A DNA stretch of 64,000 nucleotides from an uncultured Gemmatimonadales bacterium. Lineage in GTDB: Bacteria; Gemmatimonadota; Gemmatimonadetes; Gemmatimonadales; GWC2-71-9. Positions 1-64,000 of this stretch are shown piece after piece. The translations under genes and the position numbers were made by a program. The stretch's first letter is position 1. Each line of letters starts with the position of its first letter. A model generated the notes under the pieces. It worked only from the letters and a program-made list of their open reading frames with translations. It did not search any database and was not told the DNA's origin. The DNA is taken from positions 1,216,001 through 1,280,000 of the forward strand of contig CAVYSW010000003.1 of assembly GCA_963771275.1 (NCBI GenBank), written 5' to 3'.

Positions 1-683
1 GGGTACCCAAGACCATCGACAACGACGTCCGCGGCACGGTCATCACGTTCGGGTTCGACACGGCGGTGAACACCGCGACCGATGCGATCGACAAACTCCA
101 CTCGACGGCGGAAAGCCACCAGCGCGTCTTCGTGGTCGAGGTGATGGGACGGAACGCCGGCTGGATCGCCCTGAACTCGGGCGTCGCCGGGACGGCGGAC
201 GTGATTCTGATTCCGGAGATCCCGTATGATCTGGAGCGGGTGTGCGACAAGATCCGCGCACGCGAGGGAATGGGCCGGCACTTCAGCATCGTGGTCGTGG
301 CGGAAGGTGCGAAGCCCCGGGGCGGCACGGAAGTGATCAAGGAAGGCGCTGCCGCGGGCCGGGTCGCGCGGCTCGGCGGCATCGGGGAACGGGTGGCTGC
401 CGAACTCGAAGCCCGCACGGGGAAGGAAACCCGCTGCGTCGTGCTGGGGCATCTGCAGCGGGGAGGAAGCCCCACGACGTTCGACCGCCTGCTCGCGCTG
501 CGGTTCGGCGCTGCGGCAGTGCGGGCCGTGGAGGCCGGTGAGTTCGGCCGCATGGTGGCACTCGATCCGCCGAGGGTCTTGACCGTGCCGCTCGAGGAGG
601 CACTGAGCGGGCACTCGGGAGTGCCGCTGGATCACGACTCACTGCAGACGGCCAGGGATCTGGGGATATCGCTGGGCGACTGA
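1..683 (+). CDS. pfkA: 6-phosphofructokinase (5' end outside window)
   Basis: Frame open from the window start with VPKTIDND; also VEVMGRNAGWIA, LIPE and LGHLQRGG PFK motifs. Confidence 0.95.
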   Translation, partial: VPKTIDNDVRGTVITFGFDTAVNTATDAIDKLHSTAESHQRVFVVEVMGRNAGWIALNSGVAGTADVILIPEIPYDLERVCDKIRAREGMGRHFSIVVVAEGAKPRGGTEVIKEGAAAGRVARLGGIGERVAAELEARTGKETRCVVLGHLQRGGSPTTFDRLLALRFGAAAVRAVEAGEFGRMVALDPPRVLTVPLEEALSGHSGVPLDHDSLQTARDLGISLGD

Positions 684-747
684 GCCGCCCTTCCCTGCCG
701 CCCACCCTCCCGCGAGGGGATGGGCGCGAGAGGTTAGGTTGTAGCTC

Positions 748-3342
748 GTGAGCTATCCGCACCACCACGTCCGCGATCACTATCTCCCCCCCGATCGGGA
801 CGCCTTTCGACAGGCCGAGCCCCGGACGGGACGGGTCATCGTGATCGCCCCGACACGCGCGGCGTGCGAGACCATCGAGCTCGCGTTCGGGCTTCGGCTG
901 GAGACCGTCCTCGAGCGCGAGCACGGACGGGAAATCCGCGAGTTGGCCCGCCGGGGAGCGGGCTTCGGCATCGTCGCCGGGACGGGCACCGGAAAAACGC
1001 TCGCCATCCGGCCGATCGCCGAGGAGGTCCTGCAGGCGCCGCTGCGCGTGGGGGTGGTCAACCGCGAGCGGGAAGCCACGCCGGATACGCCGAGCTGGAA
1101 CGTGATCATCGTGACCACGGGAATCGCGCGGCGTTGGTTCCAGTGTGAGCTGATTGGGCCGCAGGACACGTTGGTGGTCGACGAGATCCACCAGACGTCG
1201 GCGGAGCTGGAGCTGTGTCTCGCCCTGGGCAAGCGCGTCGGGTGCCGTTTCATCTGGCTTTCGGCCACGGTCGATCCGGCGTTCTTCGCGGCCTACCTGC
1301 GCTCGGCGGACGTGCTGGAGACGGCGGCGTTCGATCCACGCCTCGCCGCGCGCGTGGGCGTGCGGGCCGCAGATCCGCTCGAGTTCCTGGACGACCGGTT
1401 CGTGCGACGGGTGCTGCGGGAACGGCGTGGGGTCGCCGTGTTCCTGCCGACCCGGGCGGAGGTGGAAGCGGTCGCCACCGAGCTCGCGGACGGATATCCC
1501 GGGCTCAACGCCACCTTCTACCACGGAGGCGAGCCGATCCGGGTGATCCGGCCGTTCCTCGAGGGGACGGCCGAGCGCCCCTTCGTGCTGGCGATGACCG
1601 CTGCCGGCCAGTCGGCGCTCAACGTGAGCGGACTCGACACGGTAGTGATCTACGATGCGCGGTACGCCAATGTCGTGGAGCGCGGTCGCAACGTGCTCAC
1701 GCGGCAATACCTTGGCGCGAACGAGATCCTGCAGATGGCTGGGCGGGTGCACGGGCGGGTGCCGGACGGCGAGGTGCACATCCTGAGCGATCGGGCGATC
1801 GAGTTCGACGGCCTGCGGCCCACGCCACCCGAGTTCCAGCTGGCCGGAGACTCGGAGCGGATCGCCCTGACCGCCGCCGCGCTGGGCGTCGATCTCGGCG
1901 AGCTGGACCTGCCAGTGCCGATCGATCGCCGGGCCTACCGCAACGCGGCCCGCGAGCTCACCGAGCGCGGGATCATCGACGACGGCCGGCTGACGGGATA
2001 CGGGGCGGACGTGGAAGCCATGCCGGTGGAGCGGCCGTGGGGTGAGCTGCTGGTGCACGCCGACGCCGAGCTCACGCCGCTCGTGGCGGTCGCTGCCAGC
2101 ATCGAGTCCCTCCACCGCATGACGCGCGAGGAGCGGGACCTGCGAGCGCTCGTCGTGCACGGGAGCGATCACCTCACGGCGTACAACGTCTACGCGGAGG
2201 CCGTGAGCCTGCACGGGAGTGTCGGCCTGGTGTACGGGTTGCCGCGCCACCAGTTCCGCGAGACGGTCGCGGAGTGGTCGGCGTCCCGCGGCGTGCTCGT
2301 CAAGGCGCTTGAGGACGCGGCGCTGGGGATGGCGTCGGTCTACCGCACGCTCGAACTGCCGCTTCCGGAGAGCCTGAACACGGCGCGGGGGGGCGCAGTG
2401 CGCGGGTTCCGCGATCTGGTGGCCCGGGTGATGCCGTTCGACCTCGCGATCGAGCAGGAGACCGCACGCGGGGAGCCGGTTCGCGTCAGCCGCGGGTCGT
2501 TCTGCGCGCCTACCGCCGCGGTTGCGGGCCAGATCCGCTACTTCGCCGACCGGTTTGGGGTGCCGCGCGGGGCGATCGAAGGAACCGAGATCCCGTTCGA
2601 TCTCATCCGGCGATATGCCGTGCGCACGCCGCCCGCGGTGCGGTATCGGGACGACCGCCGGCCGGTTGGGCTCGTCGCCGAGCGGGCGTTGACGTACTGC
2701 GGGTTCGAGCTGGAGCGGGAACGCCGGCCGCTGGTGGGGGATTTCCCGGTCGAGCTGGCGGAGCAGGCGCGGTACGCTATTGCTAGGGCATTAGTTGTAG
2801 GCACTACTCCGCATCACGCCCAGCGCCAGCTCGCGAAGTCGATCATCCGGCTGGACGAATACTGGCGGCGATCGGGTGGGGCGCTACAGGCGGCCGACCC
2901 GGACGCTGTTGCCGGGCTGCTGGCGCGGCAGTTGAGCGGGGTGGCGAGCTGGGAGGGATTCCTCAGGACCAGGCTTGAGCTTGATGTCGCGGCCCTGGTT
3001 GACCTGGACACGCGAGCGCGGCTCGATGCCCTGCCCTCTTCGGTGGCGCTGCTTGGCGATCGGATCCCGCTGCGCTACGAAGTTGAGCGGGGGGTGGCGG
3101 TGGTGCGGTTGCGGCTGCGGGAAGGGAAGGCTCGACGCTTGCGCTCCCGGGACCTGCCCCAGCTGGACCGGCCGGTGCGGTTCACCGTCGTTCGGGGGAA
3201 GAGCGACGTGCTCCACGCCGCGTCGATGGAGGAGCTCGAAGAGGGGCTAACGCGACTGCCTCAGGGGCGCCGTCAGGGCCGGACGCGGCGGCCGCGTTCT
3301 GAAGATCGCCCCGCGCGCGGGCGGCGGGGACCGATGCGCTAG
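748..3342 (+). CDS. DEAH/DExH-box helicase, HrpA/HrpB-like
   Basis: GTGTGKT Walker A, VDEIH, SAT and QMAGRV motifs; 864 aa. Confidence 0.8.
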   Translation: MSYPHHHVRDHYLPPDRDAFRQAEPRTGRVIVIAPTRAACETIELAFGLRLETVLEREHGREIRELARRGAGFGIVAGTGTGKTLAIRPIAEEVLQAPLRVGVVNREREATPDTPSWNVIIVTTGIARRWFQCELIGPQDTLVVDEIHQTSAELELCLALGKRVGCRFIWLSATVDPAFFAAYLRSADVLETAAFDPRLAARVGVRAADPLEFLDDRFVRRVLRERRGVAVFLPTRAEVEAVATELADGYPGLNATFYHGGEPIRVIRPFLEGTAERPFVLAMTAAGQSALNVSGLDTVVIYDARYANVVERGRNVLTRQYLGANEILQMAGRVHGRVPDGEVHILSDRAIEFDGLRPTPPEFQLAGDSERIALTAAALGVDLGELDLPVPIDRRAYRNAARELTERGIIDDGRLTGYGADVEAMPVERPWGELLVHADAELTPLVAVAASIESLHRMTREERDLRALVVHGSDHLTAYNVYAEAVSLHGSVGLVYGLPRHQFRETVAEWSASRGVLVKALEDAALGMASVYRTLELPLPESLNTARGGAVRGFRDLVARVMPFDLAIEQETARGEPVRVSRGSFCAPTAAVAGQIRYFADRFGVPRGAIEGTEIPFDLIRRYAVRTPPAVRYRDDRRPVGLVAERALTYCGFELERERRPLVGDFPVELAEQARYAIARALVVGTTPHHAQRQLAKSIIRLDEYWRRSGGALQAADPDAVAGLLARQLSGVASWEGFLRTRLELDVAALVDLDTRARLDALPSSVALLGDRIPLRYEVERGVAVVRLRLREGKARRLRSRDLPQLDRPVRFTVVRGKSDVLHAASMEELEEGLTRLPQGRRQGRTRRPRSEDRPARGRRGPMR

Positions 3343-3378
3343 GACGCCCGGACGGCTGGCGCGGCACTGGGTGAGAGT

Positions 3379-3987
3379 TCAGACTGGACGCGTGAGCGAA
3401 AGAACGCCAGCCCACAGGGCATGCCAAGCCGGCTCGAGGGCATCGGCTGAAGCGCCCGACGCCACTTGGAGTCCCAGCCCGTCGATCACCGCCATCAGGA
3501 GCAGCGCGATCTCGCCGGTCGGGACGCTGGACGTGAGTTCCATGCGGCGGAACAGCGCGTCGACGTCCTCCACCAGTTGGCTCAGCATGCGGAGTCGCGC
3601 ACTGCTGACTGTCCGGACAACCACATCACTAGATTCCATGCCAAGCGCGGTCGAAGCCGCCGTGACCCCTCGCCCTGCCTCATTGGCAATCAGCGACCAG
3701 GCTGCACCGATCACACCCCGTGGATCCGGGCCGTGCAGCGCGACCTTCCAGGCAGCGGCGCGCTCTGCCCAGATGCGCTCTGCAGCCGCCGACAGCAGTT
3801 TGTCCTTCGTCTTGAAGTGATAGTGAACCAATCCTTTGGCGCATCCAGCAGCCGAGGCGACCGAATCAAGCGTCACCCGGGTCACCGGGCCAGCGAGCAA
3901 CTGATCGACTGCCGCGAGGAGGATTGCGGCACTCGCCTCCCGCCGCTTCTGCTCCGGCCTTGCAGTGCGTCGCACCATGATGGTCAC
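3379..3987 (-). CDS. TetR/AcrR family transcriptional regulator
   Basis: N-terminal HTH TLDSVASAAGCAKGLVHYHFKTKDKL. Confidence 0.9.
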   Translation of the reverse strand: MTIMVRRTARPEQKRREASAAILLAAVDQLLAGPVTRVTLDSVASAAGCAKGLVHYHFKTKDKLLSAAAERIWAERAAAWKVALHGPDPRGVIGAAWSLIANEAGRGVTAASTALGMESSDVVVRTVSSARLRMLSQLVEDVDALFRRMELTSSVPTGEIALLLMAVIDGLGLQVASGASADALEPAWHALWAGVLSLTRPV

Positions 3988-4012
3988 CCCACAGAGGCAG
4001 CAAACTGGCCGT

Positions 4013-4070
4013 CTGGACAGTCAATCTTTGATCGTCGGTGCGACAATATACTAACTGACTGGACAGTCAG
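4013..4070. promoter_or_regulatory. Probable TetR operator sites between divergent genes
   Basis: Inverted repeat CTGACTG-ga-CAGTCAG at 4055-4070; core CTGGACAGTCA repeated at 4013-4023, overlapping a minus-strand TTGACT. Confidence 0.6.
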
Positions 4071-4185
4071 CAATGGCTGCCGATCGCCTCACTCGATCAG
4101 ATGCTCTTCGATGCAGCTGCCGCCTGGCACATACCCGCCTCGTTCATTCTGAAACCGGGAATCGTTCGGTACCGTACAACAGGGC

Positions 4186-4668
4186 ATGAATTCGGGTACG
4201 TCGGTCCCGACCGGATCGCAGATCTTCTCCCCGTTGGCGAAGGCGCTGCTGGACGGGTTCGCCGAGGCGGTGGTGCTGTTCGATGCCGACGGCCGCATCA
4301 TGTACGCCAACGCCCCGGCCCGCGAGGTCCTGGAGCGCCTGTCTCAGGGCGGCCTGTTGAACACGAAGGCCCTGTTGCCGCATCTGGGGCGGATGGGGGG
4401 ACGGATCGAGCGTGTCACCGCCGGGCTCGTGCCGGTCGGCCACGCCGTGTACGTGCTGGTCCACAAGCCGGACGCCACGCTGGCGGACCGAGAGCGACGG
4501 GCCATTGTCGAGACGCTCAACGCGACCGGCTGGCGGCTCACCGAAACCGCGCGGCGCCTCGGCATCTCCCGCACCACGTTGTGGCGCCGCCTCCGGCTGT
4601 GGGGAATCGACGGCCCACCCGAGGCGGAGTCCGACCGCGAGGCCGGCGTCGAACCCACCGGGGCATGA
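4186..4668 (+). CDS. PAS-like domain plus Fis-type HTH protein
   Basis: PAS-like start EAVVLFDADGRIMYANAPA; C-terminal Fis HTH ERRAIVETLNATGWRLTETARRLGISRTTLWRRL. Confidence 0.85.
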   Translation: MNSGTSVPTGSQIFSPLAKALLDGFAEAVVLFDADGRIMYANAPAREVLERLSQGGLLNTKALLPHLGRMGGRIERVTAGLVPVGHAVYVLVHKPDATLADRERRAIVETLNATGWRLTETARRLGISRTTLWRRLRLWGIDGPPEAESDREAGVEPTGA

Positions 4669-6854
4669 CCGCGCTCGCCCTCGCGCTGGCGGTGCTCTCG
4701 GCCGTCGCGGGTCCATCCGGAGCCACGCAGGACACGGCGACGTACGCCGACGCGGAGACCGCCGCGCTGGTCGCGCGCGCCCGCGCGCGCCATGCGCGTC
4801 AGGACTCCCTGGTCCGTGACTACCGGGCGCTGATACGCACCCGGTTCGACGCGAGCGCTGGGAAGAGTCGATTCGCGCGACTGAGTCCCCTGATCGCGCA
4901 CGAGAGTGTGGCGCAGATCGTGTGGCGGGCGCCGAACGATCTGAAAGTCGTGCTGCTGGGCGCGCGGACCAAGTCCGTGCTTTCCCGATTCGTGCCGCGC
5001 CGCGCGAACGTGCGGGACGAAGAAGTACGCGTGTCGGTGGGCGACCGTCCGTGGTTCGTGCCCCGCGCGCTCGGCGACAGCATCCGCCTGCTGGGCGTGC
5101 CGGAGACGGCCGCGCTCCATCCGCTGGCTCCCGGCGCAGACGCCTTCTACCACTACGCGATCGTCGACTCGATGATCGTGTCGCTCCCCGGTCACACGAT
5201 TCGGGCGATCGCCATCCGGGTTCGGCCGCGGCGGCTCGGTCCGTCGCTCGTGGCCGGCGACATGTGGGTGGACGCGGAAACGGCCGATGTGGTGCGACTG
5301 ATGGTGACGTTTCTCGGGGACTACCTCTGGTCCGCTCCTGACGACAGCGCCAGCGCCGCGGACAGTGCGGACGCGCGCAAGGACTCGCGACGCGCGCAGC
5401 GGATTCTCACCGTCCAGGCGGACCTCGAGTATTCACTGCACGAGGATCGGTACTGGATGCCGTACCGCCAGGTGCTCGCCATCACCGCCGAGTTGGACTT
5501 CCTGATTCGGCTGGCGGCGCCGTTTCGCGTGATCACGACGTTCAGTGACTACCGGATCAATAGCGATGCGCCCCTCAGCTTCGACGCGCCGATCGACTCC
5601 GTGAGCGAGGGACGAGTGTCGAGGCGGTACTGCCCGCGATGCGGTGCCGACGCGCGGGACCGCACCGCCGCCGCGGTCGGTTACCTGCGCGCCGGCAACT
5701 GGAGCGGGGGACGGTGGGAAGTGGTCGTTCCGCCGGCGGACTCGCTGCGCCGCTACGCGTGGGCGGACTCCCTGCGGCTGGAGGAAGATGACGCGACCGC
5801 CGAGCACATCCGCCAGAGCGTGGCCGAACTGGCGCGCTTGGAGGAAGGCCTGCCCGCGGGATTCCTGCTGCGACGCCGGTTTGGTCCTGCGTGGGAGAGC
5901 GTGGCGGATCTGGTCCGATTCAATCGCGTGCAGGGTGCGTCCGTCGGACTCGGTGTGCGGCTGCGCCCCCGCTTGGCGTTTACGACGATGCTGCTGTCGG
6001 GGCGGTACGGCTTTGCGGACACGCGCGTCACGGGATCGGCCCTGGTGCGACGCGACGCCCCGGGAGGGCTGCTTGAAGTGCGCGCGTTCCGCGAGGTGAT
6101 GGAGGTGGAGCCGTGGACCGGGGGGCTCGGCATTGGCAACGCGCTGAACGCGGTGTTTGCGGCGCACGACGATGCGGATTACTACCTCGCGGTCTGGGGT
6201 GGGCGTCTTGCCTACACGCCCTACACCGGCGCCCTGGAGGACGTCGACCTGGCGATCTCGTATGAACGGCAGCGGAGCATGCGCACGGAGGCCGGCTCCG
6301 CGGTGAACGACCTGCTCGGCGGCTCGGGGGTGATGCCGCCCAACCCCGAAGTGGTGGAGGGCGATTTCGTCCGGGGCCTGGTCAGTCCCCACCGACGGTT
6401 CGGTGCCGTGGACGTGCGGCTCGGGCTCGAGGGGCTGGCGGGCAAACCTGGGGGTGGGATGCGTGGCTGGGTGACCGCGCGGGTCCCCTTCCGCATGCTC
6501 GATCGGACCGGCACGCTCGGTCTCAAGTCCGGGTATGCGCTGGGCGACAGTCTCCCGCAGCTCCGGTTCCGGGCCGGTGGGCCGGCGACGGTGCGGGGCT
6601 ACGACTACGGGACGCGGGTCGGGGCCGGCGTGTGGGCGGCGCAGCTGGACTTGGCGCTGACCCGAAGCTGGCTGCTGGCGCCGGTGGTCTTCGTTGACGT
6701 GGGCGACACGTTCGATCGCGGGAGTTTCGATCCACTGGTGGGTGTCGGCGGCGGTGTTTCCCTGCTCGGAGGCCTCGTGCGGTTCAACGGGGCTGTCGGG
6801 CTCAACCCGCGCTCGGACTTCCGCTTCGATCTGTTGTTCCGTGCGCCGCGGTGA
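4665..6854 (+). CDS. Exported outer-membrane protein with Omp85/BamA-like C-terminal barrel
   Basis: ATGA overlap with upstream gene; signal peptide MTALALALAVLSAVAG; GGPATVRGYDYG (VRGY motif) and amphipathic C-terminal strands. Confidence 0.65.
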   Translation: MTALALALAVLSAVAGPSGATQDTATYADAETAALVARARARHARQDSLVRDYRALIRTRFDASAGKSRFARLSPLIAHESVAQIVWRAPNDLKVVLLGARTKSVLSRFVPRRANVRDEEVRVSVGDRPWFVPRALGDSIRLLGVPETAALHPLAPGADAFYHYAIVDSMIVSLPGHTIRAIAIRVRPRRLGPSLVAGDMWVDAETADVVRLMVTFLGDYLWSAPDDSASAADSADARKDSRRAQRILTVQADLEYSLHEDRYWMPYRQVLAITAELDFLIRLAAPFRVITTFSDYRINSDAPLSFDAPIDSVSEGRVSRRYCPRCGADARDRTAAAVGYLRAGNWSGGRWEVVVPPADSLRRYAWADSLRLEEDDATAEHIRQSVAELARLEEGLPAGFLLRRRFGPAWESVADLVRFNRVQGASVGLGVRLRPRLAFTTMLLSGRYGFADTRVTGSALVRRDAPGGLLEVRAFREVMEVEPWTGGLGIGNALNAVFAAHDDADYYLAVWGGRLAYTPYTGALEDVDLAISYERQRSMRTEAGSAVNDLLGGSGVMPPNPEVVEGDFVRGLVSPHRRFGAVDVRLGLEGLAGKPGGGMRGWVTARVPFRMLDRTGTLGLKSGYALGDSLPQLRFRAGGPATVRGYDYGTRVGAGVWAAQLDLALTRSWLLAPVVFVDVGDTFDRGSFDPLVGVGGGVSLLGGLVRFNGAVGLNPRSDFRFDLLFRAPR

Positions 6855-6904
6855 CCACGCGATCCCAGTAGCGGCTCCGGCCGCCTCCGCCTACGTTCCT
6901 CCGG

Positions 6905-7381
6905 ATGGAGCGTCGTCCGTTCACCGTCGACGAGTATGTGCGTTGGTCAGATGTGGACCACGCGGGCATCATCTTCTACGGCGCTTATGTCCGGTTCTTC
7001 GAGATCGCCGAGACGGAGATGTTTCGCGAGCTCGGACTTCCCTACGGCGAGTTCTTCGACCGGTACGGCATCTGGTTGCCGCGGGTGCATTTCGACTGCG
7101 ACTTCACGTTCCCCGCCCGCCTGGACGATCGACTTCGCGTGGCGGCCTACATCAGCCATTTCGGGGGAAGCTCCCTCACGTTGAGCTTCGACGTGGTTCA
7201 TGCCGGCGCGCGGCGCCTGTGCGCCATCGCGCGTGAAGTGCTGGTGTGTACCGACCGACGTACCATGACGCCGCGGCCGCTGCCACCCGATGTGCGGGCG
7301 CTTCTCGAGCAGTGCGCGTTTACCAGCAGTGAGGTGCGCGAGCATCTGGGCTTGGCGGCCCGTGTGGAGGCAAGCGAATGA
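6905..7381 (+). CDS. Acyl-CoA thioesterase, 4HBT/YbgC family
   Basis: VRWSDVDHAGIIFYGAYVRFFEIA hotdog motif. Confidence 0.9.
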   Translation: MERRPFTVDEYVRWSDVDHAGIIFYGAYVRFFEIAETEMFRELGLPYGEFFDRYGIWLPRVHFDCDFTFPARLDDRLRVAAYISHFGGSSLTLSFDVVHAGARRLCAIAREVLVCTDRRTMTPRPLPPDVRALLEQCAFTSSEVREHLGLAARVEASE

Positions 7382-8004
7382 ACCGAATGGCCCTCATGCT
7401 GGTCATGCTGCTGGCCGCCTGCGGGCGGCGCGGAGCGAAGGAGGCCGCGGCGACGGGGGGTGATCAGGGAGACACCGTGACGGTCGCCGCCGACACCACG
7501 CTGCCGGCCATGCCCTCGCTGCCGGCGCGTCGCAAGGGCTACTTCACCGCGACGGCGGTCGGCGCGGTGACTTTCGAGAAGGCGTGGCCCGCGCGGGCGG
7601 GGCGGTGCGCGCGACCTGCCATGATCCTGGTGCTGGGTGAGGAGGAGGGGAGCGGTGGCTCCATTCTGCTTCAGTTGCCGACCTCGCGCCCGTTGACCGG
7701 CACGTACGCCGTGAAGGTCGCCGATTCCACGGGCATGCCGGAGGCGCCCGCGGCGCAGCTCGGTTTCCAGTTCTTCGACAAGCAAGGCGGGTCGGCCTAC
7801 CAGGCCGCCGAGGGTGCGGTGGTGATCACCAGCCTGGATGATCGGCGCGTGAGCGGTGACTTTCGCGTGACCGTGCGTCACATCGTCACCGACCGACGCG
7901 CCAGGATCGCGGGAGCGTTCCAGGCCGTGGACGTCGAGCCGCTCACCCCCGCATGGTGTGAGTCCGCGCAGGCGGCGCAGGACTCGCTCACCAAGAAGCG
8001 GTAG
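7378..8004 (+). CDS. Hypothetical lipoprotein
   Basis: Lipobox LLAAC after hydrophobic stretch; ATGA overlap. Confidence 0.7.
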   Translation: MNRMALMLVMLLAACGRRGAKEAAATGGDQGDTVTVAADTTLPAMPSLPARRKGYFTATAVGAVTFEKAWPARAGRCARPAMILVLGEEEGSGGSILLQLPTSRPLTGTYAVKVADSTGMPEAPAAQLGFQFFDKQGGSAYQAAEGAVVITSLDDRRVSGDFRVTVRHIVTDRRARIAGAFQAVDVEPLTPAWCESAQAAQDSLTKKR

Positions 8005-8013
8005 CGCGGGTCG

Positions 8014-9207
8014 ATGGCAGCCGGGTACTTCAGGAAGGGCTTCGGCCTCAAGCAGGAGATTGCCGGGGAGCTCAATGCCGCCTACCACAGCCGACTCGTC
8101 GAGCACCTCAAGGCACACGATCATACGCTCGCGGCCGGCGGCCTGACGATCCGGCTGGCCCGGGAGTTTGGATTCTGCTACGGGGTGGATCGGGCGGTCG
8201 AGTACGCCTACGAAACCCGCAAGAAGTTCCCGGACCGCCGGCTGTTCCTGGTGGGCGAGATCATCCACAACCCGCACGTCAACACGCGACTCCGCGAACT
8301 CGGCGTGACGATCATCGGGTACGATCCCGAAGGAGAGTTCGACTTCTCGGCGGTCCGTGCTGAGGACGTGGTCTTGATTCCCGCGTTCGGCGTCACGGTA
8401 CGGGATTTTGCGCGCCTCGAGTCGATTGGCTGCGTGCGGGTGGACACGACGTGCGGCTCGGTGCTCAACGTCTGGAAGCGGGTCGAGCGATACGCGAAGG
8501 ACGGGTTCACGTCGGTAGTGCATGGCAAGCACTACCACGAGGAGACGAAGGCCACGGTGAGCCAGGCCGGGCGCTTCGGGGAAGGGAAGTACCTCATTCT
8601 GCGGGACATGGACGAGGCGCTCGTGCTGTGCCGGTGGATCGCGCATGGCGACAACGCGGCCGATGTGGAGGCGATGTTCGCCGGGCGGGTGTCACGGGGG
8701 TTCGATTTCGCACGCGACCTCGAGCGGATCGGCGTCGCGAACCAGACGACCATGCTCGCGAGGGAATCGCTGGCCATCGCGGCGCGGATCGGCGAGGCGC
8801 TCGCGCGGCGCTACGGGGCGGACCAGCTCGACGGTCACTTCCGGAGCTTCGACACGATCTGCTCCGCCACGCAGGACCGGCAAGACGCCGTGCTCGCCCT
8901 GATCGAGGAGTCGCTCGACGCCATGCTGGTGGTGGGGGGCTACAACTCGAGCAACACGACCAACCTGGCGCGGATATGCGCCAGTCGGGTTACGACCTAT
9001 CACGTCGCGGACGCCGAGTGCATCCGGCCGGAGAGTGGGGCGATTCGTCATAAGCCGGTCGATGGGCACGGCGAGGTGGAGACGACCGGCTGGCTCGACG
9101 GGGTGGCGCGCCTCGGCATTACGGCCGGCGCGTCGACGCCGAACAACAAGATTGGCGAAGCGATCGAGCGGGTGCTCCAGAGCCGGGGCCTGCGGATCGA
9201 CGTCTAG
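8014..9207 (+). CDS. ispH: 4-hydroxy-3-methylbut-2-enyl diphosphate reductase (long type)
   Basis: FGFCYGVDRA, IIHNP, DTTC, TICSATQDRQ, SSNT and TAGASTP motifs. Confidence 0.95.
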   Translation: MAAGYFRKGFGLKQEIAGELNAAYHSRLVEHLKAHDHTLAAGGLTIRLAREFGFCYGVDRAVEYAYETRKKFPDRRLFLVGEIIHNPHVNTRLRELGVTIIGYDPEGEFDFSAVRAEDVVLIPAFGVTVRDFARLESIGCVRVDTTCGSVLNVWKRVERYAKDGFTSVVHGKHYHEETKATVSQAGRFGEGKYLILRDMDEALVLCRWIAHGDNAADVEAMFAGRVSRGFDFARDLERIGVANQTTMLARESLAIAARIGEALARRYGADQLDGHFRSFDTICSATQDRQDAVLALIEESLDAMLVVGGYNSSNTTNLARICASRVTTYHVADAECIRPESGAIRHKPVDGHGEVETTGWLDGVARLGITAGASTPNNKIGEAIERVLQSRGLRIDV

Positions 9208-9261
9208 CGTGGTCGGCGCCCGGCGGCCCCCGGTGCTGCGCTGGCCCGCCCGCTCGGCCGA

Positions 9262-10262
9262 CTAGAACCTCAGCAGTGATGCCCCCCAGGTGAACCCGGA
9301 TCCGAACGAGGCGAGGCACACCAGGTCGCCACGCTTCACCTTCCCGTGCTTCACGACCTCACTGAACGCGATCGGGATGCTCGCCGCGGTGGTGTTGCCG
9401 AACCGGTCGATGTTGCTGTAGACCTTCTCCTCCGGGAGCTCGAGCCGCTTGCGCACCGCCTCGGTAATCCGGAGGTTGGCCTGGTGCGGGATCACGATGG
9501 CCAGGTCGTCGGGGGTCAGCTGGTGCGCACACAGCACTTCGCGGATCACGTCGGGGAACTTGGTGATCGCGTGCTTGAAGACCTCGCGGCCGTTCATGTA
9601 CGGGTAGACCGACCCCTCGTCGATCATCTCCTTGGAGATCCACGGGAGGCAGGCGGCGCCGGGCTTCTGGATGCACAGCTCCAGCGCGTACTTGCCGTTG
9701 CTGTGCAGGCGGTGCCCCAGCACGTGGCTGCCGTTCGCTCCGTCGGTGACTGCCAGACATATCGCGCCGGCGCCATCGCCGAACAGCACCCCCGTGTCGC
9801 GTCCCGCCGTGCTCATCCGGATGCCCGGTGACTGCAACTCGGCGCCGATCAGCAGGACGCGATCGACCATTCCCATGCGGATGTAGCCATCCGCCGCCGC
9901 GAGGCCGTAGACGAACCCGGTGCACTGGTTCCGGATGTCCATGGCGCCGACCTCACCCAGGCCGAGCTTGTGCTGGAGCAGCACGCCATTCCCGGGGAAG
10001 TAGAGATCCGGCGAGAGTGTGGCGAAGATCAGCAGCTGCACGTCGTCGGGGCTCCAGCCGGCGTCGGCGAGCGCGGCCCGGGCCGCGTGCGCGGCGAGGT
10101 CGGTGCACGTGACGCCGGGCGCCGCGAAGTGGCGCTGCTTGATGCCGGTCCGCTCCTGAATCCAGGCGTCGGACGTGTCCATGAGCTGCTCGAGGTCATG
10201 ATTGGTAACGACCCGAGGCGGGACGTAGTGGCCGAGTCCGGCGATGCGCGTCAGTCGTTGGG

Positions 10263-10266
<4 letters not shown>
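9262..10266 (-). CDS. fabH: 3-oxoacyl-ACP synthase III
   Basis: Starts [16 protein letters not shown] at ATGA overlap with fumarase stop; [18 protein letters not shown] and GNT catalytic motifs. Confidence 0.93.
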
Positions 10267-11877
<1,611 letters not shown>

Positions 11878-12032
11878 GGGCACTCCTTACTGTGCCTTCA
11901 GTGCACCGGGTACTGCGGAGCAAGCAAACCCGCTGGCACGCGAGAGGAAAAGGCGACGCGACGCCGAGGGATCTAAGTCTGTCCTGGTAATCCTAAAGCG
12001 AGCCTTAACGCGCGATGAAGCCTGGCCGGAGC

Positions 12033-15000
12033 TCAGCCCCAGTTCTTCGAGTCCGGCGCCAGGGCACGGAGCGACTTGAGGAGGCGAAACGCTGATGACT
12101 CGGCGGTATGACGGTATGGCGGTACGGTGGTATGCAGCTCCGGCCCGAGGGCTGTTTCGTTCCGCCGGTCCGCCATTCCGCCGTTCCGCCTGACCGCCAA
12201 CCCCCGCACCTCCTCCGCAATCACGTTCAGCGTCCCGTCATCCTTGGCGAGCTTCCCTCTGACCCACAGGAACGGCTCCGCGCGGATGGCGAGCCGGTCG
12301 CGCTCGTAGACGTCGGGGTGGACGATCACGTTGGTCATGCCGCCCTCGTCTTCCATCAGGATGAACACGAAGCCCTTGGCAGTCTGCGGCCGCTGGCGGG
12401 CCACCACCATCCCCACCACCTCGAGGATCTCGCCATGCTCCTGCTCCACCAGGCGGTCGCTGCGCACCGCGCCTGCTGGCAACGCGCCCGCGAGCAGGGC
12501 GAGCGGATGACCGCTCGCGGCGAAGCCCAGCACCGCGTACTCGGCGAGGAGCTTCTCGCCGGCGTCCACGCCGCCGAATTGGAGTGACTCGTGCGGGTGG
12601 TTGAGCGGCAGCTCCAGCTGGCGACGCACGCGCCGGGGGTCACGGTCCTGCTTGGGGCCAAGCCAGAGGCCAACCTGCCAGAGCAGCTCCCGCCGCGTGA
12701 GGCCGAACCCGTCGCAGGCACCGACCCACACCAGGTGGTCGAACGCGTTGCGTGTGAGGCCGGGCGGCGTGCGCCGCACGAGGTCGCCTAAACTCCGGTA
12801 GGGGCCGCGCCGCTCGCGTTCCTCCACCACGGCTGTGGAGTGCTCCTCGTTCCACTCCCGGATGAAGCCCAGCCCCACGCGCACCTGGCCGTCCTCGACG
12901 GTGCACCACACGTCGCTCGCGTTGATGTCGGGGAGCAGGATCTTCACGTCGTGGCGGGCGGCATCCCGGCCCAGCGCGTCGAGCGAGTAGAAGCCCATCG
13001 GCTGGTTGTTGAACAGCGCCGTGTAGTACTCGACGGGGTGATAGTGGTACAGCCAGGCCGACTGATAGGCCAGGAGCCCGAAGGCCGCGGCGTGCGACTT
13101 GGGGAACCCGAACTCGGAGAACGCGACCACCTGCTCGAACACGCGCTGGGCGACCGGCTCGGGGACGCCGTTTCGCGCGGCGCCTTGCTTGAATTCTTCC
13201 CAGAATCCCTTGAGCAGCTCGCGCGAGCGCCGCCGGCTCATCGCGCGGCGCAGCGCCTCGGCCTGACCGGCGTCGAACCCGGCGAGCGCCTGGCAGACCT
13301 GGAGCACCTGGTCCTGGAAGATGATGACGCCCAGGGTCTCGGCGAGCGCCTCGCGGAGCAGCGGGTGCTCCAGCGGGGGCGCGTACGGCAGGCCCCGCTC
13401 GAGCGCGTGGCGCCGGGCCTCGCGGCGGCGGACGTAGGGGTTCACCGCGCCGCCCACGATGGGGCCGGGCCGCACGATCGCCACCTGCACCGCGAGGTCG
13501 GCCAGGTTCCGCGGGCGCACGCGGCGGATCATCTGGATCTGCGCGCGACTCTCGATCTGGAACAGCCCGACCGTGTCGCCGTGGCAAATTCGGTCGTAGA
13601 TCGCCTGGTCCTCGAAATCGATGCGGGAGAGATCGGGCGGGACGCCTTCGTTCCGCGCCACGAGCTCGACGCACTCCTCGACGAGGGAGAGCATGCCGAG
13701 GGCGAGAAAATCGATCTTGATGAATCGGGCGTCGTCGCAGGAGTCCTTGTCCCACTGGCACACCACGCGATCGGGCATGGCGGAGCGCTCGAGCGGGACC
13801 AGCTCCACCAGGGAGCGGCTCGAGATGATCATCCCGCCCACGTGCTGCGAGATGTGGCGCGGCAGGCCGGCGATCGCCTCCCCCAGATCGCAGAGATCGC
13901 GCCAGAGCGGAGCGTCCACCTTGTCCTTGAGCCCGGGAATGCGGCTCATCTCCTCGCGCACCGCGGCGGCGGACTCGAAGGACGAAGCCATCTTGGCGAG
14001 CTGCTCGATCTCGCCTACGGGCAAGTCGAGCGCCTTGCCAACCTCGCGCACGGCCGACCGGAAGCGGTAGGTCGGGTACGAGCAGACGAGGCCGACGTGG
14101 TCGTCTCCATAGCGCTTGTAGACCCGGCGGATCAGCTCCTCCCGAATCTCGCGCGGAAAGTCGAGGTCGATGTCCGGGACGGACGCGAGCGTCTCGTTCA
14201 GGAACCGGCCGATGAACAGGCCGCTTCGGATGGGGTCGATGTGCGACAGGCCGAGGAAGTAGCAGATGATGGAAGAGACGGACGAGCCGCGCCCGCGGCC
14301 TGGCAGCAGGTTACCCGAGGCTCGCCGGCTCCCGGCCCGGACGTCGGCGGCGACCTCGCGCGCCAGCTCGAAGAGATCGTGGTAGACGAGAAAGAACCCG
14401 CAGAGCTTGTGGTGCTCGACGAGGCGTAGCTCCTTCTCGAGCCGGCGCACCGCCTCGTCCCGGAGCGGGTCGCTCGGCGGGTAGCGCTTGTCGAGCCGCG
14501 AGCGGCACAGCTCGGCCAGGGCGCGCGGCGCCGCCATCCGGTCGGAGCCGCGGAAATCGGGGAACGTGTAGCCCAGGTCGCGCGTGAGGTCGAACGCGGC
14601 GCAGCGCTCGGCGATGCGGAGTGTGTTGGCGAGCGCGTCGGGCCGGTCGCGGAAGCAGGCGGCCAGCTCCGCAGGCGGTCGGAGATAGAACTCGCTGTTG
14701 GCGCGGCGCACGTCGTGCGAGCCGTCGAGTGTCAGGCGATGCCGGAGGGCGGTGAGGACGTCGTGCAGGCGGTGCCGGTCGCGCTGGTCGTAGTGTACGT
14801 CTCCCGTCGCCACGACCGGCAGCCGCTCGGCGTCGGCGATGTTGCACAGCGCGCGGGTGCGGTCCCGATCGCCGCGCACGGCGTTCCGCTGCAGCTCGAC
14901 GAAGAACCGCTCGCGGCCGAAGCGATCACGGCAGCATGCGGCGAGCCGGCGGGCGGCGGTGAGCCCCTCGCGGGCGAGCGTCGCCGGCAACAGGCCGCCG

Positions 15001-15374
15001 CGGCAGCCGGAGAGAACGATCAGGCCTTCCTGCCGGGCGGCGAGCGAGTCAAAGTCGAGCCGCGGGTCGCGCCGGTCCTCACGGCCGAGATGCGCCTCGG
15101 TGATCAGCCGGCAGAGGTTGGCGTACCCCTGCGGCGTCTCGGCGAGCAGGGTGACGTGCGTGCCGTCGAGCAGGGTGACCTCGGCGCCGGTGATGGGCTG
15201 AAGGCCGAGGTGGCGGGCGGCCTGCGCGAACGCCATCGAGCCGTAGAGACCGTTGTGGTCGGTGAGCGCCAGCGCGGGATAGCCCAGCGCCTGGGCCTGG
15301 AGCACCAGTGCCTCGGGCGGCGCGGTACCGTCCAGGAAGGAGAAGGCCGAGTGGCAGTGGAGCTCGATGTACAT
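12033..15374 (-). CDS. dnaE2: Error-prone DNA polymerase III alpha subunit (DnaE2/ImuC)
   Basis: PHP motif ELHCHSAFSFLDG, PDIDLD, FPKSHAAAF, NNQPMGFY; OB fold RQRPQTAKGF; downstream of imuB. Confidence 0.95.
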   Translation of the reverse strand: MYIELHCHSAFSFLDGTAPPEALVLQAQALGYPALALTDHNGLYGSMAFAQAARHLGLQPITGAEVTLLDGTHVTLLAETPQGYANLCRLITEAHLGREDRRDPRLDFDSLAARQEGLIVLSGCRGGLLPATLAREGLTAARRLAACCRDRFGRERFFVELQRNAVRGDRDRTRALCNIADAERLPVVATGDVHYDQRDRHRLHDVLTALRHRLTLDGSHDVRRANSEFYLRPPAELAACFRDRPDALANTLRIAERCAAFDLTRDLGYTFPDFRGSDRMAAPRALAELCRSRLDKRYPPSDPLRDEAVRRLEKELRLVEHHKLCGFFLVYHDLFELAREVAADVRAGSRRASGNLLPGRGRGSSVSSIICYFLGLSHIDPIRSGLFIGRFLNETLASVPDIDLDFPREIREELIRRVYKRYGDDHVGLVCSYPTYRFRSAVREVGKALDLPVGEIEQLAKMASSFESAAAVREEMSRIPGLKDKVDAPLWRDLCDLGEAIAGLPRHISQHVGGMIISSRSLVELVPLERSAMPDRVVCQWDKDSCDDARFIKIDFLALGMLSLVEECVELVARNEGVPPDLSRIDFEDQAIYDRICHGDTVGLFQIESRAQIQMIRRVRPRNLADLAVQVAIVRPGPIVGGAVNPYVRRREARRHALERGLPYAPPLEHPLLREALAETLGVIIFQDQVLQVCQALAGFDAGQAEALRRAMSRRRSRELLKGFWEEFKQGAARNGVPEPVAQRVFEQVVAFSEFGFPKSHAAAFGLLAYQSAWLYHYHPVEYYTALFNNQPMGFYSLDALGRDAARHDVKILLPDINASDVWCTVEDGQVRVGLGFIREWNEEHSTAVVEERERRGPYRSLGDLVRRTPPGLTRNAFDHLVWVGACDGFGLTRRELLWQVGLWLGPKQDRDPRRVRRQLELPLNHPHESLQFGGVDAGEKLLAEYAVLGFAASGHPLALLAGALPAGAVRSDRLVEQEHGEILEVVGMVVARQRPQTAKGFVFILMEDEGGMTNVIVHPDVYERDRLAIRAEPFLWVRGKLAKDDGTLNVIAEEVRGLAVRRNGGMADRRNETALGPELHTTVPPYRHTAESSAFRLLKSLRALAPDSKNWG
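12101..12190. repeat. Octamer-like tandem/inverted repeat in-frame in the dnaE2 3' end
   Basis: CGGCGGTA/TGACGGTA/TGGCGGTA units opposed by CCGCCATT/CCGCCGTT units. Confidence 0.65.
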
Positions 15375-15382
15375 GGCTGAAA

Positions 15383-15468
15383 CGGCAGGGGCGGCAGAGG
15401 CGGGAGAGGCGGCAGGAAGACGGGGGCCGTTCTGCCGCTGCTGCCGCCCCGGCGGCAGCTGCCGCTCC
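15383..15468. repeat. 9-mer tandem/inverted repeat
   Basis: GGCGGCAG-type units followed by CTGCCGC-type units. Confidence 0.65.
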
Positions 15469-15792
15469 TCAGGGCCGCTGCATGTACCACTCGCCCGTCA
15501 TGACATCCTCGAACAGCACCACGTGCGCGCCGCCTTCGAGCACGACCTCGACGTAGCGGCGGTGGATGGGGGTGCGCCACCACTCGTCGTCGATGCGCCA
15601 TTCCTCCAGGACCTCCTCCACCCCCCTCTCATCTGCATCTCTGCCCCTCTCCCCCTCTGCCCCTTCTTCATCGGCACTCTCCCGCACCCACATGGGTCGG
15701 CCCCACGTGTCGAGGCCCACCTCCACCGCGGAGGGCAGATTCAGGGCTCGAAGGCGATCAGGGCGTAGCGGCGTTCGGGCAGGCGCGACCAT
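15469..15792 (-). CDS. Stand-alone ImuB C-terminal-like protein (DUF6504-like)
   Basis: WRIDDEWWRTPIHRRYVEVVLEGG resembles the ImuB C-terminal EWW..RDY region; lies between imuB and dnaE2. Confidence 0.7.
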   Translation of the reverse strand: MVAPARTPLRPDRLRALNLPSAVEVGLDTWGRPMWVRESADEEGAEGERGRDADERGVEEVLEEWRIDDEWWRTPIHRRYVEVVLEGGAHVVLFEDVMTGEWYMQRP

Positions 15793-17063
15793 GGCTGGAC
15801 CTCGATGACGCGGTAGAGCATGTGGCGCTTGAGGCGCTGGTGGATTTCACGAGCGGCGGCGCGGAGCGCGCGATGGCGGCCGGCGCGTGCCGCGGCCACG
15901 GCGTCCCGGGCGAAGAGCTGCAGCTCGTCGGTGCCGCGGGCGAAGGCGGTGAACTCGACGGTGAGCCGCTCGACGGCCCCCGTGGGCGGCGTCTGCTCGA
16001 GTCGGGTGACGAGCGGGGGGAGGATCCGCTCGCGCAGGGCGGCTGGATCCTTGAGCAGGACCTCGATCATCCATGAGGCGCCCTGCTCGAGCGCGGCGCG
16101 CACGCGGGCCGCCTGCACGCGCCAGCCTGTGCGTCGCGGGTCGCGCAGCGCGTGCTCGATCAAGACGCCGATCGTGTGCGCGAGCATCCCGCCGTCGGCG
16201 ACGGGGGAAGGAAAGTCGAGCGTCGCGACGATGGGCTGTGGGCGAATCTGTCCGCGCACGGGCTCGTCGACCCGGCCGGCGGCCAACCGCCACGCCGCAC
16301 GCCCCGAACGACCGAACTGGGCCGTCACCGCCGCCTCGGGCAGCGCGGTGAAGTCACCGAGCGACTTGAGGCCGAGCTGTTGCAGACGGCGGTGGTCGTC
16401 GGCGTCGAGCGGCAGCACCGCAAGTGGCTGGGCTTGCAGGAACGTCGCTCGTGCTTCGTCAGTCACGATGACGGGCTCGCCCGGCTTGGCGCGCGTGGCG
16501 GCGACCCAGGCGGCGAATTTGCCCCGCGCCCAACCCAGCCGGGCCCCACCCCTCCCCTTCCCAGGGGCAGAAGGGGCAGAGGGGCAGAGAAGAGACGGGG
16601 CTTCGGCCTTTCCCTCCATCTCTGCCCCTCTCCCCCTCTCACTCCCCCTCTCCTCCTCTGTTGCTGCCGCTGTGATGATCCCCAATTGTCGAAGCGGGGA
16701 TCCATAGAGCCCTTCAAGCCCATCTACTCCCACGTACGCCCGTCCCAGCTCCGCAGGCTCGATCACGGGGCTCACCTGCTCGAGGCGCAGCAGCAGGCGG
16801 GCGAACTGCTCGTCGTAGAACACGGGATCGGGCTCGAGCAGCGCGAGCGTGGGACAGAGGCCGATGGCCTGGCTCACCGTGAGGCCGGGTCGTACACCCT
16901 GGCGGCGCGCGAGTGAGGAGGCCTGCCAGATGCGGCGACTGTCCTCCGGTGCGAGGAGCGCGGTGGGCCGGCCCACGAGATCGGGACGCCGCTCCTCCTC
17001 GCAGCGCAGCGGGAAGAGCGGGATCCAGAGGCAGGCGGCATGCTCGCTGGTCAGTCCCTGCAT
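15741..17063 (-). CDS. imuB: Y-family polymerase-like protein ImuB
   Basis: ACLWIPLFPL lacks the catalytic Asp; ARRQGVRPGLTVSQA, SPVIE, clamp-type ELQLF and SRLPERR. Confidence 0.88.
   Translation of the reverse strand: MQGLTSEHAACLWIPLFPLRCEEERRPDLVGRPTALLAPEDSRRIWQASSLARRQGVRPGLTVSQAIGLCPTLALLEPDPVFYDEQFARLLLRLEQVSPVIEPAELGRAYVGVDGLEGLYGSPLRQLGIITAAATEEERGSERGRGAEMEGKAEAPSLLCPSAPSAPGKGRGGARLGWARGKFAAWVAATRAKPGEPVIVTDEARATFLQAQPLAVLPLDADDHRRLQQLGLKSLGDFTALPEAAVTAQFGRSGRAAWRLAAGRVDEPVRGQIRPQPIVATLDFPSPVADGGMLAHTIGVLIEHALRDPRRTGWRVQAARVRAALEQGASWMIEVLLKDPAALRERILPPLVTRLEQTPPTGAVERLTVEFTAFARGTDELQLFARDAVAAARAGRHRALRAAAREIHQRLKRHMLYRVIEVQPWSRLPERRYALIAFEP
16564..16659. repeat. GGGGCAGA octamer palindromic element in-frame in imuB
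   Basis: GGGGCAGA x3 opposed by TCTGCCCC/TCTCCCCC units; related copies at 15636-15666 and 63523-63550. Confidence 0.75.
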
Positions 17064-17087
17064 CGAGGCCTATCGAAGTACCGGAAA

Positions 17088-17120
17088 CCGAATATATCCC
17101 GAAGATGGGAAACTTGGCAA
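17088..17120 (-). promoter_or_regulatory. imuB-dnaE2 promoter with candidate operator
   Basis: Minus strand TTGCCA-N18-TATATT overlapped by ATCTTCGGGATATATTCGG (17088-17106). Confidence 0.65.
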
Positions 17121-17169
17121 GCCTCTGCACGAGACGTATATAAGTCATTGCTATACAACTAGTTGAGTT

Positions 17170-18381
17170 ATGACAACGGACCGATCGGCAAGCTCAATGC
17201 GGTGCTGGGCCATTTCCACTGACCGTCTGTCTGCCTCTGCCGCTCAAGAAGCTGCGCCGCTACCTGGAAGACTCACGGTGACAAACCGCCCGAACGGCCA
17301 GCCCCAAGGCGAGGACGCGCTCCGTGAACTGTGTGCCGCCGCCCGCGCACTCTCGGGCCGATCGGCGCCTCCGGGTCTCATCGCTCGCGTCGTGGAGGAG
17401 CGGGCGCGCGGGATGCGCGCCGTGCTTCCGACGGGTGAGCCCGTCTCAACCCGCCGTGCACCGCGACGAGCCGTACTGGCGGGAGCGGCGGCCCTGCTGG
17501 TCGTCGGCGTGCTCGTGCTGAATCACTGGCCCGCAACCAACGAACCGGCGGCAACTGAGGCCGCCCAAGGAGCGTGTGCGATGAATCCAGAGACTCGGGC
17601 GTTGCTTATGGCCGGCTCGTTCCTTCTTGCAACCGCGTGTGCGCAGGAGCCGGCGGCGCCGTACGAGGCCGCTCCACCCGTGACCGCGCTTGGGACGCGC
17701 GAGCTGCAGGAGGGAACCTGGGTCTATCGGGTCGGGAGGCAGGGCGGGCACGCGATGTACCAGACCGTCTACCTGCTCACCAGGGCCGGGTCGGGTGAAC
17801 AAGCGGAGTGGATCAGTGTGGACTCCCGGCGGACGCCTGACGGATGGACGCGTGCCGACACCATGTATTACGCCGCTGACGGACTGACGCCGTTGCGGCA
17901 AACGTATCACCGAGCGCATGATGGCCAGGACCGGTGGTCTGTGCGGGTGAGGTTTGGGTCCGACAGCGTCGATGTCGTGTCGGACTATCTTGGCAATCGC
18001 GACCACCCTCCCCAGCGGCGCACGTGGAGTGCCCAACTCCCTGACGACGGGGTCCCCAGCGTCGTGGCGGCGCACGAGCCGGCGCTCGGGCTCTTCGTCC
18101 GCCGCCTCCCTCTGGCGAAGGGGTGGGCTGGCTCCTTTCATGTCGGGCCCATTGGAAACCGGTCCTACCGCGAGACGTCATTCAAGGTCGTGGGAGAAGC
18201 CCGAGTCACCGTGCCGGCCGGCGTGTTCGACTGTTGGCGCGTCACGGTGACCGATGGAGTCACGTTGCGGCGGGTGCTCTGGGTCAGCAAAGCCGAGCAG
18301 TTGCTCGTGAAATCCGTGCTTGGGCCTGAGGGTCACGGTCTCGAGTGGGCTTTGCTGTCGTTCACGCCGTCGCAGAACTAG
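17170..18381 (+). CDS. Hypothetical single-pass membrane protein with DUF3108-like C-terminal beta domain (start may be GTG 17278)
   Basis: TM segment AVLAGAAALLVVGVLVL; C-terminal VTVPAGVFDCWRV motif. Confidence 0.6.
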   Translation: MTTDRSASSMRCWAISTDRLSASAAQEAAPLPGRLTVTNRPNGQPQGEDALRELCAAARALSGRSAPPGLIARVVEERARGMRAVLPTGEPVSTRRAPRRAVLAGAAALLVVGVLVLNHWPATNEPAATEAAQGACAMNPETRALLMAGSFLLATACAQEPAAPYEAAPPVTALGTRELQEGTWVYRVGRQGGHAMYQTVYLLTRAGSGEQAEWISVDSRRTPDGWTRADTMYYAADGLTPLRQTYHRAHDGQDRWSVRVRFGSDSVDVVSDYLGNRDHPPQRRTWSAQLPDDGVPSVVAAHEPALGLFVRRLPLAKGWAGSFHVGPIGNRSYRETSFKVVGEARVTVPAGVFDCWRVTVTDGVTLRRVLWVSKAEQLLVKSVLGPEGHGLEWALLSFTPSQN

Positions 18382-18534
18382 CGGTCGCGCTCTCGACGCC
18401 GGGGTTCAAGGACTACAGGTTCACCCTGCGGCGGCAGGCGCGATCCGGTAGCTTCACGTCGGCGATGCATTGATGACGGTTCCGGAGAGTCGTACGTTTA
18501 GGTTGGACGGTCCTCACCACACCGAGGTCCGTCC

Positions 18535-18882
18535 GTGCCGATCACAGCCCGACTGTCCCGGAAGCTCCACCAGACGCTGGGCGACGAAGCCGGAGAGGAT
18601 CTTGTGACCTGGATGCAGCAGGTGGATGCGCAGCGCGTCGAATTGCGGGAGTTGAACGAGCTCAACTTCGCGCGGTTTGACGCGCGTCTGTCCGCCTCGG
18701 TCGCCGAGCTCCGCCAGGAGATGCAGGCAGGGTTTGCCACATGGGGGGGAGGACTCCGGCAGGAGATTGCTCAGCTGGAGATCCGTCTCGAACGCCGGAT
18801 CGGCGACCTCATCAAGTGGTCGTTCGTGTTCTGGGTGGGCGCGGTCGGGGCCATCGCGGCACTTGCGGGGGTGCTGCGGTAG
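18535..18882 (+). CDS. DUF1640/CCDC90-like coiled-coil membrane-anchored protein
   Basis: Coiled-coil body with C-terminal LIKWSFVFWVG TM anchor. Confidence 0.7.
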   Translation: MPITARLSRKLHQTLGDEAGEDLVTWMQQVDAQRVELRELNELNFARFDARLSASVAELRQEMQAGFATWGGGLRQEIAQLEIRLERRIGDLIKWSFVFWVGAVGAIAALAGVLR

Positions 18883-18886
18883 GCGC

Positions 18887-18971
18887 GATCAGGGGTCCCG
18901 GGCTGGTTCACCCTTCAGGGTCAGGTTCCTCGGCCGAGCCCGCACTTCAGTGCGGGACTCCCAGCCTGATC
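18887..18971. repeat. REP-like palindromic element between convergent genes
   Basis: Hairpins ACCC-TTCA-GGGT (18910-18921) and CCCGCAC-TTCA-GTGCGGG (18939-18956), bracketed by GATCAGG/CCTGATC. Confidence 0.5.
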
Positions 18972-20577
18972 AGGTCTTCGACCGCTTGACCTCGACCCGC
19001 TCGGCCGCGGGCGCTTCCTCTCTCACCTTCCCCAGGACCGCCGGCAGCTCGATGCCCGCCTGGTGGGCTAGCTCATGCACGGCGGGCAGCGAGCCGATGA
19101 GGCTGGAGAGGAAATCCGCCGTCGCCCCACTGCCGCCCGGCCCGCTCCGGCCGCCCTCCCACACGGTGATCTTGTCGATCTTCAGGTTCTGAATCGCCTT
19201 CACCTGCTCGGCGACGAGCTTCGGCATCTGCTCGATGAGCAACAGCGTGGGCGCGATCTGCGGATTCTCGGCACACGCGGCGACCAATCGCCGGTACCCC
19301 TCGGCCTTGGACTCCAGCACCTTGAGCAAGCCCGCGGCCTCCGCCTCGTACTTCGCGAGCATTGCATCGGCCACGCCTCTCGCCTCGCGTCGTGACCGCT
19401 CTGCGGTCGCCTCGGCCTCGACCTCGACCCGCTTCTTCTCGATCTCCTGTGGCGCCAACTGTTCCTTTGCCAGCCGCGCCAACTCTCGCTCGCGTTCGGC
19501 CTTGAGGATTTCCTCCTCCGCGCGCGCGGCCGCGACCTTTGCCTGTTGCATCGCCCCGGCGCGCACCTGCGCCAGCGTGGCGTTCGATTTAGCAATCTCG
19601 GCCTGCGACGTGTTCTCGCCCTGCACGGCGGTCGACTCGGCCTTGGCCACCTGGATGCGCTGGGTCTGCTCGGCCTCCTTCTTGGCGGCGACCGTCTCCG
19701 CCTCGCGCTGCGCGGTGGCGATCTGCGCGTTCCGGCGGGATTCCACCTCGCCCGTCACCGCGGTCGCCTCGAACGCCGCGACCGCGACGCGCTGCTGCTG
19801 CTCGGCGTCTTTCTGACCCTGGACCGCCGTCGCCGCTTCCCGCGCCACGCCGATGGTCTTCTCGCGATCGGCGATGGCCTGACCCGTCGCGCCGTTCCGC
19901 TCCTGCTGCGCCACTTCCACCCGCGCGCGGTTGATGGCCTCGGCGGCCGCCCGCTTGCCGATCGCCTCGATGTAGCCGCTCTCGTCGGTGATGTCGCGGA
20001 TGTTCACGTTGATCAGCGTGAGACCGATTTTGTTGATCTCCTCGGTCACGTTGGTGTTGATCAACGACATGAACTTCTCGCGGTCCTTGTTGATTTCCTC
20101 GATCGTGAGGGTGGCGATCACGAGGCGGAGCTGCCCCAGAATGATGTCCTGCGCCTGCTCCTGAATCTTGTTTTCCGGAAGGTACAGCAGGCGCTCGGCC
20201 GCCGAGTTCATGAGCACCGGATCGGTGGAGATGCCCACCGTGAACGTCGCAGGCACGGCGACTCGGATGTTGTTGAGCGACAGCGCGCCCTGGAGCGGAA
20301 TGTCGATCACCATGGGCTCGAGCGACAGGAAGGCGTAGTCCTGGAGCAGCGGCACGACGAACTTGCCGCCGCCGTGGATGCACTGGGCCGCGCGGTTGCC
20401 GCCCACCTTGCCGTAGAGGACCAGCACCTGGTTGCTCGGGCAGCGCTTGTACTGTTTCACCACGAAGACGATGAAGAACAGGAACAGCAGCCCGATCGCG
20501 CCCACCAGTCCGAGCAACACGGCCGGGTTTGTCCCAACGTCGGCTTGCAGAGCGAACAGCGTGAGAGGGAACGACAT
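18970..20577 (-). CDS. Flotillin/SPFH domain protein
   Basis: N-terminal TM; YKRCPSNQVLV, GGGKFVVP and GQLRLVIATLTIEEINKDR; long Ala/Glu coiled coil. Confidence 0.92.
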   Translation of the reverse strand: MSFPLTLFALQADVGTNPAVLLGLVGAIGLLFLFFIVFVVKQYKRCPSNQVLVLYGKVGGNRAAQCIHGGGKFVVPLLQDYAFLSLEPMVIDIPLQGALSLNNIRVAVPATFTVGISTDPVLMNSAAERLLYLPENKIQEQAQDIILGQLRLVIATLTIEEINKDREKFMSLINTNVTEEINKIGLTLINVNIRDITDESGYIEAIGKRAAAEAINRARVEVAQQERNGATGQAIADREKTIGVAREAATAVQGQKDAEQQQRVAVAAFEATAVTGEVESRRNAQIATAQREAETVAAKKEAEQTQRIQVAKAESTAVQGENTSQAEIAKSNATLAQVRAGAMQQAKVAAARAEEEILKAERERELARLAKEQLAPQEIEKKRVEVEAEATAERSRREARGVADAMLAKYEAEAAGLLKVLESKAEGYRRLVAACAENPQIAPTLLLIEQMPKLVAEQVKAIQNLKIDKITVWEGGRSGPGGSGATADFLSSLIGSLPAVHELAHQAGIELPAVLGKVREEAPAAERVEVKRSKT

Positions 20578-20579
20578 GA

Positions 20580-21215
20580 TCAGTCTCCGGGTGCAGGGAG
20601 TTCCGGAACGGCCCGTTCGACGGTGAGCGTGTGATCCTCGTTGACGCCGGTGACACGGACGAGGGCGCCGGTCACGAGCGCTTCACCGTCGGTCACCGCC
20701 GGGTAGTACTGCATCCGCTCGTCCACCACGACGCGGACGGAGCCGCGTCCTGCCCGCTGCGCGGGGACGGTCACGTAGACCGAGCCTTCCTCATACAGCG
20801 CGGTTTCCATGGTGAGGGTGCCGCTACTCTGCATCCGAGCGATGAAGGTGAGCATCTTCCCGAGCATCCACATCATGCCCGACCCGGTGGCCAGGCCCAC
20901 CCCCACGCCGACGAATACCGGCAGGCCGAAGCCGCGCACCGCGCTCAGGCCGCCCCACCCGAACCCCATGAGGAAGGCGGCGATCGCCTGGATCGAGAGG
21001 ATCTTGAACGCCGCGCCGGAGTCGGTGTGGTCGGCGGCGTCGCCGCCGGCGTCGCCGCCGGCGTCTCCCCCGCTCGTGTCCAGCACGAAATCGTGGTGCA
21101 GGTCATTGACCCCGCCGAACAACATCAGGCCAATGCGCACGAGGAAGAACAGGGTGCCGACCAGGGCCGGCACCCCGAAGAGTCCTGCATTGCCGCCGAG
21201 CAATACGTCCAGCAT
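20580..21215 (-). CDS. NfeD-like membrane protein (flotillin partner)
   Basis: SIQAIAAFLMGFGWGG TM region plus C-terminal OB-like domain GSVYVTVP; adjacent to flotillin. Confidence 0.8.
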   Translation of the reverse strand: MLDVLLGGNAGLFGVPALVGTLFFLVRIGLMLFGGVNDLHHDFVLDTSGGDAGGDAGGDAADHTDSGAAFKILSIQAIAAFLMGFGWGGLSAVRGFGLPVFVGVGVGLATGSGMMWMLGKMLTFIARMQSSGTLTMETALYEEGSVYVTVPAQRAGRGSVRVVVDERMQYYPAVTDGEALVTGALVRVTGVNEDHTLTVERAVPELPAPGD

Positions 21216-21295
21216 GAAGATCCGCACCGGCGTCCGAGGCAAGCGGGAAGATGCGCCGGCGGACGAGGCGTCGGAAGAGGGCGTATCTTGAAAGC

Positions 21296-22162
21296 ATGAT
21301 CCGGTTCGGCGTCGCGGGCTGGGACTACGACGACTGGTGGGGCCCGGTCTACCCGGCCGACCGGAAAGGGAGGCGCGCGTTCGATGCCCTCACCTACCTC
21401 GCCCGCTACTTCGACACCATCGAGATCAACTCGACGTTCTACCGGCCCGCGTCCGAGCGCTCGGCGACGGCGTGGGCGCGGCGGGTGGAGGGCAATCCGA
21501 ACTTCAGATTTACCGCCAAGCTGTACCAGCGGTTCACGCACCAACGGGACGAAGCCTGGACTCGCCCCGAGGTGGACGAGGTGCGGCGCGGGCTCGCGCC
21601 GCTCTTGGAAGCGGACCGGCTCGGCTGCCTGCTGGTCCAGTTTCCGTGGTCGTTCAAGCGGGACGCGGCATCACGCGAGTGGCTGGGCGATCTGGTCACC
21701 GCGTTCGGCGACTTCCCGCTCGCCGTCGAGGTGCGTCACAGCTCGTGGAATGTGCCGGAGTTCTACGCGTCGCTCCGCGAACGGGGCGTCGGCGCGGTGA
21801 ACATCGACCAGCCGGTGTTCCGGGACTCCATCAAGCCCGGTACCGAGGTCACGTCCGGCGTGGGCTATGTGCGGCTGCACGGCCGGAACTACGAGAACTG
21901 GTTCCGCGACGACGCCGAATCACACGAGCGGTATGACTACCTGTATACGAAGGCTGAGCTGGAAGGCTGGCTCGAGCGGATTCACGAGGTGGCGGAACGC
22001 GCGCGCGACACCTACGTGATCACGAACAACCATTACCGCGGGCAGGCACCGGCGAACGCGCTGATGCTCAGGCGGTTGTCAGGGGAGAGCGTGGTGGCGC
22101 CGCCGGAGCTGATGGCGGCATTTGCCGACGCGTTCCGGGGCGTCGGCCTCGGTATGGGTTGA
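21296..22162 (+). CDS. DUF72 (YecE-like) protein
   Basis: GVAGWDYDDWWGPVYP, EINSTFY, EVRHSSW, YVRLHGRN and YDYLY. Confidence 0.92.
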   Translation: MIRFGVAGWDYDDWWGPVYPADRKGRRAFDALTYLARYFDTIEINSTFYRPASERSATAWARRVEGNPNFRFTAKLYQRFTHQRDEAWTRPEVDEVRRGLAPLLEADRLGCLLVQFPWSFKRDAASREWLGDLVTAFGDFPLAVEVRHSSWNVPEFYASLRERGVGAVNIDQPVFRDSIKPGTEVTSGVGYVRLHGRNYENWFRDDAESHERYDYLYTKAELEGWLERIHEVAERARDTYVITNNHYRGQAPANALMLRRLSGESVVAPPELMAAFADAFRGVGLGMG

Positions 22163-22188
22163 CAGACTTAGCTAAATCTCTAAGTATT
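22159..22188 (+). promoter_or_regulatory. Promoter and probable ArsR operator
   Basis: TTGACA at 22159-22164; inverted repeat ACTTAG-N8-CTAAGT at 22166-22185; ATG follows at 22193 with no SD (probably leaderless). Confidence 0.65.
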
Positions 22189-22192
22189 CGGC

Positions 22193-22474
22193 ATGAGCTT
22201 GCGCGAGGGTGTCTTCAAGGCGCTGTCGGACCCGACCCGCCGACAGATTCTGGAGCTCTTGGGCCGGCGGGACATGACCGCGGGGGAGATCGCCGACCGG
22301 TTCCCGATCGCCTTCGCGTCGGTCTCGCGACATCTGGGGATCCTGCGCGATGCCGACCTGGTGGCGACCGAGCGAGAGGGACAGTTCATCCGCTACCGGC
22401 TGAACACGACGGTGTACCAGGAGCTGGTGCGCTACCTGGTGCGAGTATTCGGAGGAGGATCGCCCCATGCGTAA
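22193..22474 (+). CDS. ArsR family repressor, SdpR-like
   Basis: FKALSDPTRRQIL, SVSRHLGILRDADLV and YRLNTTV. Confidence 0.92.
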   Translation: MSLREGVFKALSDPTRRQILELLGRRDMTAGEIADRFPIAFASVSRHLGILRDADLVATEREGQFIRYRLNTTVYQELVRYLVRVFGGGSPHA

Positions 22475-23105
22475 GCGCTGGCTCGGACTGGTGATCGCCG
22501 CCCTGGCGATCGCGTTCTCGATCTGGGCGTACCCGCAGCTGCCGGACAAGGTGCCCACGCACTGGAACTTCCGGGGCGAGCCGGACGGCTACTCATCGCG
22601 CCTGATCGGGGTTGCCCTGATGCCCCTCGTGATCCTGGCGATCACCGGCATTGCGCAGGTGCTGCCGCGGATCGATCCCCGCAGCGCCAACTACGCCAAG
22701 TTCATCAAGGTCTACTGGCTGATGATGAACGGGATCCTGCTGTTCATGGGGGTGCTCCACTTCGCGATGCTGGGCAACGCGCTGGGCGCTCCGGTGAACA
22801 TTGGGCGCATTGCGCCGGTGGGGGTGGGTTTGCTGTTCATGCTGCTCGGGAACTACTTCGGGCGAGTCGAGCCCAACTGGTTCTTGGGGATCCGCACGCC
22901 GTGGACGCTCTCCAGCGACACGGTCTGGCGGAAGACGCACCGCACGGGTGCGTGGCTGTTCGTGATCGGCGGCCTGCTGATGATCGCGTGCGCGTTCCTC
23001 AGGAAGACCGCGGTGTACGTGGTGTTCGGGCTCACGATCGCGCTGGTGGCCCTCGTGCCGGTCGTGCTGTCGTACGTCCTCTGGCGCAAGGAGCAGGCGC
23101 GATGA
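22467..23105 (+). CDS. SdpI family membrane (immunity-like) protein
   Basis: LPDKVPTHWNFRGEPDG and NWFLGIRTPWTLSSDTVWRKTHR. Confidence 0.92.
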   Translation: MRKRWLGLVIAALAIAFSIWAYPQLPDKVPTHWNFRGEPDGYSSRLIGVALMPLVILAITGIAQVLPRIDPRSANYAKFIKVYWLMMNGILLFMGVLHFAMLGNALGAPVNIGRIAPVGVGLLFMLLGNYFGRVEPNWFLGIRTPWTLSSDTVWRKTHRTGAWLFVIGGLLMIACAFLRKTAVYVVFGLTIALVALVPVVLSYVLWRKEQAR

Positions 23106-24097
23106 ACGGGAACCGGGGTGCGGCGATCGCCGTCGCGGCGTTGTCGGTCTTCACGGTGCGGGCCGCGGCACAGGCGGTGGCCGACACGCTCCCGCCGGCC
23201 GGCGTGACGGAGACGCCCTACACGTTCACCAGCGGCGCCCTGACTCTCTCCGGCACCCTGGCCATGCCCGCCGCGGCCGGCCCGGTGCCCGTGGCCCTGA
23301 TCGTGGCAGGCTCGGGCCCCACCGACCGGAACGGGAACTCCGGGCAGGGTCTCCGGACCAACACGTACGCGCAGCTTGCGTGGGGTCTCGCCCAGCGGGG
23401 CATCGCCTCGCTGCGGTACGACAAGCGTGTGCTGCCGGCCACGCAAGGCCCGGTGGACATCGCGGAGCTCACGTTCGACGACTTTGCGGCGGATCTCTCA
23501 GCCGCGGGGACCGCGCTCGCGCATGACGGGCGGTTCTCGAAAGTGATCGTGATCGGGCACAGCGAGGGCGCCTCGCTGGCCGTGCGGGCGGTGGCGCGCG
23601 GCCTCGCGCCCGCGGGGATCGTGCTGATCGCCGGTGTGGGGCGGCCGTTCGGGGCGGTGATCCACGAGCAGCTCGGCCGCCAGGTGGATTCCGCCACGCT
23701 GGTCCTGTTCGACAGCGCGCTGGCGCGGTACCTGCGCAACGAGCCGACCGGCGATGTCCCGGGTCCCCTGATGGTGCTGCTGGCGCCGGTCAACCGCACC
23801 TACATGCAGAGCCTTGTGGCGCTCGATCCGGTGGACGAGCTCAAGTCCGTCACGGTGCCGACGATGATCATGCAGGGTGCGGCGGACGCACAGGTGCGCG
23901 TCGTCGATGCCGAGCTGCTACACCAGGCCCGGCCCGACGCGCAGCTGGTGATCCTCCCCGAGACCAACCACGTCCTGAAGCACGTGACCGGCACGCTGCT
24001 CGCCGCCCAGATCACGACCTATCGGGATCCCACGATCCCGATCGTCCCCGACGTGGTGACCCGGATTGCCGACTGGATCGACGCGTTGGGGCGGTAG
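23102..24097 (+). CDS. Exported alpha/beta hydrolase
   Basis: Signal peptide; GSGPTDRNGN, RYDKR, GHSEG nucleophile and NHVLK. Confidence 0.88.
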   Translation: MNGNRGAAIAVAALSVFTVRAAAQAVADTLPPAGVTETPYTFTSGALTLSGTLAMPAAAGPVPVALIVAGSGPTDRNGNSGQGLRTNTYAQLAWGLAQRGIASLRYDKRVLPATQGPVDIAELTFDDFAADLSAAGTALAHDGRFSKVIVIGHSEGASLAVRAVARGLAPAGIVLIAGVGRPFGAVIHEQLGRQVDSATLVLFDSALARYLRNEPTGDVPGPLMVLLAPVNRTYMQSLVALDPVDELKSVTVPTMIMQGAADAQVRVVDAELLHQARPDAQLVILPETNHVLKHVTGTLLAAQITTYRDPTIPIVPDVVTRIADWIDALGR

Positions 24098-24100
24098 TCT

Positions 24101-24160
24101 GGAGCGGCAGGAGCGGCAGGAGCGGCAGAGGGGGCAGCGGGGGAGAGGAGAGCGGTGGAG
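24101..24160. repeat. GGAGCGGCA 9-mer tandem repeat
   Basis: Three perfect copies plus degenerate ones after the hydrolase stop. Confidence 0.75.
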
Positions 24161-24202
24161 AGTGTCATCGCCCCACCGGAGGGTACGCGGCAGGCGGAGT
24201 CG

Positions 24203-25198
24203 CTACCACAATCGCAACTGCTCCGTCCGCCGTCCCGACGTAGCCGAGAAGGTGTAGACCGGCAGACCGATCTCGCCGGCGAGCGCCGTGAAGCGGGCGG
24301 TGAGCGCGCTGCGATAGCGGGATGGCGCGTCGGCCGCGCGGCCGTAAGCCGCGGCGTAGCGACGGGCGAGCCCGGGAAAGTGACGCTCGAGAACGGGGAG
24401 CAGCGGCTCGCGGACCGCGGGATAGAGCCGCAGGGGGCCGGCGTGCGCCGACCCGGCTCCCGCGTCGCGCGCGGCCCGCAGCACGGCCCGCAGGTGGGCC
24501 ACTCCATCAGTGATGCCGGGGAGCACCGGGGCGAGGATGAGCACGGTGTTGAGGCGCGCCGTCGCAAGGCGCGCAAGCGCCCGGAGGCGTGCCCGTGGGG
24601 CCGGGGAACGCGGCTCGAACAGCCGCACCAGCTTCGGGTCGGTGCCGATGAGCGAGATGTGCACCACGAGCTCGTGGCGTGCCGCGACGGCGCCAAGCAG
24701 CGCGATGTCGCGCGTCACCAGCGGGCTCTTTGTTACGATGGCGATGTGGAATCCGCGCTCGGCCGCGAGCCGCTCGAGCACGAGCCGGGTGAGCCGAAAC
24801 ACGCGCTCGGCCGGTTGGTAAGGATCGGTTGCCGTCCCGATCCCGAGCGCATGGCGCGCGCCGTGCCGACGCCGCAACCGCGCGAGGTCCCGGTCGAGAG
24901 CGTCCGCCAGCTGCTCGCGCTGCTTGACGAGAATGGTGTGCTCGAACGCTTCCCACGGCTTGGGCGACACACCGTCCGGTCCGGGGATGGCGGCGAACGC
25001 GCCGACCTTGCGGGCGCGCTCCAGAGCATAGGCATGCGCGAAGCGCGCGTAGCAGTAGCGGCACCCGAACTCGCATCCGATGTAGGGGTTGAGCGACCAG
25101 AAGGGGAGCCCGGTCGCCTCGGGCGGATTGAGGATCGAATGAACGGGCCGCTCGAGGAACCGGACAGTGCGACCGGTTCGGATCTCGTTCAGCCGCAT
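24203..25198 (-). CDS. SplB-like radical SAM protein (DNA-repair associated family)
   Basis: SLNPYIGCEFGCRYCYA (CX3CX2C), GTATDPYQPAE, TKSPLVTRD, APVLPGITD; C-terminal QLRLW. Confidence 0.88.
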   Translation of the reverse strand: MRLNEIRTGRTVRFLERPVHSILNPPEATGLPFWSLNPYIGCEFGCRYCYARFAHAYALERARKVGAFAAIPGPDGVSPKPWEAFEHTILVKQREQLADALDRDLARLRRRHGARHALGIGTATDPYQPAERVFRLTRLVLERLAAERGFHIAIVTKSPLVTRDIALLGAVAARHELVVHISLIGTDPKLVRLFEPRSPAPRARLRALARLATARLNTVLILAPVLPGITDGVAHLRAVLRAARDAGAGSAHAGPLRLYPAVREPLLPVLERHFPGLARRYAAAYGRAADAPSRYRSALTARFTALAGEIGLPVYTFSATSGRRTEQLRLW

Positions 25199-25374
25199 CT
25201 CCCCCAGCCGCAGGTCGGGCAGTAGGAGCAGCCGGACTCCGGGAGGATGCGCGCGCCGCACTCTGGGCACCGCTCTCGATCGTACATACTGTTGAAGAAT
25301 AACAGCTTACGCCGTTCCTCACGGGTGAGGAGCCGGGTCGGCAGAAGCTTGGCGTTGCTGTCTCGATACCGCAT
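25189..25374 (-). CDS. 61-aa zinc-ribbon microprotein
   Basis: MRYRDSNAK...CPECGARILPESGCSYCPTCGWGRCG; ATG 8 nt after TATATT; stop overlaps the radical SAM start region. Confidence 0.65.
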   Translation of the reverse strand: MRYRDSNAKLLPTRLLTREERRKLLFFNSMYDRERCPECGARILPESGCSYCPTCGWGRCG

Positions 25375-25379
25375 GAACG

Positions 25380-25411
25380 CCGAATATATACCGAAGATTT
25401 CCCGATGGCTA
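25380..25411 (-). promoter_or_regulatory. Promoter and candidate operator of the Zn-ribbon/radical SAM operon
   Basis: ATCTTCGGTATATATTCGG at 25380-25398 on the minus strand, 18/19 identical to the imuB element. Confidence 0.65.
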
Positions 25412-27697
25412 GTCCACCGCTGGCGCCGCGAAGAGGGCGGTGCACAGCACCGGCTGGTCCAACTTGGGGTGCCGTACGGGGTGCCTCCCAAGCCAGGCGC
25501 GAAGGGCGGCGGTTCCTCCGCTGAGCGCGTCAGTGAGTTCCCGGTGCGCCCCGATCGCCAGACCGCCATGAAGCCTGACGAGCGCTTCGTCGAGCAGCCC
25601 GAGGGCATGCCGATCCCGCCGCCGCGCGGCAACGCGCGCCCGCGCGAGGATCCTCCGGGCCAGTCGGCGGGCGTCCGGACGATGATCGGTGCTCGCCGCG
25701 GCCGCGACACGACCGCGGAGCATCGTGCGGATCGCCGCGAGCAGTCGGGCCGGGGGCTGGCCGACGACGGCCTGACGCACCATGCAGTCCTCGACGATGT
25801 CGAGCGGCGTGGTATCGTCCACCGGGGCGGCCAGTTCCCACACGTCTCCGCCCCGACCGCTCCAGCGGATCGCGCAGCAGGCACTCGATGGGCCACGCAC
25901 AAGCGTGTGGCCGGCACACGGCGCCCGGTGGCCGCGCGCGAAGCGCTCCCGCCGCTCAAAGGCACCCCCGGTCACGCGGGCGCGGCCGACCGTGGCCGTG
26001 CGCGGAACACCCAGCCTGATCTGCGTGCGCGACTTTCGCTCGATCAGGGCGGTCAGGTCGAGCAGGCTCTCCAGCTCGTCAGGTGGCCCAAACCACCAGG
26101 CCGTGACGATCGAGTGTGGGGACCCGAGGCGCGCGATGCGGCCGAGCCGTTGCTCGAGCCGGAGTGGCGTCCAGGGCAGGTCATAGTGGACGACGCCATC
26201 GGCGTCCTGGAGGTTGAGTCCCTCGCTCGCGAGATCGGTCGCGATCAGCACGTCCACCCTCGTCGCGGTGCGCGTGATGCCGGCCCGCTGCGCGCGCGGC
26301 GCAAACAGAGCGAATGCCTCCGCGATCGAAACCGAGCCCGATGCGATCCGGGCCCGGCGGGACGAGACGGTGGCTACGCGGCGCCATGCCAGCGCGTCGC
26401 CCAAGGCCGTGGCCGTCGCGCGCGCAGCGGTGAACACGAGGGTCTTCCGGCCTGCCCGGCTGCGGAGGATCTCGCTCAGCGCGGAGAGCTTGGGATTGGT
26501 CGCCGACCGGGACAGCGTCACCAGCAGCCGCGTGATGCGTTCCCGCTCCGCTTCCCACTCGTCGGGGTCGACGTGCGTCGCCCGTGCCGGGTCGAGCAGC
26601 AACTCGAGCTGCGGTGACTCGTCGGCCCCGAACAGCGCACGGGCTCCGCCGCGCGACAGGCGCTCACCGCGCCGCGCCGCGGCGAGCGCGCGGTCCAGAT
26701 AGGTGCGATGGCGTAAGAGAGATTCCCGAAACGCCTCGGGCGACGAGGCGAGACGCGCGGCGAGGTGGGTCCGCAGCAGTCCGGCGGCGTCGGTGCCGAA
26801 CGACGGGAACCGGAGACCCGCGAGCCACGCCACGAGCTCGCCGTGGCAGGTGGGGTCGACCGTGGGAAGACGGATCACCGCGGCGTCGCCGGCGTCGGGG
26901 AGCAAGGCGCTGACGCCGGCGGTCTCGGGCGAGCGGGCCACGATGAGCGGGCACAGCGCGCGGACGAGCGGATCGATGGCCTCCCGGCCGGCGGCCGCTT
27001 CGAGCGACGGTACGCCCAATGCCGCGAGGCCGTGATCGGCGAGGAATAGCCGGACGAGAGAGACCAGGTCGGCCGCGCGGTTCACTACGGGGGTCGCGGT
27101 GAGCAGGAGCACATCGGCCGCGCGGACCTGGCGGGCGAGGGCGTCATAGCGGCAGGTCGCGGGATGGCGGAAGCGGTGCGCCTCGTCCACGACGAGGAAC
27201 GGGGTGGCAGGAACCCGTGCGCCGCGACTCAACGCTTCGTGGGTGACCAGGCGCGCCGGGACGTCATGGTGGGCGAGCAGCGCCTGCCACTGGCTCCTGA
27301 TCGCGGCGGGGACCGCGATCGTGGCGCGGGGATAGCGGGTCGCAAGGGCCAGGGCGATGTAGCTCTTGCCCAGTCCCACCGCATCCGCGAGCAGGGCGCC
27401 GCCGAACACTTGGAGTGCCGTCGCGAGTCGCCGGGCGGCTTCGCGCTGGTGCGGCAGCAACCACGCGGGGGGCGTCCAGTCGGCTTCCGCGACGCCGCAC
27501 GCTGCGAGGCGGAGCGCGGGCAACAGGGCGGACAGGGGGCGCGCGGGTCCCGGGTCGGCGATCCACGCAACCGGCTCGCGCACCGGGTGGAGCGCGTCAG
27601 CCGAGATCGTCGGCCAGGGAGCGGAGCGTAGCGCGGACGGTGCTCGGGAGGTCGAGCGCGTCCGCGGCGGCGCCGTCGAGATCGTGCTGTGGGACAT
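25409..27697 (-). CDS. SNF2-like SF2 helicase (start uncertain, possibly GTG 27583)
   Basis: LADAVGLGKS, VDEAH, LTATP, SEGLNLQ and DLPWTPLRLEQRLGRIAR. Confidence 0.88.
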   Translation of the reverse strand: MSHSTISTAPPRTRSTSRAPSALRSAPWPTISADALHPVREPVAWIADPGPARPLSALLPALRLAACGVAEADWTPPAWLLPHQREAARRLATALQVFGGALLADAVGLGKSYIALALATRYPRATIAVPAAIRSQWQALLAHHDVPARLVTHEALSRGARVPATPFLVVDEAHRFRHPATCRYDALARQVRAADVLLLTATPVVNRAADLVSLVRLFLADHGLAALGVPSLEAAAGREAIDPLVRALCPLIVARSPETAGVSALLPDAGDAAVIRLPTVDPTCHGELVAWLAGLRFPSFGTDAAGLLRTHLAARLASSPEAFRESLLRHRTYLDRALAAARRGERLSRGGARALFGADESPQLELLLDPARATHVDPDEWEAERERITRLLVTLSRSATNPKLSALSEILRSRAGRKTLVFTAARATATALGDALAWRRVATVSSRRARIASGSVSIAEAFALFAPRAQRAGITRTATRVDVLIATDLASEGLNLQDADGVVHYDLPWTPLRLEQRLGRIARLGSPHSIVTAWWFGPPDELESLLDLTALIERKSRTQIRLGVPRTATVGRARVTGGAFERRERFARGHRAPCAGHTLVRGPSSACCAIRWSGRGGDVWELAAPVDDTTPLDIVEDCMVRQAVVGQPPARLLAAIRTMLRGRVAAAASTDHRPDARRLARRILARARVAARRRDRHALGLLDEALVRLHGGLAIGAHRELTDALSGGTAALRAWLGRHPVRHPKLDQPVLCTALFAAPAVD

Positions 27698-30665
27698 CGC
27701 GATGGTGGTGAGCGCGCCGGCTCACCGCAGCAAGCGCGGCGCGCGGGGAGCCCGGTGACGGCAGGGGGAGTCCGGCGGTGACGCGGGCGTTGTAGCGGCG
27801 GTATCCGCCGCGCGCCTCGTCGGCGCCGGCACGGAGCAGGACGCGCGCCCACGTGGTGTTGAGCATGCCGGCGACCGCGAGAACGGTCTGGCGGTCGGCG
27901 ACGGCGACATAGCAGGAGTTGAGCGGAATCGCGTCGGACGCCACTTCATCGAGCGCAACCCCCGTGGGGGCACGGGCGATGTCCGGCCAGACGACGCGCC
28001 AGCGTCCGAGCGACGGGTGCACGCGGAACAAGGTCCAGTACGGATTGGCGCGCCAGTCGGCGCGCGCCTCGAGCCGGGCTCGCCAGGCTCGGGCGTATCG
28101 GGCGGCGAGTGGCGGGAGCTCGCGCCGCAGCGTGCCGTCCGGCGCGTAGGGCCAGAAAACCACGCGAGACGGGCGGGCGGCAAATGGGGTGACGTCCCGC
28201 CCTCGGAGCGCGGGCCGCAGCATGTCTCGCTCGAGCTCGGCCTCGGCGTCGCGGAACCGCACGACGATCGTGGCGCCCCGCTCCTCCTGGGGGGTTCCGA
28301 GGAGCAGGTCGTCGGCTCCTGTCTTCACACCGAGGGCCGGCGCCGCGCAGGAGGCGAGGGTCGGGCCCGCCCGGCGCAGTCGATCGAGCGCGTCGCGCGC
28401 CGCGCGCGGCAGGAGGATCCAGGGACCCGGGCTCGCGAGCGCGTCCTGCGGCACGGTGCGGGTCCGCGCGAAGTCGAGCGCGACCAGAGTCCGGGGTGCG
28501 GGCTCGGCCTTGCGCGCCACGAGGGCGAGCGGGTACACCGCCGCACCGAACCCGGCCGCGTCGCGATCGGGGACCCGGTGGACGTAGGCGAGCGACGTTT
28601 CCCGAACCAGCGCCGCCCGGGCATGCTCGGCGTATCCGGCGGAAGCGATCTTCGAGGGCAGCAGCAGACCTACGGCACCTCCCGGTGCGGCGAGCTCGAC
28701 GGCGCGCTCGAGGAACGCGACGGCGAGATCAGGGAGGTGCTTGAACCCGGCATCGCTGCCCGCCCGCCACCAGCTGAACCGGCCGCGCAGCGTGGCGCGC
28801 ATGCTGTCCGGGAGCCGCTCGGCGCGCACCCACGGCGGGTTGCCGACGATCGCGTCAAACCCGCCCGCCGCCATCACGTCGGGGCAGTGGACCTCGAACG
28901 CGAAGAACGGCACGCTCCCATCGGCGATGCGGCGCGCGGTAACGGCGAGCGCAGCGCGCTCGCGGCGCAGCGCGTCGTGCCGGCGGCGCTGCGAGTGCTG
29001 GAGTCCCACCCGGCGGCCGAACAGATCGCGACTGCGCGCGGCGGTGAGCAGCTCACGAAGGGCGGCACGAACGCGCTGGCTGGCGGCCTCCACGAGGGCC
29101 GCGGCCGCTCGGAGCTCGAGGGAGTGCAGGGCGGTGGTGGCGGGTGCGCGGGCCGGCCCCCGGGCTTCGTACAGTGCGGCCCGCGCGGCCCGTGCCGCGC
29201 GGAGCGCGGCCGGCCGGATCGGCCCCAGCCCGAGCGCTCGCGTCGCACTCAGGGGATCGAGCAACGAGTCTCCCTGGCGGACGATGGCATGGAGGTTGGG
29301 GAGCGGCGTCACACGGTGCAGATCGTCGGTCGGGTCGTCGGCGATGACGGCGAGCCAGAGGCGCAGCTCGGCGAGGTGGACGGCAATGGGACTCAGGTCC
29401 ACGCCGAACAGGTTCACGCGAATGATCTGGCGGCGCACGCAACACCGTGAGTGCCCCGCGGTCTGGTCGGCCAGGGCCAGATGCGCCCGCGTCAGCGTCT
29501 CGAGCGCGCCGAGCAGAAACGCTCCCGACCCCACGGCGGGATCGAGGATGCGGAGCCGCGCCAAGGTGCGGGCCGCGGCGGCCCGGTCGATCGCCGGGGG
29601 CGGCGAGCCGGCGAGCAGCGCGAGCGCGTCGTCGTGGGACAGCCCTGCACGGCCGGTGAGCGCGGTGGCCAGCGCCGCGGCGACGAGTCGCCGCACGAGC
29701 GGCTCCGGCGTGTAGAACGTGCCGGTCGCCTGGCGCTCGCTCGCGTCCATCACGCGCTCGAACGCGCGCCCCAGCATGTCCGGCGCGACCGCGTTCGCTT
29801 CGCCGCTTTCGCGCACGCAGAAGCGAAAGCGTTGAAACAGCCCGTCGAACGCGTCGCGCCACAGTGGATTGGCGAAGGTGACCGGCCCGAGCCGCCGCTC
29901 CACGGGGTGCGGCTCGAACAGGCCGCCGTTGAGGTAGGGAACCGCGCCGAACCGCGTCCCGTGGGTGCGCTCGCCGGTCGGCCGGTTGAGGGTCCCGAAG
30001 AAGAGCGGGTGGAGCACGGAACGGTGGAACGGCTGGCGACGGGCCAGCGCGTCGTCCAGCAGGGCCGGCAGGAAGTCGTGCCGACCGTCGAGCCAGCCCC
30101 GGGCCTGCACGAAGTACAGGAACAGGACGCGGGTGAGGGTGAGCAATGCGGCGAGCTTGCGGTCGGCGGGGGCGCCGCGCGAGCCGAGTGACGCCGCCAT
30201 GCGCTCGAGGATGGCGCGAAACGCCGTGAAGAAGCGCGCTCCGACGTGTTCGGTCGCGAGCACGTCGGCCACATGCAACGCGTGCTCGAGCGCGGTGGCA
30301 CCGGGACGCGGCGCGAGGGCCGCGAGGAGCTCGAGGGCAAACGGATCGGGCTGGGTGGTGGAGACCGCGAGCACCGGCGTGCATCCGGGTGCGCCGACGC
30401 GGGGCGCGGCGATGGCGACCCACCCGCCGCCGACGGCCGCGACCAGGCCCGGCTGCGCCACCCCGGCGAGCCGGATGGCTGCGGCCCGGGCGCCGTCGCG
30501 GGGCGCATCGGCGGCCACCCCGACCACGCGGAATCCCTTCCATCGGGCGACGGCGACGCCACCCGATTCGGGGGGCGTCCCGTGGTCCCCGAGGTAGCCG
30601 AGCTGCGCGAACAGCCGCGGCAAATCCGCGACGTCCTGGGTGGATCGCACGATGTCTGCGAGCAT
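27597..30665 (-). CDS. Large N6-adenine DNA methyltransferase, Eco57I/Type IIG-like
   Basis: PYLNGGLF, GTFYTP, DPAVGSGAF (motif I), GNPPW (motif IV); C-terminal target-recognition-like region. Confidence 0.88.
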   Translation of the reverse strand: MLADIVRSTQDVADLPRLFAQLGYLGDHGTPPESGGVAVARWKGFRVVGVAADAPRDGARAAAIRLAGVAQPGLVAAVGGGWVAIAAPRVGAPGCTPVLAVSTTQPDPFALELLAALAPRPGATALEHALHVADVLATEHVGARFFTAFRAILERMAASLGSRGAPADRKLAALLTLTRVLFLYFVQARGWLDGRHDFLPALLDDALARRQPFHRSVLHPLFFGTLNRPTGERTHGTRFGAVPYLNGGLFEPHPVERRLGPVTFANPLWRDAFDGLFQRFRFCVRESGEANAVAPDMLGRAFERVMDASERQATGTFYTPEPLVRRLVAAALATALTGRAGLSHDDALALLAGSPPPAIDRAAAARTLARLRILDPAVGSGAFLLGALETLTRAHLALADQTAGHSRCCVRRQIIRVNLFGVDLSPIAVHLAELRLWLAVIADDPTDDLHRVTPLPNLHAIVRQGDSLLDPLSATRALGLGPIRPAALRAARAARAALYEARGPARAPATTALHSLELRAAAALVEAASQRVRAALRELLTAARSRDLFGRRVGLQHSQRRRHDALRRERAALAVTARRIADGSVPFFAFEVHCPDVMAAGGFDAIVGNPPWVRAERLPDSMRATLRGRFSWWRAGSDAGFKHLPDLAVAFLERAVELAAPGGAVGLLLPSKIASAGYAEHARAALVRETSLAYVHRVPDRDAAGFGAAVYPLALVARKAEPAPRTLVALDFARTRTVPQDALASPGPWILLPRAARDALDRLRRAGPTLASCAAPALGVKTGADDLLLGTPQEERGATIVVRFRDAEAELERDMLRPALRGRDVTPFAARPSRVVFWPYAPDGTLRRELPPLAARYARAWRARLEARADWRANPYWTLFRVHPSLGRWRVVWPDIARAPTGVALDEVASDAIPLNSCYVAVADRQTVLAVAGMLNTTWARVLLRAGADEARGGYRRYNARVTAGLPLPSPGSPRAALAAVSRRAHHHRDVPQHDLDGAAADALDLPSTVRATLRSLADDLG

Positions 30666-30724
30666 CGGCGACCATGGTCGCCGATCAAGGGCGCCGGAGT
30701 GTCGTCAGAACGTCGCGGGGACGG

Positions 30725-31255
30725 TCAATCCGTTGCGGAGAGGCTCCGCCGCGCCTCCGCGAGGCCGATCTCGCGGGTGATGGCGGGGGGCCAGTCGCCG
30801 GCCGCGAGCCGCGCGTCGAGAGTCGCCCGCTCGCCGGCGATCTGCTCGCGCATGGCTTCGTCGAGCAGGCCCGCGCGCAGAGCCGCGTCGAGCTCGTCCT
30901 CGTCGAGCCAGCTGGCGGGCCCGGTCACCGGCAGCCAGTGGTCGAGGAAGAGATCGGTGCAGTACCAGTCGTCGCCTGCGAAACGGATGGGCGCGCGCAG
31001 GTTCGAGTACCAACCGGTGAACGTGCCGTCGGCGAGATGGAACCGTCCGACGTCCCACCCCAGCGCCGGAAACACGAACCACACGATCGGCGCGCCGGCC
31101 GAGAGAATCAGCCGCTCGCCGGCGTAGCTGTTGCCACCGGGGTAATCGGCCAGCAGCGTGACCTTCACGTCGGGCCGGTCGAGCACGAGCCGCTCGTGGA
31201 ACACGGTCGTGCCCCGATCGGGGCGATGGTAGTGAATCCGGACCTGTTTCGACAC
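30725..31255 (-). CDS. DUF402 family protein
   Basis: GRFHLADGTFTGWYSNL, TDLFLDHW and LDEDEL motifs. Confidence 0.8.
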   Translation of the reverse strand: MSKQVRIHYHRPDRGTTVFHERLVLDRPDVKVTLLADYPGGNSYAGERLILSAGAPIVWFVFPALGWDVGRFHLADGTFTGWYSNLRAPIRFAGDDWYCTDLFLDHWLPVTGPASWLDEDELDAALRAGLLDEAMREQIAGERATLDARLAAGDWPPAITREIGLAEARRSLSATD

Positions 31256-31282
31256 GGTGACCCCGAAGATATATTCGCGCCC

Positions 31283-32173
31283 ATGCGACCTGCCATCGTG
31301 TTTCCCGCGCTCCTCGCCGCCGAGCTCGCCGGCTGCCGGCACGCGCCGCCGTACCTGTCCCGCGAGGTCGACGCGCGCATTGCCGCGAGCGGTGCCGAGG
31401 CGGTCGGCGTCTACTACCAGAACCTCACGCGGCCGGACTCGCTGCTCCACAGCGCCGATCTCCGGATGCACGCTGCGAGCACCATGAAGGTGCCGGTGAT
31501 GATTCAGGTGTTCCGCGACGTCGAGGCGGGGCGGTTCGGCCTCGACGACAGCGTGGCGGTCGTGAACGCGTTCCACTCCCTCGTGGACGGCTCGGTCTAT
31601 TCGCTCAACGTGGCCGACGACAGCGACAGCACGCTGTACACGCGGGTGGGCGGCCCGGCTTCGATCCGCGAGCTGGTGGAGCTGATGATCACCTCCTCGA
31701 GCAACTTCGCCACCAACCTCCTGATGGAGATGGTGAAGGCGGACCGCGTGACCGCCACCATGCGCGGGCTGGGGGCCGACTCGATCAACGTGCTGCGGGG
31801 AGTCGAGGATCAGAAGGCGTACGACGCGGGGTTGAGCAACACCACGACCGCGCGCGACCTCGGGATCATCCTCGCGGCCATCGCCGAGGACCGGGCCGCG
31901 AGCCCGGCCTCATGCCGGGAGATGGAGGCCATCCTGGGCCGGCAGCATTTCAACGAAGCCATCCCTGCGGGGTTGCCACCGGGCACGCGGGTGGCGCACA
32001 AGACGGGCGAGATCACGCGGATCCACCACGACGCCGCGCTGGTGGGGGTGGGGGACACGCTGCGGTACGTGCTCGTCGTGATGGTGAAGGGGCTCGATTC
32101 GCGGGACAGCTCGGCCGCGCTGATGGCCGACATCGCGCGGCTGGTGCACGCCGACGCGCGGTCGGGTCGCTGA
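31283..32173 (+). CDS. Class A beta-lactamase-like serine hydrolase, probable lipoprotein
   Basis: ASTMK (SxxK), SSN and HKTG; LAGC lipobox. Confidence 0.85.
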   Translation: MRPAIVFPALLAAELAGCRHAPPYLSREVDARIAASGAEAVGVYYQNLTRPDSLLHSADLRMHAASTMKVPVMIQVFRDVEAGRFGLDDSVAVVNAFHSLVDGSVYSLNVADDSDSTLYTRVGGPASIRELVELMITSSSNFATNLLMEMVKADRVTATMRGLGADSINVLRGVEDQKAYDAGLSNTTTARDLGIILAAIAEDRAASPASCREMEAILGRQHFNEAIPAGLPPGTRVAHKTGEITRIHHDAALVGVGDTLRYVLVVMVKGLDSRDSSAALMADIARLVHADARSGR

Positions 32174-32222
32174 GGCTCCCCAGCGGACGGAACCGGCCGG
32201 GGGCTTCGAGGTCGTCTCCTCC

Positions 32223-32501
32223 TCAGGTGCTCGGGGTCCAGATGGCCCGCGCGCGGATCAGCTCCGCGCGCCCGCCGAGGCTCAGCGGCTCCCGGCTCTT
32301 GGAGTAGAACACGAGTCCCTTGTAGGCCGTCAGGTACTTGTACCGCGTGCCGAAGAAGGTGCTCTCGCTCACCACGACGAGCGGGTCGTCGAGCCTCATC
32401 ACGAGACGCTGGAAGTCCTCGGGCTCGACCTGCACGATCGCTCCTGAGGCCTTGATCGCGTTCATGGCAGCCGCGGCGGCTGCGGCGTGTGCTGCGCTCA
32501 T
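32223..32501 (-). CDS. Hypothetical protein
   Basis: 92-aa ORF with AAGGAG RBS, following the peptidase gene. Confidence 0.7.
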   Translation of the reverse strand: MSAAHAAAAAAAMNAIKASGAIVQVEPEDFQRLVMRLDDPLVVVSESTFFGTRYKYLTAYKGLVFYSKSREPLSLGGRAELIRARAIWTPST

Positions 32502-32513
32502 GTCTGCTCCTTC

Positions 32514-34370
32514 TCAGTCGTCGGCGGGCTCGGCGCGGCCACCCAGGTGCCGGGCCAGGAACTGCTCAGCCGCCGCATAGAACTTGATGCGATTCTCGGG
32601 CTTGGCAAACCCGTGCCCTTCGTCGGGGAACAGCAGGTACTCGTGAGGGATGGCCTTGGCCGACAGGGCCGCGACGATCTGCTCGGACTCCGCCTGCTTG
32701 ACGCGCGGGTCGTTGGCCCCCTGCGCGATGAGCAGCGGGATGCGGATGCGGTCGACGTGCGTGAGGGGGGAGCGAGACCGGAGGAATTCGGCGTCGGTCT
32801 CGGGATTGCCGACCCGCTCGTGCATCATCGCGAGGAACGTGGACCAGTAGGGCGGGATCGTCTCGAGGAACGTGATCAGGTTGCTGGGCCCCACGATGTC
32901 CACGGCGCAGCGGAACAGGTCCGGCGTGAACGTCGCCCCCGCGAGCGCGGCGTACCCGCCGTACGATCCGCCGTAGATCGCGACGCGCTCGGGGTCCGCC
33001 ACACCGCGCGCGACCGCCCACTGGACGGCGTCCACGAGATCGTCGTGCATCCTGGCGCCCCACTGCCGGTTTCCCGCGTTGAGGAACTCCTTCCCGTAAC
33101 CGGTGGAGCCGCGAAAGTTGATCTGCAGGCAGGCGTAGCCCCGGTTGGCGAGCCATTGCGCTTCGGGATCGTAGCCCCACACGTCGCGGTGCCACGGGCC
33201 GCCGTGCACCAGCAAAACGAGCGGCGGGTGCGGCAGATGCGATGCCGGCGGCAGGGTGAGATACCCCTCGACGCGGAGCCCGTCCCGGGCGGTGAAGGCA
33301 ATCGGCTCCATCGCGGCCAAACTGTAGCGCAGCAGCGCGGGCCGGGTGTGAAACAGGAAGCTGCCGGTGCGCGTGGCGCGGTCGTACAGGTAATAGCCGA
33401 CCGACTCGGTATCGCGCGTGAAGGCGACTACCCACTTGTCGTCGGCGTGGGTACGGCCGGCGATCTCGAAATCGCCCGCGCTCAGCGCGGCGATCGCGGC
33501 GAAATCGGCCGCGATCGACGGGTCGAGCACCGTCCACTCCTGGCGCGCGCGGGTGAAGGCGACGGCCTGCATCTCGTGAGTATCGGGATGGACGAGCACG
33601 CCACCCATGTCGAATCGCGGGTCCTGGGCGAGGACCCGGACGGCTCCGGTTTCCAGGTCCAGTCGCGCCAGGCGGGTCGCGTTGGCATCGCGCGAGTCGG
33701 AGAGGAACAGCGCGCGCCCGTCGCGCGTGAACCCCAGCGGCCCGCTCGACAGGGCGTCGGCCGGTCCCCAGGTGACGACGGTGCGCCAGTCATCGTCCGG
33801 CCCGGCGCGCACGCGAAGCAGCGCGCCCCCGTCGTCGGTCGTGGCCACGGCGGCGCGGACGGCGAGGTCGGCATCGGCGACCCAGCCTACGACGTCGCCG
33901 GGGTTCGGGGCAACCCGGTCGAGCGCGTCGGTGCGGAGATCGAGGTGATAGACGTCGTGCAACCGCTCGTCATCGCGATTCAGGCCGAGCAGGACCTCGT
34001 GCGGGTGCCGCTTGTCGTGGGCGATGATCTGGGCCTGCACGTTGTCGAACGGCGTGAGGTCGACGACGGTCCCCGCGTCGGGCTCCACCTTGTACAACCG
34101 CCAGTTCTCGTCGCCGCCCCGGTCCTGCAGATAGAGCAGGTGACGGTTGTCGTGCGCCCAGGCGTAGGACCGGATGCCGCGATCGGTATCGCGCGTGACG
34201 GGCCGGAAGTCGCTTCCACCCGCGGTGCCGACCCAGACGTTGAGCACCCCGTCCACCGGGGCGAGATACGCGAGGCGACGGCCGTCGGGCGAGAGCTCGG
34301 GGCTTGCCCGTTCCGGGTTGCCGAACAGGACGGCGCGCGGGATGAGCGGCGGCAGGTTGGGCTGCGTCAT
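32514..34370 (-). CDS. S9 family peptidase (acylaminoacyl/dipeptidyl peptidase-like)
   Basis: HGGPW, GGSYGGY, GANDPRV and DEGHGF; N-terminal propeller region. Confidence 0.93.
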
Positions 34371-34376
34371 CGAAGG

Positions 34377-34480
34377 AATGTCCAATGTCCAATGTCCAAT
34401 AGCCAACTCCCAAAGGTCACCCGCCACCCGCCAACCACCATCGGCTAACGGCCATCGGCTAACGGCCAACGGCTAACGGC
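34377..34480. repeat. Compound heptamer repeats
   Basis: AATGTCC x3, CACCCGC x2, then CGGCTAA/CGGCCAT-type units. Confidence 0.8.
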
Positions 34481-34844
34481 GAACCCGCCTCCACCGGGCA
34501 ATGACCACGCCGTAGGCGATCAGGTTCACCACGACTACGCCCGTTCCCAGCACGATCTGCACGGTCGGGGTGAGCCCGGCGGGGTAGACCACGGGGATGA
34601 CGTAGTGCTCCACGAAGCCGCTGGTGTAGCCGGCATCACCCGCTCGCTGGCGTAGCGCGTTCTCGAGCGGCGTGAGCGGGCAGATCCAGCCCGCGAACTC
34701 GATCAGCGCTCCCCAGGCAGCCGCCGGCACGTGCGCCCACGCCAGCCTCCGCCAACGCCAGACCAGGAGCCCGCCTCCGATGACGAACGCGATGAACAGC
34801 ACGTGTACGGCGACCACCAGGTCCGCCGCGAGGCGGTAGGGCAT
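34473..34844 (-). CDS. DUF2784 membrane protein
   Basis: WICPLTPLENALR and GFVEHYVIPVVYP. Confidence 0.9.
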   Translation of the reverse strand: MPYRLAADLVVAVHVLFIAFVIGGGLLVWRWRRLAWAHVPAAAWGALIEFAGWICPLTPLENALRQRAGDAGYTSGFVEHYVIPVVYPAGLTPTVQIVLGTGVVVVNLIAYGVVIARWRRVRR

Positions 34845-35674
34845 CAGGCGCCCGCCAGGGTGAGCGTCGCGCGCAGACCGAAGTGATCGGAGACCGGGGG
34901 CTGGTGGAGGCACAGCACGGGCGGCTCCGGTCCCGCCGCGATACCGGGTCCGCGGAAGAAGACCTGGGTGAGGCGGCGGTCGGGTCGGTGCCACGGGAGG
35001 TAGCGGGCGTAGCGGTTGGTCGACGGCGCCATGGTGTGCAGTCCGGTACTGCGCCCACCCGCGACCTCCGCGAAGCCGTGCTCGGCGAGCAGCTCAAACC
35101 CGCTCGGCCCGCGGTCGGGTCGCTCCAGCTCGACCGCCATGTTGAAGTCGCCCGCGAGAATCGTGGGAAGGCCCGGCTCGAGCGGGCCGCGCTGCAGGAC
35201 CTGGCGTACCTGGACGGCCCGCACCCGCGCGTCGATGGGACGGGTTCCCGCGTAGAGATGGACGTTGCCCACGAGCAGCGAGCCGGCGGGCGTCGCGAGG
35301 TGCGTCCAGAGGACACCCTTGTGGCCGATCCGCTCGTCGAGCTTCATGCCGCTGAAATGACGCGAGGGCTGAAATGCCGTGCGCGCGATCGGCCAGCGGG
35401 AGAGCGTGAGCAGACCGCCCGAGCCGTCGAAGCGGAGCAGCCACCGGCGCCGCTGCTCGCGCGCCAGCGCGTCGGCATGATACTCGGGAAGCGTGGCGAG
35501 GAGCGTGCGGCGGAAGCCCGGGAGGAACGCCTCCTGGAGCAGCAGAAGATCGGTGCGCTGACGCGGGAGGCGCGCCCGGAGACGCTCGCGGCGCAGGGCG
35601 CGATCCAGGCCGGGGAACGGGACCGGCAGATCCCAGATGTTGATGCTGACCAGCTGGACGACGACTCCCGTCAT
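34844..35674 (-). CDS. Endonuclease/exonuclease/phosphatase family protein
   Basis: SINIW, LQE, NVHL, GDFN and SDH motifs. Confidence 0.88.
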   Translation of the reverse strand: MTGVVVQLVSINIWDLPVPFPGLDRALRRERLRARLPRQRTDLLLLQEAFLPGFRRTLLATLPEYHADALAREQRRRWLLRFDGSGGLLTLSRWPIARTAFQPSRHFSGMKLDERIGHKGVLWTHLATPAGSLLVGNVHLYAGTRPIDARVRAVQVRQVLQRGPLEPGLPTILAGDFNMAVELERPDRGPSGFELLAEHGFAEVAGGRSTGLHTMAPSTNRYARYLPWHRPDRRLTQVFFRGPGIAAGPEPPVLCLHQPPVSDHFGLRATLTLAGA

Positions 35675-36894
35675 CCGCGCGGCGCGTTCCGCTCGGCGGC
35701 GCCACGCAGCGCCGCACACATCGCCACGTCGCCGGTCACGCTCGCCGCCGTCCGGAACATGTCGGGGATGCGGTCGATGCCCAGCAGGATGCCCAAGCCG
35801 TCGAGCGGCACCCCCATCGCGACGAGGGCGGGCGGCAGCGTCATGATGCTGGCGCTCGGTACGGCGGCGATGGTGGACGCCGTGAGGAACAGGGCAAGCA
35901 CGGCTCCCGCCAGCGCCGCCGGTGGGATGGCACCGCCGTACAGGTGCGCGAGAAACACCACGGCGGCTCCCTGGAACAGCGAGCTGCCCGCGCGGTTGAG
36001 CGTCACGGCGAGCGGCAGGACGAAGCCGGTCACGGCACGCGGCAGGTGGAGCGTCGCTTCGGTCGTCTCGAACAGCGCGGGCAGGGACGCGATCGAGCTG
36101 GTGGTCGAAAAGCCGATCGTGGCGGGCGGGAGGCTCGCGACGAGGAAACGGCCCGGTGCCAGACCGCCCCAGAATCGGGCGGCGGGGACGTAGACCAGGG
36201 CGATGAAGATCGCGAGGCCGATGAGCACGGCGCCGACGAACACGCCGAGGCTGCGCAATAGTCCGAGCCCGGTGTCGGCCGCCACCGGGGCGGCGAGGGC
36301 GAACACGCCGAGCGGGGCCGTCCAGAGGATCCAATGGACCAGCTTGACGAGGGCGCCGGTCGTCGCGTCGGCGAGGTCGAGGAGACGGCGTTTCTGCTCG
36401 ACCGGGAGGGTGGCGGCGGCGGCGCCGAACAGGACGGTGCAGACGATGAGCGGGAGCAGCGCGCCCTCGGCCGCGGCCTGAAACGCGTTGGCCGGGACCA
36501 GACCCACGAGGAAGTCCACGACACTCGGCACCCGTGGGGGCTGGACGGCGGCGGCCGTCACGGCCAGCGCGCCGCTGCCGGCCAGCGGCAGTGCCGCCGC
36601 CATCACACCCATGCCGATGAGGATGGCGATGAGGGTGGTGGCCCAGATGAATCCCAGGGTGCGGGCGCCGAGCCGGCCGAGCTGGCGCAGGTCGCCGAGC
36701 CCGGCGATGCCGGTGAACAGCGTGGTGGCGACGAGCGGCAGGACCACCATCTTCACCAGATTGAGAAAAACGGTGCCGAGCGGCGCCACCGCGCGGGCCA
36801 CGTCGAGCAGCAGCGGTGTACCGGTGGCAGCGGCCCACAGGCCCAGCCCGAGGCCGAGCACGAGCCCGACCACGATGGCGAGGTTCCTAGTCAT
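35671..36894 (-). CDS. Dicarboxylate/amino acid:cation symporter (GltP family)
   Basis: FLNLVKMVVLPLV, FSTTSSIASLP, PLAVTLN and IDRIPDMFRT. Confidence 0.92.
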   Translation of the reverse strand: MTRNLAIVVGLVLGLGLGLWAAATGTPLLLDVARAVAPLGTVFLNLVKMVVLPLVATTLFTGIAGLGDLRQLGRLGARTLGFIWATTLIAILIGMGVMAAALPLAGSGALAVTAAAVQPPRVPSVVDFLVGLVPANAFQAAAEGALLPLIVCTVLFGAAAATLPVEQKRRLLDLADATTGALVKLVHWILWTAPLGVFALAAPVAADTGLGLLRSLGVFVGAVLIGLAIFIALVYVPAARFWGGLAPGRFLVASLPPATIGFSTTSSIASLPALFETTEATLHLPRAVTGFVLPLAVTLNRAGSSLFQGAAVVFLAHLYGGAIPPAALAGAVLALFLTASTIAAVPSASIMTLPPALVAMGVPLDGLGILLGIDRIPDMFRTAASVTGDVAMCAALRGAAERNAPRG

Positions 36895-36930
36895 CGGCTA
36901 CTTTCCGCGTTTCCGTCACGGGAGGTTCCG

Positions 36931-37728
36931 GTGGCTCACGCGCAAACCACAACGCCCCGCTGGGCGCTCGTCCTGGGGGCCTCAAGCGGGTTCGGCGAAG
37001 CGTGCGTCCGGGCGCTCGCCGCCGCTGGGTACGACATAGCGGGGGTGCATCTCGACCGCAAGGCCGGGCTCGAGCACGTCGGCGAGCTGAAAGCCGACAT
37101 TGCGCGGCTGGGGCGTCGGGTCCTGTTCTTCAACATCAACGCGGCCGACGAGGGGAAGCGGCGCGAGGTGATGGACGCGTTGGCGCGGGAGCTCCAGGCG
37201 AGCGGTGGGGGGGTGGCGGTGCTGATGCACTCGCTCGCGTTTGGGACGCTGAAGCCCTACATCGGCGAGGACGTGTTGAACAAGGCGAACATCGAGATGA
37301 CGCTCGACGTGATGGCGCACTCGCTGGTGTACTGGGTGCAGGACGTGATCCGCGGCGGCCTGATGGGGCGGGGGGGACGGGTGTTCGCGATGACGTCGTC
37401 GGGATCGAATCGTGTGATCCCATCGTACGGCGCCGTGTCGGCGGCCAAGTCCGCGCTCGAGTCGCACGTGCGGCAGCTGGCGGTCGAGCTGGCCGCGCAC
37501 GGCATCACGGTGAACGCCGTGCGCGGCGGCGTGACCGATACGCCGGCGGCACGGCGGATACCGGGGAGCGATCGGCTGTTCGAGGAGGCGAAGCGACGCA
37601 ATCCCCATCGGCGGCTCACCACGCCGGAGGACGTCGCGCAGGCAGTGGTGGCCTTGAGCACGCCGGGCGCCGACTGGATCACCGGCAACGTCATCAACGT
37701 GGACGGCGGGGAGGAAGTCTCGGGCTGA
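36931..37728 (+). CDS. SDR oxidoreductase, enoyl-ACP reductase (FabL-like)
   Basis: GGAGG RBS then GTG; GASSGFG and YGAVSAAK (Yx6K). Confidence 0.8.
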   Translation: MAHAQTTTPRWALVLGASSGFGEACVRALAAAGYDIAGVHLDRKAGLEHVGELKADIARLGRRVLFFNINAADEGKRREVMDALARELQASGGGVAVLMHSLAFGTLKPYIGEDVLNKANIEMTLDVMAHSLVYWVQDVIRGGLMGRGGRVFAMTSSGSNRVIPSYGAVSAAKSALESHVRQLAVELAAHGITVNAVRGGVTDTPAARRIPGSDRLFEEAKRRNPHRRLTTPEDVAQAVVALSTPGADWITGNVINVDGGEEVSG

Positions 37729-37742
37729 GCCTGCGACGGGCG

Positions 37743-38303
37743 CTACGGCGTTTCCTTCCGCAGGCGGGCCAGCTCGGTCTCGACCTGACCGAGCCGCTGC
37801 GTGATCGCTTCCTCGATCGGCCCGCTCACGCTCACCGGGACGCCCCGCTGATTGAACAGCGTCTCGACGAGGGCGTCGGTGTAGCCCACCACGACGTGGG
37901 CAATGCCCGTGTCGAGCACCCGGTTGAGCCGGAGCACGGTGGCCATCGAGGCGCGGGCGGGCAGGGCGGCGATCACTTCCGACAGATGGCGGATCAGCAG
38001 CTCCCGCAGGTGCTGCATCTCCTCCACCACCTCGCCGGCGGCGAGCCCGCGATCGGCCGCGGTCTTGCCGAATCCCTCGCACGCGACGAGCCAGAGCTCG
38101 ACGGCGCGGCGGCGGAGTGGTCCCGACATCTCGATGAGGATGTCGACCAGCAGGGCGATCTGTCGCTCGATGACGCCCGCGGTCACACTCGGGGCGGCGG
38201 CGACCCGGTCGAGCGTCCACCGCGTCCAATCGCGGATCAACTCGTCGCGGGCGGTGCCGAGCGCACGGCTCACCGCGACGAGCGTGGGGTGGGGTGGACG
38301 CAT
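37743..38303 (-). CDS. Hypothetical all-helical protein, RsbRD N-terminal-like (start uncertain)
   Basis: RDELIRDW and GLAAGEVVEEMQHLRELL pattern. Confidence 0.5.
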   Translation of the reverse strand: MRPPHPTLVAVSRALGTARDELIRDWTRWTLDRVAAAPSVTAGVIERQIALLVDILIEMSGPLRRRAVELWLVACEGFGKTAADRGLAAGEVVEEMQHLRELLIRHLSEVIAALPARASMATVLRLNRVLDTGIAHVVVGYTDALVETLFNQRGVPVSVSGPIEEAITQRLGQVETELARLRKETP

Positions 38304-38385
38304 CACGAGTCCGATACTGGCCTCCTTGGCCAAAGGGGGGCGCCGGGAATCTAGTGAGGTCAGGTGAGGGAGGTCAAAGCCCGCC

Positions 38386-39234
38386 ATGGCGACACCGGTG
38401 CTGACACGATTCGAGCTGCGCGGCGCGGACGGGGAAGCGCTGCGCGGAGACGTCCGCTCCGCGGGGCGGGAGGGCGTTCGTCCGGCTGTCGTGATCTGTC
38501 ACGGGTTCAAGGGGTTCAAGGACTGGGGGTTCTTCCCGCACCTGGCGGACCGGCTGGCGCGGGGCGGGGTCACAGCGGTGTCGTTCAACTTCTCCGGCAG
38601 CGGCGTGGGCCCCGACGGCGAGACGTTCAGCGAGCCGGAGCGGTTCGGGCACGCGACCCTGGGCAAGGACCTGCGGGACCTCGACGCGGTGCTGGCGACG
38701 CTGCGTGGCGGATCCCTCGTGCCCGGGCTGGTCGCTCCGTCGGGGGTGGGGCTGTTCGGCCACAGCCGCGGCGGCGGGATCGCCGTGCTGCGCACGGCGC
38801 GGGACTCCGGGGTCCGGGCTCTGGTCACGTGGTCGGCGATCGGGAGCGTTCTGCGGTGGGGGCCGGAGACGGTCGCCAAGTGGCGCCGCGAGGGCCGCAT
38901 GACCGTCACGAACATGCGTACGGGCGACGTGCTGCCGCTCTACACCGACGCGCTCGACGAACTGGAGGCCGACACCCTGGGCCTGCTGGACATTGGCGCG
39001 GCGGCGGCCGCGATTCGGGCACCATGGCTCATCGTGCACGGTGAGTCGGACGAGTCGGTGGCGGCGAGGGAAGCCCGCCTGCTCCAGCAGCAGAGCGCGG
39101 GGCGCGGCGAGCTGCTCCTGATACCGCATGGGTCGCATACGTTTGGGACTCGGCACCCATGGGCGGGGACGACGCGCGAGCTGGAGCAGGCGATGGACGC
39201 CACGGTGGGCTGGTTCCTGCGCGCGCTGTTCTGA
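38386..39234 (+). CDS. Alpha/beta hydrolase
   Basis: CHGFKGFKDWGFF, GHSRGG, HGESD and SHTF. Confidence 0.9.
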   Translation: MATPVLTRFELRGADGEALRGDVRSAGREGVRPAVVICHGFKGFKDWGFFPHLADRLARGGVTAVSFNFSGSGVGPDGETFSEPERFGHATLGKDLRDLDAVLATLRGGSLVPGLVAPSGVGLFGHSRGGGIAVLRTARDSGVRALVTWSAIGSVLRWGPETVAKWRREGRMTVTNMRTGDVLPLYTDALDELEADTLGLLDIGAAAAAIRAPWLIVHGESDESVAAREARLLQQQSAGRGELLLIPHGSHTFGTRHPWAGTTRELEQAMDATVGWFLRALF

Positions 39235-39396
39235 CATGCGCGGCCGCCGGTGCGTGCGTCGAGCGGGATGGGATGAGGACGGCGCGAGAGGCGAACGATG
39301 CTTGCAGGTTGCGGACAACCGCGCGATGTGCGCGACCGGAACAGACCGCCCGTTCGACCGGCGACTGCCAGTCGTGTGCGGGGACTACGAAGCGAA

Positions 39397-39423
39397 ACGG
39401 GCGACCGTTGCTGGGTCGCCCGT
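39397..39423 (-). terminator. Probable intrinsic terminator
   Basis: 10-bp stem ACGGGCGACC/GGTCGCCCGT with a 7-nt loop, then a short T-rich tail on the minus strand just after the small ORF stop. Confidence 0.6.
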
Positions 39424-39429
39424 CAGGCG

Positions 39430-39573
39430 TCACAGGCCCGCGGCGTAGAGATCTCCCACGTCGCGGTACCGGCTTCTCGCTCCTACAGGGACCCTGCGAC
39501 GACGGAGGCCCAGCAGGTAGCCCGCCGCGGCAAGCGCGGCCAATGCAACGAGTCCGACACCAAGATTCCGAAT
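39430..39573 (-). CDS. 47-aa small membrane protein with putative ATT start
   Basis: AGGAGG-tcgct-ATT; (M)RNLGVGLVALAALAAAGYLLGLRRRRVPVGARSRYRDVGDLYAAGL*; terminator follows. Confidence 0.6.
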   Translation of the reverse strand: MRNLGVGLVALAALAAAGYLLGLRRRRVPVGARSRYRDVGDLYAAGL

Positions 39574-39642
39574 AGCGACCTCCTGTGCGAGTGGGCGTGA
39601 ACACCACTACCAAGATAACCACATTGGCAAGTCCTGTGCCCG

Positions 39643-40230
39643 GTGCCGAAGCGCGTGCCAGCTGACGACTTCCGCCGCCTCAGCGAGCTGCTTGCCGGTC
39701 ACCGGCCGCGCCAGGTCAGCGCCACGCCGGACCAGCGCGAAGCCGCGGTCGCCGCCGTGCTCACGCCCAACCCCGCCGGCGCCCCGGACTTGCTGCTGAT
39801 CAAGCGCGCCGAGCATCCCGGCGACCCGTGGTCGGGCCAAATCGCGCTGCCGGGCGGACGCCGGGACCCCGGGGATGCCAACCTGTTGGCCACGGCCGTC
39901 CGCGAAACCGATGAAGAAACCGGCATCGCGCTACCGCCCGCCTCCTGTCTGGGACAGCTCGACGACCTCAGTCCGGTGTCGCGGCACCTGCCGCAGCTCG
40001 TCGTGCGCCCCTATGTGTTCTACCTGCCGATCAAGCCGAAGGTCATTCCGAGTGACGAAGTCGCACTTCACCTGTGGGTGGGCTGCGACGTGCTTCTCGC
40101 GCACCGGAGTGAGGAGTCACTGGTCATTCGCGGCGAGACCTGGCGGGTGACGGGATACCGGGTCGGCCCCCACTTCATCTGGGGGATGACCGAGCGTATC
40201 CTCTCACCGTTTCTGGAGTTGGCGTTCTGA
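39643..40230 (+). CDS. Nudix CoA pyrophosphatase (NudL-like)
   Basis: WSGQIALPGG, Nudix box RETDEETG and IWGMT. Confidence 0.9.
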   Translation: MPKRVPADDFRRLSELLAGHRPRQVSATPDQREAAVAAVLTPNPAGAPDLLLIKRAEHPGDPWSGQIALPGGRRDPGDANLLATAVRETDEETGIALPPASCLGQLDDLSPVSRHLPQLVVRPYVFYLPIKPKVIPSDEVALHLWVGCDVLLAHRSEESLVIRGETWRVTGYRVGPHFIWGMTERILSPFLELAF

Positions 40231-42048
40231 GAGACGGACCGGAGCGATGCGCACCTCCGAACGCTCCGCGAACCGCTTGCCCGCCGCGAGATAGAGGGCC
40301 AGGAGCACGACGGTGGCGGCGGACACCGCGAGCTTGAGCGCTGGCGGCGCGTCGCTCGCCGACAGCAGTCCTTCGATCGTCCCCGCGAGCAGCAGGAGAC
40401 AGGTTGCCGCGCCGACGAGCCGCATCGCCTCGCGACCGGCAATGACCAGAGCGTCGCCGCGGGCCAGGTCGCCGGGGGCGATGAGCGCGCGGGCCACCAG
40501 GAGTCCGGCGGCGCCTGCGATGAAGATCGCCGTCAATTCGAGCACGCCGTGCCCCGCGACGAACGTCAGCAGCCAGCCCGCCACGCCGACATTGGCGAAG
40601 TGTCCCACCACGGCTCCGAAGAACAACCCGTTGAACACGAGGAGCAGTACGGTGCCGATGCCCGCAGTGATCCCGAACGCGAACACTCCGAAGGCCACCT
40701 GCACGTTGTTGGTGATGACACTCGAGGCCACCAGCGGCAGGTACGGCGACGGCGTCTCGGCATAGCCGACGCCTTCGGCCTGGCGCGCGGCACCGGCAAC
40801 CGCGCGGGCGAGCACCGTCTCGGGCAGGACCTCCAGCGCCACCGCGGGCCGCTCGCGCAGCAGTCCGAATCCGATCGCGGCGGGGATCAGGAACAGCAGG
40901 GCCGCGGTGACGACGGCGCGCCGTTGCCGGACGACCGCCGCCGGCAGCACCCCCAGAAACAACCGCCGTGCCGGCAGGCGCCGCACGCGGTGCATGCCGT
41001 ACAGGGCGTTGTGGCCGGTCGTCACGATGCGCTCGAGGTGGGCGACCGTGCGCTGGTCGACCCCGTAGGTGCTCGCGCGCGCGAGATCCGCGGCCACGGC
41101 GCGGTACTCCCCGGCGAACGCCAGGACTTCGTCGCCCGCGAGATGCGCGACGCCGGCCCGCTCCAATTCGACGGCGCGGGTGCGGAACGCCTCCCACGCG
41201 GCCTGGCGCAGCGCCACGAACCGGTCGGCGACGCGCAGGCGGCGTCTGCCGGTGGCGTCGCGCCGGCCCGCGCCCGGCGCCTGGCGCGCCGTGCGCTCGG
41301 CGGCATACACCTCGGAGAGGAAACGCGGGTGGTTGGCGGGCCACTCGCCAAAGCGCTGAGCGAACCGGCTGGCGAGATCGTTCTGATAGCGGCGCCGCAC
41401 GTCGGTCGGCAGCTGGGCGGCGCGCCGCAGGAACTGGTCGAGCAGGCGATACTCCTCGTCCTCCAGCCGGGCCTCGGGCGCGACGACCGTGGGTTCGGTG
41501 ATACCGGCGTCGATCGGAACACCGATGGGCGAGAGGGCCGACGCCTCGTCCCGCACGACGATCGTGCCCGCCACGATGTCGCCGAGCCGCTTGCCCTTGG
41601 GGTGGAGCGCGACGAACAGCAGCCCGACGAGGCCGGACACACCGGGCTGGAGGTCCACGATGCGGACCAAGTTGCGAACGAGGGCGGCCTGCAGGGTGAT
41701 GGGGTGGCCGGTTTCGAGGATGACGCGGATGCCGGTGCTCCGCTTGCCCGGTGTCCGCCCGCCCCACAGTCCCTCGAACAGCGCGAAATAGCCCCAACCC
41801 ACGACGAACGCGGCGAGCGTGAAAGCCGCGGCGCTCCAGCCGCTCAGCAGCGACAGGAACCGGCCGCCGATCGCCATGAGCACGAGCAATCCGGCGAGCA
41901 GGAGGAGGTCGTAGACGGCGGCCAGGGCCCGCGAGCCGACGCCGGCGATCTCGAACCCAATCGTGACCTGCTCCGGGGTCTCGACTTCGACGCGGCGGGC
42001 GAGGCGCGCTGGCTGCGGCTGGGGCTCGGGGTTCATATTGGGGTCCAT
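40204..42048 (-). CDS. RDD domain plus SpoIIM-family membrane fusion protein
   Basis: ETPEQV, GRTPGKR and KRLGDIVAGT (RDD); ITNNVQVAF and HGVLELTAI (SpoIIM). Confidence 0.88.
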   Translation of the reverse strand: MDPNMNPEPQPQPARLARRVEVETPEQVTIGFEIAGVGSRALAAVYDLLLLAGLLVLMAIGGRFLSLLSGWSAAAFTLAAFVVGWGYFALFEGLWGGRTPGKRSTGIRVILETGHPITLQAALVRNLVRIVDLQPGVSGLVGLLFVALHPKGKRLGDIVAGTIVVRDEASALSPIGVPIDAGITEPTVVAPEARLEDEEYRLLDQFLRRAAQLPTDVRRRYQNDLASRFAQRFGEWPANHPRFLSEVYAAERTARQAPGAGRRDATGRRRLRVADRFVALRQAAWEAFRTRAVELERAGVAHLAGDEVLAFAGEYRAVAADLARASTYGVDQRTVAHLERIVTTGHNALYGMHRVRRLPARRLFLGVLPAAVVRQRRAVVTAALLFLIPAAIGFGLLRERPAVALEVLPETVLARAVAGAARQAEGVGYAETPSPYLPLVASSVITNNVQVAFGVFAFGITAGIGTVLLLVFNGLFFGAVVGHFANVGVAGWLLTFVAGHGVLELTAIFIAGAAGLLVARALIAPGDLARGDALVIAGREAMRLVGAATCLLLLAGTIEGLLSASDAPPALKLAVSAATVVLLALYLAAGKRFAERSEVRIAPVRLSERQLQKR

Positions 42049-42068
42049 CTTACAACTCGGGGGGGCGC

Positions 42069-42812
42069 ATGGCCACGTACGAGCTCCGGGCCCTTTCCAT
42101 GGGGGAAATCCTGGACGAGGGATTCGGCCTCTACCGGGAGCATTTCGCCACGCTGCTCGCGATCGCCGTTGTCTGCACCGGGCTGCCCACCTTGCTGGCG
42201 ATCTACGTCGAGACGGGGGGCGGCTTCCGGGCGCATCCCGGCGCCGTCCTGCTCGCGTCACTGCTGCGCGGCGTCGGGGGCCTGTTCGCCAGCGCGGGCA
42301 CGGTGTGGGTGATCTCGGAGATCTACATGGGCCGGGATCCCGCAGTCGGTGACGCGCTGGGTCTGGCGTTCTCCCGGGTGTGGAAGCTGTTCGTCGCGGG
42401 GCTCGCGAAGTACCTGGTGATCGGTCTCGGAACGCTCCTGCTGATCGTTCCCGGGGTCATCGCCGCCTGCGGGTATGCCGTGGTGGTGCCCGTCGTCGTT
42501 CTCGAGCAGCTGCGCTCGGGAACCGACGCCCTGGGGCGCTCGTGGACCCTCACAAAGGGGTACAAGGGCAAGGCGTTCAGGCTGGGGCTCGCGATCTTCG
42601 CCCTGATCTACCTGCCGTTCCTCGCGGCGGGCGTGCTCACGGGGCTGTTCAGCGGCTCGGAGACGGTGGTGAACGTCGGCGCCGAGCTGTTGTCCTTCCT
42701 GGTCTATCCCTTCATGGCGGCGGTGGTGACGCTGTTCTACTACGATCTGAGAATCCGCCAGGAGGCATTCGACCTCGAGCACCTGAGTCAGCACTTGGAC
42801 GCCGTGCGGTGA
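42069..42812 (+). CDS. Conserved multi-pass membrane protein
   Basis: LRALSMGEILD, ALGRSWTLTKG and YYDLRIRQEAFDL. Confidence 0.8.
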   Translation: MATYELRALSMGEILDEGFGLYREHFATLLAIAVVCTGLPTLLAIYVETGGGFRAHPGAVLLASLLRGVGGLFASAGTVWVISEIYMGRDPAVGDALGLAFSRVWKLFVAGLAKYLVIGLGTLLLIVPGVIAACGYAVVVPVVVLEQLRSGTDALGRSWTLTKGYKGKAFRLGLAIFALIYLPFLAAGVLTGLFSGSETVVNVGAELLSFLVYPFMAAVVTLFYYDLRIRQEAFDLEHLSQHLDAVR

Positions 42813-42819
42813 CGGCTGC

Positions 42820-43440
42820 GTGATTCCGCAGGGCGTGATCGCCCCGGACAGCGTGCGACTGGTCCTGAGAGAGGTGTTCAGCGACCGGGCCTACGCGTGG
42901 AACGAGCGAGAGCATCCGCTGGCGTTTCTGGGCCGCTGGCTGCGGTGGCTGATCAGCCAGCTCGGCGACCTGGCGACCCATCACCCGGGCGCCTACTACG
43001 CGCTGCTGTGCGCGCTCGTCGTCGTGCTGGCGGCGATCATGGTCCATGCGGGCTGGATCGTGTGGCAGTCGATGCGTGCGCGTCGGGCCGACGAGGGAAC
43101 GGGCCCGCCCGCCGCGGGGGGTGTGCACGACGCCGCCTGGCACCTGGCGGCATTCCGGCGGCTCGCGGCCACGGGCCGGTACACCGAGGCTCTGGCGCAT
43201 CGGTTCATGGCCCTCGTGTCCGAATTGCACGGGCCCGCAACCACGCCGCTCGACGCGTCGCGGACGCCAGCCGAGCACGCTCGCGCCGTGCAGCTGGACC
43301 CGGCCGGCCGGGCCAAGATGGAGCTGCTGGTCGACGAGCTGTACCGTCGCGTGTTCGGCGGGGCGCCGTGCACGGCCGAGGACCTCGGCGCGTTCGACGG
43401 ACTGGCGGCGGAGGTGGGGGCGCATCGTGCGGCGCGGTGA
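42820..43440 (+). CDS. DUF4129 protein
   Basis: TM segment, GRYTEAL, RTPAEH and VFGG; MoxR cluster context. Confidence 0.7.
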   Translation: MIPQGVIAPDSVRLVLREVFSDRAYAWNEREHPLAFLGRWLRWLISQLGDLATHHPGAYYALLCALVVVLAAIMVHAGWIVWQSMRARRADEGTGPPAAGGVHDAAWHLAAFRRLAATGRYTEALAHRFMALVSELHGPATTPLDASRTPAEHARAVQLDPAGRAKMELLVDELYRRVFGGAPCTAEDLGAFDGLAAEVGAHRAAR

Positions 43441-44632
43441 GTGGTTGCTCGTGGGAGGTTTCGCCGCCGCGCTGCTGCTTGCGGGGCTGCTGGGGCGCCG
43501 CGCGGCCCCGCAGCCGGCCGACGTGCGGCGGTCCACCTACCTCACCACGCGGGATGGCGCGCGTGGCCTGACCGACGCGCTCGGGATCCTGGGCGTGGTG
43601 GTCGAGCGACGCCGCCTCCCGCTGTTCGGGCTCGCGAGCGACCTGCGCGCGCCGGGTGACGTGCTGCTGGTCCTCGATCCCGCGATGCCGATGACGACGG
43701 CGGAGGAGCGCGAGGTCGCCGGCTACCTGGCGTCCGGCGGGCGCGTCGTGCTCGCGGGCGTGACCGGCGTCGAGCGCCGGTTCGGCGTCGCGATGGTCTC
43801 GGTCAGGCAGCCGCAAGGCAAGCCGGACTCGCAGCTGGTACGGGCACCGGCCGGCATCGGCCCGCTGCCGGGCGCCGAGTGGGTGCTCGGTCGCGGGCGA
43901 CCGCCGGTGGGCGAGCGGGCCGGCCTGCTCACGCCGGAGCGGGTGGACACGCTGCTCGCCGCCGCGAGCGGTCGCGCGGTCGCGGCCCGGTACACGTTCC
44001 GGGGTGGCGGGATAGCGCTGGTCCTGGCCGACGGGCGCTGGGTGGACAACCGCGTGCTGCGGCAAACCGATGCCGGCGCGTTGGTGATTCCCTGGATCAT
44101 GGGGCTGGATCCCAGGCGGGTGATCGCCGACGAGTACCATCAGGGGTTCGGGCGGGGTGGCGCGATCTTCATTGCCGCGTTGGGGTGGCTGGTGCGCGCC
44201 CCGGCCGGCTGGGCGATCCTGCAGCTCACGTTCGCCGCGCTGGTGGCGCTCGCGGCAGCGGCGGTGCGCTTCGGTCCGGCGCTCCACGTGCTCGTCCGCG
44301 TGCGCCGCTCGCCGCTGGAGCACCTCGACGCCCTGGCGGCGGGGCTCGAGCGATCGGGTGGGCATCACGCGGCCGTCGATCTGCTCGGCCGGGGACTGCA
44401 GCGGCGGCTGCAACGGGGTGGTGGCGCGGCCTCGAGCGCGGCGCGCCGGGCCGAGTGGCTGGCCGCCGTGGCACGCGCGGCCGATCGGCCGGAAACGCAG
44501 CGGGCCGTGAAACGGCTCCGCTCACTCATGCGAGAGCCGGGTGGGGGGGAGGCGCACGTGCTGCAGACCGCCCAGGCTGTGGAGGACGTGTGGCAAGCTC
44601 TGAGGCTACCGAGAAGACGCGCGCCGTCCTGA
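43427..44632 (+). CDS. DUF4350 protein
   Basis: STYLTTRDGARGL, GGRVVL, DEYHQG and VRFGP; MoxR cluster context. Confidence 0.75.
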   Translation: MRRGEWLLVGGFAAALLLAGLLGRRAAPQPADVRRSTYLTTRDGARGLTDALGILGVVVERRRLPLFGLASDLRAPGDVLLVLDPAMPMTTAEEREVAGYLASGGRVVLAGVTGVERRFGVAMVSVRQPQGKPDSQLVRAPAGIGPLPGAEWVLGRGRPPVGERAGLLTPERVDTLLAAASGRAVAARYTFRGGGIALVLADGRWVDNRVLRQTDAGALVIPWIMGLDPRRVIADEYHQGFGRGGAIFIAALGWLVRAPAGWAILQLTFAALVALAAAAVRFGPALHVLVRVRRSPLEHLDALAAGLERSGGHHAAVDLLGRGLQRRLQRGGGAASSAARRAEWLAAVARAADRPETQRAVKRLRSLMREPGGGEAHVLQTAQAVEDVWQALRLPRRRAPS

Positions 44633-45546
44633 CGGCGCTGCGACGCGTCGTGCTGGGCCAGGACGACGCCACCCGGGACTGCGTGGTCGCGCTGCTGGCG
44701 CGCGGACACGTACTGCTGGAAGGCGTCCCGGGCACCGCGAAGACGCTCATCGTCCGCACGCTCGCCCAGGTGCTCGGCGTGCGGAGCGTGCGCATCCAGT
44801 TCACGCCGGATCTGATGCCGAGCGACGTCACGGGGATCTCGGTGCTGACGGGCAGCAACGAGTTCCGCTTCCGGCCGGGCCCGATCTTCCACGATCTCGT
44901 GCTGGCGGACGAAGTGAATCGCGCGCCCGCGAAGACGCAGGCGGCACTGCTCGAAGCGATGCAGGAGCGCACGGTGTCGGTGGACGGCGTCACGCACGCG
45001 CTGCCGCCGGCGTTCACCGTGTTCGCCACGCAGAACCCGATCGAATTCGAGGGGACCTATCCGTTGCCCGAGGCCGAGCTCGACCGGTTCATGCTCAAGG
45101 TGGTGATCGCCTACCCCGCAGGCGACGTCGAGCGGGGCATTTTGGGCCGCTACCTCGAAGGGTTCGAAGCGGACGACCCGGCGACCTACGGCGTGAGCCA
45201 GGTGACCGATGCCGCGGGACTCGCCGAGCTGGTGGCCGCCGCGCGGCGCGTGCACGTGGAGGCGAAGGTGGTGGCGTACATCACCGAGATCGTGCGGGGG
45301 ACGCGCGACGTGGCCTCGCTTGCGCTGGGGGCGAGCCCGCGGGCCGGCATCGCGCTGCTCAAGGCGGCGCGGGCCATGGCCCTGCTCGAAGGACGCGACT
45401 ACGTGACCCCCGACGACGTGAAGCGGCTCGCGCCGCCGGCGCTGCGACACCGGGTGACGGTCACCCCGGAGCTCGAGCTCGAGGGTGTCACGGCGGATGC
45501 CGCGCTGAAGGGCATCCTCGACCAGATCGAGGTGCCCACCACGTGA
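44590..45546 (+). CDS. MoxR family AAA+ ATPase
   Basis: EGVPGTAKT, RIQFTPDLMPSD, DEVNRA and TQNPIEFEGTYPLPEA. Confidence 0.95.
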   Translation: MASSEATEKTRAVLTALRRVVLGQDDATRDCVVALLARGHVLLEGVPGTAKTLIVRTLAQVLGVRSVRIQFTPDLMPSDVTGISVLTGSNEFRFRPGPIFHDLVLADEVNRAPAKTQAALLEAMQERTVSVDGVTHALPPAFTVFATQNPIEFEGTYPLPEAELDRFMLKVVIAYPAGDVERGILGRYLEGFEADDPATYGVSQVTDAAGLAELVAAARRVHVEAKVVAYITEIVRGTRDVASLALGASPRAGIALLKAARAMALLEGRDYVTPDDVKRLAPPALRHRVTVTPELELEGVTADAALKGILDQIEVPTT

Positions 45547-46856
45547 TCCTGCCGACCCGGCGGGCCCTCGCGGTCCTCACGGGCGTGGCGCTGCTCGGCC
45601 TGCTCGGGTACGTCATGCCGTACGCCGCGGACCTGATGGTGGTGGCGGACGCGCTGCTCGTCCTGCTCGTCGTGGCCGATGGCTTCCTTGCGGTGGCGCC
45701 TCGGGGGCTGACCGTGGCGCGCGAGGCCCCCGGGACATTCACCGTGTCGCGTCCGACGGAGGCGCGCTACGTGTGGCGCAACTTCAGCCATCGCCCCGCC
45801 CGTCTGGTGGTGCGCGAGGTGCGCCCGGCGATTCTCGGCGGCGCGGTGCCGCCTCGGTCGCTCGCGCTGCCGGCGGGCAAGGCGACCGCGGAGCGGGTCA
45901 AGGTGGAGCCGAGTCGCCGTGGGCGCGAGGTCGGGGGGGCTCTGGTGGTGCGGAGCGTGGGCCCACTGGGATTCGGCGTCCGGCAGGGCCGGCTGGCGGT
46001 GCCGTGGGACGTGCGGGTCTATCCCAACCTGCCGGCCACGCGGCTCAAGGCGTCGATCGTGGAGGCCGTGCAGCGCCGGCAGGCCGGGCTCAGGCCGCTG
46101 CGGCACCCGGGCGAAGGCCGGATGTTCGAGAGTCTGCGGGAATGGGTTCCGGGCGACGACCCGCGGCGGATCGACTGGAAGGCCACGGCGCGCCGCCGCA
46201 AGCTGATCGCGCGGCAGTACGAAGAGGAGCGGCGCCAGCAGGTGCTCCTGGTGCTCGACGCCGGACGCCTGCTGGCCGAGGAGATCGACGGCGAGTCGCG
46301 GTTCGAGCACGCGGTGCGGGCCGCGGTGCTGCTGGCGCTCGCGGCGGTGTACCACGACGACAACGTGGGCATCATGGTGTTCGCCGACCGGGTGAGCCAC
46401 TATGTGGCGCCACAGCGCGGACGGCGCGGGCTGCGCCAGGTGCTCGACGTGCTGGCGGCCGCCGAGCCGAAGCTCGTCGAGCCCGACTATCCCGCCGCGT
46501 TTCGCCACCTCGCGGTGTACAACCGGAAACGCGCGCTCACGGTCGTGTTCACCGACGTGATCGATCCGCTCACCTCCGAAGCGCTGGTCACCAACCTGGG
46601 GTCGTTGCGGCGCCGGCACCTGCCGCTGGTCGTGACGCTCAAGAACCCGGCGCTCGACGCGGTGGCGGTGATGCGGCCGGAACGCGCGGCCGACGCGTAC
46701 CGCAAGGCCGCGGCGGAGGCGCTGCTCGGCGCGCGCAGCGAGGCGCTCGCGCGGATGCGGCAGGCTGGGGCGGTGGTGCTGGACGTGGAGCCCGGGCGCG
46801 CGAGCGGCGCGGTGGTGGAGCGCTACATCCAGCTCAAGCGGCGCGGCCGGCTGTAG
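45543..46856 (+). CDS. DUF58 (vWA-like) protein
   Basis: FESLREWVPGDDPRRIDWKATARR. Confidence 0.92.
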   Translation: MILPTRRALAVLTGVALLGLLGYVMPYAADLMVVADALLVLLVVADGFLAVAPRGLTVAREAPGTFTVSRPTEARYVWRNFSHRPARLVVREVRPAILGGAVPPRSLALPAGKATAERVKVEPSRRGREVGGALVVRSVGPLGFGVRQGRLAVPWDVRVYPNLPATRLKASIVEAVQRRQAGLRPLRHPGEGRMFESLREWVPGDDPRRIDWKATARRRKLIARQYEEERRQQVLLVLDAGRLLAEEIDGESRFEHAVRAAVLLALAAVYHDDNVGIMVFADRVSHYVAPQRGRRGLRQVLDVLAAAEPKLVEPDYPAAFRHLAVYNRKRALTVVFTDVIDPLTSEALVTNLGSLRRRHLPLVVTLKNPALDAVAVMRPERAADAYRKAAAEALLGARSEALARMRQAGAVVLDVEPGRASGAVVERYIQLKRRGRL

Positions 46857-46863
46857 CGCCCGA

Positions 46864-47814
46864 TCAGGCCTGCTTCGACATCTCCAGCGCCTGCAGGATC
46901 GCGGCGAGCCGGCGATCGCGGGCGACGCGGATCTGGTCGGCCTGGCCGTGGTAGGCGCGCTCGATCGCGCTGATGAGGCGGTGCTGCGCCTCCGGCTCGA
47001 GGCGGTCCCACCGCGCGAGGTCCCCCCAGATTTCCTCGAAGCCGCGCAGCACGAGCTCGATATGACGGGCGACCCCGCGGCTGCCGGCGGCCAGGTGGTG
47101 GCTGAGATGCGGGCCCGCCGCCGCCCACCCCAGCGCCGGTCCCACAGAGACCGCGCGATCGAGGTCATCGACGTCGATCGCGCCTTCGAGCACGAGGTGA
47201 ATGGCCTCACGCCACACGGCGGCGGCGATCCGACCGGCCACGTTGCCGCGTACCGGCTTCTTGAGCGTCACGGGGATCCGCCCCATCGCCCGGAGCCAGC
47301 CCTTCACCAGCTCGACGAGCACGCGGTCGGTGTGAGGACCCGGCAGCAGCTCCACGAGCGGGATCAGCTCGGGCGGGTTCATCGGATGGGCGACCAGCAG
47401 GCGATCGGGCCGCCGGCAGCGGGCGGCGAGATCGTCCGGATGGAGCGAGCTCGACGAGCTGGTGACGACCCGGACCTTGGGCGCCGCCGCTTCGAGTCCC
47501 TCGAACAGCCGCTGCTTGGCGATCAGGTCGTCGGGGATGGCTTCGATCACCCACTCGGCGTCGCCGCAGGCCTGGAGCAGGCTGCGGCCGATCCGGATCT
47601 GCGCGACCCCGCGATCCACCAGCGCGGCGTCCGCGCCGAGGAGCGCGAGCAGGGCCTGTGCCCGGCGCGCGACCTCGCCGCGTGCGCGCTCGGCAGCGCC
47701 GGGGTCCTGGTCGTAGAGCGCGACCGGCCAGCCCTGCGCCGCGCAGAGCGCGGCCCAGCCGCACCCGAGATCGCCGGCGCCGACCACCGCCACACTGACC
47801 TGACCTCCGGACAT
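46864..47814 (-). CDS. 3-hydroxyacyl-CoA dehydrogenase family protein
   Basis: GAGDLGCGW Rossmann motif, EAIPDD and HPMNPPELIPLVE. Confidence 0.88.
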   Translation of the reverse strand: MSGGQVSVAVVGAGDLGCGWAALCAAQGWPVALYDQDPGAAERARGEVARRAQALLALLGADAALVDRGVAQIRIGRSLLQACGDAEWVIEAIPDDLIAKQRLFEGLEAAAPKVRVVTSSSSSLHPDDLAARCRRPDRLLVAHPMNPPELIPLVELLPGPHTDRVLVELVKGWLRAMGRIPVTLKKPVRGNVAGRIAAAVWREAIHLVLEGAIDVDDLDRAVSVGPALGWAAAGPHLSHHLAAGSRGVARHIELVLRGFEEIWGDLARWDRLEPEAQHRLISAIERAYHGQADQIRVARDRRLAAILQALEMSKQA

Positions 47815-48073
47815 CACCCACCTCCCGCGGTCCGCAGCCTCACAGCCACGGCGCTCGCCGTAGCCCGCCTGAATCTCGACCGGCGGCACGGCGAAATCCA
47901 GCACATCACGGTGCCCGAGAGCTCCGGCGGCCCTTACCCAGCCGCCGGCACCGCCTGCGGCGAAGGTGGCTCGAAACGGGCCGTCGATCCGTGAGCAACC
48001 TCACGCCGGCGGATCGGGTGGCGGATCGGGCGTCATCTGGCGGGGTATCTCTCGTCTCCGTAACGTTGAGCCC

Positions 48074-48472
48074 ATGATCTCCGCATCGCAGACCTCGAAT
48101 CCGTCCGCCGCGTACGGCGCGCTCATCACGCGGTTCGGCGAAGGGTGGGAGCAGGGATCCCCCGATATCATGGCGGAGGTGTTCACGCCGACGGCGGTGT
48201 TCGTGCCGGGTCCGTTCGATCCGCCGATTCGGGGGCTGGACGGGATTCGCGCCTACTGGCGCGACGTGCCGCACGAGCAGGCGGAGGTGTCGTTCCGGTA
48301 CGGCGAGGTGTTCGTCGCCGGTCCGTGGTTCGCCACCGAGTTCAAGTGCCGGTTCCGGCGGCGGCGCACCGGGGAGCCCGTGGTCGTCAAGGGGGCGCTC
48401 TTCTGCGAGACCGCGGACGGGAAGGTCAGCGAGATGCGGATGTACTGGGAGCGCCTGGTCCAGCGCGCCTGA
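48074..48472 (+). CDS. NTF2/SnoaL-like protein
   Basis: FTPTAVF, PIRGLDGIRAYW and GKVSEMRMYW. Confidence 0.8.
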   Translation: MISASQTSNPSAAYGALITRFGEGWEQGSPDIMAEVFTPTAVFVPGPFDPPIRGLDGIRAYWRDVPHEQAEVSFRYGEVFVAGPWFATEFKCRFRRRRTGEPVVVKGALFCETADGKVSEMRMYWERLVQRA

Positions 48473-49287
48473 TGGCCGGCACGGTCCTGGTCGGCACCCA
48501 GGGCTGGAGCTATCCGGCCTGGGTCGGTCCGTTCTATCCCCCGGGGACCCGCATCGGCGACATGCTGCGGGTCTACGCCCGGGGATTCCGCACCGTCGAG
48601 GTGGACGCGACGTTCTACGCGACGCCGGCGGAGCCGGTGGTGCGGGGCTGGGCGGAGCGCGTGCCGCGTGGGTTCAGCCTCGCTCTCAAGGTCCCGCAGG
48701 AAGTGACTCACGAGTGTCGCCTCGTGGACGCGGCGGTGCCGCTCGAGAAGTTCGCGGCGCGCGCGCGGCTGCTCGGCGCCGCCCTCGGGCCGCTGTTGCT
48801 CCAAATGCCGCCCGATTGGACCCCCGTCGCCGCGGCGCGCGAAGCGCTGGCGGCGTTTCTGCCGATCTTGCCGCAGGATCTCAAGTGGGCGATCGAGTTC
48901 CGCGATCCCGGCTGGCTGGACGAGCCGACCCTGGCGTTGCTCGCCGAGCGCGGCGTGGCCTTGGCGCTGACGGACGGACGGTGGCTCAGGCGCGAACGGG
49001 TGCTTGCGCTGGCGGCGGAGCCCACGGCCGATTTCGCGTACGTCCGGTGGCTCGGGCCGGACCGCCGCCTCACCGACTACTCCCGCGTTCAGGTGAACCG
49101 CGACCTCGAGCTCGCGCTGTGGGCGGATGCACTGGTCGGGCTGCGCCGCCGCGTGCGCACGGTGTACGCGTACTTCAACAACCATTTCGAAGGGCACGCG
49201 CCCGCGAGCGCGCGCGCGATGCAGGCGATGCTCGGTGAGACGCCGGTGGATCCGTCGGGGCTGCGCCGGCAAAGAGAGCTGTTCTGA
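48472..49287 (+). CDS. DUF72 (YecE-like) protein, second copy
   Basis: GTQGWSYPAWVGPFYP, EVDATFY, KVPQEVTH and FNNHFEG; ends QRELF. Confidence 0.92.
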   Translation: MAGTVLVGTQGWSYPAWVGPFYPPGTRIGDMLRVYARGFRTVEVDATFYATPAEPVVRGWAERVPRGFSLALKVPQEVTHECRLVDAAVPLEKFAARARLLGAALGPLLLQMPPDWTPVAAAREALAAFLPILPQDLKWAIEFRDPGWLDEPTLALLAERGVALALTDGRWLRRERVLALAAEPTADFAYVRWLGPDRRLTDYSRVQVNRDLELALWADALVGLRRRVRTVYAYFNNHFEGHAPASARAMQAMLGETPVDPSGLRRQRELF

Positions 49288-50114
49288 TGCGGCACGGGGG
49301 CACGGCGCGACGCTGGACCGGAACGTGGCCGCTGCCGCTCCTGCTCGTGGCGGCGGCGGGGCCGCTGGCGGCCCAGAGCAAGGACATCCTGCTCGCCACC
49401 ACGACGTCGGTGCGGGACGCCGGACTGCTGGACGCGATTCTCCCCGCGTTCGAGCGGACGTCGGGCTACCGGGTGAAGGTGATCGCGGTAGGGAGCGGTC
49501 AGGCGATGGAGCTGGGCCGGCGCGGCGAGGCCGACATCCTGATCCTGCACGATCCGGCAGGCGAAGCGCGGTTCATGGCGGAGGGCGACGGGGTGGGGCG
49601 GGAGCCGCTGGCGCACAACGAATTCGTGCTGGTGGGACCGCGGGAGGATCCGGCGGGGGCGCGGGGGCCGGACGCGGTCCGCGCGATGCGGGCGATCGCC
49701 GCGACCGGCGCGACGTTCATCTCACGCGGCGACCGCTCCGGGACGCACGTCAAGGAACTGGCGCTGTGGCAGGCGGCGGGCGTGACGCCGGAGCGGCGGT
49801 GGTATCGCGACACGGGGCAGGGGATGGGCGCCACGCTGGTGGTCGCCGACCAGCTCAGGGGCTACACGCTGACGGACGTGGCGACCTATCTCTCCCACAA
49901 AGGCCTCGGCGATCTCGTGATCCTCGTCGAGGGCGATACGCTGCTGCGCAACTTCTACCATGTGGTGCGTGCCAACCCGGAGCGGTTCGCGCGGGTCAAC
50001 GCCGCGGGTGCGCAGGCGCTGGAGGACTATCTGCTGTCGCCGGAGACGATGCGGGCGATCGGCGAGTTCGGGCGAAGCCGGTTTGGGAGGTCGCTGTTCA
50101 TTCCCGCAAAATGA
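49287..50114 (+). CDS. tupA: Tungstate ABC transporter substrate-binding protein
   Basis: ATTTS signature, SRGDRSGTHVKE and GQGMG. Confidence 0.88.
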   Translation: MRHGGTARRWTGTWPLPLLLVAAAGPLAAQSKDILLATTTSVRDAGLLDAILPAFERTSGYRVKVIAVGSGQAMELGRRGEADILILHDPAGEARFMAEGDGVGREPLAHNEFVLVGPREDPAGARGPDAVRAMRAIAATGATFISRGDRSGTHVKELALWQAAGVTPERRWYRDTGQGMGATLVVADQLRGYTLTDVATYLSHKGLGDLVILVEGDTLLRNFYHVVRANPERFARVNAAGAQALEDYLLSPETMRAIGEFGRSRFGRSLFIPAK

Positions 50115-50115
50115 C

Positions 50116-50188
50116 GGGAAAGGGGAAAAGGGAACCGGGAAACGAGGTGGACGTGTCGTTTCCCCTTTCCCGTTTCCCGTTCCCCCCT
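50116..50188. repeat. Heptamer palindromic element between convergent genes
   Basis: GGGAAAG/GGGAAAC units opposed by TTTCCCC/TTTCCCG units. Confidence 0.8.
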
Positions 50189-51513
50189 CACACCGGCGTT
50201 CGGGTCTTCCACGCTCCGCGCGTGAAATCCGGGAACTCGACGGGCTTGCTACCGCCCTTGATGGACCGCTCGGTCAACCCGATCACCGCGCTCAGGGCGG
50301 CACCGTCGTAGACGTCCTGGTCGGTGGGCGTGCCCGCGCGCAGGCACTCGATCAGCCGGTAGTCCTCGATGAAGTCCATGCCGCCGTGCCCGGCGCCGCG
50401 CGAGCGCTCCTCCAGATCGCGCCAGACGGGATGCTCGAATTCCTCGCGGTAGGTGCGCAGGTCCTCCCACTGGTGCGCGGGGCTCCGGCCCTCGATGTGG
50501 ATCTTCTCCTCCGGGTACTTGCGCGCCAGGCCCTTGGTCCCTTGCAGCACGATGTTGCGGCTGTAGGGGCGCGGCGAGTTCGTATCGTGCGTGAGGGAGA
50601 TGGTCTGACCGCGCTCGGTCCGGATCAGCGTGGTCACGACGTCCCCCAGCGCGTAGCGCTGGCGCGCCGCCGGGCTGTCGGGGCCGTCATGCTCGGCGGC
50701 CCAGAGGTTGAGCCCGCGCCCCGGTGACGCCATCGAGACGAGGTAGGCGAACCGGTTCCCACGGTTGACGTCCATCCACTGCGCGACCGGCCCCAGCCCG
50801 TGGGTGGGATAGAGGTCGGCGTTGCGCCGGATCGCGTGCGCGATGCGCCAGCGCCCGACGTAGAAGTCGGTGAGCTTGAGCTCGCGCAGGTCGTGGAGGT
50901 AGCCGCACTCGGCGTGCAGCAGCTCGCCGAACAGCCCGTGGCGGACCATGTTGAGGACCATCATCTCGGTGCGGTCGTAGCAGCAGTTCTCCATCATCAC
51001 GCAGTGCCGCCTGGTCTGTTCCGCCGTCTCGACCAGCGCCCAGCACTCCTCCAGCGTGGGGCACATCGGCACCTCGGTGGCGGCGTGCTTGCCGTTCCGC
51101 ATGGCGGCGAGGCAGACCGGCGCGTGCCATTCCCACGGCGTGGCCGTGAACACGAGATCGAGATCCTCGGTCTCGCACATGCGGCGGAAATCCTCCGGGC
51201 CGCGGGAGTAGCCTGCCGGCTCAGGCCGGCCGGCGTCGGTCACGCGCCGCTGCATCGCCGCGACGTGCTCGGGGAGCAGGTCGCAGATCGCCGTGATCTC
51301 GACGCCCTCGATCTTGAGGAAGTTGGCGACGTGGGACGAGCCCTGGTGTCCCACGCCGACGAACCCGATGCGCACCGTTTCGATGGGCGGGGCGGCGAAC
51401 GGGGTGGCTGACAGCGCGGGCTCGGCGTCGAGCGCCGAAAGGGCGCGGGTGGTGAGGCCGAGGCCGAGAGTGCCGGCGGCGGCCGACTTGAGGAAGTCAC
51501 GGCGGTCCTGCAT
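50188..51513 (-). CDS. Tat-exported Gfo/Idh/MocA protein, GH109-like
   Basis: RRDFLK Tat motif, ATPWEWH, MENCCY, YPTHGLGP and GHGGMD. Confidence 0.88.
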   Translation of the reverse strand: MQDRRDFLKSAAAGTLGLGLTTRALSALDAEPALSATPFAAPPIETVRIGFVGVGHQGSSHVANFLKIEGVEITAICDLLPEHVAAMQRRVTDAGRPEPAGYSRGPEDFRRMCETEDLDLVFTATPWEWHAPVCLAAMRNGKHAATEVPMCPTLEECWALVETAEQTRRHCVMMENCCYDRTEMMVLNMVRHGLFGELLHAECGYLHDLRELKLTDFYVGRWRIAHAIRRNADLYPTHGLGPVAQWMDVNRGNRFAYLVSMASPGRGLNLWAAEHDGPDSPAARQRYALGDVVTTLIRTERGQTISLTHDTNSPRPYSRNIVLQGTKGLARKYPEEKIHIEGRSPAHQWEDLRTYREEFEHPVWRDLEERSRGAGHGGMDFIEDYRLIECLRAGTPTDQDVYDGAALSAVIGLTERSIKGGSKPVEFPDFTRGAWKTRTPV

Positions 51514-51552
51514 GAGACGCGCTCCGGGAAGCGTGGTGCGACGAACCAGCTC

Positions 51553-52272
51553 TCAGCCCATCAGCCCACCCAACACACTCTGCAAGCCGGCGAACAGGAG
51601 ATTGACCACCACCCAGAGCGCTCCGACGATCGTCAGCGGGGTCGCGACGCTCGTCGCCCTGGTCTTGATCTGATTGCCCAGCGCCAGCAGGTAGACGTTC
51701 CACGCCCCGAACAACGTGAATTCGTTGGCCAGCTTGTAGGCGAAACCGCCCGAGTCCGGGTCGAACGCGAGACCAAGGCTGAACCGGAACCGCGCGTCGC
51801 TGGTGACGACGATCGCGATCAGCGTGGCGATTGCTCCCAGAACCTGCGGCACGTACGCGTGAGCCGCGATGGCGAATTCCTGCCGGAACGTGATCGGCGC
51901 GGGGCTCAGCCCGCCGAACACGACGCGCAGCACGGCCGCCACGATGACGATCGCGAGCAAGCCGATGGCGGCCACAAACGCGAAGGCCGTCGCCCGGCTC
52001 ACCGGGCCGGCCGCCTGCTGCACGGCACGCTCGCGCGCCTCCGGCGGGATCATGCCCGGGCGGCGCTGCTCCATGGCCTCCATCCGGTGTTGGGTCTCGC
52101 TCCGCATGATCCTGGCGGGCATGGCAAACGTCGAGCCGAACGCCACGACGAGGTACAGGATCACGGGTAGCAGCGCCCTGGGACGCGCGGCGAGCTCGGT
52201 GAAGACGGCGCCCGGTTCGTCGAGCACGCGGAGGACGAGCTGGACCGGTGACTTGGGCTGTTCAGAGTTCAC
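51553..52272 (-). CDS. Yip1 family membrane protein
   Basis: VLDEPGAVFTEL start and several TM helices. Confidence 0.75.
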   Translation of the reverse strand: MNSEQPKSPVQLVLRVLDEPGAVFTELAARPRALLPVILYLVVAFGSTFAMPARIMRSETQHRMEAMEQRRPGMIPPEARERAVQQAAGPVSRATAFAFVAAIGLLAIVIVAAVLRVVFGGLSPAPITFRQEFAIAAHAYVPQVLGAIATLIAIVVTSDARFRFSLGLAFDPDSGGFAYKLANEFTLFGAWNVYLLALGNQIKTRATSVATPLTIVGALWVVVNLLFAGLQSVLGGLMG

Positions 52273-52362
52273 GCCGCGCCTCGCTCGTGTGAAGAGGTTG
52301 TTGGCCTCGAGGCATGATGCTGGGGAAACATGGCGCGCCGGCCGGCCGGCGGAAAGGCGGTG

Positions 52363-53338
52363 TCAGCGCCTTTCCGCCTGGTCGGCGCGCTCCTGCATCG
52401 CTTCGGCCCGCGGCGTGGAGCCGAGCTGGCGGAACGCCGCCTCGGCCGCCCGGAAGCAGGTCGCGGCGTCGGCGGGCCGGCGCAAAGCGTCGTACAGCTC
52501 GCCGAGGTCCCGCTGGATTTCGGCCACGGTCCACGGATGCCGCAGCAGGGTGGCGACGTCGAGCCCCTGGCGCGCGACGCGCTCCGCCTCCGCGTGGCGG
52601 CCCTCGCCGCGCGAGATGTTCCCGAGGATGCGGAGTGCGTCGGCCTCGGCCAGCTTGTCGCCCTCGGCCCGCGCCAGGGCGAGCCCGCGCTCGACCTGGG
52701 CGCGCCCCACCCCCACCTCGCCCAGCGCGGCCATCGCCTCGCCGCGGCTGGAGAGGGCCTCGCCCACCAATCGGTTCGAGCCCGCCCGGTCGGCCGCCTC
52801 GAGCGCCCGGTCGGCCGCGGCGGCGGCGTCGGCGTAGCGGCCGAGATCGCGCGCGGTGATGGCGGTGTTGATCCACGTCTCGGCGATGCCGTGGTCGAAC
52901 GCGAGCCGCTCGAACCCGGCGCGGGCGGCGCGGTAGAAGCCGAGCGCCGCGTCGTGGCGCGCCAGGTAGAGCGAGATGTTGCCGAGGTTGTTGGAGCAGC
53001 GTGCCACGATCAGGTCGTCGCCGATCTCGCGGGCCAGCTCCATGGCCCGGCCGAAGCCCTGTTCGGCGGCGGCGAGGTCGCCGAGCCCGAAGGCGCCCGC
53101 CGCGGCGACGTTCTCGCCCCGCATCTCGCCATCGGTATCGCCGACCGTGCGGAACCCGGCCCGCGCCTCCAGCGCGAGCTTGCGGCTGAACTCGAAGTCG
53201 CCCAGCCGCCAGGCGGCCATCGCGGACAGGAGGTACCACTCGGGGGCCTCGCGCGCTTCGGGCGGCAGCTCCGCCAGCGCGACGGCGGCGTCGCGGAACC
53301 GGCCGGACCGGACGGCCACGCGCGCGGCGCGCAGGGGA

Positions 53339-53355
<17 letters not shown>
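52363..53355 (-). CDS. Tetratricopeptide repeat protein
   Basis: Repeated [10 protein letters not shown] / AETWINTAI / ALRILGNI / IQRDLGEL units; overlaps the activator stop. Confidence 0.85.
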
Positions 53356-54685
<1,330 letters not shown>

Positions 54686-54695
54686 CCGCGGTGCG

Positions 54696-55439
54696 TCAGT
54701 CGTGCGAGCCGCTGTGGTCACGATCCTCGAACGCCCCGAACGACTGCTTGATGTTCTCGTCCACGACGCTCCGGTCCGGGTTCGCGGGGTCCATCAGCAC
54801 CCCGTTCTTCACGAACCAGCGACTCACGTCCACGAAGATCGTGATGTTCGTGCTCACGCCCTGGGTTACGACGAGCTGCGGTACCAGCGTCAGCGTCTGC
54901 TCGACGTCGAGGGTGGTGGTGTACTCGAACGGCTGGCTGTTGAACGTGCCGCGCACGCGGATGCTGACGCCCGCAAAGTCGGGATGCGCCGCGAGAAACG
55001 CCTGATCGGTCGAGTCGCTGCCCTCGGCCTTATGGACCTCGAACTTGATCTCGCTGTACGTGGCGGCCGGCACCGTATCGAGCCCGAACGTCTGCTCCGC
55101 GCCGGGCGTGAGCGGCAGGCTCACGAGCACCGGACCGGCCTCGAACTTCTCGCACGGGTCGTCCTCGCCCGCGGGGGCGCATGCCGTCGTCTCCACGCGC
55201 TTGAGCTCGATCTCCCGCAGCACGATCTCCACGCTCGCATAGACCAGCGTGTCGGTGCCGATGATCGTGTCGTTCACCTGGACGACGCCCAGGCTGGGCT
55301 GGCGTGACAGGCTCGCGGCGGTCTGCGCCTGCGTCGCGAACGACACCTGGACGCTGGCGTTGTGACCCTGGTCGCTCGTCGTCAGGCAGCCCAGCGCGCC
55401 GAGCAGGAGCAGAACTACGGGAATGCGCTTCACGGTCAT
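54696..55439 (-). CDS. Lipoprotein, DUF4382-like (paralog 2)
   Basis: GGAGG RBS, LGALGC lipobox, IVLREIELK and C-terminal [12 protein letters not shown]. Confidence 0.7.
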
Positions 55440-55457
55440 GCCTCCGGATGCGGTGCG

Positions 55458-55485
55458 GCCGGGCGGCGCAGGGGCGCCGCCCGGC
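55458..55485. terminator. Intergenic 12-bp hairpin
   Basis: GCCGGGCGGCGC-AGGG-GCGCCGCCCGGC perfect stem; no U-tract in the operon direction. Confidence 0.45.
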
Positions 55486-55526
55486 TCTTGCAAGCTAATC
55501 CTCCACCACGCGGCTCGCGTCAAGCC

Positions 55527-56273
55527 TCAGTCGTCGTGGCCGTCGCGGTCGTCGTCCTCGAACGAGCGGAACGACCGCTTGATGTTCTCTTTCACGAGGC
55601 TCTCGTTCGCGCCGCCGTGGTTGGCCGACGCCGGGTCCACCAGCGCCTGACCGCTCCGGAACCACGAGGACAGGTCGATCCCCATCGTGACGTTGACCGC
55701 GCTGGTCGAGTCGGCCACGACGATCGGGGTCGTGAGCTCGTTCTCCTGCTCGACGTCGAGGTCGGATTCGTAGACGAATGCGGTCCCGTTGAACGTGCCC
55801 TCGAGCCGGATGCTGAGCCCGTCGAGATCGGGGTACTGCGTGATCAGCGCCTGGTCCGCGCTGCCCTCGAGCTTGTGCACCTCGAAATCGAGCTCGTTGT
55901 ACGTGCCGGGCGGGATCGCGATGGTGATCGCGGTCGCGACCTGGCCGTCGAGCGGCAGGCTCACGACCATCGGGTCGGTCTTGAACTCTTCGCAGCCGTC
56001 CTCGTCACCGGCGGGACCGGTCGAGTCACACGCCATCCCGTCGGCGCGCTTGAGCTCGACCTGCCGGAGCACGATCTGCGCCTTGGTGATGATCAGCACG
56101 TCGCTGCCCGAGATGATCGTATCGTCGAGCGCGGCCACGCTGCTGAACGCGGGTGCGCCGCCCGGCTTCGTCGTGAACGACAGCGACGCCGTGGGCCCAC
56201 CCGGGCCGGTTCCCGTACTGCAGGCGGCGGCAACCGCCGCCACACCCAGTGCCGTCAAGACTCGATTGCGCAT
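55527..56273 (-). CDS. Lipoprotein, DUF4382-like (paralog 1)
   Basis: GGAGG RBS, VAAAC lipobox, IVLRQVELK and C-terminal ENIKRSFRSFED. Confidence 0.72.
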   Translation of the reverse strand: MRNRVLTALGVAAVAAACSTGTGPGGPTASLSFTTKPGGAPAFSSVAALDDTIISGSDVLIITKAQIVLRQVELKRADGMACDSTGPAGDEDGCEEFKTDPMVVSLPLDGQVATAITIAIPPGTYNELDFEVHKLEGSADQALITQYPDLDGLSIRLEGTFNGTAFVYESDLDVEQENELTTPIVVADSTSAVNVTMGIDLSSWFRSGQALVDPASANHGGANESLVKENIKRSFRSFEDDDRDGHDD

Positions 56274-56348
56274 GGTACCCCTCCCGTTTGGTTCGCTTCG
56301 CTCGGTTGCCCGTCGCGACCGTCCGTCGGCCGCTCGGCCAGCCTGAGT

Positions 56349-56365
56349 CGCAAGCCGGGGACCAC
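56349..56365 (-). promoter_or_regulatory. Putative sigma-54 (-24/-12) promoter
   Basis: Minus strand TGGTCCCCGGCTTGC = GG-N10-GC, about 75 nt upstream of the lipoprotein ATG. Confidence 0.55.
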
Positions 56366-56452
56366 GTGGGGCACGGGTGATCAGGCGTCAGTAATGCTAT
56401 AGCGTATAATGTGTTACAGGCGCATGTGCCGCCGGTCGTAAGTCGCGCGTAC

Positions 56453-56493
56453 TGGCTCGTTTCGAGACAGATGGGCTGTTCTGGCGCGTGACA
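56453..56493. promoter_or_regulatory. Paired putative enhancer (UAS) sites
   Basis: Two 17-bp sites, TGGCTCGTTTCGAGACA and TGTTCTGGCGCGTGACA (TGT-N11-ACA type), 24 bp apart start to start. Confidence 0.45.
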
Positions 56494-56534
56494 CCCGGCG
56501 GGGGAGGCTGGCGGCATTTAGATTGGCTGCCACT

Positions 56535-58158
56535 ATGCGGAAGCTCATCCAGTGGTCGGCCGTCGCGGCCGTCGACGGCGGCCGCCGGCTGCCGGTCCGA
56601 GGCCCCGTGTCCCGAGTGCGGCAGCGCGGTGATCGCCGCGGGCGCCGACGCCGACATTCTGCTCCCCGCGTTGACGCAGGGCGTGGGGCGCCAGGTGTCG
56701 GATCAGATCTTCCTCAAGCTCGCCGACGTCGGGACCGCGACGAACACGGTGGGCGACTCGGGGTTCGTGCCGCGCCTCGCCGAGTCGTGGCGGTTCGAGA
56801 ATCCGCTGACGCTGGTGTTCCGGCTCGATCCGCGGGCGCGCTGGCAGGACGGCGTCCCGGTCACCGCCCGCGACGTGGCCTTCACGTTCGCCGCGTACCG
56901 CGACACGCTGCTCGACGCGCCCGCCCTCCCGCTGCTCGCGGACATCGATTCGGTCACGGTGCGGGACGAGCGGACCGCGGTGGTCCATTTCCGGCGCGCG
57001 TATCCCGAGCAGTTCTTTGACGCCACGCACCACGTGCGGATCCTGCCGGCGCACCTGCTCGATTCGGTGCCGCGCGAGCGTTGGCGCACGCATCCGTTCG
57101 CCCGCAACCCGGTGGGCGACGGCCCGTATCGGCTGGCGAGCTGGCGGCCCGGCGAGTCGATCGAGCTCGCGGCCGACTCGTCGTTCTTCCAGGGACCGCC
57201 CGGCATCGGCCGGCTGATCTGGCGCATCGCGCCGGACTTCAACGCGGCGATCACGCAGCTCATCGCGGGCGAGGCCGACATCATCGAGACGATCGTCGGC
57301 GCGGAGAACGTCGAGCGCGTCAAGCGCGACTCGGCGCTGCGGCTCGTCGAGTATCCGTCGCCCGCCTACGCCTACCTGGGGTTCAACCTGCGCGACCCGC
57401 GCGATCCCGCGCGACCCAACGCGCTGTTCGGCGACCGCGGACTGCGGCGCGCGCTGGCGCTCGCGATCGATCGGAAGGCGCTGGTCGAGGCGGTGCTGGG
57501 CGGGTACGGCATCGTTCCCCCGGGCCCCACCACGCCGATGGTGTCGATCGCGGACGGCGCGCCACCCCAGCTGCCGTTCGATTCGGTTCACGCCGCCCGG
57601 CTGCTCGACAGCCTCGGTTGGCGGCGCGGCGCCGGCGACTCGCTGAGGACCCGCGACGGCCGCCGGCTCGGGTTCGAGGTGCTCTACCCCAGCTCGAGCG
57701 GCATCCGGCAGCGCGCCGCCGTGATCCTCCAGGAACAGCTCCACAGAGTGGGCGTGGAGCTCAGGATCACGCCGATCGAGCTCAACGTCTGGCTCGACCG
57801 CGCCCGCACGGGCCGGTTCGACGCGATCATCGGCGGCTGGCAGATCGATCTGCCGCCCAGCGGGCTGCGCGAGCTGTGGGGCAGCGCCGGGATCGGCGGC
57901 TCGAACTACGACCGCTACTCGAGCCCGACGTTCGACAGCCTGATCGCGCGGGCGGGAACCGCGACCAACCCGGTCGCCGCGCGGCGCCTGTGGCATCAGG
58001 CGATCGACACGATCAACCAGGACGCGCCCGCGGTCTGGCTGTTCAGCCCCACGATGTTCGCCGGCCTGAGCCGCCGCATCGCGAACGTGACGATCCGGCC
58101 GGACGAGTGGTGGGCGACGCTGTGGACGTGGAAGGCGGGACGGAGGGAGAGCCGATAG
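56535..58158 (+). CDS. Peptide ABC transporter substrate-binding lipoprotein (OppA/DppA family), +1 frameshift near 56574
   Basis: PRLAESW, WQDGVPVTARDVAFTF and PVGDGPYRL; deleting one G joins MRKLIQWSAVAAV to TAAAGC (lipobox). Confidence 0.85.
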
Positions 58159-58221
58159 CCGATAGCCGTTAGCCGATTGCCGAACGCTCCCGGCCATCGG
58201 CTGTCGGCCATCGGCCATTGG
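58150..58221. repeat. Heptamer palindromic element
   Basis: AGCCGAT-type x5 opposed by GGCCATC-type x4. Confidence 0.8.
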
Positions 58222-58258
58222 GTCAGCGGCCCACGGCCAAGTCCGTATATTCCCGTCC

Positions 58259-60061
58259 ATGTTGATCGCCCTCGCCCAAACCCATCCCCGCAAGGCCGAT
58301 TACGCCGGCAACCTGCGGCGGATCGGCGCGGTGCTGGCGCAGGTCGGGCGCTGGCCGGAGCCGCCGGGAATCGTGGTGTTCGGGGAGACGGCCGTGTCCG
58401 GCTATTTCCTCGAGGGCGGCACGCGCGACGCGGCCGTGAGCGCGGGGACGCTGTACCGCGATCTCATGCTGCAGCACCAGGCGGTGGGCGCGCCACAGCT
58501 CGACGTGTGCATCGGGTTCTACGAGCGGTTTCACAGCCGGATCTTCAACTCCGCCCTCTACGCCACGCTGGGCAGCGCGCAGGCGGGCATCCGGCACATC
58601 CACCGCAAGGTGTTTCTCCCGACCTACGGCCTGTTCGACGAGGAGCGGTTCGTCGACGCCGGAACGGCCATCCAGGCGTTCGACACGGCGTTCGGGCGCG
58701 TGGCGATGCTGATCTGCGAAGACGCGTGGCACTCGATGTCGGCGACGCTCGCGGCGCTCGACGGCGCGCAGCTGCTGCTGGTGCCGAGCGCGTCGCCCGC
58801 CCGGGGCATCGCGCCGTCGGCGGCGGGCACGGTCAACAACACCGAGGCGTGGGAGCGCGTGATGCGGCGCGCCGCCGAAGAGCATGGCGTCTACGTCGCG
58901 CTGACGCAGATCGTGGGGTTCGAGGGGGGCAAGGGGTTCCAGGGCCGCTCGATGCTGGTCGGCCCTGACGGCCAGGTGATGGCCGCGGCGCCGGTGTTCG
59001 AGGAGGCGATCGTGCAGGGGCGGCTCGATCGGCGGGCGCTGGTGCGCGCGCGCTACGACCAGCCGCTGCTCGGCGACCTCGAGGTGGCGCTGCCCAATCT
59101 GCTGGCGCGTGCGCACGGCCAGCGCACCGAGCCGGTGCGCTACGACGGCTCCGAAGGGCCGGCGCAGCCCGCCATCCGGGTCCAGCCCGCCACCCTGCCG
59201 ATCGTCAGCCCACGCCCGGGCGCCGACCCGCTCGCAATCGATCCGGCGCTGGTGGAGCGCTGGCTGGTGGCGTTCCTCCGGGAGGAAGTGGTCCAGCGGC
59301 GCGGGTTCACCAGGGGGCTGGTGGCGCTGTCGGGCGGCGTGGACAGCGCGGTGACCGCCGCGATCGCGGCGCGCGCCCTCGGCGCGCAGAACGTGACCGG
59401 CGTGCGGCTGCCGTACCGCACGTCGTCGCCCGAGAGCCTGAAGCACGCCGAGATCGTGGCCAAGGCGCTGGGCATCTCCCTCACGACGATCGACATCACC
59501 CAGGCGGTCGACGCCTTCTGCGCCGCGGGCGGCAATGACGCGGACGCCGCGCGGCGCGGCAACGTGATGGCGCGGATGCGGATGATCGCGCTGTTCGATC
59601 TGTCGGCCAAGCACAAGGCGCTGCCACTCGGCACCGGCAACAAGAGCGAGCGCCTGCTGGGCTACTTCACCTGGCACGCCGACGACTCGCCGCCGGTGAA
59701 CCCGCTGGGCGACCTGTTCAAGACCCAGGTCTGGCAGCTCGCCCGGCATCTCGGCATCCCGGACGAGGTGATCGCCAAGCCGGCGAGCGCCGATCTGCTG
59801 TCGGGCCAGACCGACGAGGCCGATCTCGGCATCGGCTACGACAGGGCCGACCGCATTCTCCACGGGCTGCTCACCGGGCTCGAGCCCGACGAGATCGCCG
59901 CCCAGGGATTCACGCCCGCCGAGGTGAAGCTGGTGCGCGACCGGCTCGAGGGCACGCACTGGAAGCGCAAGCTCCCCACCGTGGCGATGCTGTCGTCCTC
60001 CGCGATCGGCGAGAACTACCTCCGACCGGTGGACTACGGGTCGCACCCGGAGAAGGCGTGA
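58259..60061 (+). CDS. nadE: Glutamine-dependent NAD+ synthetase
   Basis: Nitrilase domain (LPTYGLFDEERF, ICEDAW) plus synthetase domain (LSGGVDS, GTGNKSE, DLFKTQV). Confidence 0.95.
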   Translation: MLIALAQTHPRKADYAGNLRRIGAVLAQVGRWPEPPGIVVFGETAVSGYFLEGGTRDAAVSAGTLYRDLMLQHQAVGAPQLDVCIGFYERFHSRIFNSALYATLGSAQAGIRHIHRKVFLPTYGLFDEERFVDAGTAIQAFDTAFGRVAMLICEDAWHSMSATLAALDGAQLLLVPSASPARGIAPSAAGTVNNTEAWERVMRRAAEEHGVYVALTQIVGFEGGKGFQGRSMLVGPDGQVMAAAPVFEEAIVQGRLDRRALVRARYDQPLLGDLEVALPNLLARAHGQRTEPVRYDGSEGPAQPAIRVQPATLPIVSPRPGADPLAIDPALVERWLVAFLREEVVQRRGFTRGLVALSGGVDSAVTAAIAARALGAQNVTGVRLPYRTSSPESLKHAEIVAKALGISLTTIDITQAVDAFCAAGGNDADAARRGNVMARMRMIALFDLSAKHKALPLGTGNKSERLLGYFTWHADDSPPVNPLGDLFKTQVWQLARHLGIPDEVIAKPASADLLSGQTDEADLGIGYDRADRILHGLLTGLEPDEIAAQGFTPAEVKLVRDRLEGTHWKRKLPTVAMLSSSAIGENYLRPVDYGSHPEKA

Positions 60062-60618
60062 AGCCGCCCCGCACATCCCCGCGCCAGGGGCAGGAGCGGC
60101 AGGGGCCGCCGCCGCCGCAGGGGCAGCGAGGGCAGTTGGGGGGGCCGACTCCGGTTTCCGCGTCCCGCGCCGTCATGTCCGAGCTGATGATGCCGCACAT
60201 GGGCAACAATCTCGGTCACGTGTTCGGTGGAGTGATCCTCTCGCTGGTAGACCGGGTGGCGGCCGTCGCCGCGATCCGGCACGCGCGCCGGCCGTGCGTC
60301 ACGGTGTCGGTAGACCGGGTGGATTTCCACCTGCCGATCCATCTGGGGGAGCTGGTCACGGCCCACGCCAGCGTGAACTTCGTCGGCCGGACGTCGATGG
60401 AAGTGGGAGTGCGGATCGAGGCCGAGCAGCTGCTCACCGGTGAGCGGCGCCACACCAACAGCTGCTACGTCACGTTCGTCGCGATCGACGAGGCGGGGCA
60501 CCCGATCGCGGTTCCGCCGCTCGTGCTGGAGACCGACGAGGACCGGCGGCGCCACGCGGGCGCGGCGGCGCGGCGGCGGCGCCGGCTGGAGGAGCGCCAG
60601 AGCGAGGCCGGGCGGTGA
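60058..60618 (+). CDS. Acyl-CoA thioesterase, YciA family (start uncertain)
   Basis: NNLGHVFGG, GRTSMEVGV and TFVAID. Confidence 0.9.
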   Translation: MKPPRTSPRQGQERQGPPPPQGQRGQLGGPTPVSASRAVMSELMMPHMGNNLGHVFGGVILSLVDRVAAVAAIRHARRPCVTVSVDRVDFHLPIHLGELVTAHASVNFVGRTSMEVGVRIEAEQLLTGERRHTNSCYVTFVAIDEAGHPIAVPPLVLETDEDRRRHAGAAARRRRRLEERQSEAGR

Positions 60619-61463
60619 CGCGCGTGGTGTGTGCCCTGAGCGGCGGCGGTGCCAAGACCGCCGCGCATCTCGGGGCGCTCCGGGCGCTGTACGAGCGCGG
60701 GCTCCGGCCGAGCCACTACGTGGCGAGCTCGATGGGGGCGGTGGTCGCCGCGGCCGCCGCGGCGGGCGTGGACTACGACGTCCAGCTCGACCGGCTGGTG
60801 CGGCTGAGGCGGCGCGACGTCGCGGTGCTCTCGCCCAAGGCGCTGATGGGGTTGTACGGCCGGGGCCTGTTCCGCCCCGAGCCGTTGCGGCGCACGATCG
60901 CCGCCCTGGTTCCCGCCGAGCGGTTTCAGGACCTCGGCGTGGCGCTCACCATCACCGTCGTGGATCTCGATTCGGGCGAGCTGGTGCTGCTCGGGGCGGG
61001 CGGGCGCGACGACGTGCCGCTGCACGACGCGCTGCTCGCCACCTGCGCGCTGCCGATCTACTACCCGCCCGTGGTGATCGGCGGGCGGCGCTACGTGGAC
61101 GGCGGCCTGCGCGCGGTGCTGCCAATCGACGTCGCGGCCCGGTTCGAGCCGGACCTGATCTTCGCGGTGGACGTGGGGCCGGGGTTCGACGAGCTGCCGG
61201 CCGAGCGCCACTCGCCGATCCCGCCGCTGGTCCGGCTGCACGGCGAGGTGTTGCGCGTGATGATGGCGGCGCAGACCAAGGCGACGCTCGCGGCGTGGAG
61301 CGGGCGGAGCGAGCCACGCGTGGTCGTCGTGCGGCCGGCGGTGCGGGCGGAGACGACGTTCGCGCTCGAGCGGACGCCGCTCTACGTGGAGGAAGGGTAT
61401 CGGGCGGCGGTGCGGGCGCTGGGAGGGGAGGTTAGGTTCGGGGGTGGGAAAAGTGAAAAGTGA
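60615..61463 (+). CDS. Patatin-like phospholipase
   Basis: LSGGGAK, ASSMG nucleophile elbow and YVDGG. Confidence 0.9.
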   Translation: MTRVVCALSGGGAKTAAHLGALRALYERGLRPSHYVASSMGAVVAAAAAAGVDYDVQLDRLVRLRRRDVAVLSPKALMGLYGRGLFRPEPLRRTIAALVPAERFQDLGVALTITVVDLDSGELVLLGAGGRDDVPLHDALLATCALPIYYPPVVIGGRRYVDGGLRAVLPIDVAARFEPDLIFAVDVGPGFDELPAERHSPIPPLVRLHGEVLRVMMAAQTKATLAAWSGRSEPRVVVVRPAVRAETTFALERTPLYVEEGYRAAVRALGGEVRFGGGKSEK

Positions 61464-61494
61464 AAAGTGAAAAGTGAAAAGTGAAAAGTGAAAA
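61448..61494. repeat. Perfect heptamer tandem repeat (GAAAAGT)6
   Basis: Six perfect copies plus GAAAA. Confidence 0.95.
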
Positions 61495-61913
61495 AGACCT
61501 ATTTCACCATCGACGAGGCCAATCGCACGCTGCCGCTGGTGCGGAAGATCGTCCAGGACATCGTGGACGACTACCGGCACTGGAAAGAGGCGCTGGCGCG
61601 CTACGAGCTGGCGGCCGCGTCGCAGCGCTCCGCGAGCGGCGAGTCCGATGAGGTGGTGACGCGGCGGCGGGAAGTGGACGATCTGGCCGAGCGGATCAAC
61701 GGCTATATCGCGGAGCTCGAGCAAGTGGGCTGCGTGCTCAAGGGGTTCGACGAGGGGCTGGTGGATTTCCGGGGGCGGATCGAGCAACGCGACGTGTGGC
61801 TGTGCTGGCGGCTGGGGGAACCCGACGTGTCGCACTGGCACGAGCTCGACGCCGGGTTCCAGTCGCGCCAGCCGATTGTGCCGGCGCACGCGGAAGAGGG
61901 ATCTGACCGGTGA
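61488..61913 (+). CDS. DUF2203 protein
   Basis: FTIDEANRTLP, GLVDF, LCWRLGE and WHELDAGF. Confidence 0.9.
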   Translation: MKKTYFTIDEANRTLPLVRKIVQDIVDDYRHWKEALARYELAAASQRSASGESDEVVTRRREVDDLAERINGYIAELEQVGCVLKGFDEGLVDFRGRIEQRDVWLCWRLGEPDVSHWHELDAGFQSRQPIVPAHAEEGSDR

Positions 61914-62377
61914 CGATCGCGCTGTTCCTGCACGTGATCGGGATCAGCCTGTGGTTGGGTGCCGGGGCTGTGGTCCTGCTGGTGGGAGCGGCGGGAGCGG
62001 CAGACGCGGCAGGAACGGGCCGCGCGGCCCGGCTCGCCCTGCTGAGCCGGATCTACGGTATGCTCGTGGCGCCGGGCGCGGTGCTCGCGACGGCCTCGGG
62101 GATCGCGCTCACGATGCTGGTCTACAGCCGCGGCCTGAGCGCGCGGCTCGGCACGGCGGCGGTGGGCATGGAGGCCGTCGGCCTGCTGGCCGGCGTGCTC
62201 GAAATCTTCGTCACGTTCCCCGCGGCCCAGCGGCTCGGCCGCGTGATCGCCGGCGCGGACCCGGCGGACCCGAAGGCCGGCGAGCGGCTGCGGCGCCGCG
62301 TCACGGCCATGCTGCGCGTGACGCTCGCGCTGGTCGTGATCGCCACCCTGCTTGGCGTGGTTCCAACTCCCGAGTGA
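61910..62377 (+). CDS. Hypothetical four-TM membrane protein
   Basis: FLHVIGISLWLG start and four hydrophobic helices; GTGA overlap. Confidence 0.7.
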   Translation: MTIALFLHVIGISLWLGAGAVVLLVGAAGAADAAGTGRAARLALLSRIYGMLVAPGAVLATASGIALTMLVYSRGLSARLGTAAVGMEAVGLLAGVLEIFVTFPAAQRLGRVIAGADPADPKAGERLRRRVTAMLRVTLALVVIATLLGVVPTPE

Positions 62378-62406
62378 CCGCCCGCCCGCCGCTGGCCCTG
62401 GCCGCC

Positions 62407-63186
62407 ATGGATCCGCGGCGCATCATCGGACGGTTCACGCTGCACGCGCTGAGCCACGTGGGCCGGGTCGCCAACCTGACGCTCGAGATCTTCCGCACGC
62501 TCGGCGAGTGGCGCATCTGGGTGCCGCGCACGTTCGAGCAGGGCGAGCACATCGGCTTCGGGTCGCTGTTCATCGTGCTGCTCACGGCGGGGTTCGCCGG
62601 CGCCGTGACCGCGCTCCAGACGGGCTACCAGTTTCAGGCCAACCTGCCGGTTTACATCGTGGGCGGCCTGATCGTGCAGACGATCGTGCTCGAGCTGGGG
62701 CCGGTGCTCACCGCCCTGCTGCTGGCCGGCCGGATCGGCGCGCGCTACGCCGCCGAGCTGGGGACGATGCGGGTCACCGAGCAGATCGACGCGCTCGAGA
62801 GCCTGGGCCGCTCGCCGGTGTCGCACCTCATCATCCCGCGCGTGCTCGCGGGGACGGTGATGCTCCCCATTCTGGTGATCTTCGCGGACCTGGTCGGCAG
62901 TCTCGCCGGCTATTTCTTCGCCCACACCGGAGTGCTGCAGATCACCGGCGCCGATTTCGTGTACGGCGCGCGCTACTTCTTCCGCCCGTGGGATCTGTGG
63001 TACTCGATGATCAAGTCGGTGTTCTTCGGGATGGCGATCTCACTGGTGCCGTGCTACGTCGGCTTCACCACCAAGCAGGGGGCCGAGGGCGTGGGCCGCG
63101 CCACCACGGCGGCGGTGGTGAGCGCGTCGGTGCTGATCCTGTTCCTCGACGCGCTGCTGGCGCAGATCCTGCTGCCGAATGCCTGA
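62407..63186 (+). CDS. mlaE: MlaE family ABC permease (start may be GTG 62374)
   Basis: ELGPVLTALLLAGRIGA, AELGTMRVTEQIDALE and GAEGVGRATT. Confidence 0.92.
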   Translation: MDPRRIIGRFTLHALSHVGRVANLTLEIFRTLGEWRIWVPRTFEQGEHIGFGSLFIVLLTAGFAGAVTALQTGYQFQANLPVYIVGGLIVQTIVLELGPVLTALLLAGRIGARYAAELGTMRVTEQIDALESLGRSPVSHLIIPRVLAGTVMLPILVIFADLVGSLAGYFFAHTGVLQITGADFVYGARYFFRPWDLWYSMIKSVFFGMAISLVPCYVGFTTKQGAEGVGRATTAAVVSASVLILFLDALLAQILLPNA

Positions 63187-63188
63187 GA

Positions 63189-63357
63189 CCGATGGCCGAT
63201 GGCCGATGGCCGATAGCCGATGGCCGATGGCCGATAGCCGATGGCCGATGGCCGATAGCCGATGGCCGATGCGTGTCGAGGTCACGCTGCACGTTGCACG
63301 CTGCGCGCTGCACGGCAGTTCTCACGCTATACGCTACACGCTACACGCTACACGCTC
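63189..63357. repeat. Compound heptamer repeats
   Basis: CCGAT(G/A)G x11, then CACGCTG-type and CACGCTA-type units. Confidence 0.9.
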
Positions 63358-64000
63358 GTCGTCCCGTCTTGCACGCCGCTCGCACCGGGCAGATCTCGCA
63401 GCGCGGCTTCCGGGCCACGCAGATCGTGGCGCCGAGGTCCATCAGGGCCTGATTGAACTCCCACGCGGCGCGGCGGGACTTGGGAAGCAGTCTCTCTGCC
63501 AGGGCCCACAGCCGCTCTTCTCCATCTCCGCCCCTCTGCCCCTTCTGCCCGCGTTTCCCCGACACGAACGCCCGCGTCAGCACCCTGGCCACATTCGTAT
63601 CCACGGCCGGCACGCGGCGCTCGAACGCGAACGCGGCGACGGCGCCCGCGGTGTAGCGGCCGACGCCGGGAAGCCGGCGCAGCTGGTCGGTGCGGTGCGG
63701 GATGGCGCCGCCGTGGTCGGCGACCACCGTGTGCGCCAGGGCGTGCAGGTTCTCCGCTCGGCGATAGTAGCCGAGTCCCTGCCACGCCTCGCGCACGGCG
63801 CGGGGGCGGGCGCGGGCGAGGTGCTCCAGGGTGGGGAAGCGGTCGAGAAACCGCGGATAGAAGTCGAGCACGCGCGAGACCTGGGTCTGCTGCAGCATGA
63901 ACTCGGATACCAGGACCGCGTAGGGGTCGCGCGTCCCGCGCCACGGCAGGGGACGGGCGTGGGCGCGGAACCATCTGCAGCAGGCGCCGCTTGAAGGAGA
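63341..64000 (-). CDS. mutY: A/G-specific adenine glycosylase (short form, start outside window, +1 frameshift near 63975)
   Basis: LPWR, VSEFMLQQTQV, WQGLGYYRRA, LPGVGRYTA, VDTNVARV and CX6CX2CX5C. Confidence 0.92.
   Translation of the reverse strand, partial: SPSSGACCRWFRAHARPLPWRGTRDPYAVLVSEFMLQQTQVSRVLDFYPRFLDRFPTLEHLARARPRAVREAWQGLGYYRRAENLHALAHTVVADHGGAIPHRTDQLRRLPGVGRYTAGAVAAFAFERRVPAVDTNVARVLTRAFVSGKRGQKGQRGGDGEERLWALAERLLPKSRRAAWEFNQALMDLGATICVARKPRCEICPVRAACKTGRRACSV

Follow-up and report, generated by a model that had tools for sequence, protein, structure and literature searches.

The window, i.e., the whole analysed stretch of 64,000 nucleotides of DNA from an uncultured Gemmatimonadales bacterium, carries two minus-strand operons, each of which is preceded by a copy of the same 19-base element. 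The features are listed below.

12033..15374, minus strand: dnaE2, error-prone Pol III alpha homologue, 1113 aa (Pfam PHP, DNA_pol3_alpha, finger, and HHH_6)
15469..15792, minus strand: conserved ORF of 107 aa between imuB and dnaE2, overlapping the imuB 3' end in a different frame
15741..17063, minus strand: imuB, Y-family polymerase homologue, 440 aa (Pfam IMS, E 5e-14)
17088-17106, minus strand: putative SOS box 1, ATCTTCGGGATATATTCGG (plus strand reads CCGAATATATCCCGAAGAT), core TTCGG-N6-TTCGG at 17088-17103
17091..17120, minus strand: promoter-like site of the imuB operon, TTGCCA-18-TATATT
24203..25204, minus strand: radical-SAM gene of the SplB-like/Rv2578c-like type (Pfam Radical_SAM)
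25189..25374, minus strand: Zn-ribbon ORF of 61 aa, first in its operon (weak Zn-ribbon matches, all under cut-offs)
25380-25398, minus strand: putative SOS box 2, ATCTTCGGTATATATTCGG (plus strand reads CCGAATATATACCGAAGAT), core TTCGG-N6-TTCGG at 25380-25395
25383..25411, minus strand: promoter-like site of the Zn-ribbon/radical-SAM operon, TAGCCA-17-TATATT

The imuB orthologues of relatives share 58-68% identity, and the 107-aa ORF was detected by tblastn after imuB in 12/12 relatives' loci, the profile search giving no Pfam match for it. A programmed frameshift in imuB was considered as the origin of this ORF but was rejected: locus L096 has the ORF without the imuB overlap and in another frame, which points to a separate small gene. 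The region directly upstream of dnaE2 contains no box (at least 4 mismatches). For the radical-SAM gene the best NCBIfam match was NF038135 (Rv2578c family) with 176.7 bits, which is under the cut-off of 430.

The earlier note described the element as standing upstream of both operons on the coding strand, with copies matching at 18 of 19 positions and dissimilar flanks, and all of this was found again when the sequence was read directly: both boxes are on the coding strand of their downstream genes and their flanks are unrelated. The imuB ATG (17063) lies 25 nt downstream of box 1, and the ATG of the Zn-ribbon ORF (25374) only 6 nt downstream of box 2, which has on its two sides, in phase at 11 nt, the pentamers ATCGG (25402-25406) and TGCGG (25369-25373), each with one mismatch. 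The same note placed a TATATT -10 over each copy, and the promoter scan indeed called sites there with 10/12 matches for the imuB operon and 9/12 for the Zn-ribbon/radical-SAM operon, the TATATT being inside the box in both cases; shuffled sequences gave means of 0.1 and 0.0 such sites, respectively, so both window boxes overlap a -10. The TATATT of the box 2 promoter-like site ends 8 nt before the ATG, and from this spacing we infer that the mRNA of the Zn-ribbon/radical-SAM operon would be nearly leaderless.

Placement of the box in the genome and in relatives

Genome-wide, exact TTCGG-N6-TTCGG sites number 8; the frequency of the pentamer predicts 8.0, and the reversed control has 6. The pattern is nevertheless far from chance in placement, though not in count, because five of the eight sites precede lexA (2), the recA-recX operon, imuB, and the radical-SAM operon. 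The two lexA boxes are located at positions 659516 and 659542 of contig C10, i.e., 65 and 39 nt upstream of the ATG (659581), and the recA-recX box is at position 13611 of contig C6. Another exact site (C9:231080), 1.7 kb before dinB and with an mltG-like gene on one side and a divergent ORF on the other, was judged to be a chance occurrence. The earlier note proposed a scan upstream of the repair genes, which succeeded in part: lexA has two boxes and recA-recX has one, so that 3 of the 8 exact sites fall to these genes named beforehand, but uvrA (2 copies), ssb, and dinB have none in their upstream regions (at least 3 mismatches each), that of dinB carrying a REP-like insertion, and the second recA, on contig C10, is also not preceded by a box. 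Since uvrA, ssb, and dinB are without the box, the regulon appears to be small; the predicted one is a core of lexA, recA-recX, imuB-dnaE2, and the radical-SAM repair-like operon, with the above three genes outside it.

All sites share one orientation relative to the gene, and the recA box, like both window copies, contains a -10-like TATATT. At lexA, where the promoter was read by eye as TTGCGG-17-TATACT, one box is situated between the -35 and the -10, another downstream of the -10, and the spacers are GC-rich; the promoter scan at the thresholds of the tool calls nothing either there or at the boxed recA. The TATATT of three boxes and the single orientation would suit a promoter module, that is, a site of an alternative sigma factor or activator common to damage genes instead of a repressor site. 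Such a module is, however, difficult to reconcile with the lexA boxes, which in the positions described do not form hexamers, or with the 6-nt gap between the pentamers, which is incompatible with -35/-10 geometry; moreover, the TTCGG pentamers are invariant across relatives, whereas the -10-like spacer differs between gene classes. It is accordingly considered very unlikely.

The match could also have been a generic -10 context, which the earlier note named as a ground for dismissing the element, and this is not the case: an AT-rich NNTNTN spacer with at most two core mismatches occurs at only 7 genomic sites, and the best 4 of these 7 are the three -10-overlapping boxes and one candidate on contig C2. 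When one mismatch was allowed in the whole pattern, 226 sites were obtained, a number indistinguishable from chance, the genes being taken from a crude caller that covered 80% of the genome, and only the site C2:5459-5474 resembles a real extra box; the 337-aa ORF at this candidate belongs to no Pfam family.

Conservation at orthologous promoters, which was also proposed as a check, was confirmed for three classes of genes, the sequence around the box diverging. In the lexA loci of relatives at least one exact box is present within 160 nt upstream in 80/80, and 70 of the 80 have two exact boxes, mostly 25-26 nt apart, with diverging flanks. For imuB the box is found at 12/13 strong orthologue loci including the own one; 11 of the 13, own included, have the same core TTCGGGATATATTCGG, the twelfth (L100) has a different spacer, and L094 has no box within 200 nt upstream. 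The radical-SAM orthologues possess an exact box at most 450 nt upstream in 23/28 loci, own included, and the other 5 have no exact box in the 450 nt read. Five close relatives together contain 85 exact sites versus 31 for the reversed-pattern control, and their boxed genes include recA (4/5 genomes), dinB, an Lhr-like helicase, and dnaE2. The weight matrix derived from the relatives' lexA sites consisted of exact matches only and was left out of scoring as circular at the core.

These data bear on another alternative, namely, that two AT-rich -10 regions of a GC-rich genome resemble each other by chance. The exact-site count, which equals the expectation, and the chance level of the one-mismatch sites are in agreement with it; the 18/19 identity and the position of most exact sites at SOS promoters are not, and the conservation at the lexA, imuB, and radical-SAM loci already refutes it, so that its probability is practically negligible.

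The LexA protein and its recognition helix

The genome's LexA (202 aa) is encoded at 659581-660189 of contig C10 and was identified by TIGR00498 (215.6 bits, cut-off 111) together with matches to both PF01726 and PF00717. The alignment with E. coli LexA shows conservation of the cleavage site (VAAGEP), the Ser of G-x-S-M (GDSM), and the Lys in TVKRL. Presumably, this LexA is closer to the Gram-positive type than to the longer alphaproteobacterial one. Its recognition helix reads SLATVHEHL, and the variable residue of this helix, E44, aligns with E45 of E. coli LexA.

In a phylum-wide sample of 60 lexA loci, the helix TVHEH went with TTCGG boxes in 34/34 loci and T(V/A)HKH with TTCGC boxes in 13/15, so the fifth box base tracks the helix residue in 47/49 loci, while a second LexA paralog with a different helix had neither box in 11/11. 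All of this covariation comes from one deep split, that between families f1-f6 and f7-f9, and it may represent a single evolutionary event. The comparison of LexA presence or absence with the recA box was uninformative, because in families f8 and f9 the box is missing from the recA promoters whether LexA was found or not.

Beyond the phylum, metagenome loci matching TTGNNN-TTCGG-W6-TTCGG-N-TANNNT showed a LexA gene starting just downstream in 48/80 cases. Of these 48 proteins, 44 were readable from the N-terminus, with the key position occupied by E in 36, Q in 6, D in 2, and K in 0. Most of these contigs have 26-46% GC, the recognition helix is T(V/I)HEH, and the identity to the genome's LexA is 31-48%. 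The one LexA tested (L200) was nearest to Minisyncoccota LexA clusters, and the low-GC contigs with the TTCGG box at lexA look like Patescibacteria (Minisyncoccota).

The earlier note proposed the element as the site of the lineage's damage-responsive regulator, and placement, conservation, the LexA gene, and covariation all argue for this. Another damage-responsive regulator, such as a response regulator or other winged-helix protein which also controls lexA, has to be weighed here. OmpR/PhoB-type regulators typically bind direct repeats whose period is 11 bp, and the boxed gene set alone would suit any damage regulator; LexA is the putative binder. Against the other regulator are the covariation of the fifth box base with the LexA helix, the missing box at the paralog with another helix, and the pairing of the box with a same-helix LexA in low-GC contigs that are very distant and for which lexA was the one common feature looked at. 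Moreover, direct-repeat LexA motifs are documented in passages of PMC8565304 and PMC7739468. Control by such a regulator is thus regarded as quite unlikely.

According to these data the 19-base elements are interpreted, with a probability of about 0.88, as copies of TTCGG-N6-TTCGG serving as putative operators of the genome's LexA. On these sites the two winged-helix domains of a LexA dimer would be arranged head to tail with a spacing of one helical turn (11 bp), and bound LexA would block RNA polymerase at the imuB-orf107-dnaE2 and Zn-ribbon/radical-SAM operons. DNA damage would lead to RecA filaments and then to LexA self-cleavage at the Ala-Gly site by means of the conserved Ser and Lys, and both window operons would be released at the same time as lexA and recA. 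A structural point against the LexA interpretation is that a dimer with two-fold symmetry fits a head-to-tail repeat awkwardly, although direct-repeat LexA motifs are on record, as mentioned above.

A further proposal, somewhat less probable than its opposite and put forward tentatively, is that the residue equivalent to LexA E44 sets the fifth operator base (Glu, Gln, or Asp for TTCGG and Lys for TTCGC) and that Gemmatimonadota and Patescibacteria share one old LexA lineage reading direct repeats. If true, nature would have supplied two specificity variants with which to ask how an asymmetric site is read by a symmetric LexA dimer. Glu with TTCGG and Lys with TTCGC would make a simple recognition rule, open to testing at the bench, and would be relevant to the unexplained fact that some LexA proteins recognise direct repeats instead of palindromes. 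In addition, an SOS box for a phylum widespread in soil and water would make the damage regulon readable from any Gemmatimonadota genome.

Comparison with known LexA systems

In the literature search of titles and abstracts no paper was found on an SOS box of Gemmatimonadota, Gemmatimonadetes, or Gemmatimonas, and the string TTCGG-N6-TTCGG was not found in the literature texts searched. The element was initially not recognised as a described motif, and this stands as far as Gemmatimonadota are concerned, for which no description was found; but probably the motif is not wholly undescribed, considering the Patescibacteria-like lexA promoters and the direct-repeat motif of 2017. For the latter, PMC7739468 cites Sanchez-Osuna, Barbe and Erill 2017 (Patescibacteria; Environ Microbiol 19:3465, PMID 28618189) among cases of LexA evolving direct-repeat recognition. 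A probable likeness to this motif, drawn from the Minisyncoccota-like contigs, would lie in the direct repeat and in TTCGG-W6-TTCGG at their lexA, with the helix T(V/I)HEH as in the present genome. The differences are in the host phylum (Gemmatimonadota, 70% GC) and in the predicted regulon, which here has imuB-dnaE2 and the radical-SAM operon.

The alphaproteobacterial LexA box GTTC-N7-GTTC, which also occurs in Acidobacterium capsulatum, was said at the outset to have the same geometry as the present element and a different sequence, and both statements proved to be right. It is a LexA-bound head-to-tail repeat with an 11-bp period, and the TTC-N8-TTC skeleton is common to both boxes; however, TTCGG is the word conserved here, and the base in front of it is C, A, or T, never G, in the genome's 5 sites; at position -1, G occurs in only 20% of 149 relatives' sites. 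The introduction of PMC8565304 counts the alphaproteobacterial box among the direct-repeat LexA motifs.

The membership of imuB-dnaE2 and splB-like genes in LexA regulons, which the earlier note gave as established, agrees with the literature: PMC3919608 describes the dnaE2 cassette as under LexA regulation, and a radical-SAM gene is included in the regulon given in PMC7739468. As a type, the element is ordinary, the operator of an SOS repressor, and would be a further member of an already known class of switch. PMC7739468 describes for Balneolaeota a direct-repeat LexA motif established by comparative genomics and EMSA, with the consensus TTACACATATTTTWTACATA and a regulon comprising lexA, recA, translesion polymerases, a helicase, and a radical-SAM protein. 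The consensus and the phylum differ from those of the present genome; the gene content, as far as it is given there, closely resembles the boxed gene set of this genome and its relatives.

Two boxed promoter-like sites and their operons

Upstream of two DNA-damage operons of the window lies a 19-bp element whose shared core is the direct repeat TTCGG-N6-TTCGG (the box), and reading of the sequence bears out the earlier note in this respect: the coding-strand copies are identical at 18/19 positions, while the surrounding sequence is unrelated. The features concerned are the following.

17088-17106, box copy 1: plus strand reads CCGAATATATCCCGAAGAT, minus (coding) strand ATCTTCGGGATATATTCGG
15741-17063, minus strand: imuB (Pfam IMS), ATG 25 nt from box copy 1
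15469-15792, minus strand: conserved 107-aa ORF
12033-15374, minus strand: dnaE2, 3' of the 107-aa ORF
25380-25398, box copy 2: plus strand reads CCGAATATATACCGAAGAT, minus (coding) strand ATCTTCGGTATATATTCGG
25189-25374, minus strand: 61-aa Zn-ribbon ORF, ATG 6 nt from box copy 2, 3' end overlapping the start of the radical-SAM gene
24203-25204, minus strand: radical-SAM gene, best NCBIfam match the Rv2578c family, scoring below its cut-off
25409-30665, minus strand: SNF2-type helicase and Eco57I/PglX-like methyltransferase, directly upstream of the Zn-ribbon/radical-SAM operon

The overlap of both copies with a TATATT -10, also claimed earlier, was recovered by a promoter scan, which called TTGCCA-18-TATATT over copy 1 and TAGCCA-17-TATATT over copy 2 (0.1 and 0.0 such sites in shuffles), each box covering the -10 of its promoter-like site.

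The 107-aa ORF between imuB and dnaE2 has no Pfam family. It shares about 50 nt with the imuB 3' end in another frame, its start ATG being built from the conserved Pro-Trp codons of imuB, and it follows imuB in 12/12 relatives' loci, in one of which (L096) there is no overlap and the frame is different. Because 107 aa together with the 440-aa ImuB give the size of a typical full-length ImuB, the ORF may represent an ImuB C-terminal domain that has become detached. At the other operon the stop codon of the SNF2-type helicase lies 11 nt from box copy 2; this helicase matches DpdE and DISARM DrmD best in NCBIfam, with neither score reaching its cut-off, and together with the methyltransferase it looks like a phage-defence pair.

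Placement and conservation of the box

The source assembly (3.86 Mb, 11 contigs, 70% G+C) contains 8 exact sites, against 8.0 expected from pentamer frequency and 6 for the reversed-pattern control, so that the count itself carries no meaning and it is the placement of the sites, not their number, that is meaningful. Two of the eight are the window copies, two lie 65 and 39 nt upstream of lexA (ATG at 659581 of contig C10), one lies upstream of the recA-recX operon on contig C6, and the remaining three are found within coding sequence or in the gap that separates an mltG-like gene from a divergent ORF. The expectation of boxes before repair genes held for lexA and recA-recX but failed for uvrA (2 copies), ssb and dinB, which, like a second recA on C10, have no box upstream and at least 3 mismatches on the gene's strand; since these genes lack it, the regulon of the source genome is a small core. 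At lexA and the boxed recA the promoter scan called no promoter.

The boxed recA (C6 12501-13626, locus L005), followed by recX, shares 91% identity with the boxed recA of a relative, G039, and in the source assembly appears frameshifted around residue 250; long inverted repeats of GTGAAAAG-like units occupy its leader and the recA-recX spacer. The second recA is 68% identical to the G039 gene. The dinB of the source genome has no SOS box and is preceded by repeated CAATGATCAGTGTTCAA-type units that form a REP-like block (contig C9, about 232300-232800); in another relative, G046, an exact box ends 2 nt before the dinB ATG. A candidate box with one mismatch, TTCGGTATATACTCGG, is located over a TATA-like -10 on contig C2 (5459-5474, minus strand, L296), about 35 nt before a 337-aa ORF without a Pfam family, which may be a further regulon member. 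This ORF contains an E-S-K motif reminiscent of PD-(D/E)XK nucleases, and C2 is a 14-kb contig of lower G+C.

The conservation anticipated for relatives was found at orthologous lexA, imuB and radical-SAM promoters, where the box is retained and the flanks have diverged. At lexA at least one exact box occurs within 160 nt upstream in 80/80 relatives' loci (70-85% protein identity) and two in 70/80, the usual layout being TTGCnn-box-GTAnnnT-box, in which the second box starts 25-26 nt after the first. At imuB it lies just upstream in 12/13 strong orthologue loci, source included, with the core TTCGGGATATATTCGG in 11 of the 12 (the spacer of L100 differs); in the thirteenth, L094, no box was found within the 200 nt read. 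An exact box precedes the radical-SAM gene within 450 nt in 23/28 orthologue loci, source included, and is absent from that stretch in 5/28. Five well-assembled relatives contain 85 exact sites versus 31 for the reversed control, and among 25 sites fetched from them the clear cases stand before recA (4/5 genomes), dinB, an Lhr-like helicase and dnaE2. In families f8 and f9 of the phylum the recA promoters have no box whether or not a LexA match was found, which made it uninformative to compare box presence at recA between genomes with and without LexA.

LexA and its covariation with the box

The LexA of the source genome, whose nearest relatives are from Gemmatimonadales and Gemmatimonadota MAGs, scores 215.6 bits on TIGR00498 (cut-off 111) and can be aligned from end to end with LexA proteins of solved structure; the Ala-Gly pair at which cleavage occurs and the Ser/Lys protease dyad are conserved in it. 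LexA_DNA_bind (PF01726) is present in 57/61 sampled genomes of the phylum. Covariation was followed in 60 of 68 lexA matches, the 8 left out all belonging to the window's own family. Where the recognition helix reads T-V-H-E-H (families f1-f6), TTCGG-N6-TTCGG is found within 400 nt upstream in 34/34 loci; where it reads T-(V/A)-H-K-H (f7-f9), TTCGC-N6-TTCGC is found in 13/15, one of the two misses being a locus that ends at 179 nt and the other a single mismatch. The wing also distinguishes these groups (NESR in the Glu group versus NRSR in the Lys group). The variable helix position corresponds in the alignment to E. coli LexA E45, a residue that reportedly contacts bases in the 2010 LexA-DNA structure. 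This covariation is the best computational evidence available that LexA reads the box, although it rests on one deep split and may represent a single change.

Many Gemmatimonadetes genomes encode a second, divergent LexA paralog (L345, L347-L356; families f2-f4) with a helix of STKTVSD type; as neither the TTCGG nor the TTCGC box precedes its gene (0/11 loci), it presumably reads another motif.

Placement, conservation at orthologous promoters and helix covariation together support the earlier proposal of a binding site for the damage-responsive regulator of this lineage, and the box is very likely the LexA operator, as predicted from sequence, of the class containing the source genome. The observed part of the mechanism comprises the boxes that cover the -10 in both promoter-like sites, those of the lexA promoter, conservation and covariation. 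LexA would bind with its two winged-helix domains in tandem, spaced by one helical turn, and block RNA polymerase; upon damage, RecA-stimulated self-cleavage would remove it and turn on the genes for error-prone synthesis (imuB, the small ORF and dnaE2) as well as the radical-SAM operon, alongside lexA and recA.

The box outside the phylum and known LexA motifs

A metagenome scan for the box inside a TTG...TAnnnT promoter, its spacer restricted to A and T, gave at least 120 stretches, from which 80 loci were fetched. Among the matches listed, a LexA homologue 31-67% identical to the source LexA begins just downstream in 48/80 loci, most LexA-bearing contigs have 26-46% G+C, and several non-LexA loci are unrelated 11-nt tandem repeats. 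The key helix position, in the 44 listed proteins with a readable N-terminus, is Glu in 36, Gln in 6, Asp in 2 and Lys in 0. For one metagenome LexA compared, Minisyncoccota, which includes the class Patescibacteriia, is the commonest phylum in the nearest LexA clusters, the taxon being known for few cluster members. Many of the low-GC, Patescibacteria-like LexA proteins behind the TTCGG box have about 320-330 aa versus about 200 (e.g., L200, L213, L205, L241), and in the Atlas clusters nearest to these long forms LexA carries a fused N6/N4 DNA methylase domain.

In the literature searched for LexA with the phylum names no description of a Gemmatimonadota SOS box was found, nor was the motif written as a string. 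Passages of PMC8565304 list several direct-repeat LexA motifs, including GTTC-N7-GTTC of Alphaproteobacteria, and a passage of PMC3919608 presents the imuA-imuB-dnaE2 cassette as LexA-regulated. For Balneolaeota, passages of PMC7739468 describe a direct-repeat motif whose regulon takes in lexA and recA along with translesion polymerases, a helicase and a radical-SAM protein, and state that LexA gained direct-repeat recognition several times, citing work on Verrucomicrobia, Patescibacteria and Acidobacterium. The box word is probably the same as that of Patescibacteria, a likeness drawn through the low-GC metagenome loci; as a direct repeat, the box belongs to a type already known for LexA.
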